From Gordius albopunctatus (lineage: Eukaryota), in contig OZ193909.1 of NCBI GenBank assembly GCA_964276515.1, forward strand, positions 14,074,001-14,138,000: a DNA stretch of 64,000 bases, read 5' to 3'. The notes beneath the pieces are model-generated. The model was not told where the DNA came from. It was given only the letters and a program-made list of their open reading frames with translations, and ran no database searches. The translations under genes were made by a program, and so were the position numbers. Positions 1 through 64,000 of this stretch are shown here, in pieces (within the stretch, counting starts at the first letter, position 1; every line of letters starts with the position of its first letter).

Positions 1-1078
1 AAATAAAAGGAAGGGGGTGCTAAGCTAAGCTTTCTCGAAATTAAACTAAATATAGTTTTTTTTTAATTTTATTAATAAAGCACACTAAAAATACAGTTTT
101 AAATACCATTTCTAATCAAATTGTGTTGAACCTACGGGAGGGATAAAAAATGTGCGTTAAAGGTGAAGCTGTGACCTTAAGGCAATTCAATCTAGAAATT
201 TTCAAAAATAATCCATTTTATATAGAAAGTCACACCCTAATATAATTTAATTATACCCGAATTGCCCGAATCTTATCAAAGCGTGTTAAGACAGTTGTCC
301 TGCCGGCCAGGTCGGGCATTCTGATCTCTGGCTGGTTGTTAACACGAGCTAAAATTCTCTCAAAAAATCTAATCCAACACGTTTCTACCCAATCCCATTG
401 AAGGGAGAGAGAGCGAAAAAGCAATTAATCATCCTTTTACCCAATCAAAAGGGATGTTTGGAGTTACCACGCTGGCTACTGACACCCTACACAGGCCCTA
501 GAACGTTAGGTATTCCTGCCCGTTCTCTTAATTCGTATGTGTCAATTTTGACCACATTTTAACCATTGCTACGTACCTCTACACCTGTTCCTTAAAACTG
601 GGATGGTAGAGTAGTGTAAAAATGTGAAGGATTCCAATTTATTAAAAAAGTTTGACTCGTAATAGCCCCACCCCGTTATCAGTTACCATAATTCTTTTCG
701 AAATATTTTATTGTAACCTCGGTAAATATATTGTTTACAAGCTTAAATTCACTCCAACCTCAATAATCCTCCACTAATATATATTTTTTAAAATTAAATT
801 CAAAAAAAATCGACAAAAAACAACTAATCCCTCATTTATTAACATAAGCCTAGCTAGAATTCGTTTTGCGAGGAACGGGGACGGCGCGTATAAATGATGT
901 TTTATCACAAACTTTTAACAATAATTTTATCCAAAATGGGGAGAATTTTTGGATTTGAAGGGGGAGGGGTAGACCCCAGGCGGCCCCTAACAGTTTCGCC
1001 CATATTCATTTACGTAATTAATTATTATCATCATTAAATCTTAGCTTACTTTGTTTAGGGAATAATTATAAAGCCTAC

Positions 1079-4000
1079 CAAGAAATCGATTTGGTATTCT
1101 TTCTGGCCCGGCACAATTTTCGCGCAGCTCTCCAAATACGTTCTCGCTGTGGTAGCATCGCCATTTTTCGGTATTTCGTAAGTGTAGAGAGAATTAGATG
1201 CTGGCAAACAAGGGTTTTGATTGTATGCCGGAGGCGAATACATCGAAGAAATAACTTCACCTAAATATACGGTTTCAAAAACAAATTAATCCCATTCAAT
1301 GGGACACGTGTCGTGTTTATGAACTCCCACAAAAATTGACCATTTCACTTGCGTGTGAACTCGCATTTAACATTATTAATTACGAGCTCGCCCCAGACAC
1401 TTGACAATAATGGGGCGGGCGCATCATTTTTAATGATTTCTAAAGTTAAAAGATTTTATCCCTCGTAAAGGATATTTTTTTTTAGGTACGGAATAAAAAC
1501 AATACCTTTTAGCTTATTTACCAACGATAGAAGGCATCTTATTGAAACAGATGCATAGGATTTGTTATATGGTGTGTATTAATCGGCTTTAGAGATCTGC
1601 AGGGGCCGGGCCGGACCTGAAAATGAGCACTAAAAAAAGTGCGGACCGGGCTTGGGCTTTGATAAGTGAAAAAATTTAAATATATTAAACCCTATACTAT
1701 CATTATAGTATTGACACAACAAAATTCATTTATTATCCTGATGATAAAAAATTTATTTTTTCTAACAAAAATTTGCTATTTAAACAGTATTATTTTGAGG
1801 GAAAATTTAATATTATATTTTTCGCTAATTAAGTAAATTAATTCAATTCATTGTTTATTATTTCCCTCGCTTTTCAAATTCTTAGATTGCTTGATATTTG
1901 TTCCAAGATCTCATTGACGTTGTTTTAAGCTTTAAGGTAATTCATTAAAAAATTTTATTTTATAATTAATTAGTTTTAGCTACACTTCTCCTACTTATTA
2001 CAAACTTATAATATCAACATTGCTAATTAGCTTGCAATAGTTTTAATAAAGTAAATTATTATTACATATTATATAACAATTACTTAGCTCTAGCTTTGAA
2101 CATATTTGATTAAATGGAATCTCCAAAAGTAAATAATTCCGATGGAATAGAAAAGGTAATTACTAAAATTTATTTTTTAAAAAGTTTAAAAAAATCTTAT
2201 ATTTAAAATTTCTTAGATTGCTTAAAATTCGTTCAAGTATTTCATTGAAGCCAACATTGTATAAAGTTTTACCCTATTATACATCTTTAAAAGCCATACC
2301 AAATACGCCTCCATCTCCTACTAACAGTGATCCTGTTGAATTAGAAATTTATAAATTAAAAACCAGGGCTAAAACTATGCTGACCTCAAAGTTCGAAATT
2401 GATGTATATCATAAGATATCAACATTTCTGGCTCTAAAATTCCGCACCCTCAAAATATTACCACCTGAGGATGAAAGAATTCTTGTTAAAACCATGGTAA
2501 CACAAACTTTAAATAAATTAATGCAAGAAGAGCTAGGGTCGATCTATGAGCAATTCAGCTAAGGTATGTAGGCAATTAGCTATTGGTGAAGTCGATATGT
2601 ATATCTCCGTTTGGGGGGACGATGAAAGAGAGCAATGAAGTTGATACTTATGTTAAATTAAATCTTAAACCGGAAAATGATGAGCTTGATGTTATTTCAT
2701 GGTGGAAAGAACACGAACTTATCCTACCTAATTTGACAAAGTTAGCTGTACAGTTTTTGGCAATTCCAACCACAAGCGCTACAAGTGAACGCACGTTTAC
2801 TAAGGCAAGTCGCCTAATAGAACAAAGAAGAACAACACTACTACCTGATGGAATAGACAGTTTATTATTTTTAAATGACAATATTGAATTATAATTTTTT
2901 TTATTAATATCAATTTTTTTCATACATGCAAAATTGTTTCTATACAAATAAATTTTTTTGAAAACACTGAAGCTTTTTTCTCGTGCGGGCCTGATGCGGC
3001 GCATTTTTTGTTGTTTTTTTGCGGAGCGGGTATGGGTAAAAAAAAATATATTTGGGCGGGTATGGGCCGGGCTTGACCCTGAAATTTCGGCCCATGCAGA
3101 CCTCTAATCGGCTTCTCTAAAACGGGAAAGATTGCATAAGACTATAGTAATCATTAATATTAGTTAAAATCGTTAACTCATGCGATTCCTTTTCTTCTAA
3201 GGTGAGGATTATAAATATCCGAATGAGAATAAAGTAATCAAATCATAAGGTTCATGTCTTTTATAAAATTTTATTTCCTCTTCTATAAATGCTTTAGAGA
3301 AGACTTTTAAAACCGCTATTCATATAAGAACGCGAAAATTTACCCTTGTTATCGCAACGTATCCCATGTATTTCACTGATAATTTGGCGCTGATTGAACG
3401 GGTTGGGCGCTGGATCTTTTTTATATCGCGGCAGCGTAAATTCTTTCAACGATATTGCAATACAACTTTGTTCACCCCTGATAAATTTAAGTAAAAAAAC
3501 TTTTACATTTTGATCGAAAATTTATTAATATTTTCTTATATATATTTGTGTTTTACAATAAGGAAACCTTTTCTTCCGTCTAAACATTCAGTATCCTTTT
3601 ATTAAAACAAAGACTTGGTATTCTTATAGCCAAATACAATTTTTAATCGTTTGCCGATTCTAGGCCACTTTTGCGAGATCCTCTCAACAATTTTAACTTG
3701 AAAATAGTTTATTTTTACTGTTATTAAACGCATTTTGTTATTTATGTTTTACGATTCATTTTATATAATTGTCAAATTTCCGTGTTTTTAACAAATAAAT
3801 ATTTTGAACAAAAAATGACTATTAAACGTTACATTTTAGTGGGTGAAGTTTGATGTTTTGAATTGCCAAAACTCTCCTCGGAGCAAAAATACAGGCGAAT
3901 CTTAACTTCTGTCTCGAGTGGAAAATCAGACTGAAAGCCAAATTTGAGACTTATTACCAAGTGATCATTTTGAATGTTTTGCAAAACGGATAATACATTA

Positions 4001-7000
4001 ACTATATCTTGATTGACCACAATATCTCGGTCGATCCACAATAATGTGCCCCATTCATTCAAACTCCTTTCTATGTGCAAATCTAAACAAAACGATTTAA
4101 ATTTTTGTTGATAATTTTAAAAAATGGGAAATATATTGTGAAATTATAATAAAATAATAACTAAACTCAAAGGTGATTTGAAAGAATAGTCAGCGATGTC
4201 TGTAGCTTTTTGAGCATATTGCTTTCGTGCTTGGATATCTGAATGGGAATTTGTTGCCAACGTCATGTACAAAGGAAAGATTTTTGTTAACTGATAATGG
4301 ACACGACCTTGGTAAAAATCAACATAAAAAAATATTTTTTGTAAATTTATAAAGTATAAGTTAAATTTACTTTGTTACTAATATTTTGTGACTTTCAGCC
4401 TCATTCGAAACAAAAACCTTTAATTAATTATAAACCAATATACAAACTTTTTTAAACCCATAAATTGCCTTTTGATAAGAATGAGGCTTGAAAACGTCAA
4501 TAAAATACTTTTTAAGTTTATAAATCAGCCAAATTATTGTGGAATTACATCATATAAAAATTATAAATTATTCCATTACCCAGGGCAAAACATTCTAGAT
4601 TTATGAAATCCAAGTACTCTTGCCATTCATTGTCTTCGTTGGCGAGAGTAATTATTAAGAGTACAGTTTAAGGCAGCAGATTAATAAAGGTTAAGCAAAG
4701 TAAATAGCCCATACCCAAACCTGTTTTAAATTTAAAACTTTAACTTAGACCCAACTAGAAGGTATTGTTATAACTCATAGTGCCCTCCCCCTACTTATAT
4801 CTAAAAATTAACCACCGTTTAAAAATAATTTCTAATTAAAAATCTGCGTGTAAAATATTTTTTGATCTAACATTATCTTTTTATCAAGTATGTCTTGAAC
4901 TATTGTGTATTAAATGCAATGTCTTTCATAATTTGTTCTTATCAGACAAGCTACGCCTGTGGGAAATATTCGAGATTCGAATCGAATGTTTAAAAAAAGA
5001 TTCGAAAATTCATTTAACCTTCAATTTATTTTAAATAGACTAGTAGCATAAAATACAGCTGTCTTTATCTTATCGCAATTTAGTTATATTTCCCGCCATC
5101 ATTTTTTTAAACCTCTTAATTACAAACACGCTTAATTAAACTTCATTTTGGCACATAATAATAAATGTCCATGTCCAATGCTATTGGTAAGTGGTAACAT
5201 AATCCATTATATTTATCTATATATATATAATATCTATTTAAATTGACTTTAATATGATTGAATCTTATATCTTACATTCTTATATACACAACATAATTTT
5301 TTAATTGCTATGCAATTTATGGGCTCGTTTTTGGTTGTCCGTCCGTCCGTCCGTCTACCAAGTTATTTACACCAGCTTCCCGACCTGGAGGTTGCGGGTT
5401 CGAGACCCGGAGAGGACAAATTTTTTTTTTTTTTTTAAATTAAATTAATATTTTTTTCTTGTTAATACCATTGATAATATGACTTTTTGACCGTCCGCAG
5501 GGTACTGACCAATGAAAAAATGACCACTGGCCAGATAAATCGAAATTTTTAATTTTTCGTTTTTGAATAGTTTAACATTGATAATTACCCTATGCCGTCC
5601 CCTACAAGGGCCTATGGCTCTATTTATATGGTTCCCTGTTCCCCTCCAAAGGCTTATGCCTCTATTTAATGTGGGTTTGAATCCCGGCGAACGTTCTAAA
5701 TTGATGGTTCGAGACCCGGAGAGGACAAAAATTTTTATTTTTTTTTAAATTAAATTAATATATTGTTCTTGTTAATACCATTGATAATATGAATTTTTGA
5801 CCGTCCGCAGGCTACTGACCAATGAAAAAATGACCACTTGCCAGATAAATCGAAATTTTTAATTTTTCGTTTTTGAATAGTTTAACATTGATAATTACCC
5901 TATGCCCTCCCCTACAAGGGCCTATGGCTCTATTTATATGGTTCCCTGTTCCCCTCCAAAGGCTTATGCCTCTATTTAATGTGGGTTCGAATCCCGGAGA
6001 GGGCAAAATTTTTTTTTTTTAATTAATTTAATATTTTGTTCTTGTTAATACCATTGATAATATGACTTTTTGACCGTCCGCTGGCTACTGACCAATGAAA
6101 AAATGAACATTGGCCAAATAAATCCTAATTTTTCGTTTTTCCTTTTTGAATAAGTTAACATTGATAATTGAAAAAAATTACCATTGGCCAAATAAATCAA
6201 AATTTTTTGTTCGTTTTTGAATAGGTTAACATTGATAATTACCCTATACTTTTTAATAATTGCTATGCAATTTATCTAGTTTTTGGGTTAGAATCCCGGA
6301 GTTTTTTTTGACTCTTATGATTGTTCTTGTTACTATCAATGATAATAAGACTTTTTGGCCGTCCGCTGGCTGCTGACCAATGAAAAAAATGACCATTGGC
6401 CAAAATGTGTATCCGAGTTTATTTTTTCGTTTTTTTTTGAATATTATGATTGTTCCTGTTCCTACCATTGCTATTATGACTTTTTGGCCGTCCGCTGGCT
6501 GCTGACCAATGGAATAAAATGACCATTGGCCAAAATGTGATTCGAAAATTTTTTTTTCGTTTTTTTTGACTGTTATGAATTTATATCCACTTTTACCGTG
6601 TCCTGGCTGCTGACCAATGGAAAAAAATGACCATTGGCCAAAATGTGAATCGAAATTATTTTTTCCGTTTTTTTTGACTATTATGATTGTTCCTGTTCCT
6701 ACCATTGCTATTATGACTTTTTGGCCGTCCGCTGGCTGCTGACCAATGGAATAAAATGACCATTGGCCAAAATGTGATTCGAAAACTTTTTTTTCGTTTT
6801 TTTTTACTGTTATGAATTTATATCCACTTTTACCGTGTCCTGGCTGCTGACCTATGGAAAAAAATGACCATTGGCCAAAATGTGTATCCGAGTTTATTTT
6901 TTCGTTTTTTTTTGAATATTATGATTGTTCCTGTTCCTACCATTGCTATTATGACTTTTTGGCCGTCCGCTGGCTGCTGACCAATGGAATAAAATGACCA

Positions 7001-10000
7001 TTGGCCAAAATGTGATTCGAAAATTTTTTTTTCGTTTTTTTTGACTGTTATGAATTTATATCCACTTTTACCGTGTCCTGGCTGCTGACCAATGGAAAAA
7101 AAATGACCATTGGCCAAAATGTGAATCGAAATTATTTTTTCCGTTTTTTTTGACTATTATGATTGTTCCTGTTCCTACCATTGCTATTATGACTTTTTGG
7201 CCGTCCGCTGGCTGCTGATCAATGGAATAAAATAACCATTGGCCAAAATGTGATTCGAAAACTTTTTTTTCGTTTTTTTTTGACTATTATGAATTTATAT
7301 CCACTTTTACCGTGTCCTGGCTGCTGACCAATGGAAAAAATGACCTTTGGCCAAAATGTGATTCGAAAATTTTTTTTTCGTTTTTTTTGACTATTATGAT
7401 TGTTCCTGTTCCTACCATTGCTATTATGACTTTTTGGTAATACAACTCCCGTAGAATTTAACTAACCATAAAGCTTCCCCTTCGCTCCCTCTCTCCCCCT
7501 TTATGATATTTGGCATATACACTTATTTAGTGCTTCCAACCTTCGTTTTGCAATATTCACGTAAGTATTTCCATAAATTGCATAGCAAATATGATACATT
7601 TATACGGAGTGTAGATGAGTTCCCCCTTCCCTCCCCTCCTCCCCTTCCCCCTTCCCACGAGGGCCGAAGGCCCGAATTTTATTAACTAAACCATAAACAA
7701 TCCTTCAAGGAAGAAAATATTAGAAAAATAATTTGCCTCAAAAATTGGCTGAAAAACACTGCTTAATCATTTTACAAATATATTTCTGTTCGCCTATTAT
7801 AGTTCCATATTCAATTTGTGTTTAATATATTTTTAAATAAATTTTTGAAATGTATTTATAGTGTTTTATAAAAAACTTAAAACATGTTCGAATCGAATTG
7901 GAATCTTAAAATTTCTTTCGAATCGAATCCGAATCTTTAATTTGTTATTCGACGAATATCGAATCGAATATTTTTCCAAAAAAATTTGGCGTAAAACAAA
8001 CGTTTAGCTAAGATTTAAGTAATTATTTAGTAAAGTTTAGTATTTTCTACCACCCTTTGGCTGAACGATTTTTTTTTAAAAGTTAAAAATTCTTGTAAAT
8101 TATGAGGAATTCTAAAATTATTGATAATTGCTTATAATTTTTTACGAGCCTTTGATAAATTTCGCTAACATTTGACATAAAACACGGCTGAAATAGGACA
8201 CCTCTCAACAATGCTGAAGAGTGAAATAGTTTAATTGACGATTAAACTTTCCGACAAAATATCTGCTCAAAAAATAACTATGAATTGAAAATAACACTGG
8301 TCAACAAATAATGGACTTGTGAAATTAACCTGCGAACTATTTGCAGATTCTGGTAGAGTTTTTCACGGTGAACACAAATATCTTTTTAGTTTTTTCCCTA
8401 TACCTCAAGTTTTTTAAATATTCGCTGTCAAAGTTGCCAAAAACGCGATTTTAGCGTTTTTCAAACGTCAATAACTTGCAAATTGGTGGGTAAAAATTTT
8501 ATTTATTAGATTTAATACGTAGAGATAGGGGAGAGGAATGTATTTACAATTTTTTTTTTATCCTAGCACTTTTAATTTTTAAATTATATACAAAATTAAT
8601 TATCCCTATTTTTTGCATTGACAAATTACACCAGACTTCTCTTCAACACTAGGAATTAAGTGTGTGTTGTTGTTTGTGTTGTTGTTTATCCACTCTACTA
8701 CTACTATTACCAAAACAACAACACCCACTTAATTCCTAGTGTTGAAGAGAAGTCTGGTGTAATTTGTCAATGCAAAAAATAGGGATAATTAATTTTGTAT
8801 ATAATTTAAAAAATAAAAGTGCTAGGATAAAAAAAATTGTGAATACATTCCTCTCCCCTATCCCTACGTATTATATCTATTAAATAAAATTTTTACCGAC
8901 TAATTTGCAAGTTATTGACGTTTGGAAAACGCTAAAATCATCGCGTTTTTGGCAACTTTGACAGCGAATATTTAAAAAAATTGACGTATAGGTAAAAAAC
9001 TAAAAACATATTTGTGTTCATCGTGAAAAACTCTACCAGAATCTGCAAACAGTTTGCCGGTTAATTTTTCTTGTTGAACCGTGTAATCAACCAACAAATT
9101 TATGATAAATATTTAAAAGCAATTCAAAAGACTTTACAGAATATAAGGACTTGCAAAAAATGTAAGGCGTTATAATTATAGCAGCGGGCACAGCGAAGTA
9201 CTACTTAAAAACGTAAATTAAACAATCATTCTAGACAGTATTACCTTCTTCGTTGGGCATTTGACTTAGGCCATATAATCTGCACTGCAGCAGCTCTTCT
9301 GTAAGATTTAGGGCTATGAGCGACCAGCCCTCTGCTTGAGTCGTCTTTAAAAAATCCTGGTAAAATGTTTCAGCCTTTTCATAGTCGCCCATTCGCCTAT
9401 TTATAAATTTAATTAAAACACATGTCTACACCAAGTTCCATATCAATTAGTTTTCCACGGGCTTTAAAGTTTGACAAAACTAATTCAACAGTAGAAATTG
9501 CTTCTATTATAATTCAAATAATTAAAAAATTTTTTCATTTTATTAAAAATAATCAAAGAAATAGTGTTGGTCTTTTAGAAAAATGCCAAGAGACACGACT
9601 TACGTCGGGCTTGAATAAAAAGGGTGGGTAAAGAGTGCCCTTTATTAAAGTTACTATAAAACTAAACACATCTAAACATCCAATTATTTACAAATTCAAT
9701 TTTATCCATTTTAATTTCTATAAAAAAGCAAACAAATCTTTGATAAGAAATATAGGCAAATTTTGTAAAAACAAATTATACACTTCAACAAAGCCTAACT
9801 ATTGAATAATGTTTAGAATCCTAAAAATGCTCAAAGACAAATTGACGAGAAGCTTTAAACAGGGCAAAACATTACAGGTAAAACTTGGCGATATCTTGTC
9901 CAACTAGCTTAGCGCTCCGCACCCTTCCTACGTGCTTTAGGCTGATTAGTGAAAGTTCTGCAATTTCCTAAACATAATCCTTTCATCAAAAACTATATAT

Positions 10001-13000
10001 TCACCCATTTAAAATTTAAATAAAAAACATATAAGATATTATTTAAAACAAGATGTATAATTGTTATGTCGATAAGGTTCAAAATCTTTCAAATCTTATA
10101 TAGAAAACATTGCGCCTTTATTATAAAATGGAGTTATAAGTAAAAGCCGGCAAATTAAAAACCAAGATAGTCCATTGATCGTAAAAATATAAATCATAAA
10201 ATAAATTCGCATTTCAATTTAGTCCTTTAATTATATGTGTCTTGTTATCCATAACACTTAAGATAAAACAAATTTAAAATTTATGGACCAGATATAATGT
10301 TTTGTAGTATCCTTTTGATTCCAAACAATTTCGCAATTTCATCAGAGGCGAGTGATCTTTGTCAACGTATAGTCCGAGTCCTGAAAGAAGATTAATGACT
10401 GCTGATATCTTTTCTGGCGTAGATTCAGAGTCTGGCATCAGCCCACAAACTTCTCCAATTTCCTAAATTACATCAATATGCTTTAGAAATATTGAAGATT
10501 TTAGGATTAAAAACTTTATTATATGCAATTTTATTAGTTTTGCCTAAGAGAAAGGATATATATATATATATTTGTACAATCATTCAACAAGCAAAACATC
10601 CTAACTATATATAATTTAGATGAAAAATTCTTTTGTCCTGCCAAATAATAAATTAGGAACTAACGTTTAAGCATCGCCTGATGCAACCGTACAAGCTAGC
10701 TTTGCTTTCCAACTCATTCCTTTCGCCCGCCTCCACATTTGCCACAACATCCTGACTGCTGCCCACAGCCCCCTTAGCTGTTGGTAGGAAAGGTGTGGGA
10801 TTTGTTTGAGATTTGGCCTGATATTGGACATCTTGCAACACATCCAAAACGTGACTTAGGGTGCAAAAGGCCCAAGCACTAACGCTACCCGTCGGATAAG
10901 GTATCTATGTGATAGTATTGCGAAAAATGGAAAGTTTAATTTATTACGACGAGAAATTCAAAGAACTCTAATATAATTTACTTAAATTGGGATAAAGTTT
11001 AAAGGAGGTTAGATGAATTTTTTGGCTCCCACTCCCTTAACATCAATAATTGCCGTAATTAGTGTTAAAATTTACAATAATAATCTTCAAAACCGTCCTT
11101 AAATCATTGCTATACTTAGAGTTGTTAAATTGCCAACTTTCTTCAAACTCCAAACGCGAGCACGCACACTGAGTTGCTTAATATGCGCGTTAACACAATA
11201 TGTGCTCGCTGTTTGGTGCAGTAGGCAGAGCAGTAGCATATAAAAATGCTCGAGGGCCGAGCAGAAACTCGAGCAGATGGTGGCTGGAGTTGAAGAAAGT
11301 TAGCAATTTAACAACTCTAGCTATACTATACTCCTAGTCAGCCCCTCCCTAAATAGATCCTACTTGTGCCCATAATTTGGATGAAAATAAGCGATATAAT
11401 ATGTATCGGTTAATGCGCCGCTCCCATGAGCTTAGCCAACTAAATGAATCTGGTGCAAAATCTAATAATGTAATATTCGCATTTTACAAATTGAGACCGG
11501 TTTTCATGCATATTCATACGCATGTAATATGTACTAAAAAACTACGTAATAAAAGGATACTATAATTGTTAATTGAAACAAAATAAGTTAAATATCAAAA
11601 TGTATAATACTATTTTATCAAATAAATACATATTGATATAATAAATCACTAAATCTAACCCTAACCCTTCTTGCCTATATTACTACATTTTGCACAGAAG
11701 TGAACTAAATACAAAAATGTGTTGCAATTTAGTAAAATTAGCGCTAAAATATGAAAAAATGTTAATTTTGCTCCTCCCTAAATTATTATTATTGCCCCCC
11801 CCCCTCTAATTTGAATGCTGGCTAAAACTCGCGATGAAAGTTGTATTACGTTACAAAAAAAGGCCCGTGAAATACTAATTTTACTCCCGATTGATGTGTG
11901 GGAAGAATTATAGGATCGATAATAATCCAATAATTAAATGCAAAGTTGCGCTAGGCCCCCGACACTCTTATGTAAGGCCCAGCCAGGTTACAGCTATCAA
12001 GTGGCAAAGTAATCTTTGACGACACATAAATGTGCTAGGCTAGCTATGTTAAGCTTAAATTGCAAGGTTCTAAATTAAAAAAAATTAAATTTAGATTTTT
12101 AGCCGTAAAAGGATATTATATATGTCCAGTGCAATTTCATAAAGCCTAGATTCAATTTTTTTATTCGTGAAATCAAAGTTTGTGTAACTTAGGTGAGAAT
12201 TGAATTGGGTAAAAATTAACGTATAGTTAAATGAATGATAAAATTTATTTTACCCTTATATTTAAATTTAATAACAAAAGCTTAGCCGAGAGATTCAAAC
12301 CATATGGACGCTAAAAATTAGTTAATAACTGAGAGGGGAAATTTTGCATGATAACTTCATTAAAATTATAGCTTCTTCCAATATTAAAAAACAATAATTA
12401 ATAAAATAAATAAATAATAAACAAATATCATTAAAAAACGCATGACAAATTTTTACTTTAAGATATAAGATGGCATCTGTGACTTTTTGTACAAATAGCA
12501 ACGTTAGATGCCCGATGTCTTTGAATTTTGCATGCTCGACGTTCTTAGATTCAGCCGCCGATGTATCATTATCTTGCAGAAGGAGCAGCCAAGAGACGAA
12601 CATCATGTTACACAACTCTAAAAAGTGAAACTTATATTTGGACCTCTTTGCAGCTGAATTGTCATCACTAACATTCAACAGGACATTTTGGAGCTGAGAG
12701 ACGTATGTTTGGGATATTTGAAAACCGTCCCAGTTTTTGGGAATTTCAAAATCTTGGGCCACAAAAATAGCAGGAGTGCCTTTTAACAATTTGAAAAAAG
12801 TGTCTATAGTGTTTTCACGACAAGTCAAAGTGTATCTGTACAAGCCAACGGACTTTGTCAATTTACACAATTCATCCTAAATAATTTAATAATGTTATAT
12901 GGAATTCTAATTTTTTTGAATGGGCATTTACTTTGCGTATTAGATATCTCCAAAATAAATCTTTGTTTTCACAATTCAAATTAGTTATTTGATTGAGCAA

Positions 13001-14431
13001 ACAATCTATATGTACTTCATAGCTATTAATTTTTTTGGATAAAGCCTGCAATAGCATTTCTTTAATAGTTGCCATCAATTTTATCCATGACATGTTGAAT
13101 GCATCAAGGGATTTGTAAAAATCATCTGTTTTGAGATTATTACAATAATTTGTATGATTTTTTCCAAAAGATAAAGATGGAATAATTGCTTCTAAATATC
13201 CACTCTGAGTATGGTTCAGGTATAGTGTTGCTATTCTAATTAATTATTTGTTAATATTTTTTCTATTAATACATACCTAACATTTCCATGACTAAAATCT
13301 TCTTTTAATTTTTCAATCACTAATATTTTTTCATAAAAATTTGTTGAGCTGGAGGATATGGAATGATTTGATAGACCGTTGCCCTTTGTTTTTGATTGCT
13401 GCTCCATTTTATTAAAATTTATGGCATTTTCCTTTACAGAATTAAATGCTGATTTAGAGAGTACTCCTATTTTTTTGCTTTTCTTATTGCCAGCTTCCTT
13501 TTCACCATTAATAGATGAAGTACATGAATCAATCATGGAAGCAGAACATCGTAATATAACTGAAACAATTAAATTGCTATAATTTTCTTTGGTAACAATA
13601 TCATAATTGGATAAATTAGGATTGGAAGTCATTTTCTGAATAGTATCAAGCCATTTGACAATGGTGGGTTTTACCAACCTAGTATAGTTTTCCAAATCCT
13701 ATTTGTATAGAAAAAGTATACAATAATCAAATAATATTTATGGGTGTAGCCAGGAGCTTGCCTCCCACCCCCTTTAAATAAGTTTAAAAAAATTATGGTT
13801 ATAATGCTATATTTTGCACCAACCAACTTTTGTGGCTATGCCTATGAACACATTATTAAATAATATATATAAGAATTATGATCTATTCTATTATTAATTT
13901 AAGATATTATATATTGTACAATGAAAATATTTCCTGATTAAATATAAAATTTAACCAAAATATGCAATAATGTTATTGCTAGCTAAAATAATAATTGCAT
14001 CAATGTTTAAGACCAATAATCAATTCAAAATTAAAGCATTATTTTTATGAATGATTATATTCTATAAAATTTAAGCTTACTAATACAACTATCCACAAAA
14101 TGTTCAAAACAATCTTGTCCCCATCAAATATTATATCACACGACTTATAATTTACATTTATTTGGTAAAGGTTTTCATAGTCACCACTATTAATAAGATA
14201 AACAATAAAATAAATTACCAATAAAATATATTACTAATAAAATTTGCTGATATCATTAGCTAACTCATCTTTAATTTTTGGACTAAAAGTTTCGAAGATA
14301 TCTTTAAGCCCAGAAAACGTTATTATCGGGCTGAAAATAACCATCAGCTGAACGCCATATGAATTAAGCTTACATGAACTGCTAATTAATACAAAACTAA
14401 GAGAATATAAAAGATGTTTAACGGCATACAT
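1079..14431 (-). CDS. TRAPPC10: Multi-exon TRAPP II complex subunit 10 (TRS130 homolog); 3' part probably continues toward and beyond the left edge
   Basis: Translated minus-strand segments match human TRAPPC10 motifs in the right order: SPIITFSGLKDIFETF (~14330); YTRLVKPTIVKWL and VIEKLKEDF (13240-13695); SWIKLMATIKEMLL (~13090); EIGEVCGLMPD (exon 10289-10462); EIAELSLISLKHVGRVRSAKLVGQDIAKFYL (exon 9876-9967); RMGDYEKAETFYQDFLKTTQAEGWSLI (exon 9245-9396). GT/AG boundaries were checked for those three exons. The exact start and the downstream exons are approximate. Confidence 0.85.
1590..3106 (+). mobile_element. Internally deleted hAT DNA transposon in a TRAPPC10 intron
   Basis: TIRs tagagatctgca / tgcagacctcta (1 mismatch). 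Perfect 8-bp TSD atcggctt (1582-1589, 3107-3114). GGGCC-rich subterminal repeats. ORF 2583-2894 encodes the hAT dimerisation motif WWKE...LAIPTTSATSERTF. Confidence 0.93.
5301..7677 (+). mobile_element. DINE-1/HINE-like non-autonomous Helentron-type element, longest copy, with an expanded internal tandem array
   Basis: 5' subTIR ttgctatgcaatttatgg, then a (GTCC)n microsatellite, central tandem repeats, the inverted subTIR ccataaattgcatagcaa (7571-7588) and a 3' hairpin GGGCC-GAA-GGCCC (7661-7673). Four more copies occur in the window. Confidence 0.8.
8295..9083. mobile_element. Foldback/long-TIR MITE (about 370-bp inverted arms) in a TRAPPC10 intron
   Basis: The left arm (e.g. tttgcagattctggtagagtttttcac; acaccagacttctcttcaacactaggaattaag) is the reverse complement of the right arm, around a short TTG/CTA-rich centre (~8670-8715). 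Termini are CAC...GTG. No clean TSD. Confidence 0.85.
11117..11319. mobile_element. hAT-type MITE
   Basis: TIRs of about 30 bp (tagagttgttaaattgc... / ...gcaatttaacaactcta). Perfect 8-bp TSD gctatact (11109-11116, 11320-11327). Confidence 0.9.
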
Positions 14432-16368
14432 TGAAAAGTCCCCTATTTAAATATGAAAGTTCTAATTGCTTTCGGATAATTTTCTATAGATTTAATGAAA
14501 TGAACCTCATGTTTGCGGATGATTTAAATATACAAAAAAATGATGGAGCGGCATAGATCATCTTATATTTCTTAATCATTTAAAACAATGTATATACAAA
14601 CTAGAATGTGTTAAAACGTTTGTAATTCGGTCAATGTATATATTCTTGCCGGATTAGCAATTTTAAAGGACAATTTTTGAGTTCATCCTTCCCTTCTTCG
14701 AAATAATACGAGTTAAGTTCAATATTTCTACTATCTCAATTTGAACATGTTTAAGTTCTTTTTATAAATTAATATACAAAAATGTATATTTAATACTCGT
14801 AATGTGCTTAAATTATATTTTTCAAGAAAATTTTTTGTGTTTTTTTTAAATTAAGAATGGCTCTTTGTTTTAAAGTTACTATCTAAATTAGGCATATTTA
14901 TAATTAAGTTAAAAATATCTTCTGAACCAAACTATGCAAAGGAAATTATTTTAAACCCGACCCCAATCCAGCCAGAAACTGCTCATTTTCTCAATCCGAC
15001 TTATAATTATGACCATTGTCTGTCCTGGCCGCTAGAAAACTCTATTTTAGCACATAAAGCTCAGTTGAAAAAATCGTCTATAATTTTAAAATACCAAACA
15101 ATAAGTAAATTTATTTTAATTCTAAAAAAATTAAATGATTCCCATTTGAATAATAGAATAAAAAAATAGATAATTTATAAAATCGAGGGGTCATCGTTAC
15201 AAATTTCAATAGAATCTCGGGTCAAGTTTTAAATGGGTTCACTTGAGAAGCTAAATTATTTAAACGAGTGTTATTGATTTGACCCAATTAATTAATAAGA
15301 TGTGAAGACTTTGGCTATACTTAATTTAAGCCATGGTTTAATTGATATATAATGATGCCATAATCCATACACAAATGGATGTAAATTAATATAATATTGA
15401 TTTTCTAAGGATGTTTTTAAGTTTGAAAGCAGGAATTAAACAATTTCAAATTAATTCGTAGCCCTTACATCTTTATTTTTTAAATATCAATTAGTTTCTT
15501 TGATATCTAGTTACTGGAAATTAGCTCTTTCAACTCGTTCCTTTCACAGCTCTACTCACTTATCAAGTTTTACATGGCGGTCAAAATTTGCCACATTTTT
15601 TGAGAGACTTAACAGATTTTAGGATTTTCTAAACACGATTATAAGTTCAAATATAATGGCATAGTTAATACAATCTTTACCTTAGTTTTATTTATCGTTT
15701 TTTAACAAAATTTATCACATTGTTTATAAAATTACCGATAAAAGTTGGAAGATAGAGATGGTCTTAATAATTATCCAACCGTAGGGAGCACTTAATTTTT
15801 TTATGCCCTGTAATATGATTTTAAAGTATTTCAACATAAGCTGGTATAAATTTTCTTATATAGAGCAAATCAAAGATATAAATATTATTAGCATAAATAG
15901 TTATCGAATTCGTAATCAAAGTATTTATTTTAATTTCATTATTTCAATAGGACATTTGCTATATTTTATACACATCTAAGCTAAACCGACGACAAAGCTC
16001 CTGGTATTAGAAACCGGCAGAATAAAACTTCTTAGACTCGAGACCGACCTGAGCCAAACATCTTAATTTTTAATTTGTCAGAGCTTGACCCGAGCCGGGT
16101 ATGTTTTTTTAATTTTGGCCGGCTTGAGCCCAATCCCGGCTCGATTTATTTTAATAAATGCTTATTTGATGAGCCTGAGAATAGGTTTTAAACTTTATTT
16201 TCAATCTCTAAGTGATAAGACGGTCAAGTTATTTTGTTTTATACGTTTTGACGTTTAATAAAAGGTCAATCAAAAGCAATCTCATGACGTCATACAGGGA
16301 TATTGTAAAATGCCACAATTGACGTCATAGATGTACACTGTAAAATGCGACAATGTAAATAATCTAAT

Positions 16369-16528
16369 CATGGGGCATTGGGATTAGAGGGGGGCAATAA
16401 TGACTTAGGGAGGATCAAAATAATCATTTTTTCAGATTTTAGCCATTATTTTAATAAATTGTAACAAATTTTTGTGTTTAGAGGGGGGCAGCCGCTTCTC
16501 CCTGCCTCCCCCCTTGGCTACGCCCATG
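16369..16528. mobile_element. hAT-type MITE (CATGGGCGTAGCC family)
   Basis: Termini catggg... / ggctacgcccatg. Perfect 8-bp TSD aatctaat (16361-16368, 16529-16536). Confidence 0.85.
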
Positions 16529-16530
16529 AA

Positions 16531-17486
16531 TCTAATATATAAAAAGGTTGAAGTATTACTTATAAAAAAACCATATAGCATGGGCGTAGTCTGCATGAGA
16601 ATTCGATAGTTTAATGTTTTTCACCTTTAAGTAATTCAATTTGATATATTAAATATGTTATATTTATAGATAACACTGCCAGCTAAAGGCAAAAGGAATA
16701 ATTTTGGTCGTCATACGAAACAAAATGCAGTCACGATAAATATAAGAGCACAAAGAACAGACGAACAAATCCTAAAAACAATGCACATATGCGTGTGAAC
16801 ATGGCCCAAATACGTTAATCACAATTTTAGAGGCACGAGATGAACGAAATAAACAAAGACGATCAAAAAAACAAGCCCGCCGATTTGTAATCAACACACG
16901 TAGAGCAAATGACCAACAACGCCAAAAAGTACATCGAGCATTTAAGTCCTTATGATTTCCACATATGTGCCGATTGAATTCAAACGCATTAAATTTGCAA
17001 TTAGATTGGCATTCGCAATAACAATCAATAAGGCGCAAGGTCAAACGATGTCTATTTGTAGCTTAGATTTTGCCACACCATGCTTTTCTCACGAACTGCT
17101 ATATGTGACATGTTTTCGCGTAGGTAAACCATCCAGTTTGTTTGTGTTGATAGACGGACTACTCAAAAAAATAATATATACTTTATCGAACTTAGAGATT
17201 GGTGATGAATTATTTTTAATCGTCATATTTTGATGTATATATATCAAAAATTATTTAATAAAGTATAAAGGATGAAATTAATAAATGATAAGTGTATTGT
17301 CATTTTATAAGCCAACATTGTCACGACGCTCCGTTCTTATTTCAAACATAACCACATACCCATACACTTATAGTATTTTTTAGAAATAATCTCACCCAAA
17401 TTCTTTCATATATTTCCTATTGATAGGTACCAATTATTTAGCCAAATAAGAACTAAGCCTAAGCAACGCTTGGCAGGGCACAGCTA
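16531..17486 (+). mobile_element. Internally deleted Helitron: Rep-Hel N-terminal remnant joined to the PIF1 helicase C-terminus
   Basis: ORF 16952-17233 (FKRIKFAIRLAFAITINKAQGQT...CFSHELLYVTCFRV) matches Helitron helicase motifs V-VI. The upstream remnant reads ARRFVINTRRANDQQRQKVHRAF. 5' end TCtaatatataaaa; 3' end aagcaacgcttggcagggcacagcta (degenerate hairpin plus CTAG). Confidence 0.85.
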
Positions 17487-18293
17487 TATATATATATATA
17501 TTACTATAGAATAAATTTGATTGTTATTATACATAGTTTAAAACGACGATAATTTTGAATAAGAAATTATATTATTCTTGCTTAATTCATTCAATTAATA
17601 ACCTTAACGCCATAAACTAACTTTATAAAAATAAATTCTTTTAGAGAAGTTCTAATAGCTACAATAAATATATAAAAATACTTTGATCACAAATTTTATA
17701 GACAGGAGGAGCGGTTGGAGTTCGAGAGCTAAATTATGTAGACCTTATGAACAACTTTATTATATATCGAGTTAGGTTTATTAAATCATATTTTATAAAT
17801 GGTTAGTTTCCTTGAATTTAATTTGGGCTCAAGCCTCGGGTCGGGCTGCCCCATCAGGACTAACCCGACCCCAAGGCCCGGTTATTTTATTAAATTTTGC
17901 CAAGCCAACCCCGATACTCTGTCGGGCTGGGCCAGGCTCATGTCGGACTTCAGGGGGCCCGTGCAGGGCTATACCTAATATGGAAATTAGGTTAAATTCA
18001 ACGATTTCCATTTTTCGCTCAAGAAAAATTATATTAATATATTTCCCACAATTATTTAAACCTTAAAAAATTGGAAATTTTTTAGTTTAAAGAATGACAA
18101 GTATTCTATGCATTAATAACAAAATTTGATTTTACAATTAGCAATTAAATATTTAGTAATTTTTTATCTTAAAACAGTTAATATTAAAGTCACAAACGAC
18201 CATTTTAAGTCCATTATAGCTATTCCTACAAATTTAGTTGCATTTGATAAAAGCTTCAAAATTTTTAAATACCGTTTAAAAAATTATTAATTA

Positions 18294-18836
18294 AACTCGG
18301 GCCTTCGGCCCTCGTTGGAAGGGGGAGGGGGAAAGGGAAGGGGGAAGGGAAGGGGGGAAGGGAAGCGGGAACGAAACTCATCTATACTCCGTATAAACGC
18401 AGCATATTTGTTATGCAATTTATGGGCCAGAAAGGGGGGAAGGGGCGAGAATGTCTATAGGGGGGGTATTAAATGAAAAATAATTGGACTGACGAGCATA
18501 GGGTAAATATCAATGGTAACCATTTAAAAACGAAAATAAAATTAAAATTTCGAATCACATTTTGGCCAATGGTTATTTTCTCCATTGGTCAGTAGCCAGG
18601 GCCCGGGCAAAAAGTCATATTATCGATGGTATTAACAAAAACAATATATTAATTTAATTAAAAAAATTGTTTGCTCTCTCCGGGATTCGAATTCGAACCC
18701 ACATTAATAGAGGCATAGGCTTTTGTAATGGCATGTTAACCTAATATACCAATTCAAAAACCAGCAAGTCAGAACGTTGGAGGACGGACGGACAACGGAC
18801 AACAAAAAGCGAGCCCATAAATTGCATACCAATTAA
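18294..18836 (-). mobile_element. DINE-1/HINE-like element, short diverged copy
   Basis: Reverse complement of the family: hairpin at ~18299-18311, subTIR at ~18407-18426, GGAC repeats, and the 5' subTIR cccataaattgcatacca at ~18814-18831. Confidence 0.75.
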
Positions 18837-19463
18837 AAGAGACGATTTTTGCATCACTATCTTAGATCAGGATAATTTTTGGCGAGGGTGTAGGTCTCAT
18901 TTATTAGATCTATTTTGGGCCAATACTCTTTAAATTATGGAGGTTTTAAGGGAAGAAATCACGTTCGCAAGCGTTTTATGGATTTAACTATTATTGATAA
19001 TAAAATCGTTATTCACTCAAATTTGGTGAATTTTGTTCCTAAAAAATTCTCTATCGAAATAATTGAATTAAAAACCTCAAACATTTGCGGTCATTTTTAC
19101 CCTTTTAATGAATGAAAAATTTTATTTCCCCTAAAAATATTTATAGTTGGTGGTATAAACAAAATTAATTATCACTAGAACATATTATTATGTTTGTTTA
19201 TTATCAAATTGCAAATTTCTAATAAAGAATATATGGTAAATATATAATATTGGATTAAAAATAAACCTAAATTTTCAACTTTTTTTCTGCGCAATGGGCA
19301 ATTATCAGAATTTATTAGCATATAGAAGAATAGATAAGTAAATAAAGGATTCATATAATAAGGCTCAGCTATTTATTTGCCTTAACATAAAGATTAAACA
19401 TAAATTTGTAATTTACATATGAATATCATAGATATTGGTATTAAGATAATTATATAAAATAAC

Positions 19464-19605
19464 CTCCTCCATTGGTGTAACAAATGTATGGAAATCTCCA
19501 AATATTTCCTAACCCAATGGCAAATCCTATGCAAGAAATGATAAAATCTAATTTTCCAATCCAATTTCCTCTTTCAGAAACTTTATCCAAGCTGATTTTA
19601 GACAT
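19464..19605 (-). pseudogene. First coding exon of an SLC6 (sodium:neurotransmitter symporter) gene; no further exons recognised
   Basis: Translates [47 protein letters not shown](G), the SLC6 TM1 signature, and ends at a GT donor. It is below the ORF-track length cutoff. Pseudogene status is inferred. Confidence 0.75.
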
Positions 19606-19755
19606 TTTATATAAATTATTTTGGCCTAGTTTGTAAAGAACTTATGTGGAATGTTGAATAATTCTGAATAGCAATTATACTCTTCTATTCCCCCTCACTT
19701 CAGGCAAATACACTTAGAGCGACAAGTCAGCGGTGGATCACTCCCCAGCGATTCG

Positions 19756-20391
19756 ATGACGTCCCCTGACAAATCCTCAACTGGCGCTACTGTTAGCAGC
19801 GATGCACTAGGATCAGAATCTATGGTTAAATTAATTCTGGATCGGCTAGCTGCAATGGACGCCAAAATTGAACGGAATTTGCTCGGACATAGCGAGGAAA
19901 CAATCGCGGTCAACGAAAATCCGCCACATTGGGCACCCACGACGGTCCCGGAAACAGTCACACTGACTAGGACCGAGTTAGATGCGCTCTTAGCAAGGGA
20001 GAGAGCGCGGGCTTCCCCAAACCTACCAAGTTCCAACGCAGAAATCCTAAAATTACGATTGAAGGGCCTTCGCGAAGCAATCGAAACTAACTATTCCATG
20101 CCGGCCTATCAAAAACACGAGGCTGATTTTCTTCTTAGCCTCGGAGAAACGATCGATGATTACAATAAAACCATCGACAAATTTTCCGATAAAGTCAGGA
20201 GATTGGCTATGGCTCCGTACTATGGCTGGCAAGCCGTAACAGGAAAATCTAAGGATTGGGCGGAGAAAATGGGAATGGGCCAATACACTGAACCGGTCCA
20301 GCTTTTTCGTCCGCCTGATTCGCGACATGCTTCACGGAAGAAAGGCTCTCAGTCGAAAGGGCCGCCTCCGCCCAGGGCGGAGAGAACGTAA
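19756..20391 (+). CDS. ORF1, gag/capsid-like (211 aa; probably missing its N-terminal extension)
   Basis: Lies upstream of pol and overlaps it by 65 nt. Helical core with a basic, Pro-rich C-terminus (RHASRKKGSQSKGPPPPRAERT). Conserved in unit 2. The gag role is inferred from position only. Confidence 0.65.
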   Translation: MTSPDKSSTGATVSSDALGSESMVKLILDRLAAMDAKIERNLLGHSEETIAVNENPPHWAPTTVPETVTLTRTELDALLARERARASPNLPSSNAEILKLRLKGLREAIETNYSMPAYQKHEADFLLSLGETIDDYNKTIDKFSDKVRRLAMAPYYGWQAVTGKSKDWAEKMGMGQYTEPVQLFRPPDSRHASRKKGSQSKGPPPPRAERT

Positions 20392-22237
20392 ATATGTAAG
20401 GACGGTAGCAGCGACCCTCGGCAGTGGTGATAACCCGCCGAGATCGGTTAGGAATGGAAATGCTCCAACATGGCTCGTTAATTATTCTGACATTGCCAGG
20501 AGCATCGCTATCAACTCCATTTCTCCCGATGATGCCCCGGAGTTGGAGGAGTTGCCACACCCCTTCAACGCACTGCTACCTGAGCATACAAATGTGCCGG
20601 GGCACCTCAACGCACAATGGACGGAGGTGGGTCTGGATAGCGAAGGCCCACCTATCATAAGCGAACCGTCCAACATCCCCTCATTCCCCTCCCATCCATT
20701 ATCCTCATTCACACGGTTCGAACATCCATTATCCATCAGAACCACCATTCTTAAGCCACATCATCTCCAGAGCGACTTTACGAAAAGAATCGCCAGGTTT
20801 GGATTCAAGCCTAGACTGTCTCGTAAGGCTATCGTCGAAAATCAAGGGAGATATCACGTGCCCAGATATGTCAAAGCCATCCCGAAAATCCATAAACCTC
20901 TGGTTGATGAAATTATTCTCTCAAATATCGTTCGGGAAAACCCAGGTACTATACCTTCCCCTATGTACTTTATTCCGAAAAGTGACGGATCCCCACGACT
21001 TATAGCGGATTTATGTCAAATCTCAAAAAACTTCGTGAAATACCCCTTTTCTCTTAAATCAATTCCGTTGATTGCCTCCTCATTATCGGATGCAAAGTAC
21101 ATGACTAAAATAGACATGAAAGCCGCATTTTTCTCAATCCCACTTTCTCCGGAATCATCCAAATTCTTTGGATTCCGATATAGACGGCGAAAGTATGCAT
21201 ACAAGGTACTGCCCATGGGGGCTAGTTTTTCACCATATGTTTTACAGCAAGTAATGCTAGACTTGTGTAGCAAGGCCATCACGAAATCCAAATACAAAGT
21301 ATATCTAGATGATATCCTAATATACGGCGCATCCGCAACGATGGTTCTGGCCGATATAAGGAGATTCCTTTATTTAGCCAAATGCTGGAACCTCACAATA
21401 AACCGAAACAAATCATCACTTATTCCCAGAACTATTTTGGATTACTTGGGTATCAATGTTAACCTGGAGCAGAAGACTCTCAAAGTGAATAACAAGTTTA
21501 TCAATAAAATTGACGCGGCAACTCAAATCCTGAACCATTTTCTTACTAAGAAGAAAATCCCTCACCCATTGGTCACACAAACCTGCCTGGGAATCTTGAC
21601 ACATTATGTGTACATGCTCATAGGTTGGACTAAGTTCATATCGCCTGCTTACAATCTGCTCCTGTCCGCCAATCCCATAGAATTCAGGACGGACTGGTTG
21701 GTTCGCAAACTACTTCTTTTGCAAAAACATCTATCCATTCCCTTCCACATGAGGCATGAGACCAATGGTTTTACCGCAGGAGACGCGTCGCTTTCACACA
21801 TTGGCATATTTTTTAGAGGCTCCGTCCTATCAATTGCCAAGAGTGATGCACTAGCTATCTTCGGTGTCCATGATCTCATACCCACGATCAACCTCCTGGA
21901 GCTAGTTGCCATCCCGCTAGCCTTCATCAAAGCGGCCGTTGACTCCCCGCATAGCTGTCCCAAGATCCTTACCGACTCACGAACAGCCTTTTACATTGTC
22001 AAGAAGGGTAGTGCCCATGCTCCGCATATAGAATACGCATTCACCAAGATCTGTGACGTCATGGGTCTGGATAACATGATAAAAATCAAACAAAATCTGG
22101 AATGGGTACCCACCGACAAAAATACTGCCGATGGTCCGTCTCGAGAGCCGTATTTCGATGACTTCCAACTGGGACAAATTGTTAGATGGACCCGCTCGAA
22201 CTGTACCACACACGTAGAACAACACACAGTTTGCTAA
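20327..22237 (+). CDS. ORF2, reverse transcriptase + RNase H (636 aa), DIRS/hepadnavirus-like
   Basis: RT motifs RLIADLCQIS, IDMKAAFFSIPL, KVLPMGASFSP, YLDD and DYLG. RNase H motifs GDASLSHIG, INLLELVAI, LTDS and WVPTDKNTADGPSR. Confidence 0.92.
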   Translation: MLHGRKALSRKGRLRPGRRERKYVRTVAATLGSGDNPPRSVRNGNAPTWLVNYSDIARSIAINSISPDDAPELEELPHPFNALLPEHTNVPGHLNAQWTEVGLDSEGPPIISEPSNIPSFPSHPLSSFTRFEHPLSIRTTILKPHHLQSDFTKRIARFGFKPRLSRKAIVENQGRYHVPRYVKAIPKIHKPLVDEIILSNIVRENPGTIPSPMYFIPKSDGSPRLIADLCQISKNFVKYPFSLKSIPLIASSLSDAKYMTKIDMKAAFFSIPLSPESSKFFGFRYRRRKYAYKVLPMGASFSPYVLQQVMLDLCSKAITKSKYKVYLDDILIYGASATMVLADIRRFLYLAKCWNLTINRNKSSLIPRTILDYLGINVNLEQKTLKVNNKFINKIDAATQILNHFLTKKKIPHPLVTQTCLGILTHYVYMLIGWTKFISPAYNLLLSANPIEFRTDWLVRKLLLLQKHLSIPFHMRHETNGFTAGDASLSHIGIFFRGSVLSIAKSDALAIFGVHDLIPTINLLELVAIPLAFIKAAVDSPHSCPKILTDSRTAFYIVKKGSAHAPHIEYAFTKICDVMGLDNMIKIKQNLEWVPTDKNTADGPSREPYFDDFQLGQIVRWTRSNCTTHVEQHTVC

Positions 22238-22387
22238 ACGCTAAAACCGTAAAAGAGTTTAAGAATTACACTACAATTCATGACCCACTTTTTACTCTTC
22301 ATCGTTTCCCTCCTCGTGTCTTACTTAACCCTTGACCCTCGTTGGTTTGGTAAATTTTTTGTGTTTTATCCCTGGTCTTCTTGCTTT

Positions 22388-24991
22388 ATGCCAAGGAGAA
22401 CGTCGTCAAGAAAGAATATTTCGGACACGACCCCCCTTAACAAATATTTTTCCAAATCAACCTCGCTTAGTAAGATTAACTCATCCCTCCCTAACGAGTC
22501 GATGACATCCCCAGACAAATCGTCAACTGGAGCAACAATTAGCAGTGACGCATTAGGATCGGAACCCATGATCAAATTAATTCTGGATCGGCTAACTGCT
22601 ATGGATGCAAAAATTGAGCGAAATTTTCTCGGGCACAGTGAGGAAACGATCGCGGGCAACGAAACCCCAACACTGTGGGCCCCCGCAACGGTCCCGGAGA
22701 CCTTTACGATGACTAGAACCGAATTAAATGCACTCTTAGCAAGGGAAAGAGTGCGGGGTTCTCCAAACTTACCAAGTTCCAATGTTGAGACACTCAAGCT
22801 ATGTCTCAAAGGACTACGCGAAGCTATCGAAACCAATTATACTATGCCGGCCTATCAAAAGCACGAGGCTGAGTTCCTCCTTTCCCTTGGGGAATCTATA
22901 AATGATTACAACAGAACCATCGACAAATTCTCTGATAGGGTCAGAACACTGGCCATGGCCTCTTATTACGGCTGGCAAGCAGTAACGGGCAAGTCAAAAG
23001 ACTGGGCGGAGAAAATGGGTATGGGCCCATACACATACCGGTCCAGCTTTTTCGTCCGCCTGATAGACGACATGGTCCACGGAAGAGAGGCTCTCAGTCA
23101 AAAGGGCCGCCTCCGCCTCGGGCCGAGAGAACGTAAATATGTAAGGACGGTAGCGGCGACCCTCGGCAGCGGTGATAACCCGCCGAGATCGGTGAGGAAT
23201 GAAAATGCACCAACATGGCTTATTAATTATTCTGCCATCGCCAGGAGCATCGCTATCAATTCCATTTCTCCCGATGATGGCCCGGAGCTGGAAGAGTTGC
23301 CACACCCTTTCAGCGCGTCGCTACCTGAACATACAAATGTGCCGGGGCACCTAGATTCATTATGGACGGAGGTGGGTCTGGATAGCGAAGGCCCACCTAT
23401 CATTAGCGAACCGTCCAACATTCCCTCATTCCCCTCCCACCCCCTATCCTCATTCACTCATTTCGATCGCCCCTTATCGATCAGGACGACCATTCTCAAA
23501 CCTCATCGTCTTCAAAGCAACTTCACCCGGAGGATTGCTAGAAATGGTTTCAAGCCTAAGATCTCACGTAGAGCTATCATCGATAACCAAGGGAAGTATC
23601 ATGTGCCGAGATATGTCAAGGCTATTCCTAGAGACCATAAACCACTCGTCGATGAAATCATATTGTCCAACGTGGTACGGGAAAACTCGGAAACCATACC
23701 ATCCCCAATGTATTTTATTCCGAAAAGTGATGGTTCTCCCCGGTTTATTGCTGATTTATCCCAAATTTCAAAGAACTTCATCAAATACCCTTTTTCTCTC
23801 AAGTCGATCCCCCTTATTGCCTCTTCATTATCCGATGCCAGGTATATGACGAAAATAGATATGAAAGCAGCATTCTTTTCAATTCCGTTGGCCCCCGAGT
23901 CCTCGAAATTCTTTGGCTTTCGCTACAGACGGCGCAAGTATTCTTACAAGGTATTGCCCATGGGGGCTAGTTTCTCACCCTACGTATTACAGCAAGTTAT
24001 GTTAGACTTGTGCAGCAAGGCGGTTACAAAATCCAAATACAACGTATATTTGGATGACATCCTAATCTATGGCCCCTCAGCAACAATGGTTCTAGCGGAC
24101 ACAAGAAGGTTCCTTTACCTGGCTAAGTGTTGGAACTTAACGATAAACCGAAACAAATCCTCACTCATCCCTCGGACCATTCTAGATTACCTCGGTATTA
24201 ATGTCAACCTGGAGCAGCAGTCACTAATGGTTAATCAAAAATTCGTCAGAAAAATCGACGCAGCCACCCAAATTCTGAATCATTTCCTGACGGAGAAAAA
24301 GACTCCCCATCCTCTGGTCACGCAGAAATGCCTGGGTATCTTAACACACTATGTGTACATGCTAACCAGTTGGTCCAAATTTGTCTCCCCAGCCTACAAC
24401 ATCCTACTATCCGCCAACCCGATAGAGTTTCGAACCGACTGGCTAGTCCGTAAGCTCCTACTCATCCAGAAACACTTATCCTCCCCCTTCCGTATGAAGC
24501 ATGAGACCAATGGATTCACCGCGGGAGACGCGTCGCTGTCACACATTGGGCTATTCTATAGGGGCTCCGTCCTATCAATATCCAAAGGTGATACGCTAGC
24601 TATCTTCGGTGTCCATGATCTCATACCCACTATCAACCTCCTGGAACTAGTAGCCATCCCACTAGCTTTCATCAAGGCGGCCGTCAACACACCACACACC
24701 TGTTTCAAGATTTTGACTGACTCCCGCACAGCCTTTTACATAGTTAAGAAAGGGAGCGCCCACGCTCCGCATCTGGAATAGGCGTTCACCAAGATATGCC
24801 ATATCATGGGCCTCGACAACATCATCAAGATAAAGCAGAACCTGGAATGGGTACCGACCGACAGGAACCCCGCGGATGGTCGGGAACTTTTCTACGACGA
24901 CTTCCAACTGGGACGAATAATCCATTGGACCCGCTCGAACTCTACCACACGCGCAGAACAACACACGCTTTGCCAAACTCAAAGACCGTAA
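22388..24991 (+). pseudogene. Disabled ORF1/pol of unit 2
   Basis: Relative to unit 1: a 1-bp deletion near 23035 fuses ORF1 to the pol frame (the 833-aa ORF), a TAC>TAG stop at 24779-24781 interrupts RNase H, and 6 bp are lost in the ADGPSR motif. Confidence 0.8.
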
Positions 24992-25049
24992 AAGAGTCTA
25001 AGAATTACACTATAATTCATGACCCCCTTTTCCACTCTTCATCGTTTCC

Positions 25050-25263
25050 CCCCTCGCGTCTTATTGAACCTTTGACCCTCGTTGGTGTGGTAAATTTCTC
25101 GCGGATACGTACTTTACTTTTATATACGCGATCGCCATTTATAATTTTTACATGAGGATAAAATAATAAATAAAACAAGAGTTAGGGGGATATCCCGTTA
25201 GGGACTCTCCCTTCTCCCCTCGCGTCTTATTGAACCTTTGACTCTCGTTGGTGTGGTAAATTT
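25050..25263 (+). repeat. 48-bp direct repeat pair (25050-25097, 25216-25263) with a third diverged copy at 22312-22357
   Basis: cccctcgcgtcttattgaacctttgac[c/t]ctcgttggtgtggtaaattt; 47/48 identical between the two copies. Confidence 0.95.
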
Positions 25264-25869
25264 TTATAACAGTAATAATGATAAATATGTAGTAAATTTT
25301 ATCAATATTTGTTAAACAAACTACATCTCCACCCCTCAATCGAATACATCACATGGGTAAGGAAAACGAATACCCCCACGAAGTACATAACTTATATTAT
25401 TGATTTTATTTGATAGAGTGGGGAGGGAAACAAAATTACTGTGCTAGGGAAAAGCGAACTTTACAGAATTGGAGCTAGAAGGGGGCAATTATGATTTAGG
25501 GAGGGGTGATTTGATGTTTTTTTTAAATATTAATGTTTTTTAAATTTAGGGGGGGGGGGTAGTCGCCACTTTCTGCCTCCCCCTACAATAGTAACTATCA
25601 TTCTTTACTAAATCTTATACATCTACTACAAGCACGGCAATCAATTGTTATTACTCTTGCACTAATACATATTTCTACTTATATTCTAACTTTCTTAAGC
25701 CCACTTCTTAAGTTGTAACAGACGATCTAAATTACAATGTTATACAAATTTGAAAAATTCAAATAAAATTAATGTTCTTTTTGCTTAATTCCAATCATAT
25801 ATTTTTAAACCAAGCAAATACAAAACGACGGAATATTTGTATGCATTTAGTTAGTAACACATCAAAAAA

Positions 25870-26578
25870 TATGATTTGCCTTCGCCGGGATTCGAACCCA
25901 TATTAATAGAGGCATAGGTTTTTGTAGGGGGGGGGGGCACAGGGACCCCTATCAGTAGAGGCAAGGGCTCTTCTAGGGGAGGACATAAGGTAATTATCAA
26001 TGTCTACCTAATATACCAATTCAAAAACTAAAAAAAAAATTTCGAATCACATTTTGGCCAATGGTCATTTTTTTCATTGGTCAGTAGCCAGAACACGGTC
26101 AAAAAGTCATATTATCAATGGTATTAACAAGAACAATATATTAATTTAATTCAAAAAAATAAAAACTCCGGGATTCGAACCAGCAATTCAGAACGTTCGC
26201 CGGGATTCGAACCCACATTAATAGAGGCATAGGCTTTTGTAGGGGCACAGAGACCCATATCAGTAGAGGCATAGGCACTTGTAGTGGAGGGCATAGGGTA
26301 ATTATCAATGTTATTACCCAATTCAAAAACGAAAAAAAATTTCGATTTATTTGGCGAATGGTCATTTTTTTCATTGGTCAACAGCCAGCGGACGGTCAAA
26401 AAGTCATATTATCAATGGTATTAACAAGAAAAAAATATTAATTTAATTAAAAAAATTTTTTTTTGTCCTCTCCGGGGATTGAACACGAACCTCCGGGTCA
26501 GGAAGCCGTTGTAAATAACTTGGTGGACGACGGACGACGGACTTCAAAAAACGAGCCAATAAATTGCATAGCAATTAA
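25870..26578 (-). mobile_element. DINE-1/HINE-like element, 3'-truncated copy
   Basis: 5' subTIR (aaattgcatagcaattaa, 26561-26578), GGAC repeats and central units are present. The 3' hairpin is not seen. Confidence 0.75.
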
Positions 26579-26621
26579 TGTTTATATTGTATTTGTGTTT
26601 TTAAAACCAAATAGACACAAC

Positions 26622-26780
26622 CATGGGCGTAGCCAGCATTGGGATTAGAGGGGGGGGGCAATAATGATTTGGGGGGGGGGCAAAATGAACATTTTTTGAA
26701 ATTTTAGCCATAATTTTAATAAATTTCAACAAATTTTTGGATTTCGAGGGGGGTGGCCGCCCCCCCTGGCTACGCCTATG
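26622..26780. mobile_element. hAT-type MITE (CATGGGCGTAGCC family)
   Basis: TIRs catgggcgtagccag / ctggctacgcctatg. Perfect 8-bp TSD gacacaac. Confidence 0.92.
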
Positions 26781-27185
26781 GACACAACTATAAATTAATA
26801 AACAAATTTAATCTATTACCAAATAACATTTTTATTAATATTTTGGAGTTTAACATTGTAGGAGTTCAATTTCGAACGTGCACAAACATTAGTTTTTGCA
26901 GTGTGCGGTAGGTGTAGTTTGTCCTACTTTAGTATGGCCGACTGCATAGGCTTGTTTCATATACGCTTCGAATTTTTTAATTACATATTCCACTTATTTA
27001 AACACCCTCAAGGTATTTTAAGCTTTTTAGGAGTTGGTGTCATTGATATTGCGCGTTGTGAACATATAAGTGAAAATTCCATTTAGAATATACATTATGA
27101 AACATTCAAATATCTTTCCAAATTTGCTCTATATTATACCAATAAATTTAAAATTTCCTTGAAATACTTATGATACTTGTTTACA

Positions 27186-28929
27186 ATGAAATTGAAATCT
27201 CCTCCGCTTAGGACAGCATATCATGATTTTGGGCTCACTAGAGAGCATTCCAGATTGAAAGACAATTATAAAAGAGACAATTCTGAATTTACAAAGATTG
27301 GCGCTAAAACTAATTTCACACCAGAAAATATGTATAATATAAATGAAAATAATATATATGGGCAATTATATGTTGATTCAACTTTGCCCGCAAGGCCTGT
27401 TAATCAAAATCCTCTTTACAAACCACACGATATGACTGGTACTTTAATGCGATTCAATCATGGAGGCAGTTTAGCTAAAGTTGAAGATAGTCATTATGCT
27501 ATGACGACCGACTTAGATGATATAAACGATTACGGAAATAACCGAAGCAGTTCTGAATTATTACCTTGGTGGTCAGATCATGGGGGAACTTTGCCTTCTT
27601 TGACTCTAAACCAACAGCAAATTATATCGGAACCGTTTGGTGACGACATTAATCCTATAGTTAATTCAGCTAGAAGCGCCCTTGGGGATAGTCAGGATAT
27701 CAAACATCCTACAAAAGTACATAGGGAAGCTTCCATTTTTATTTGGCTCGTTAGTTGGTTAGCACAATGCATGCTACTGTTCACGGTTTTAGTGACGAGC
27801 ATTACTCCGATGCCTTGGTTAGTGGGTGATAATATCTTAAGTCCGGGATCTGTAATAGGTGGCTTATGGGGATTTTGCACATCTGGATTTAGAATAAATG
27901 ACATCGGAGCCAATCAGGCATTGTCTAAACCCCACTGCTTTGTATTCAATCGCGAGAATGAGGCTAACTCCCTATCGACCCCTTCATTTTGGACTTGGGT
28001 TATAACAATATTTAACTTCCCTTCCTTAGTAGTCTCCCATTACCACATGCTCGGAGCTTGGTTGTGGTGCATAGCATTAACATTAAATGCTTGTGGATTT
28101 ATAATCTTTGTGCTCGTGTACTTAGGCGCACTGTGGTCACTACCTAAACTTATGCAAAATTACATAAATTTTAAGGCACGATCCAATCAACCGGTACAAA
28201 ATAATAACACAAAAAATCCTAATCAATGGCACTTAGAGCAAAAGATCGGGATAAACCTTAAAATTTCAATGCAAAGTATTCCATTTCGCGTCAATAAATA
28301 TCTTGTTATTTTTGCTGGATATTTCAACTTAGTAACAGGTAAAGTTTTACTATGAAGTTTAAAAATGTCAATCCCCAATTTAAAGACCATTTATATGGCT
28401 ATTATTAACTTTTACATTAATGAAAGTTTAAACATAAATAAATTCTAGCAATTCCTATGACCTTCTCGTGTTTACTCTATCCATTGAGTTGGAACAACGC
28501 TGCTTTGAAGATAGTTTGTGGGAAGAGGATGAAAGCTTATAGTTTAGGAGATTGCTCAATGGGGCTTGGATTTTACCTAGCTCTTTTGTGTATTCTAAAT
28601 GCTATTGCTCTCGGATCGCTAGGGATATGTCTAGCAAACAAGATTCCTCAATATCAAAGTGCTACTAAATTTAGGCTGTCCAAAAAATATACAAGTAATT
28701 TTATTCGTTATTTAATATTTAAGGTTTTAAAATGTTTGTTACAGACAGCAAGAAATACTGGAAAACTGAAAACGAAATTTTGTCATACAATTTTAGTGAT
28801 GAAGTCGTTTACCGGAAACCTCATATAAATGGATCTAAATCGATATTTGACAATGATAAATCCATCTATTCATATCTTCCTTCTAGTTTTAAAAACGACA
28901 AAAATGGCTACAGTTTAAAAACTTCCTAA
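27186..28929 (+). CDS. LHFPL/TMHS-family tetraspan membrane protein (3 exons: 27186-28338, 28449-28694, 28745-28929)
   Basis: PWLVGD...GLWGFC and CLLYPLSWNNAALKIVCG...YSLGDCSMGLGFYLALLCILNAI match LHFPL3/4/5 motifs. The GT/AG junctions preserve the frame. Confidence 0.85.
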
Positions 28930-29778
28930 TTGTTTTCTATATTTTTGTTACTTGGCTTAAAGAAATAAAATTTTAAAAACAAATCATACATATAGGCAAA
29001 ATGTTATTGACGACATACTAAATAATTAGACGGAAAAGATTAACAGTAATATTTTAGGGTTGTCTGTAAATTATAATTAAGTATTTGGCATATTTTTAAT
29101 AATTTGTAATTACATACTAATACTTAATATTATAGTCGTTTTGTGTAGAAATGCCGTTGACACCACTGATTTTTAACTCTTTGTTAACTATATATGGTCT
29201 AAAAACATCACTTTTTTAAAAAGATCCAACTTTTGCTCAAGGAATTTATGTATTGCATCCCATGTTTAAAGATTACTAGAGAATTCTTAAGACTACCTTT
29301 AAAACAATTAAATGTAGCTAAATGTAATTGATTTTAAGAGCTGTAATTAGGATTTACATTTATGATAACTTAAATTAGATATCTAGATGTCATTGTAGGC
29401 ATCGAAGTTGGTTTAGACTGGCACTATCCTTAAATTAATAGTTAATTCACCGGTAATCCAAGCGCTTGCATATATTAGATTAGTTTTTAAGCTCTTTTGA
29501 GGGTCAGTGAATGTTTAGGTACTAAAAAACAACCTTTAGGCAATTAAAATAGGGGTTTTTGACTATTTTAGGCTTTAAAGAGTATACACATACATGCATG
29601 TTTTATGTAGGCAAACATATTAATCTATGTCAAATTGTTATTAACGACAATATAAATATTTATATGAGCAAATATGTTTCAACTTTTAAAAAATTACTAC
29701 AGTATTTCTAAATTTAAATAGAAAAGTTGTGGAATTTGTGGCATAAATTTAATTAATATACTTTAAAAGAACTTTCTA

Positions 29779-29829
29779 AACACTACCTACGACGGTCCCA
29801 AGTCAGTGTGCAAAAAAGTGAAGCGTTGA
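29779..29829 (+). ncRNA. Twister ribozyme remnant at the 5' end of the old RTE copy
   Basis: AA-CACU-AC-CUACG-ACGG-UCCCAAGU-CAGU-...-AGUG-AAGCG aligns with the twister core AA-CACU-GC...CCGG-UCCCAAGC-CCGG...AGUG-GAGGG. The 3' part is mutated. Confidence 0.65.
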
Positions 29830-31236
29830 TGTGATGTCAGAAACTAGATGTTTAAACCTCCCCAAATTTATGACAGTTTTAAATAAAACCTTGGACGCGC
29901 ATTACATATTCCGCCCACTACAAATTCCGCCCGTGCAATGTAAAGATATACTAAAGATATCGTTTGACTCACAAAGAAGGGGGTTGAGGAATCTAGCTGT
30001 GGAAAGAATGCGAATAACATGTTAGAATTTTGGCACGTTGATTAGAAAAACATCGAAGTCGCACAAATGCTAAAAAGAAGAAAGGTACACATCGCCTTCC
30101 TACAATAGACCAGGTGGAACGGAACCAAAGCTCGGGATTTAGGAGAGGGATACAAGATATTCTACAATGGGCCACCAAATCGTAAAAGAAGCGAAGCTTT
30201 CAACAAGGTCGTTGAAGTCAAGGGTTGTTCCAATAGGTTAGTGTTAGAAGATTGCAGTCAAAGGGGCCTCCTAACCGTGATGTACGCTTGCTCACCAAAT
30301 TGGGTGTATGGACATAGGACAATAAGAAAAGATAATGAAGGGGCAGACTTCAACGCCCACGAAGGGAAGCATCAGGTATGAACGAAATCATGGAGGCTAT
30401 GGGCATGGCTAGAACAACAATGAAGGGGGATAAACTTCTTCAAGTATTCCAATACAAAATGGCGATCGTTTACTACACGTATTTTCAAAAATGTGTAGAT
30501 AATATTGTGACTACAGACATAAGAAGCATTTAGTCAACTCGACTATTTGCTCACACGACGAAACGATTTACGAAAAATTAAGGATTGCAAATAAAAAGTA
30601 TTTACGGAAAGAAGAAAGCTTTATAAACCTCGAATTCGATACGAAAGACTAAAGGATATGTCAACGAATAATAAATACCAAATGTAGACAGGTTTACATA
30701 CCTCGGCAAGCTAAGTCAAGGGGGAAGTTGCGCAAAAGGATGAATGGATCCAAAAAGGATGGCTTAAATGGCGAAGTATATCCTGTGTATAAGAAGCCAT
30801 GGTGGTTGAAGAGCAACGCTTAAAAATCCCTCCTAAGACCAGTGTTACACTATGGAAGTGAAACATGGGAATTTACGTCCACTGAAGAAAAGCTATTACA
30901 AGCCACGGAGATGAGATTGATGCGGTATAGGGTATACAAACACAAAGCTTGACCATATGACAAATGACAGTCTCAGAGCAAAACTGGGTATTCAACGTAT
31001 GGCGGACTTAATTAACAAAAATCGGTTAAAGTGGTATGGTCATATACTTAAAAAGGACGAATTATATAATTTGAAAATAATTAGAAATGGAGGAGCCAGG
31101 GAAGAGAACAAGAAGACGACTTATGTCATTAGGAAAGTGCAAGTAGGCAAAAGATAACTAAGAAGATAAAGTCATGGCCCTAACCCGATCAAGATGGAAG
31201 AATTATCAAAATAAATGATAAAGAAGAGAGAAAGAA
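29779..31236 (+). mobile_element. Old, internally deleted RTE-clade LINE
   Basis: Degenerate homology to the 31739-34819 element: same 5' end, VERMRITC, RLKWYGHIL, and a GAA-like tail. Many stops and frameshifts. Confidence 0.85.
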
Positions 31237-31738
31237 CGTTATAAATCAATTGAGGATAACGGACATTATTTTCACTTCCCACAAGTTTCACATTTTAATT
31301 TTACTTTAATATTATTTTCACCTCTTATTTTGTTAGCAATGGCGAGTTAGGTCTTCAGTCCAGTGTTTTTCTGAGTTATTGCTTCTTACTTTCCCCTAAG
31401 ATTTTCTACCACACTTTCAGATGCTTTCTCCATAATTTTAAGTAAATGATCTCTTTTTTTGTTACGAGTTCCCTACGAAAATGGTAATGACGTTTAAATC
31501 TAAAATGAGAACTGATGTAAGCTAGGTTCATGGTGTCTACCTCTACATATACTAAATCACACTCTAATAAGGGTGCAATAAACTTTTTGACTTCTACAAA
31601 ATATTATTTTTGGTAATCTACGGGTGCCACTTATGTCCATGTTCTTGGGAAGATAAATATCTGAAAATGGCTGTCGAAATTCGAACTCTTAAGGAAGGTT
31701 TACAAAACATTCTTAAAACATGATATAATTTTTTTATA

Positions 31739-34700
31739 TTCTTCTTCTTCTTTATCAGTTATTTGGTCCCATATTGGTGGGGTTTGTTTTGATGAGTCTC
31801 TTCCATCTTGACCGGGTTAGTGCCATGTCTTGACGAATATCTTTAGTTTCCATAACTTTATCGACTTGCCTTTTCCACGTGACACGGGGTCGTCCTCTTC
31901 CTCTCTTCCCCGGTATTTTCATGTCTAGCACTTTTCGATTTACGTCATCCGGGTCCCTTCTTAGTATATGCCCATACCACCTTAGCCGATTTTCGTTAAT
32001 CATGTCCGCCATAGGTTGAATACCCATTTTTGTCATGAGAAAGTCATTCGTCATATGGTCGAGCTTAGTATACCCCAAGCTCCACCGTATCATTCTCATC
32101 TCCGTGGCTTGTAATAACTTTCCTTCAGTGGTGTTTAATGCCCATGTTTCACTTCCATAGAGTAACACCGGTCTTACGATGGATTTGTAAGCTTTGCTCT
32201 TCAACCATATTGGCATTTTCTTGTCGCACATTACACCGGATATACTTCGCCATTTAAGCCATCCTTTTTGAATCCGGGCATTGATTTCAGTTGCGCAACC
32301 TCCCTCTTGATGTAGCATAGAGCCGAGGTAATTAAACCTGTCTACTTTTGGGTATTTTAGGTGGTCATCCAGCGATGGGGTGCTTGTACCGTTCATTTCC
32401 ATGTATACCGTTTTTCGATCGTTGACCTTTAAACCATATCCAGCTAAGCACTTTGACCACTTTTCTGCTTCTTCGAATACCTTCTACCTTGTTTCCTCGC
32501 ATAGTACTATATCATCGGCATATAGCATACACCATGGCGATGGCTTTTGAAAGTCCCTCGTTATCGTGTCTATAATTATATTAAATAAAAAGGGACTTAA
32601 AGCAGAGCCTTGATGTAATCCAATATTAACCCGAAAAGGTTTAGAGTCTCCAACTGTCGTCCTAACGCAAGAGTTTGAGGCTTCATAGATATTTTTCATA
32701 AGCCGTATATATGCGTCAGGGATATTTTGTTTCCTCAGGCACCACCATATTAAATCGCGGGGGACCGTGTCATAAGCTTTCTCCAAGTCGATAAAAACCA
32801 TATGTAGATCTTTCCTCTTTTCACCATACTTATCCATCATTTGTCTTAGGGCGAAGATTGGGTCGATTGTGGATTTGCCGGCCACGAATCCGAATTGATT
32901 AGCCGATATTTCCACCTCGTTTTTCAGCCTTGTTACTAAGATCCTTTCCAAAAGCTTCAAGGAGTGGCAAGTTAGCTTGATACCTCTGTAATTGCCGCAG
33001 TCCTGAGGGTCTCCTTTCCCTTTGAATAAGGGTATAATCGTGCTTGCTCTCCATTGATTAGGGATTCGCTCTTCTACCAATATCTTGTTAAGGAGGTTCG
33101 TCATGGTGGTGACTCCTTCTTCACGACATCCGAGCAATGCTTCCATAGGTATTCCATCTGGGCCATTTGCTTTTCCTTTTTGCATCTTGTTCATTTGTGT
33201 CCTAACTTCATCCTTCTGAAAGAGTTCGACCATACTTATATTTGGCTCAATTTCGGGAAGAGAATCCTTGTCATTTGCAATATTCATAAGTTTCTTAAAA
33301 TATCCTTTCCACCTTTCCATCACTTCCTTCGGCTTGAATAAAGTTTGACCCTTCTCGCTTTTGACTATTTTAAGAACTCCGACATCTCGACTTTTCTTCT
33401 CCCTTATCTTGGCCAATTTGTACATAAGCCTATCGCCCCCTTTATGATCCAGTTTGTTTGCCATCTCGGTGTACGCAGCATTCTTCGCTTTTGTAACGGC
33501 CTTTTTTGCGGCCCTCTTTGCGTCCCTGTACTCTTGATAATCCTCCGACTTTTTTGATTTATGCCACCGTCTATATAGATTTTTCTTTATTTCGATGGAA
33601 TCTTTAACCGATTGATCCCACCACCATAGTTCCCTATTCATAGCTTTGCCTCCTTTGGTCTGTCCTAGAACACGAATCGCTGTTTCCTTAATGTCCTTAG
33701 ATAGCGTTTCCCAATCTTCGTCTACGTCCCTTTGCAACTTCCTTGCACCCAAGAGTGAGGAGGCTTTTTGATGGTATTCTTCGTTCGTCGACGTATTCTT
33801 TAGCCTTTCGTATCGAATTCGAGGTTCATATACCTTTCTTCTTTCGGGAAATACTCTTCTGTCAAGATCCATAACAAGGGGACGATGTTGCCTGGCGATT
33901 TCTTCTCCCGGTATTACTTTGCAATCTTTGATACTCCATAAGTCCTTTCGCCGTATAAGCAAATAGTCGATTTGACTAAAATGCTTCCCACTTCTATAGG
34001 TCACAATATGATCTTCGCGCTTTTGAAAATAGGTGTTAACGATCGCCATGTCATATGCTTGGGATGCTTGTAGAAGTTTTTCCCCTTCTTTGTTCTTCAG
34101 ACCATGCCCATAGCCTCCATGATTGCGTTCATACCCGAGGCGATCTTTCCCTACGTGAGCGTTGAAATCGGCCCCAATAATTAGCCTTTCTTCCTGTCGG
34201 ATTCCTTGTATTTCCTTTTCCAATGATTCGAAGAATATGTCTTTCTCTGATTCCGAACACCCAATTAGGGGAGCATACGCGCACATAACGGTTAGGAGGC
34301 CCCCTTGATCCGCAATCTTTACCCACATTAGCCTGTCGGAACAACGTTTGACTTCCACCACCTTGTCCTTGAACGATTCGCTTAGAACGATACCGACCCC
34401 GTTTCTACGATTTGGTGACCCACTGTAGAAAAGCTTGTATCCTTCTCCTAATTCCCGAGCTTTCGTTCCGTTCCACCTCGTCTCTTGTAGGCAGGCGATG
34501 TGTACCTTTCTTCTTTTTAACATCTGTGCGACCTCGATGCTCTTCCCCGTCAACGTTCCCACATTCCAGCACGTAATTCGCATTCTTTCCACAACTAGTT
34601 TCCTTAACCGCCTTCGTTGTGAGTTGGGCAGTAACCCTAGTGTATTTTTCACATTGCACGGGCGGGGTATGCAGTGCGCGTCGTTTGTGGAGGACGCCCT

Positions 34701-34819
34701 AGCCTTTTCTTGTAAAATCTCGTTTGAAACTATCATAAATTTTGGAGTTGATTTTTATAGCCGGTTTCCGACCTGACGCCAACCCTCCACTTTTTGCACA
34801 CGGACTTGGGACCGTCGTA
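31739..34819 (-). mobile_element. Near-full-length RTE-clade LINE (APE + RT) with one in-frame nonsense codon
   Basis: APE motifs CWNVGTL, CLQETRW, ADFNAHVG and QIDYLL. RT motifs QFGF, FIDLEKAYD, GLHQGSALSP and YADD. ORFs 32484-34736 and 31755-32402 share a frame, separated by TAG (GAG in the 39-kb copy). (GAA)n tail at 31739-31754. Confidence 0.95.
34783..34819 (-). ncRNA. Twister ribozyme core (3' portion) at the RTE 5' end
   Basis: UACG-ACGG-UCCCAAGU-CCGU-GUGCAAAA-AGUG-GAGGG: the P4 stem, the L4 CCC and its GAGGG pseudoknot partner are intact. The 5' AACACUAC part is missing in this copy. Confidence 0.7.
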
Positions 34820-34977
34820 CACTCGATTTATGCAATAGGCCAAGAAAGTTACATATACAAGAGATGGAGAAAAAACCATGGGTGTACGCGTGATAGGTGC
34901 TATGATTAAAGCATCGTCGGTCATGGCTAATGAAACCTTAAGTTTTTAAGGGGTACTATTTCTATGTTATAGATGGC

Positions 34978-35164
34978 CATGGGCGTAGTCAGGGGGGAGG
35001 CGGCCGGCGCCCCCCCCCCTCCCCTAAATGACAAAAATAATTTCAATACAAAAACCCTTATAAATTAAAAGAATTTATGTTTTGCCCCCCCCCCCCCCCA
35101 CGCAATTGAACTTATAAAATTTTCGTCCCCCCCCCTTCTAATCCAAAACCTGGCTACACCCATG
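34978..35164. mobile_element. hAT-type MITE (CATGGGCGTAGCC family)
   Basis: TIRs catgggcgtagtcagg / cctggctacacccatg. 8-bp TSD tagatggc / tcgatggc. Confidence 0.85.
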
Positions 35165-35537
35165 TCGATGGCTATGAGTTTCTTTGAGACAAATAAAAGG
35201 GGTAAAATATTTTTTGTGAGTCTTGATCAATTCTTTAGTTTATAATAGATGAGGTATGCATCTGCAATAAATTTTTACCTATATTATAGTCATATAACTC
35301 TCAAGGCTATCTGTTGTGTCGTCAACAGAAATCTACATGTATGAGTCTTTTAGATCGTCCCTTATCCTATAGAGTGCATCCTCATATTAAGATAGTAAAT
35401 AATTCTTTCAAAGTGTCAACTCTGCAAGATTTCTTCAAATTAATTCTAAAATGTGGATTTTCAAAGTTGTAAATAGAATTCTACTGCTACTATAATATGA
35501 CACAATTTAACCATAAACCTGTACCCTTTATAAATAA

Positions 35538-35866
35538 CTAGATGAACCCGGCAAACGTTGTTTTGCCATTTACCCGGGGGGTGTGTTAAATTATGTTGGA
35601 ATTTTAGGGCATATATGATGATAAAGCGGTTATTGAAGTAAAAATGAAGTTTGATGTCTATATGTTCTACTTCTATTGTTCTATTTCCGTATACAGTGCA
35701 ACGCGTACGAATACTCGAAAACTACTGGACCAATTTGGCTCGAACAAATCTTAAAACATGCTCCGGAGTGTCAGGAATAAACTGTGAAATTTTGAGCCAA
35801 ATCGGTCTGGTAGTTTTCTAAAATTGGTGGCGGCATACACACATAGTTTCATTTTTATATATGAGA
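35538..35866 (-). mobile_element. Non-autonomous Helitron
   Basis: The minus strand reads A|TCtcatatataaaa ... ggcaaa-acaacg-tttgcc-gggttcatCTAG|T: canonical termini, a 3' hairpin and an AT target. Confidence 0.85.
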
Positions 35867-36997
35867 TTGCTGAATTCTGCGTCGAATGCTTTTGATTGAT
35901 TTAAGACCTAGTTTAACGTTTGCTGTGCAATGCACCTTGGTTGTATAGGATTGTGCTTTTTCACTTAAAACCTAAAAAACTAATTTTTCTAATATAAATT
36001 AATAATATGGTAACTTCCTCAATAAAATCTTGGCATAAATTGTGAATTCACCATTTTATCGCAAAATTTGCATCAAATAATCTTGCCATCCGTCAATAAA
36101 CGCCACTGATAAATTAATAACGATTGAGATCATTTGAATTTTAGCCTAATTAAAATACCAAACTCAAATGAAAAATATTTGAAACTGAAGAATAAGCTAG
36201 GAACACCATTAATTTTAAGTATTTTAGCACTATAAAAACAGCTCATATATAACTTATATCTTTAAACGTCTAGGCACAAAATATAAAGCCATTATGTTTG
36301 AAGGAAATATGTTTCTTCCAAAAACGCTGTCTACTTATTAGCTGTATTATAAAAGCTTTTATCAAGCAGATACTTAGTTTTGTAAATACTAAAAGAGAAA
36401 AGACCGTTTATTAGTGATGATCAAAACCTAGGTTTACTTTTTACAACCCAAACCTGGGGTGGAACCTCAAAAAAGACCTTAAAACCCTTAAGGCCTTTTA
36501 TACACCCAAATCTTAACCCGGGGTTGGGGCTAGGTTGAGCTAGGTATAATGTTTTGTAGTATAGGGGTGAAATAAGAATATATTATTTTTTAAATATGAA
36601 TATATTTGTTTTTTGAGGAAGAAATTAATTTTTTTTTTGAATATTTTAATTTAAAATGAAGAGAAAATGTTTTCTTATCATTATAGATTTAATTTTATAA
36701 TATAATCTTTGGGTAGATTAATTAAAAAAATTATTGGGATTATTGTTTTAGCCCCATCTAGGTTGTAATTAAATTATATTAATGCATGTATTGCATTGTT
36801 TATGATTAAATTAGTTTTTCACAAGTTATAAATCATTAAGCATTTACAAGCGCGTAGGGAAGGGGGGGGGGGGTTTTCGGGTTTGAACCCCCCCCCCCTC
36901 CTCCTGGATATTATTTTTTTTCAAAAAACAACACAAAATTATTGATAATCATGATTATAATTAATTTAGCTAGTGTCAAGTGCTGCGTTTATATTTA

Positions 36998-38670
36998 TTA
37001 ATTGCTATGCAATTTATGGGCTCGTTTTTGGTTGTCCGTCCGTCCGTCCGTCCACCAAGTTATTTACACCAGCTTCCCGACCTGGAGGTTGCGGGTTCGA
37101 GACCCGGAGAGGACAAAATTTTTTTTTTTTAATTAAATTAATATTTTTTTCTTGTTAATACCATTGATAATATGACTTTTTGACCGTCCGCAGGCTACTG
37201 ACCAATGAAAAAATGACCACTGGCCAGATAAATCGAAATTTTTAATTTTTCGTTTTTGAATAGTTTAACATTGATAATTACCCTATGCCCTCCCCTACAA
37301 GGGCCTATGGCTCTATTTATATGGTTCCCTGTTCCCCTCCAAAGGCTTATGCCTCTATTTAATGTGGGTTTGAATCCCGGCGAACGTTCTAAATTGATGG
37401 TTCGAGACCCGGAGAGGACAAAAATTTTTATTTTTTTTTAAATTAAATTAATATATTGTTCTTGTTAATACCATTGATAATATGAATTTTTGACCGTCCG
37501 CAGGCTACTGACCAATGAAAAAATGACCACTGGCCAGATAAATCGAAATTTTTAATTTTTCGTTTTTGAATAGTTTAACATTGATAATTACCCTATGCCC
37601 TCCCCTACAAGGGCCTATGGCTCTATTTATATGGTTCCCTGTTCCCCTCCAAAGGCTTATGCCTCTATTTAATGTGGGTTCGAATCCCGGAGAGGGCAAA
37701 ATTTTTATTTTTTTAATTAATTTAATATTTTGTTCTTGTTAATACCTTTGATAATATGACTTTTTGACCGTCCGCTGGCTACTGACCAATGAAAAAATGA
37801 ACATTGGCCAAATAAATCCTAATTTTTCGTTTTTCCTTTTTGAATAAGTTAACATTGATAATTGAAAAAAATTACCATTGGACAAATAAATCAAAATTTT
37901 TTGTTCGTTTTTGAATAGGTTAACATTGATAATTACCCTATACTTTTTAATAATTGCTATGCAATTTATCTAGTTTTTGGGTTAGAATCCCGGAGTTTTT
38001 TTTGACTCTTATGATTGTTCTTGTTACTATCAATGATAATAAGACTTTTTGGCCGTCCGCTGGCTGCTGACCAATGAAAAAAATGACCATTGGCCAAAAT
38101 GTGTATCCGAGTTTATTTTTTCGTTTTTTTTGAATATTATGATTGTTCCTGTTCCTACCATTGCTATTATGACGTTTTGGCCGTCCGCTGGCTGCTGACC
38201 AATGGAATAAAATGACCATTGGCCAAAATGTGATTCGAAAATTTTTTTTTCGTTTTTTTTGATTGTTATGAATTTATATCCACTTTTACCGTGTCCTGGC
38301 TGCTGACCAATGGAAAAAAATGACCATTGGCCAAAATGTGAATCGAAATTATTTTTCCGTTTTTTTTGACTATTATGATTGTTCCTGTTCCTACCATTGC
38401 TATTATGACTTTTTGGTAATACAACTGTTTCCCGTAGAATTTAACTAACCATAAAGCTTCCCCTTCGCTCCCTCTCTCCCCCTTTATGATATTTGGCATA
38501 TACACTTATTTAGTGCTTCCAACCTTCGTTTTGCAATATTCACGTAAGTATTTCCATAAATTGCATAGCAAATATGATACATTTATACGGAGTGTAGATG
38601 AGTTCCCCCTTCCTTCCCCTTCCCCCTTCCCTCCCCTTCCCCCTTCCCACGAGGGCCGAAGGCCCGAGTT
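36998..38670 (+). mobile_element. DINE-1/HINE-like element
   Basis: Nearly identical to 5301-7677 but with fewer internal tandem units. Both subTIRs and the 3' hairpin are present. Confidence 0.8.
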
Positions 38671-39306
38671 TATATATATATGTCAAAAAATTAAGTCGAC
38701 AAGTTAATAAATTTTGAATTTCGGAATTTGTATTTTTGATTAAAAGCTTCCACCTGGGTGGTTGTTGATCTATCGGTTATATTTTCTTAGCCACTCTTAA
38801 ATAATACTTTTTTTATCATTCGCATCACTTTGTTATATATGGAAAAATTAAGACATAATTACGGTGGATAAATTTTAGCTTTAGCGCCATCTGTGCATAC
38901 TATAAAAAATTTTAAAAATATTTTAAAAAAAAGTAAAAAATTTACATAAGAAAATTTAAAACTTCCAAAACTTTTTTTTAAAAACTCAACTAATAAAACT
39001 GGCAACAAAATTAATGAGCTGCCATTATTATCACATGGCCATAGAAGCATATAATTTATTTGGGGACACGATCTTGAAAAAGTTATGTAATAACAATGTA
39101 CATTATAAGAACGTCCATATAAAAAATACAAATGTCACAGGTATGGGGGCGATGTGGGATCAAATAAGTCAGACAAATTATCATAAGTAAATTGGTTTGT
39201 CTTATTATATATACACTAAAAATAGTGGGTTCATAAAATCCATGACGTGATAAAATTCGTCCCCCATTTCAATATCAAAAATGTATAAGTCCAATATTTA
39301 TTTTTA

Positions 39307-40564
39307 GACTGCGGCAATTACAGAGGTATCAAGCTAACTTGCCACTCCTTGAAGCTTATGGAAAGAATCTTAGTAACAAGGCTGAAAAACGAGGTGGAAA
39401 TATCGGCTAATCAATTCGGATTCGTGGCGGGCAAATCCACAATCGACCCAATCTTCGCCCTAAGACAAATGATGGATAAGTATAGTGAAAAGAGGAAAGA
39501 CCTACATATGGTTTTTATCGACTTGGAGAAAGCTTATGACACGGTCCCCCGCGATTTAATATGGTGGTGCCTGAGGAAACAAAATATCCCTGACGCATAT
39601 ATACGGCTTATGAAAAATATCTATGAAGCCTCAAACTCTTGCGTTAGGACGACAGTTGGAGACTCTAAAACTTTTCGGGTTAATATTGGATTACATCAAG
39701 GCTCTGCTTTAAGTCCCTTTTTATTTAATATAATTATAGACACGATAACGAGGGACTTTCAAAAGTCATCGCCATGGTGTATGCTATATGCCGATGATAT
39801 AATACTATGCGAGGAAACAAGGGAGAAGGTATTCGAAGCAGAAAAGTGGTCAAAGCGCTTAGCTGGATATGGTTTAAAGGTCAACGATCGAAAAACGGTA
39901 TACATGGAAATGAACGGTACAAGCACCCCATCGCTGGATGACCACCTAAAGTACCCAAAAGTAGACAGGTTTAATTACCTCGGCTCTATGCTACATCAAG
40001 AGGGAGGTTGCGCAACTGAAATCAATGCCCGGATTCAAAAAGGATGGCTTAAATGGCGAAGTATATCTGGTGTAATGTGCGACAAGAAAATGCCAATATG
40101 GTTGAAGAGCAAAGCTTACAAATCCATCGTAAGACCGGTGTTACTCTTTGGAAGTGAGACATGGGCATTAAACACCACGGAAGGAAAGCTATTACAAGCC
40201 ACGGAGATGAGAATGATACGGTGGAGCTTGGGGTATACTAAGCTCGACCATATGACGAATGACTTTCTCATGACAAAAATGGGTATTCAACCTATGGCGG
40301 ACATGATTAACGAAAATCGGCTAAGGTGGTATGGGCATATACTAAGAAGGGACCCGGATGACGTAAATCGAAAAGTGCTAGACATGAAAATACCAGGGAA
40401 GAGAGGAAGAGGACGGCCTCGTGTCACGTGGAAAAGGCAAGTCGATAAAGTTATGGAAACTAAAGAGATTCGTCAAGACATGGCACTAAGCCGGTCAAGA
40501 TGGAAGAGACTTATCAAAACAAACCCCACCAATGTGGGACCAAATAACTGATAAAGAAGAAGAA
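39307..40564 (+). mobile_element. 5'-truncated RTE LINE, same family as 31739-34819
   Basis: ORF 39349-40551 is almost identical to the RT and C-terminus of the minus-strand copy. It ends in taaagaagaagaa. Confidence 0.95.
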
Positions 40565-40650
40565 TATTAAATTAATCCTATAAATAAATAATACATATTT
40601 CTACTTATATTCTAACTTTCCTGACGTCATTATTGTATATGATGCTATAA

Positions 40651-40997
40651 ACTAAACTGGCCGGGAAATGTCCGATATTTTTAAAACTAAAAGGAATTTT
40701 AGGATTCTGAAAAAACTATTTTACCCTTGGCCGTCCTGGGCATCTACGGCTAAATTTTCGCGCGAATCGGGCCGGTAGTTTCATAATTTAGTCCTTTTTT
40801 AAAACTAAATGTCCGATATTTTTAAAACTAAAAGGAATTTTAAGATTCTGAAAAAGCTAGTTTACCCCTGGCCGCCTTGGGCATCTACGGTTAAATTTTC
40901 GCGCGAATCGGGCCGGTAGTTTCAGAATTTAGCCCTTACATACATACACACATATATATATATAGATTTTACTTTATATTTACTTTATATATATAGA
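40651..40997 (-). mobile_element. Probable non-autonomous Helitron with a 141-bp internal tandem duplication
   Basis: Duplicated unit starts at 40666 and 40807. The aatcgg...ggtagttt and CATACA motifs resemble the 35538 Helitron. The minus-strand 5' end is ATCtatatatataaa; the 3' CTAG is degenerate. Confidence 0.5.
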
Positions 40998-42033
40998 TAG
41001 ATAGATATGATAGTGATCCTCATTTCTAATATCATTTCAAGTTAATATTAGGCTATTAACCGTTGAAATTGCATTTATTAAAAAAAAATTTGGGCTTTAT
41101 ATTATAATTAGAAGTTATATTCAAAAACAAATAATAATAATCTTCATATTTTTTCTTAATTAAGATAAAATAAAAAAATGGCTTACGGGGCCCAGGGGCC
41201 CAAGATTTTTTCCTTTGGGGGAGGGGCCATGGAGCCCGGTCTGTTAATTAACAAACTTTTATTCTTTACTTAAATAGGAATTTAATTCATTAGAGAATAA
41301 AATTTCTTAATCTTAAAAAACTATTAATTTTTGATGTTCACCTTAGGTAAAAATATAAAAAGATTCAGCAGCTTAGCGCCTAACAAAAAAATCCAATTTT
41401 CAACCATTGTAAAATTCGATATATCAAATCACAGCAATGTTATTGTTTGCTTTGCACCATTATTAATTTATAAGTCCCTATTATCACCTTTATTTCTCCG
41501 ACATACCCCTTTCAATATTATTTGCTATGATAATTTTCCTAATTTTTTTTTACCAAATAAAGATAGGCCTTACTTAGTCTTCCCTCGCGTTAAATATTGG
41601 CATTTTAAATAAAATCTTTTTACCCATAGAATTTGGCTTTATTTTCTTTTCGCGATTAGGCAATAATTGTAATTGTTACGCCTTCTTTCAAATTCCGTGT
41701 AAAATGCCCCCCCCCCCCCATATATTTATTAATCAAGTGGTGGGGGTCTATAAAAATGTCATTCGGAAATTGTGACATGTCGCGTTTTGTATTTCGCGTT
41801 CAAAAAAATTATTGAGCCTAAGGGTTTACTTGCCCTAACAAAGGGCTAACTTAGTACAACAATAATCACTACATTGAAGTCTACCTATCTTATTCGCCAA
41901 ATTTCTTCCACCCATCGCGACCAATTGTGCGAATGTTAAATGACCGTTTTAGTTCGTATTTAATATTGTCGTAAAAAGTTTAATTGAAATTTTATTCCTG
42001 AATATTGACAAAATACATAAAAAAATTTCTGTA

Positions 42034-45000
42034 ATGGGTTGTGGACAATCGAAAAGCAATCAATATCAAGTTGCACAGCCAGGTATTTTTCAATAATGAA
42101 TCGCTATAAATCAAACTTTTATATTAAAATTATGTTTTTCTCATAAATCCATAATAATGGCATTAATAAAAAAGCTATTAAAATTAAGTACCCCTTTGGA
42201 CACCAAAACTCTTTATAAATTATTAATATGATAATAAAAATAATTTTGAAACAAATAAAACAAAAACTGTTATTAATAGAAACAGAACAGATTATGTTTT
42301 GATTTAATAATACAAACAAGCACACATTTTAAGCTTTTTTTTTATCGATTTTTAATATAGGTGAGGGTTTTGTGACTTTAATTATTTTGCTAATCCTTAG
42401 AGGTAATCTATATAAGGCCGAAAGACTCTCACCCTTGTATTGATGACTTGCAAAAAATAAAGGGATTTTAAAAATAATTTTGAAGAACGGGATATATCAC
42501 TCAGTAATATTTTTAAAATAAAATCTTACCTTCAAAATATTAGTTTATTTACCTGAAATGTTATGCCTCCATCTTAACTTATTAACAGCTTGGCACCATT
42601 TTAATTGAATTCAACTTTTGATTTAATTAACCATTAACAAACCATATTTTGATAATATTTGGACCTTGGGCTGAGATAAACAAATTGCTAATGGAAACCG
42701 TAAAAGGTGGCATACAAATATATAAGCTTAAAGGGGCAAAAACTGAGGTCGTCTAAATTATCACCAAGGTGTGCATGGAAGTGCTCAACATTTATCGATT
42801 TTAAGCTAATGAGGCCACCCAATCAGGTCAAAATGCATCTCAACCTTCTCCCATTCTATAATCATAAAAAGAATTTTAATTAGTAGAGAAAATCTATTGA
42901 ACGGGAGGAAGATAAGCTACCTTTTAGCCTAAAAGTATCACAATATTTAGCTCTAAATACCGGTGTTAACACTTAGAATAGAAGCAGGGTAGCAGGGATT
43001 TATATTAAGAGGGAGGGCAGGCAAGAAAAAATGAACTGTAGGGGACAAAATGATGCTTTTTTAATTTATAGGCATAATATCGTATAAACGAATTATAAAT
43101 TTTTTTTTTTGGGGGGGGGAGGGTTGGGTGTAGGAGTGGGCGGACTAACTGCCCCGTCGCTCATACTTAGAGGTAACGATGTATGGCCCTCAGGATTAAT
43201 CGTTATGCAGTTTAAATATTGATTAAAATTGTAGAGGTAGCGAGTTTAAGAGACTCATTTATTATATTCATAAATATTTTTGCGTAAACTAAAGACTTAA
43301 AAAAGAATTTATTAAGGTAAAACTTTTGAAAAAATATATAACCATTGATTCGTGAAGCTAAGCGAACTAAAATAAATTACAATGTTTTAAATGCATTTTT
43401 TTGATCCCGCTCCTCCATTTTGGAAATTAAATTTAATTTTAAAGACTTTTGTAATATTTTCGTACATACACAATTATATTAATTTATAGCGAAAACTATT
43501 GTGGCAAAATTATGAATATGTTTTGATATAGGAGGTTGGATTTTGTTTAGTGTTAGGAGAGAGATAAATTTATTTTATTTAAAAATTTTTTGATTCCGAC
43601 ACGGTTGAATATTCACGCCATGGGCGTAGCCAAAGGGGGGGGCAGGGAGGGGCGGCTTCCCCCCTCTAAATTCAAAAAATTGTTAAAATTATGGCTAAAA
43701 TTTCAAAAAATGTTTATTTTGCCCCTCCCTAAATCATTTTTGCCCCCCCTCTAATCACAAAGCTGGCTACGCCCATGATTCACACAATCATATATCATTG
43801 TTAAGACATAATTGTAATGGCGAATGCGAAGTAACATTTAACGCTAATATTCTTTGAGGCAGGTTAGCAATAGGCAAACAAGAGAGTTCTGTAAATTTAT
43901 CAATTTGGTTGATATAAATAAAAATGTTTTTTAAATTAATAAAAATTAAATGCAGCCATAAATATTCCTTTTTATAATTGCACCCATTATTAATTCAGTC
44001 AAAATCATATGTTAACTTTATACATACCTAATGAACATAATTCTCACCAAATTAGCTTAACATATTCGTAGTTAATATAAATAGTTTCAAAATCTAACTT
44101 CAACGGCTCTTATTTTTTATGATGCTTTTAATTTCCATGAAGTAGTTACTTATCACGTGAGTCTTAAAATTTGTTTATATCAGGTGACCATGGAGTTCCT
44201 CCTAATGATATACCACCGCGAACAAAAACCGACAACCCGTAATAATATTAAAATCGTTTAAATGCTTTTTTCCAATTAAATATAATTAATTATTTAATTC
44301 CTACTTTTACATTAGCCCTCCGGATGGTGATGAAAAAGTGATAAGTCAAGATAAAAATGGTGATACGGTTAAGGAGGGGAATGTATTTTGCGGTGAGCCA
44401 CAGATAGAGGGGGACACCGGCTTGCTTCAAGTACATAGAGAGGAAATGAGGGCTTCTCGAAGAGGATTGAAACAGAGCGCCTCAACTCTTTCTAACGAAA
44501 ACCGTATTGGTGAATTAGTTAAGACTCCAATAATTGAAAACCCAGAAGATTTATTGAACCAAAAAAAACAACCTGAACATGAATTGACAAGTAAAGAAGA
44601 CTCTAGTGACAAAGGTGTCATAGTGGACGAGGTTGATATGAGTTTAAATAGTATCAAGGCTGAGCAATCCACGATACCAAAGCCCGCGACCTCTGAAGTT
44701 TTTAAAGAAGGCGCAATTGAAGAGAAATCGGGTCAACGCGATTTTATTACCGGAATTGAGACGGTTGCTGCCGTACAAGCTATAAATTCTGAAATTAGAC
44801 GAAAAGCTTCGCAAGAGTTAAATAACAGGGTTAATACCCACGAAGAAATGTTGGACGAAGAATTGGGCTTAGAAACTAATACTGACGGTAACATGCACAT
44901 GAAAACTGGTGGTGATAAAAACTTTCTTGATGTTGAAAGGACTTTCCAAACGCCTAGAGGTAGTGTAAGTATAAAACGCAATTCAGCGCGCAATTCGATT

Positions 45001-48000
45001 TTCATTGAAAGAGACGATGGAATTGAAAGAGAAATTATTGAGTAATTAAAAATTAAAATTATACTAATTTTAATGAGGTTTTAATATGTTTAACTTATTA
45101 TTTAACTTGTACACAACAGAATTACCAACAGTCCAAGCAAAAAATCGCAATTAGACACAAACTACGACAGACAATCAAAGTAACAACATTATTATTAATA
45201 CATAATATTGCAATAATTGATATTGGTAACAAGACAATTTCGAACGATTGCTTAATACTAGTCCATTGTCTTTGAGTGATACTTCTGCGCACGATGTTTA
45301 AGCCTATAACATAAAAAAGTTAAAAGAGACTTAGGAAAAAGTTATGTAGGTTTAAAATTTTAGGCTTTTATTTATTATCACTTTAATAATAAGTTTTTTA
45401 AAAACAACGAATTAACTGTTTCACTATACTACCTTATATTTTCTTTTTCGAATTGGTCATTGATCTTATTGAGAAGAGAAATCGTGAGCTCATAGTCATA
45501 TTTTTGTGCTTTCAACATGTCTACTTCTTCCTGTAAACTCTTTGATTTCGAATTTAACATAGTAATTGCAATGTAACGATCAAAAAGCACTTTATCCTTT
45601 ACCTCCTCTGATTTTAAAGCTTCGTTCAATCGGTGCCTAGTTTCATTAAGGGTGCTACTCTCATTCGATAAAATGCCCTCAAGTTCTTTTATTTTACCAT
45701 CTTTTGCATTTAAAATATTGTTCAATGCATTATACCTATTTTGAAGGTTTAGGTCATCATTGAATTTAGGGATATTATCATAATCTTTAATTCGAGATGC
45801 AAATTCATTAAATATTGTTTCTTGATGTTGAATAAATTTATTCATTAGGCTTATACCGGGTGAAGAGTCTTTAACTTTATATTTACCCTTTAATCTTTCA
45901 TGCTTGGCAATTATTTTCTTTATAGCCACTACTGTATAAAATTCTAAGCGTGAATTATCGAGGGTTTTTTCAATATCGCCTATGGTATTCTCGTTTAGCA
46001 TCAAATAAGTAATAAGATCGCGTACTTTCATAGTTAAACATTTTCTCGATTTTTCAAAAAATTCAGCAAGTTGATCTTTTGAGGTTGATTGGATACTTTT
46101 CTCCCTCCCTGATAAGCTTTGTATTGATGAATAACATGAAGACTTATTTATAAATGAACTACTAGCCGATAAGTTAGACAAGCTATTAGTCAAAGGTTCC
46201 ATCAAAGTTTGAATGTCATATGTTACAATTAGAATATAAAAAAGGCGTTCTAGTTTTATTAGGTATAAAACACAATTATCATTTAACATAGCTTATGTCA
46301 GATTTCACAGTAAATGTTATTTCTGTCTGAATAAATAATCGGTGTAATTTAATGTATCACCCTCCTTGTTTCCGTAAAACTATAAGACTAAATTATAATT
46401 TAATCTACTTATAACAATAGTAAAGTTCAGACCCCAAGGACAAAATTTACGTATCCACTCCCAGATGACGCCGATAACGTCTTAAGCAAGGTGCTAAACC
46501 CTAACCTATACTCCAAATATTGTGATTCAATGACTAAAAATGGGCATACTTTAGATTGCTGCATACAAACTGGTGTTGATTATCCGCATATCAAAGATCA
46601 AAGACTTCCATGTAAATTTTATTAACGCAATATAATTTTACAACTACCGCCTTTAAAATTTAGGTATACTGGCTTATGAAAGAGATTGTTACTACAAATT
46701 TTACGAAATTTTTGATGCCATAATAAAATGTTATCAGCCGAATTTCCAACCAAATTTGGATAATAAGCCCAATTTAAATCCTGCTCCCTTTAGTGCAATT
46801 GATGATTTAAACAGTGACAAATTTAGTAATACAAGGTTGTACGCTTACAGAAATATAAGCGGCTTTCAATTTTTGCCTGGCTGCACTAGGAAAGCCCGAC
46901 GCGAAATTGAAAGCATAATTACCCATGCTCTTAACAGGTTGGGCTCACCATATGAAGGTAATCAAATATTGGATTTAATTTCGTAGTTAATTTAAAAGGA
47001 GATGCATTTATATTGATTATGATTGTATGCTTATTATTTAGAAGGCATATTAATAATGGTTAATGCGCGGTTTAAATCTCAAATTAATTTTAAATAATAA
47101 AATCAACAAAGGTATATAATTGACTAAATCTTGTTTAATTACTAAATTTGCATTAGTTATATAGGTTTTATTATTTGAATCAAATGTTTGCAATAAATAA
47201 CAATATGCGAAGGCACATATTATTCGATGATGGGCCTAACAAATGAGAATGAAAATCTATTGGAGAGTTGCGATGTCCTCATAACACGACCATCATACGT
47301 GTATGACAAATGTCTCACATCAGCAGACTGGCCAGAATCGCGTGGTGTATGGCTAACCAACGACAAAACTATTGCTGTGTTAGTTAATGAACTGGAACAT
47401 CTTAAAGTCGTATCCCTTAAAGGAGGTACTGTTTAAAATTTAACTAAATTCCTTAGCAAGGATCATATAATTTTTTTATATAAAAGTCCGACAGGGCCTA
47501 AGTATATATAAATTCCCAAAAAAAGTTTTAAATTAGGATACATATAACAATTATGAATTAAAAAAACACTGAAATTTACACCCCTTATTTTCAATTCAGG
47601 TAGACATTTAAATGCAGCCTTACATTAATATTAATTAGTTAAATTGAAGGTTCATTTTAGAATGCCTAAAAAAGTTATGCACGGACAACCTATATTAGGT
47701 TTAATTAAACATTAAGTCGAAAATAAATAACATGGAGTTAAAAAATTAGGTTGAAATACTAATAAATGAGTACCTTAAGCTTAACTATAATCTCTACAAT
47801 TCGCAAAAATTAAATATTTGTTTTGCTAATATGGAAAAATAAAATTTATTATTGCTTCCTTACAAAGTACGCTGCTGAAGATCGGGTTTTTGGAATTAGA
47901 GACCTGCAACGGGCCTGTTTAGGTCAGTCAGCCCGGTCCGCTAATTAACTGCAAAGACCGGGCCCGGCCCGGGCCCGTAAAAATTAAAGGTGATAGACCC

Positions 48001-51000
48001 GGCCCGGCCCGCTAATTAATTGCAAGTCCCGAGTCCGACCCGGGCCCGTATACAAAATTTTTTAGTTTTCTAATTTCTGTTGGATTTTAATTTTTTATTA
48101 AAATAAATCAATATATCTATATATTACAAATATTAATAATAATCATGTAAAAATAATAAATCATCAATTATCTCGGGTCTCAAGCGATTTCTTCTTTCTT
48201 TAATCAATCGACCTGCAGTTGAAAAATTTCTTTCACTAGTGGCACTTGTGGCAGGAATACATAAAACTTTATATGCTAAATGAGATAGTTTTGGATACCT
48301 AATTTAAGGTTGAATTGATATTAATAACATTTACTTCGCTTCTTTGGCTTTCCACTATTTTATAAGATCAAAACATTCAGGATCTACATATTCTTCAAGA
48401 TATTGATTAAATTCATTTGTTGATGAAGGTATGCTTTCATTATCCTCCCATTCCGAAAATACGCATTTAGATTTTTTAGCTAAAATATTACTAAAATTTT
48501 GTCTTAAAATTTAAAATCTTACCTTGAGATGTCATTTTCTGTATTCTCGAAAGAACTAACTGATTGAGTAAAATCATCGCGATCTATAAGACTTTTTATT
48601 TCTTCATAAGTCTCCCTTTTCTCTTCCATTTTCATGTGTTTAAATTTGGGGTGAAGCGCCGTAGCCATTTTTTGCAAGGAATGGATGGTATTAATTGCTA
48701 TGCAATTTATGGGCTCGTTTTTGGTTGTCCGTCCGTCCGTCCGTCCGTCGTCCACCAAGTTATTTACACCAGCTTCCCGACCTGGAGGTTGCGGGTTCGA
48801 GACCCGGAGAGGACAAATTTTTTTTTATTTTTTTTTAAATTAAATTAATATTTTGTTCTTGTTAATACCATTGATAATATGACTTTTTGACCGTCCGCAG
48901 GCTACTGACCAATGAAAAAATGACCACTGGCCAGATAAATCGAAATTTTTAATTTTTCGTTTTTGAATAGTTTAACATTGATAATTGCCCTATGCCCTCC
49001 CCTACAAGGGCCTATGGCTCTATTTATATGGTTCCCTGTTCCCCTCCAAAGGCTTATGCCTCTATTTAATGTGGGTTTGAATCCCGGCGAAAGTTCTAAA
49101 TTGATGGTTCGAGACCCGGAGAGGACAAAAATTTTTATTTTTTTTAAAATTAAATTAATATATTGTTCTTGTTAATACCATTGATAATATGAATTTTTGA
49201 CCGTCCGCAGGCTACTGACCAATGAAAAAATGACCACTGGCCAGATAAATCGAAATTTTTAATTTTTCGTTTTTGAATAGTTTAACATTGATAATTACCC
49301 TATGCCCTCCCCTACAAGGGCCTATGGCTCTATTTATATGGTTCCCTGTTCCCCTCCAAAGGCTTATGCCTCTATTTAATGTGGGTTCGAATCCCGGAGA
49401 GGGCAAAATATTTATTTTTTTAATTAATTTAATATTTTGTTCTTGTTAATACCATTGATAATATGACTTTTTGACCGTCCGCTGGCTACTGACCAATGAA
49501 AAAATGAACATTGGCCAAATAAATCCTAATTTTTCGTTTTTCCTTTTTGAATAGGTTAACATTGATAATTACCCTATGCCCTCCCCTACAAGGGCCTATG
49601 CCTCTACTGATGTGATTCGAATCCCGGCGAGGGCAATTTTTTTTAATTAAATGGAAAATTTGTATTAATAATTAACTAATCATTTTGCATTTAATACCAT
49701 TCTATAGGCATTTCTGCCCCTTCCGACCTTTCTCGCCCATAAATTGCATAGCAAATATGCTTCGTTTATACGGAGTATAGATGAGTTTCGTTCCCCCTTC
49801 CCTTTCCTCCTTCCTCTCCCCCCTTCCCTTCCCCCTTCCCACGAGGGCCGAAGGCCCGAGTATTTTTTATTAATCAATTCTTTAATTTTATTTTTAATAT
49901 TTCTAATTTGATTGTCCGAAAATCCATCATTTTCCTTCATATTAATTAATTTCAATTTCCATAAAAATATATAAGGCATAGTGGATTTTGAGTCCGCCTT
50001 TAATTGTGTGCTTGCTTCTTTAAAAGGCCTCAATAACTCAATAGTGGATTTTAGCAAAGGTTTGTTTATATTAAACAACATAAAGGTTTAATTCCTTTTT
50101 GTTAAAATCTCTTCAACTTCATCTAACATATTATTAACACTTTCCAAAAGATTCAATTTAGAATTGTACCTAACAGCTACATCTTGATATAAAAGTACCG
50201 TGCTAGAGTTTTAGTGTCATTTATCATGTTCAAGACATCTGGAGCATTTTATTCCAAAAATAATTCATTAAAAGCCCCTTTAATGATATTATTTATCTGG
50301 TGAGCCTTACAGTCCAGTCGTCTATAATTTTGTAGAGCACTTACGATATTGGCCCTTGATCTGAAACAAATGTAATTTTAAAAATATAATTTAGAGAAAA
50401 TCCGAATGATGTTAATACTATTTTGCAACGGGCTTTTAGCGGGCCTCAGTTTAATCTAGGCCCGGCCCGAGCCCGTTAGGGAATTGAACGGCCCGTCCAG
50501 GCCCGGCCCGCTTATTTTTTTTAAACCTAAAGCCCGACCCGCGGGCCGGGCCGTGCAGGTCTCTATTCGGAATTATAATTTAAACATTATTGTTAAGATG
50601 CAATTTAAATTCGTTGGTTTTGAAATTTTTCTACTTGTCTAAGGGTAAATAGGAACTTGCTAAATTAAGAATAAAGATTGCCGGTAATCAGATTTGTCAA
50701 ACCTCGGTTAAAGTTAAAAAGAATTTACCTTGATCCGATTTTAATCATTATTCACCATGGTATGGATAATTTAAGTTTTTAAGCGATTTGGAGTTCCTTG
50801 TTGTAATTTTTAGTACGAATACTCTTCATACAAAAAAAGCGCAAAACAATTTTTATTTTTTTAATATTTATTTAGAGTTAAGGTTTCAGGATATGTTTCA
50901 GAACTTGTGCAACTTTTTGAAGCAGCTTGAAAATAGCCTACTGGAATTAGGGCATTGTTACGTGTGGAGCTTTTCTCGCGGTTTTATGGTATCAAATCCT

Positions 51001-53667
51001 TGCTACATAGGGAATGCCTTTGTATGTGAAACATTATTTAACCAAGATTCCCTGCCTCAAATGGAGGTGGAAGATCTGGAATCCATTTATATTTCCAACA
51101 TAGATACCGACAAATACAAATTAATTTTCGATACATACGACCAAAAAATTCGTATTCAAAGCTTACCGGTTTTTGGGGTCGGTGAGGTGGAGCAATTTTT
51201 CCAATTTTTCAAGTTTTTAGTCCAAATATCACAAGCGGATACTAATGTGTCTAATACCTCCAGCGTTGAAATAAAGATAAACGAAAATGATGTTTTGGAA
51301 TTTCCCCTAATGGTTCGTCAAAAATGTATTTTGTCTAAAATACTGACTCCTGCACAATGTATAAGCCTCTACGAACGCGGTTCTGATCTTTATGACGAAT
51401 TACTTACCATGATTGACATCGGTATAAAAGACATTGAAAATCTTTCTTTATATCCTGATGGATTGATATGTGTCAACCACCAGTCTTACAAGAAGTTTGA
51501 TTCCATCCTAAATGCTATTCGCAGCGAAAACGATCGTAGTAGTTATAGATTTTGGAAAAGTCATGCAACATTGACTAATTTTGATTCGCCCAAATTCCCG
51601 TTTGACGAATTTATTTCTGATTTTTTCATCATGACAGCTCTTAATATAACAACAAAAAACTTCGTTCCTTTTTGTAACCTGCCTGACATTTCCTCAATAC
51701 TACAAATCAACAAAGACGCATTCGCGACTATGGAGCCAAAATTTAAGGGAGAATTTTATGATTTCAATTCAAGCCAGGTGCCAGAAATTAACGATGCGCG
51801 AGTCATGTCGCTGCTATATCCATCTTGGGATTCTTCAAAATCCTTTTTCAAGCATTGGCCAAACGGCAGAGCTTTTTGGATATCCAAAGATCGATCTTTT
51901 TTGTGTTGGATTAATGAAACAGATCACATGAAATTTTTTGCCTTCGCAAATGATGCCGGAATCCTCACTTTGTGGGACAAATATATAGTTTTTATAGAAG
52001 CATATAGAGATGCTTTGGTAACAGCTGGTATAGAATACACGGAGCGTACTACTTTCACTACCCTTCACCGTCCAATAAATCCATTCCATTTGGGAGCAGT
52101 CATAAGTACTAAAAATGAAAACTTAAATTACCTCAAAAATTTATTAACCCTTACCGGGTTCCAAATAGTAAATTTGCGCATCAACGAGTCATCTGTAGAA
52201 TTATGGGTAATCCATATAAAGGATAGCACCGCGGACATTATAAGTGAGAATAAAGCTTCGGAATCTGTGGGCGATATTATGCGAGAAACCTTTTCAAACG
52301 AAATCAAAATTTTGATGTCTAAAATGTCATATTTGCGGTTTCTCATTAAACATAGTCATGAAGATATTGTTTTAGACGACGCTTTCAAAGAGCTTAAAAT
52401 ATTGGTCGGAAAAGGGGACTATCATGATTCAGGGGGCCAAGGTTCACCATCAATGATTAAATCGATCGTATCTCAAACATTTACAAATTACCCATTTTTT
52501 CTAAAAACCGCAAATGCCATTATAGCCTTATGCTTAACACCTGATCTGTACGCTATACTCTCCGAATACCGAACGGCTCAAGGATTTACCTTGGATGACT
52601 GTATTCGAGTAGGATGCGATAATCAAGATAAACACATAGCCGGAATGATAGCTTTGGATGAGGAGTGCTATGACCTTTATGGTGATTTAGTCGATTGCCT
52701 CATTCGCATGAGAAGCAAATCGCGTTCTCTACATCACGTGATTCACGAAATTTCATACTTCCCTGAAATAGCTGTTAGCCTCGATGATCAATACGTTTAC
52801 CATTTAGAACTAGGACTCTTCCGAAATTTGCAAGGTTTTCCATTGGTGGCTGGTTGTAATTTGCGACATTTAACCCAGATAGAAGATCTCTTTCTAAAAG
52901 TCCTAAATAACGCAGGACTCTTGACGGGACAGCCGAATAATGATTATCGTGTTAATAAAAATTATACAAGCTTAGAATTGATTTCGGAAGAAGAGGAAAC
53001 CAACGTTCTAAGTGAATTTTATGAGCCACTTAATTCAATCATATACTTTTGCCCGCAACTCAAACTATATTGGCCTCGTTTTCGTGGAAAATGGCAGCAA
53101 ATTGAGCAATTATCGCCTACAGCCATTACAGATAATGGTTCTGAGGTTAGTAGTTATCCAAATACACGCGGTGGAACTTATTTTTTGAATGTAATTGATC
53201 ATTTCCAAGCTTTTTGGACATTGGATAATAACAACGTGTGGTGTCAATTTCATGAAATATACACCACTTTGCAGGAATTGGAAAGATCTTTGGCCACGTT
53301 AAATCATTCATTCATGAAACATTCTAAATATGGGTATGTTACCACTTGTCCAATCAACCTAGGGTCAGGGGTGAGCATCAAGATACGTTATAAATTGCCT
53401 AATCTTTTGGGTACTGTCAATCTTAACGGATCATACAATAATACGTCAGCTTTTGTATCGGCAAAACAAATCATAAACAATTATAATTTACGCATTCTAA
53501 GTTATGACGATGTGACCCTAGAAGTCATAACCTCATCTTGTTATGGTTATTCCGAAATAGAGTTATTACAGCAAGTTATCGATTGCACCAAAGATCTCAT
53601 TAGAAAAGAAATAGAATTAAAACTTGCATCTCAAGATAATAATGATACGGTCAAACAGGACGAGTGA
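42034..53667 (+). CDS. Three-domain phosphagen (ATP:guanido) kinase-like protein with an N-terminal MGCGQS acylation motif; 8 exons: 42034-42082, 44184-44238, 44316-45041, 45120-45179, 46421-46611, 46664-46957, 47213-47425, 50876-53667
   Basis: All GT/AG junctions join in frame. Motifs: TLDCCIQTGVD, DWPESRGVW, VNELEH (domain 1); HWPNGRAFW, WINETDH (domain 2); FTLDDCIRVGCDN, RNLQGFPL, YGYVTTCPINLG (domain 3). Confidence 0.85.
43619..43777. mobile_element. hAT-type MITE (CATGGGCGTAGCC family)
   Basis: TIRs catgggcgtagcca / tggctacgcccatg. 8-bp TSD attcacgc / attcacac. Confidence 0.9.
45258..46202 (-). CDS. Uncharacterised coiled-coil protein nested antisense in intron 4 of the phosphagen-kinase-like gene
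   Basis: A 286-codon open frame in AT-rich DNA, with likely ATG at 46202. Possible intron 45432-45304 and last exon 45303-45258 (LKHRAQKYHSKTMD*). The C-terminal half is heptad-like. Confidence 0.6.
47897..50565 (-). mobile_element. Decayed hAT transposon in intron 7 of the phosphagen-kinase-like gene
   Basis: Perfect 12-bp TIRs tagagacctgca / tgcaggtctcta. 8-bp TSD tttggaat / ttcggaat. Minus-strand transposase remnants: LLRPFKEASTQL, MATALHPKFK and CIPATSATSERNFSTAG. Confidence 0.92.
48691..49860 (+). mobile_element. DINE-1/HINE-like element inserted into the hAT transposase
   Basis: Both subTIRs and the hairpin are present. Removing it restores the transposase frame ELINKKYTIHSLQKM with no TSD. 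Confidence 0.85.
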
Positions 53668-53829
53668 CATTTAAATTTACTTTTGTACATATATTAAAAT
53701 TGTTTTAATATGAATGCTATGTGGTAAGTCTTACAAATTAAAATTTAAACTACAATTCATTTTAGTTTAAATTATTCAAACGCCTCTTGACATAGGATTG
53801 ACATCTATCTTTTATATTATACTACATAC

Positions 53830-55010
53830 TATTTTATCTTTGATTACAAAGATCTACAAGAAAAAATATCCTACAACCGGATTTATAGAGAATGTTTTGT
53901 GAACAATAATATATTTGTGTTTTTCTCCGGTTGTCCAGATATAGTGATAGATGAGATTAAAGGTACAAAAATAGCTTTTTTAGCGTTTTTTGAGGCTATA
54001 TAACCACGCCCTTTTAAATTTATTTTTAATCATAGTTATATAATTCTATAGACCATTTATTGATCTATAGGGTCATAATTTTATTTTTCTTGTTTCACCT
54101 CTACATTAAGTTTATCTTAGTGAACCCTTTCCACGCATTAAAATTCTTCGTATTATGTCCATTGTACCTATGGGATGTTTACTGACACATCAATCTCTCC
54201 TTTCACTTATACTTTTCGATCTTCTCCACTTCCGCCCCCTTGTTGTGTACTTGGCTAGATTGGGACGAATTTTAATGAGCGAAGGGGGCTCAGGGAGATG
54301 AGTCTAAAATTAAAAGCAAAGATGAATCAAAAAAATAAAATTATGATCCTGTAGATCAATAATGTTCTACAGGATTATATAATTATTATTAAAAATAGAT
54401 TTAAAATGGGATAGGAATTTTTTTGTTTCGATTCGGATTTTTAATTGCTACTATCTTTTGTAAGAATTTTATTTCCAAAAATTTTTGTATTGAGATTTTT
54501 AGAAGATGGTTTCAAATTGCGATAATAAACATATAATAAAATTTTTTAATTTTTGGAACAAATATGATTTTGTATTTTGGAACAAAAATGATTTTGTAAT
54601 TTTGAGCAAGAAAAATAGAATAAATGCGCTTTTTAAAAAAATAGATAAAAATAACTATGGTTCGTAGATGGCTGTTTAATTTCTTAAATTATATTTAGCC
54701 TTTTTATTAGTTTTTATGTGCCAATCTAAAAAAAACATCACGGTTACTCGGCACAAACCAGAGTAACAGCGATATAAAAATCTTTTAAACTTATGAGTAA
54801 AAGGGGCCATAAAAATAGATGAGTAAGAATAAGTAAGCGGGGGGAACACCACAAAGGCCATTTTTTACATTTATAACCCACGTTAATAATATAATCCGGA
54901 CGACCTAAAAAACATTAAAACATATTATTGTTCAGCCTAAAATTCTCTTAAAATAATTTGTCACGGGATGTATTCACAAAGTCATTTGTAGACCTGTGTT
55001 ATCAATAAAA
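53830..55010. repeat. Old, degenerate long inverted repeat (foldback element)
   Basis: 54010-54150 pairs imperfectly with 54265-54410 (e.g. tattgatctatagggtcataattttatttt vs aaaataaaattatgatcctgtagatcaata). 53840-53940 pairs with 54890-55005. Boundaries are approximate. Confidence 0.6.
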
Positions 55011-56182
55011 ATTAATTAGGAAACTTTCATGTATACATATTAATAAGGCTGAGAATCTAATAAGGACCCTGGATGATGGGATTTGAGTATGTTTAAAGTT
55101 AAATTGTGTAAAATGAATCTAAAACGACTTCCAGTACAGCTTCTGATTTTTAATTTATTAACGTTCAAAAATACAGAACCTTTAATAATAGTTAGGTATA
55201 ATCGCAAATTCAGACGCGATAAAATTAGTACATGACTAGAAGCGTTCTAATATTTGTACGAATTATATCGTTGGTGTTCAATCAAATTTTAAAACTATCA
55301 AAAGCCATGGTTATTATGGTTAAAGATTATACAGGATTAAATAAATATTGGCAGTGACAATAAAATGTAAATTAAGATGTATGAGAAATTGCTTTCTAAA
55401 AACCGGTAATTGTTAATATTTGTTTTGTAAAGTAGATTCCTTAAAAATATTGAAGTGTGCAATATCCTTAAACATGACATAAGGCTATAATGGGAGAATA
55501 AGAAGACTACCCTTAACAAAGGTTTAATTTAAAAAAGGCACATTTATTACATTGGATATTTATTAATCTATTTTTAATCTGTTTTTATTACTTTGCATCT
55601 GGATTTAGAAATGATGAGGGAATCCTTAAAGTCTTACAAATATTGGTTTTATACTATTAGCAGATAAGATAATGGGTTAATGATCGGGGCAGCATTGTAG
55701 ACTGGCTGCTAAAATATATGAAAGGGAATCAAATTTATATAATAAATAATAAACTTAAATTCAAACTAAAATAAGAGTGTATTGGAAAACCTGATTATTT
55801 GATTATTTACAACATATAGTAAATTTTATACTAGATTGATAATTAAAATTAATCAAAATCAATTTAAGGAAATGCGTTATCGCAAATTACTAGAGAAAAA
55901 AAAAGAAATTATAACAATTTATGAAAATATAAAAGATGTATTTATTAAGTGTTTTGGAATCTTCCCTCTCTCCCCTTCTTCCCCCTCTCACCTCTCTCCC
56001 CCTCTCTTTGTAAGATGCTGCGTGCTAACGCCAGCTGTGCTCGCAAGGCGAGCGTGCATTATAGAGATCGTTGAACTTTAACCACAATATATTTTTATCT
56101 CTTCATTTTTTGTGATAGGTATCGGAAAAAACTCTTTCGCGTTATATTTTTATCCCGTTTTTGTTTCTGATGTCAACATTCG

Positions 56183-56330
56183 CGCGGTTCTAGATTGGAA
56201 TATTCAGATAATTTAGTTATAATAATTAATAACGCGGTCTTATATTAGAATATTCAGATAATTCAGTTATAATAATAAAAAACGCGGTTCTATATTGGAA
56301 TATTTAGATAATTAAATATGATAATTAATA
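56183..56330. repeat. Three ~50-bp tandem repeats
   Basis: The unit cgcggttctagattggaatattcagataatttagttataataattaataa occurs three times with variation. Confidence 0.8.
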
Positions 56331-56837
56331 AGGTAAAAAACAATTTATTATTAGTTTTATTAAACAGAAAATAGTTGTAAACTTATACTTTTAACATTAA
56401 GTAAACAAAAGGAGGCATAAAGTTTCAACATATATTAAAAAATAAAGATGCTCGATCTGTCTGCATGTTAATAATTGGTTTATATATCCATTCTAGCATC
56501 CTCCACCATATTAAGGTGTGTATTATGTCTATAAAGTCTAAATATAAGGCTATAGTTCTAGTAATAGGCACAGAAAAAAAACTCATCTGACACAAATCCT
56601 ATGATGGAGACTATATTTGGAGGAATATAATTTTCAAGAGTCAGCCGTAAAGTGCGTTTTGCTTTATATTTACGTAAGACAAATCGAAAATTAACCTTGA
56701 ATCTTTTTATATGTATCTTATAATAATTTATGTTTTTGCGTTTAAACCTATTTGGCGACTTTGAATTTGTAGCAATCTAATGTAAATCTAAATTACAGCT
56801 GATAGATTTTTAATAGTTACACGTAAGTTTAAAGAAA

Positions 56838-59099
56838 ATGAGTAATCCTCAGTACAATTTAAGGAGTTCAGGTAACAAATAATAATATTTTGGCATAAAT
56901 TATTTAGCTGTGAAACGGCTAATGAAGGAAGCTGAAGAGTTGCGAGATGCTACAAAGCTTTTTTTTGCTCAACCTTTAGAAGTATAGAATTTGTTGTTTA
57001 AATCATATGCAATTTAGGATAATTTATTCGAATGGCATTTTACTGTACGCGGTCCTAGGGATTCGGATTTTGAGAATGGTCTTTATCATGGACGCATAAT
57101 CCTGCCTTCAGACTATCCAATGAAGCCCCCCAACATTATACTTCTCACAGTGAATTATTAGATCATCTATGTTTATAACATATTAGCCATTTATTTTTTT
57201 AATTTAATATATTTGCTTTAGAAAATCCTTACTTCACTATTTGCCCACTAGGATTTTATTATATTACTTTGTGTATTGCTATTATTAAAATGATAATGTT
57301 ACCATAATTAATTTATTTATTGTTTTAGCTTTTATTTCTTCAGTCAACATTTTTGATAAAAAATCTAAACTATAACATTACTTGTATCATAAATTTGAAT
57401 TTTACCCAAAATGCTTAATTTCAAACATTTATTTTTTGAATTATATTATTCACACAACAAATTGTAAGATTAATAGATTTCACTATAAGGCTTATAGTAA
57501 CAATAGTGATTATTGGTTAAAATGTATTTTTGCATGTTGATAATTATAGCTCTAAGTGGCCATCTATAGATTATTTTACTAGATAAGTACCAAAAAATTT
57601 TACCTCTCTTCATTACCAAATATAAAAGTTTATTTTTTTCATTCAACCTTTATTACATGTCTTTTTGCATATAGCCTAATGGTAGGTTCGAAATTAACAA
57701 AAAGATTTGCCTCAGTATATCAGGCTATCATCCAGAATCATGGCAACCATCCTGGTCAAGTATTATTATTAAGTTGAATAAAAATGCAAAAAGTATTAAA
57801 ATTTAGTACGAACAGCTTTGTTGGCTATTATCGGTTTTATGCCAACACATGGGGGCGGCTCTATTGGTTCCTTAGAATATCCTTCAGAAGAGAGGAAAAA
57901 ATTAGCTATCAAGTAAGTCTATCCTATCTATTTATAGGGTTTTTGATTTTTAGTTAGTTCTTTAAGAATTTAAGTTTTTGTTTTTTACACATAATAGTAT
58001 AAACAACAATTTTAGTGAAGATGAATAGCCTTAAACTTTTATATATACTTTTAACTTTTGATAACCTTTTATCGGAGTGATCAATAATATAACATAAATT
58101 GCATATCAATTAATTACTTTTCTGGCATGAATGTTATATAAGTGTAAAGCTGGAAAATTTTTGACTGATGCATCTTAGTAATTTATTAATTTTTTTAACA
58201 TAATATTATCAACAAGATCAAGAGATTGGTTATGTCCTACATGTGGCAGCATAAAAAACAAGTTAGTAGAAGAAGACGTTAATTCGACGCTCGATTCCAT
58301 GCTTCAGGAAGCTAAAAATTTAGCCAATCAAATCAGTTTCAAAGTGAGAACACCAACCTTTTTTGAAGTTTTTTCATTTTTACGTATTTAAAATTTGGAA
58401 AATGCACAACACTATTTTGACTTAAAGCTTAATTAAACCAAAATGAAAGCTATTATTAACACCGCACTTTCGCTTAAAGTAATCTAACTTCAATCTTTAT
58501 ATTCGTGCGATATAAGTTTACAATTTTTTAGCAAAAATTAGTTTATTGGATGCTGGCTTATATTTAAAGAATAATATCTATCTTATGATTATAGCGCACT
58601 TTTTCATTGATTAAATATAATTTTGTGCGTTATACCTTAGGGAGAAGGAGAGAAAAATGGGACGCCCCCTAAGGAAGATGAAAAGTCGCGGCAAAAAGGT
58701 CCTATAGCACTCGAGCCCGACGACAGACCTCCTCAATCAACAACACCCATAACCCCCGGAGAAACGCTGATTGAAAAGGGGAACGCGTTGCTTGATACCC
58801 TGCCCTCCACTAGCCCCGGCCGAGAAATGCTTAATCGTAGGATGGAAATGCTACAACGCCAAAAAGGAGCGTCCCGAACCACAGCAAAAAATGAACCCGA
58901 ATCCAGTTCCAATGAGCAAAATCATGGGCGAAACCGGGGGGCCGAAACACCGCCTGGCGATAGCTTGATTTGCTTCAACTTGTTAATCGGTATCATAGCA
59001 CTCTTGCTAGCCTTGTTGATAGGGCGCAGGCTTTACGTGACTAATGCCTGGCGTTTTTACTCCGACAATTCGGGTGGTGGGGATCGAGATGAATTTTAA
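56838..59099 (+). CDS. UBE2J1: Ubiquitin-conjugating enzyme E2 J1 (ER tail-anchored), multi-exon
   Basis: Spliced translation MSNPQYNLRSSAVKRLMKEAEEL...AQPLEDNLFEWHFTVRGP...YHGRIILPSDYPMKPP...PNGRFEINKKICLSISGYHPESWQPSWSIRTALLAIIGFMPT. C-terminal TM segment LLIGIIALLLALLIG. Confidence 0.95.
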
Positions 59100-61246
59100 A
59101 GTAAAATGGCCTCTTTCCCACTTCTCGCCACGCTTTTAACAATACTCCCTCCCACACAAACACACACGGTTTACTTTGAATTATGATTGAACATCTTTCG
59201 ACATGCATCGCACAGTTAAGGTAAATTTTAAACTACCCATAAAATGTATACCGCGTCCATTTATACTACATCATGGGACAGACCTTACTAATTTAAAATT
59301 CTAGGATCACACGAATCCACCATTGTGAATATGACATTATTTTGCAGCGATTTTGTATAAGAGCATGTGAACTCTTATATTTCTGCTGTGCGCCGTATTG
59401 TCTAAAATGTTCGATTATTATCAAAATTTCCGTTATTTATATATATAGAACTTGCCCTGTTATGATATTTTATCATCTTCCCTACTACCCTAACTCTTTC
59501 CACGTCATATTAAGCTAATATTGTAAATATTTACGAATTATTTATCAAATTTCTAAATCCTTTATGATGAATTTATTTTGGATATAAAATATCGCGATTT
59601 TTGAAATCACATAAAATATTAGATCTATATATGTGCGTGGGATCGTCATTTTATTTACCGATTTTTGGGCGGCAATAGATCAATCGTTTGTGACATCAAT
59701 TATATTTAATACACTGCATGGAATTTATATGCGATTTATTGTTTTTAAAAAGTTTTGTTATGTTTGAAATAAAATTTTAACCGTTGGCAAGTAACCGCCC
59801 TCATTCTAGGCTTGCTCTAAAATTGGAAAATTATTGTCAATAATTGAAATTAACCCAATTAAAAAGCGGTAAATTCAAAATAAATTAACTTATATAAACT
59901 GACTATAGTAGTAACATAGCAATAGGCATGTTCCCATTTTTAACCTTATAAAGCTAAATAGGGATGTCACTAATTATAATTTGTACGTTCAAAACAAATT
60001 ACTTATTCTCCTTGACTAACAATTTTTAGCCGTACTCAAAATGATCTATTAAAAATCCAAGTTTATATAAGTCAAATTTTAATGGCGCCCAAAATATTAA
60101 TTGATAATAACTTGAAAAAATTGAAAATTAAACAATGTTTAATCCACCTTTTCAAAGCACGGCTCTAGTCCTAAATTTCTAATTATAAAATAAGGATCTA
60201 GGGGCGAGCGCCAATTTTTATATATTAATATATAGTTCTGTTCAGGCCCGGTCCAGAATTTCAACAACTTTAGAAATCTAATAATAATATTTTTGGTAAA
60301 GTTTTTTATTGAATAATTTGACGCACAAGATATAATTAATAAAAACTATAAAAAGAAGTATTAAAGTATAACATATTTATCTTCAACTGAAACATTGTTG
60401 GCAATATCACCACTACTCATTTATGATATATAATCCTTCAAAAACCAAATTTTTAACTTTTGTCAATTTTTAAAATTTAATGATATTAACTTATTCATGC
60501 TCTTAAGTTTCGAGCATAAGAAAGATAAATGTCTAAAATAAACTTAGACAGTAAAATTCTAAACACCTAAAAGCGATGCTTTTCAATTCTATATTTTTAA
60601 TCATATAAATAAACCACTAAACTCATCACTTGCAATCTTAAAAACCTTAAAAAAGTGATTAGCTTCTCAATAATTTGGTGATCTCATTCTATTTTGAAAT
60701 AAGAGTCGAAACTTCAAGTAGACTTTTTATTTCATTATAAATGTTTTATGCTTTTTAAGGCAGCTACGTTATCATGTTTGAACACACAAATGGATGATAG
60801 CCGGGCTTAAATTATTTACAACCTAAAAATAATCGGGTTCATTTTTGATTAATATAACACAAAATTGGTGGTAGATGGAAATGGATAAAAAAGAATTAAT
60901 AGAAGTCTAAAATAATTTTCAACTTTTTCTTAATAAATTTTATAATGTGATATATTGTTTTTAATGGACAAGACTATTTTCTTTTAAATATTTTAAAGCC
61001 TCTAATAATTAAGGCGTAAGCCGCCAGTGCAGGTCATTAGTTATAGGGTACAAAACATGGATGGCTAAAATATAAAAACCATTACTTATTAATTTTAATT
61101 CTTAAAAAACATTGACACTATTTGACTAAAATTAGCGTGAGTTAATTTGACAACATTCATAAATTTTAAAATAATTTATTATAGAACAATTTATACATAT
61201 GATGACCCGATTAGACAACAATACTAAGTACGATAAAACAGATTTT

Positions 61247-61706
61247 TTAAGGGATTAAATTGTTATGGGACCAGGGTCGATTAAATTGCGAATTATTATT
61301 GATTATCGGTATTGGCCTTAGAGAGGTCGGTTTTTTTTTGTTATTGCATTTGTAAGAATCCAATATACGACGCGCTATGTAAAGTTCTTGCTGCGTTAAG
61401 GCCACTTTCTGAGCCGGCATATATTGACATTTGTCATTGGAATTGTGGGCAATGCTTTGTTTAACGACCGAATTTTGGAGCATATCGTCGGGTTTGAGCC
61501 AAGGGGCTAGGGCTAACCATGTTTTACCGACATCCCCAGGCTCGCTGCAAATGGCTGTTAGGATATCGTCTTCGAATTGTAAGGGGAAATCGTTGTTTTG
61601 TGAATGTGGCGATTGTTTCGTTTTATTACCGAAACCCGGTTTGCTAACGTTAAGCGATCGTAAAGGGGAAAGGAAAAAACTTTACTTTATTTCTAAAATC
61701 CATCAT
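61247..61706 (-). CDS. Uncharacterised small protein (possible 37-nt first intron)
   Basis: GC-richer open frame from about 61680 to 61247 (KPGFGNK...LAPWLKPDDMLQNS...), with a candidate ATG at 61706. No family recognised. Confidence 0.4.
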
Positions 61707-62308
61707 TTGTGAGTGTGAAAATAACATTATAAAAACGTTATAAATAGAATTCTTATTGAGGGTGGAGCGCTATAGACATTGAGTATTTAGGCAAGCTACG
61801 TTTATGCGTAGTGTTGTAAAAACGACTGGGGGGGGTTTGTCTTGTCGACCTTTAATTAAACTAAGACTAACGGTCCACTCTGGTCTCTTTTTCAAATGTC
61901 GGCTTAGTCTAGTGGTATACTAAGAAAAATAGAGACCAAAAACCTTTGGTTTTCAACACTAATGCCGTTAAAATGATATTTTCTCTGTATAAACTTTCAC
62001 ACCTCAAGTATATGAAATACAAAATACTACTTTTTACGTTTAAACAGCCAAAAAGTTTAAAATTGTTTTTACATGCTTTTTAATGGAATAAAATTGTAAT
62101 TAGGTAATAAATTGTTTAGTAGCCCTGTCCAATTTTTTTAAAATTTATTTTTGTAATTTAAAAACGGCACTCAAAAAGAAATATTATCTGTGACGATTGG
62201 AGACGAACTTCCCGTAACTCTACCAGACATAATTATTTCACCAACTAAGAGCTCCCATAAATTAAGAAACGAACGATGCACAAGATTAACCATAGATTAT
62301 AACACAAT

Positions 62309-63500
62309 TTAGTAGGTTCTCTTAAATGGGATACACCATCTATGTCCATATGCCAGATTGACTAAATTAGAAAACAATTTCAACATTAAACACTTCTTCC
62401 TATTAGGTTTTGATATGGAACCAACGGTAAAATATAAGATAATTTAAGCCTACAGCCAATTCAAAGAGTCCAATTATTTTTTTGCAATAGTTATGCGCCC
62501 TGTGAGCAATTATTAAACTTTTAGTCACCTTCCTTATATTTTAAAAAGCTTGAAATGTGTGACACGCCTTAGGACTTGTCTTAATATCGGATTTTAACGC
62601 GCAGCAAAAATCGTCATACGTGTTTTAACATAGCCGTGTCTAAATATCCGATTTACATGAGATTTCGTTTTTAGACGCATAACATAACAGCGATTTTGTA
62701 GGATGCAAGACTTTTCCTAGGTGTAAATGTTGTATGTTTTTAAATTTTAAGGTATCACTAAAGTTTAGATTTAATCTCAAGAGTTAAATAAACAAAAAAA
62801 AACGTTTTTAACTATCAAAAAATAAAATACTTATAATTACAACCGAGTTTGACGCATAAAATTGAATCGGATATTTAGACAAAGTTAAATTCGCGCGATA
62901 TGAATCTGAATCCGATATTAAGACAAGCCCTTACCCAGTTAGACTTTGGCCTTTTTCAATCTAAAAATCCCTAATTAGCTTCAAACTTAAAACTAAGTAA
63001 TGCAAACATACCCGATATTTTTTTTCGAAATCACACCCACAGGCTGGTTGAAGTTTCTAACTGGTGTATGACGAGCTGTAAAAACAATTGAAACCGTAAT
63101 ATTATGAGTATTTAAATTTTTCTCTTTATATTTGAGTTAAAATGTGTACGAATTTTTATAAAACAGCAATAAATTTTGACCTCGATTTATTTTAATTTCT
63201 ATTCAATACTTATGAAGTTATTCGAAAATAATAAAAAAAAAATTACTCCTTTCCCGACAATTCTAACTATACTTAGGTACCAATTTTTCTAATTGTATTT
63301 TCCACAGACCTTAGGAAAGAAAAACAAATTTTTACCGGGAACTGAGGGTTCGTCTATAACTTTAACACAGTCAGAATCGGAATCAATTTCTGTGAGAGCA
63401 TCTAACACAATTTCCTCATTTTCGCTCGACGACGATAGCAAGGATATAAGTTCAGTTGGTTTGTTGAGCTTGAAATTACCCATTGAGGCAGGATAATTGC
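62309..63500 (-). CDS. Uncharacterised multi-exon gene (partial; upstream exons unresolved)
   Basis: Candidate exons at ~63500-63336, ~63076-63013, ~62449-62394 and ~62361-62309 appear to join in frame through GT/AG sites. The protein is acidic and Ser-rich; no family recognised. Confidence 0.4.
62572..62930. mobile_element. PIF/Harbinger (Tourist-like) MITE
   Basis: TIRs ggacttgtcttaatatcggatt / aatccgatattaagacaagccc, flanked by TTA on both sides. A second internal inverted pair is present (gtctaaatatccgatt / aatcggatatttagac). Confidence 0.75.
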
Positions 63501-64000
63501 CTAAACATGCAATTGCATGAAAAATATAGTTAGATCGTTTTATCGCACATATTATATTCACGCTTATAATATATAAAAATATTTCGAGATGCTTCATGTA
63601 GTGAATATAAGAACTTTCATTTGTATATCATAATCTACTTATTTATATCGGCTTTATATGATTGCAATATTAGTTGTATATTTAAATATTGTGAACCCAA
63701 ACCGAACTGGTAAAGTCATGTGTTTTAGTTCTACTTTTTTCATCTTCAATTATTTATGTTCTGGCCCCTCTATATAATTTATTAATAAAGATATTATCCC
63801 CTTCTTACCCTACCTCATCATCACTCATTTCCAACTCATTACTATTGTTAGTATCATTTGAATAAGAGGGCATTATAAATTATTATATTATTAAATCTTA
63901 ATTTATAAATATTTAATAGTAAAGGAAATACAAAACTTAACAAGCTCCAAACATTTTCGTACAGACACGTTATAGTTGTCCATAAAACTCATAATATTTT

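Follow-up and report, generated by a model that had tools for sequence, protein, structure and literature searches.

HEART retroelements were reportedly described by Gong and Han in 2018. In the available text of two papers, they are endogenous reverse-transcribing elements of invertebrates that adjoin the Blubervirales (PMC12440569, PMC12691608); their mobilisation is stated to be unresolved in the accessible sections of PMC12440569, and those of PMC12691608 model hepatitis B-like viruses as having arisen from retrotransposons when a HEART element escaped. Nackednaviruses, with genomes of 2.7 to 3.1 kb (PMC11551314, in part), and proto-nackednaviruses are described in the same partial sources as having a small ORF that overlaps an RT-RNase H ORF and no integrase or envelope, together with a terminal protein, a YMDD motif, DR1/DR2 direct repeats and mostly a recognisable core (PMC12691608, PMC11551314). 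The proto-nackednavirus rows in the available supplement of PMC12691608 carry YMDD and LPMGLGLSP-type motifs. Ngaro, PAT and VIPER elements combine a Gag-like ORF overlapping RT-RNase H with the lack of a protease, an RNase H that ends in NxADxPSR and a repeat-spacer-repeat 3' end, which the consulted portions of PMC6681497 and PMC8547959 describe as B1-A2-B2. Our literature search found no such element described in nematomorphs, nor a recombinase-less lineage with the layout reported below; the original HEART paper may describe a similar one.

The locus considered here lies in a 64-kb stretch of Gordius albopunctatus DNA (the window) and holds a tandem head-to-tail pair of retroelement units with a period of 2,745-2,746 bp (Table 1). 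Each unit is made up of ORF1 and an overlapping RT-RNase H ORF, as the initial annotation had proposed and as the reading frames and the alignment of the units (80.3% nucleotide identity over 2,622 nt) bear out; the overlap is about 150 nt in unit 1. Its spacing of about 120 bp between the pol stop and the next unit was measured as 120 nt, and its statement that neither strand holds another long ORF agrees with longest minus-strand frames of 131 aa in unit 1 and 156 aa in unit 2. The two-ORF layout is present in both units, but unit 2 is damaged in three places: its ORF1 and pol frames are fused by a frameshift near 23035, there is an in-frame stop at 24779, and the last RNase H motif is hit by a short deletion near 24878. 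At the left edge of unit 1 the GC content rises from 25% (19300-19680) to 53% (19680-19755), and homology to unit 2 begins at 19737. A tblastn search with both proteins found no further copy of either within the window. A fragment of an LHFPL-like host gene lies 3 kb downstream of the element.

Table 1. Features of the tandem retroelement locus (positions in the window).
Feature	Position	Strand	Remarks
Unit 1	19680..22357	+	ORF1 and pol frames both open; left boundary approximate
ORF1 of unit 1	19756..20391	+	211 aa; frame open 19672-20391, ATG 19756
pol of unit 1	20240..22237	+	665 aa stop to stop; first ATG 20327
Segment with suppressed synonymous change	20292..20720	+	43 mismatches in 429 nt, unit 1 vs unit 2
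3' UTR ending in repeat B	22238..22357	+	conserved
Unit 2	22358..25097	+	decayed; 30-nt leader, ORF1 from ATG 22388, pol
Spacer X between the two B copies	25098..25211	+	114 nt; TATA-like and AATAAA words
Repeat B, second copy	25212..25263	+	52 nt, 96% identical to 25046-25097

One could take the tandem for an error of assembly, or for contaminant sequence joined to the host contig, since the flanks are repetitive and none of the run contigs listed bridges an element-host junction. We regard this explanation as very improbable. The 20% difference between the units means that they are not a duplicated haplotype, and the sequence is not an invention of the assembly, since stretches of 296-658 nt from both units recur with 0-2 differences in contigs of two public runs that belong to one study. 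These contigs lie near single-copy depth in both runs (126-151 versus 164, and 527-713 versus 413), and close relatives of the element sit on Gordionus chromosomes of 64-94 Mb.

Synonymous sites are saturated between the two units (pS 0.73 over pol positions 20720-22132), with dN/dS of 0.026 for this part of pol and 0.056 for ORF1. Such low ratios, together with synonymous saturation, indicate that the units replicated separately for a long time under purifying selection that required both proteins; the damage to unit 2 came after this long constrained replication. Other contigs of the runs match the element at 86-90%. The differences in a diverged contig over 24622-25057 (54, with 83 expected if it were unit 1), in a diverged contig over 24032-24538 (66, with 125 expected) and in another (40, with 104 expected) are fewer than expected, so these contigs do not represent unit 1 sequence aligned to unit 2. 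One diverged contig passes from RNase H directly into the same 3' UTR, and the units and run contigs together provide at least three strongly diverged variants without a recombinase gene at the same place. Because the diverged variants share it, the recombinase-less layout is old and family-wide and not one recent deletion, in line with the recombinase-less lineage suggested earlier for this DNA. Summed contig depth, which does not equal copy number, is 3-8 times that of the single-copy flank over the RT and 18-107 times over conserved segments and X (about 48 and 63 times for X); this is compatible with tens of diverged copies whose conserved parts alone pass the 85% filter, or with short derivatives. 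A joint from 24939 to 22228 in the contigs was considered as a trace of a circle and rejected, being colinear with a further variant.

The sole Pfam family detected in the element is RVT_1, at aa 245-407 of pol. The RT contains LPMG and YLDD and the RNase H contains DAS, E, D and NTADGPSR, after which a tail of 30 aa remains; all motifs quoted in the initial annotation are present in unit 1, and the first pol ATG has a counterpart in unit 2. The structural model is confident over RT and RNase H, and aa 1-158 are predicted to be disordered (pLDDT under 50, shallow alignment). Fold searches with pol returned generic RTs, the best TM-score (0.48) belonging to an unnamed 634-aa viral entry. No methylase-like domain follows the RNase H, the 30-aa tail comparing with about 140-240 aa in most DIRS-like matches. 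The hepadnaviral RNase H model PF00336 did not match pol of unit 1; it matched 5 of 14 short polymerases, the only 5 among 84 proteins scanned. Searches of viral contigs gave no relative for pol, P0048 or three small alignments and no instance of the tryptophan form of the RNase H motif, and genome contigs likewise held no relative.

All of the closest proteins carry the label Gordionus sp. and share 34-46% identity over RT-RNase H (E 1e-86 to 1e-56, the next matches starting at E 4e-32). They include XP_065317776.1, XP_065315139.1, LOC135924076 and CAK9296137.1/138.1, are known here from the proteins alone, are annotated as uncharacterised and have no methylase tail. A short-tail set was picked by eye among the 150 best matches as proteins that end shortly after the RNase H motif and have no methylase. 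The RNase H and LPMG motifs had been read as leaning toward hepadnaviruses, a reading that the wider comparison does not sustain. A motif scan yielded 19 hepadnavirus genomes and 120 of about 710 metagenomic loci, 80 of them with flanks, and a recombinase profile was positive at E under 1e-5 in 29 of these 80 flanked loci, the profile having been built from 6 of the 29 that were confirmed by Pfam. LPMG and WxPxxxNxADxPSR both occur in recombinase-bearing elements, several recombinase-bearing motif loci carrying LPMG, so the motifs are not diagnostic. The same RNase H motif is reported for the VIPER RNase H in the available part of PMC6681497. By-eye comparison with the partially available supplement of PMC12691608 sets the element, with LPMG and YLDD, apart from all 7 tick HEART RT rows, which have LPFG and YIDN or HLDN, and the element does not agree with the proto-nackednavirus rows either.

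Neither unit contains a recombinase, integrase, protease or methylase detectable from its ORFs or by Pfam, and the protease and DDE integrase that are hallmarks of LTR retrotransposons, Troyka and Kuafuorterviruses included, were not found at the element. The recombinase profile returned nothing in the six frames of the window (best E 0.4). The absence of an integration enzyme applies to the locus and the window, and recombinase-bearing copies may exist elsewhere in the genome.

ORF1 is likely Gag- or capsid-like, judging from its position and its basic C-terminal tail, which follows a predicted helical middle. In unit 2 it carries a 38-codon basic N-terminal extension from ATG 22388 that is absent in unit 1. 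Neither a homologue nor a Pfam family was found for ORF1. Its predicted structure is of low confidence (mean pLDDT 48), and searches for similar folds found nothing (best E 0.73; best Z 5.5, with rmsd 3.8 over 109 aligned residues). The whole ORF1 had no usable match in the Atlas, and its helical part matched unnamed, mostly basidiomycete clusters at 0.91-0.92, which we treat as a lead only. Profile comparison with 10 hepadnavirus cores gave E 0.16, and comparison with three Ngaro-like Gag segments gave no match (E 0.36). ORF1 contains the word A..YGW..V, which we take to be reminiscent of the Gag of recombinase elements. A 3,007-bp metagenomic contig (L091) has the same two-ORF layout, with no recombinase-length frame after pol, and its ORF1 shares the word A..YGW; the scores (hhalign E 0.02, BLASTP E 7.5) are suggestive only.

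We placed the element using an RT-through-RNase H alignment of 78 rows (unit 1, 3 Gordionus, 16 short-tail, 29 DIRS-like, 9 Gypsy-like, 11 hepadnavirus and 9 motif-locus rows), ten rows with an RT too divergent for reliable cropping having been dropped beforehand. Group labels are our own, derived from Pfam and tree position and not curated, and the trees include no curated HEART, nackednavirus, PAT, Ngaro or VIPER sequences. The element and the Gordionus proteins form one clade with support of 99-100 in all five maximum-likelihood trees. This clade joins the 11 hepadnaviruses and 14 unnamed short polymerases with SH-aLRT 97 under both LG+G and LG+C20, the DIRS-like clade being separate at 96 and 93, respectively, and Gypsy forming a separate clade at 99-100. 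A bootstrapped 42-row subset supports the DIRS-like clade at 99/98 and the group of the element and hepadnaviruses at 83/77, in a bootstrap that had not settled. With five more rows omitted, the RT-alone tree gives the group a support of 92, and there the group also holds the recombinase-bearing Ngaro-like set; in the connection plus RNase H tree the element is the first branch of the hepadnavirus-like group, with support of 93. In the combined tree and the RT tree, L091 sits with the recombinase-bearing set. Approximately unbiased (AU) tests reject nothing: placing the element with the DIRS-like group gives p 0.126, with the Ngaro-like group p 0.082, with all recombinase elements p 0.154 and as sister to hepadnaviruses p 0.405. 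Profile scores, which depend on profile depth, are 438 for the short-tail set, 393 for DIRS-like, 208 for Gypsy, 164 for Ngaro-like and 138 for hepadnavirus proteins. We favour a placement of the lineage with hepadnaviruses and unnamed polymerases and outside the DIRS-like clade; it is not proven. The intermediate character claimed for the RT-RNase H stands in so far as most trees unite the element with hepadnaviruses and unnamed short polymerases and none nests it in the DIRS-like clade; the AU tests leave a DIRS or Ngaro grouping unrejected.

Parts of the element are conserved beyond what the proteins require. The 3' UTR of unit 1 differs from 24977-25097 by 13 mismatches and 1 gap, so that 107 of 121 columns are kept despite synonymous saturation. 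Within pol, pS is 0.28 at 20393-20719 versus 0.73 at 20720-22132 (Fisher p 7e-14), and the folding z score is -2.8 at 20400-20520 and -2.1 at the corresponding stretch of unit 2. The pol frame alone shows the synonymous excess without stops in this segment. An overprinted gene was consequently rejected, and the segment is likely a cis-acting signal or a gene-conversion tract. An Rfam scan gave one chance-level match only, no terminal inverted repeat was found, and B and X fold no better than shuffles.

The locus ends in B-X-B, an arrangement resembling the 3' half of a split direct repeat, and spacer X likely belongs to the 3' end of the family; at the junction of the units, repeat B directly abuts the next leader. 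This end matches the B1-A2-B2 of Ngaro, PAT and VIPER in the available text of PMC6681497 and PMC8547959. The element could then descend from a tyrosine-recombinase retrotransposon with split direct repeats, of the Ngaro/PAT/VIPER type, as an old and partly autonomous branch that retained Gag and RT-RNase H but lost the recombinase and is inserted by one that a relative elsewhere in the genome provides in trans. Overlapping ORF1 and pol, YLDD, DAS and INLLEL are all DIRS-like, the RNase H end motif is common among recombinase elements, the AU p values of 0.08-0.15 and the score of 393 against DIRS-like proteins agree with such a descent, and the A..YGW..V word of ORF1 presumably recalls the Gag of these elements. 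However, no good copy of X was found upstream of either unit: the best candidate, at 19280-19346, matches weakly (shuffle p 0.003 in one of 9 tests). The RT never falls inside the DIRS-like clade, which has support of 93-99 where resolved. The strongly diverged variants that lack a recombinase gene at the same place and the failure of ORF1 to match the three Ngaro-like Gag segments also speak against it. In contrast to Ngaro, PAT and VIPER, the element has no recombinase ORF or matching 5' repeat, is half their length and has an RT outside the sampled clades. We consider this origin, the main alternative to the reading favoured below, rather unlikely.

The initial annotation also raised the possibility of an endogenised virus. 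Such a virus would be a small, non-enveloped, reverse-transcribing DNA virus basal to the proto-nackednaviruses, with ORF1 as its capsid and a 2,745-bp circular genome, one strain having integrated into another. The period of the units does fall within the 2.7-3.1 kb of nackednaviruses (PMC11551314, available part), as had been pointed out; pol, whose frame overlaps that of ORF1, is provided with a conserved ATG of its own, and saturated synonymous divergence is combined with strong protein constraint. The GC content of the element is 46%, compared with 25-33% in the surrounding DNA, and 13 of the 14 short-polymerase relatives are on contigs of 3.8 kb or less, a weak point as metagenomic contigs are short anyway. 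The suggestion that the pol N terminus might resemble a terminal protein was not upheld: PF00242 is absent at E 1, whereas three hepadnavirus controls scored 1e-40 to 1e-143, and hhalign gave no match (E 0.89), a very divergent domain being possible. No DR1/DR2-like repeat of at least 10 nt within a unit is conserved in both units. The proposed comparison of ORF1 with hepadnaviral cores likewise lent no support, with no core match and uninformative fold searches, the model having the low pLDDT given above. YLDD and DAS stand in place of YMDD and DATP, and the unit contigs are near single-copy depth. Membership of the nackednaviruses or proto-nackednaviruses was rejected on the lack of a terminal protein, a core match and DR1/DR2; the element resembles them in size near 3 kb, the small ORF overlapping RT-RNase H and the lack of integrase and envelope, and differs further in sitting in host DNA. 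We judge the viral reading unlikely. For lack of a recombinase the element does not qualify for the DIRS order, and for lack of a terminal protein and direct repeats it does not qualify for the Blubervirales.

On balance, we think it somewhat better than an even chance that the locus holds a compact ORF1 plus RT-RNase H retroelement of its own lineage, shared with Gordionus, which branches near the base of the hepadnavirus-related (HEART-grade) radiation and whose cDNA re-enters the genome by host recombination. The best reading is that it works most like a HEART-grade retroelement; both are endogenous RT elements of invertebrates, and the favoured placement would set this one, like HEART, near the Blubervirales. 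ORF1 would package unit-length RNA, which pol would copy into DNA of roughly 2,745 bp, probably as a circle, and strand transfer at the 3' repeat, which is conserved, would take the place of protein priming. Recombination or repair by the host would then insert this DNA into the chromosome, with a resident copy as the most favourable site. Insertion into a resident copy would give a dimer of two lineages in which the 3' repeat B abuts the next leader, as observed, and unit 2 would then have decayed in place.

Several observations weigh on the other side of the HEART-grade reading. No circle, transcript or empty site has been observed, the profile score is far higher for DIRS-like than for hepadnavirus proteins, and among the Gordionus and metagenomic relatives the surrounding DNA was read for L091 alone. 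The B-X-B end, the lack of a match to PF00336, the 83/77 support, the unrejected AU alternatives and the grouping of L091 with the recombinase-bearing set count against it as well.

If a trans-acting recombinase were found, the element would still be an unusual, long-lived recombinase-less branch, mainly of interest to transposon specialists. We tentatively put forward, as a possible but doubtful larger picture, that the element is an extant link from tyrosine-recombinase retrotransposons to hepatitis B-like viruses, in which the recombinase has been lost and the terminal protein not gained. It would then persist in hosts of the horsehair-worm type as a circular replicon of 2.75 kb, and the two-ORF RT elements of about 3 kb in metagenomes, a widespread and unnamed class, would have in it their first member anchored in a chromosome. 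The locus supplies a unit with open frames, a junction between head-to-tail units and non-coding signals that are conserved, and the chromosome-level assembly of Gordionus contains relatives. Together these make testable whether a circle exists, how reverse transcription is primed in the absence of a terminal protein and by what means the DNA is inserted.

Run depth, taken as the depth of public-run contigs matching the window, was similar in both flanks of the element (~19300-19680 and 25264-25400) to that of its conserved parts, and the true ends may therefore lie further out than drawn. A weak similarity was also detected between the left flank (19280-19346) and 25117-25174 in the spacer separating the two copies of the 3' repeat; its shuffle p of 0.003 comes from a set of 9 tests. 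Comparison of unit 1 with unit 2 revealed a second stretch in which synonymous divergence is low; it is located in RNase H (21795-21916, pS 0.33), and within it a 35-nt run (21851-21885) is identical.

Within the 3' UTR of unit 1, an ATG starts a hydrophobic stretch of 36 codons (22280-22387) that is in frame with unit 2 ORF1 and resembles a precore-type leader. The counterpart in the 3' UTR of unit 2 is out of register, and the stretch may have arisen incidentally from T-rich sequence.

The retroelement is flanked on both sides by a high-copy dispersed repeat family with internal periods of 240-310 nt. Pfam gave no match for the 393-codon frame upstream of the LHFPL-family exon. By eye and from a motif, short frames at 16772-17233 resemble a decayed Helitron/Pif1 helicase C-terminus.

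Repeats and host-gene features of the window
Feature	Coordinates	Remarks
Inverted repeat pair, ~1.28 kb	31724-33002; 39307-40582	97-98% identity, 6.3 kb apart
Palindrome, 0.75 kb	8322-9067	
High-copy dispersed repeat family	5296-7694; 36993-38686; 48693-49878; 18322-18730; 25881-26487	both orientations
LHFPL-family host exon	28442-28828, within 27174-28828	Pfam PF10242
393-codon frame	within 27174-28828	upstream of LHFPL-family exon

The metagenomic contig L091 (1-3007) shares the layout of the window element, with a 205-codon ORF1 overlapping a 790-codon RT-RNase H ORF with an acidic N-terminus, and contains no frame of recombinase length; its tree position is unstable. Hepadnaviruses group with 14 unnamed metagenomic RT-RNase H proteins (P0047, P0048, P0049, P0052, P0060, P0074, P0081, P0083, P0084, P0088, P0096, P0106, P0162 and P0168). 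Most carry DATP, several have acidic or proline-rich N-termini, and P0081 is similar by eye to tick HEART rows (PMC12691608, supplement). These 14 proteins possibly represent an undescribed radiation.
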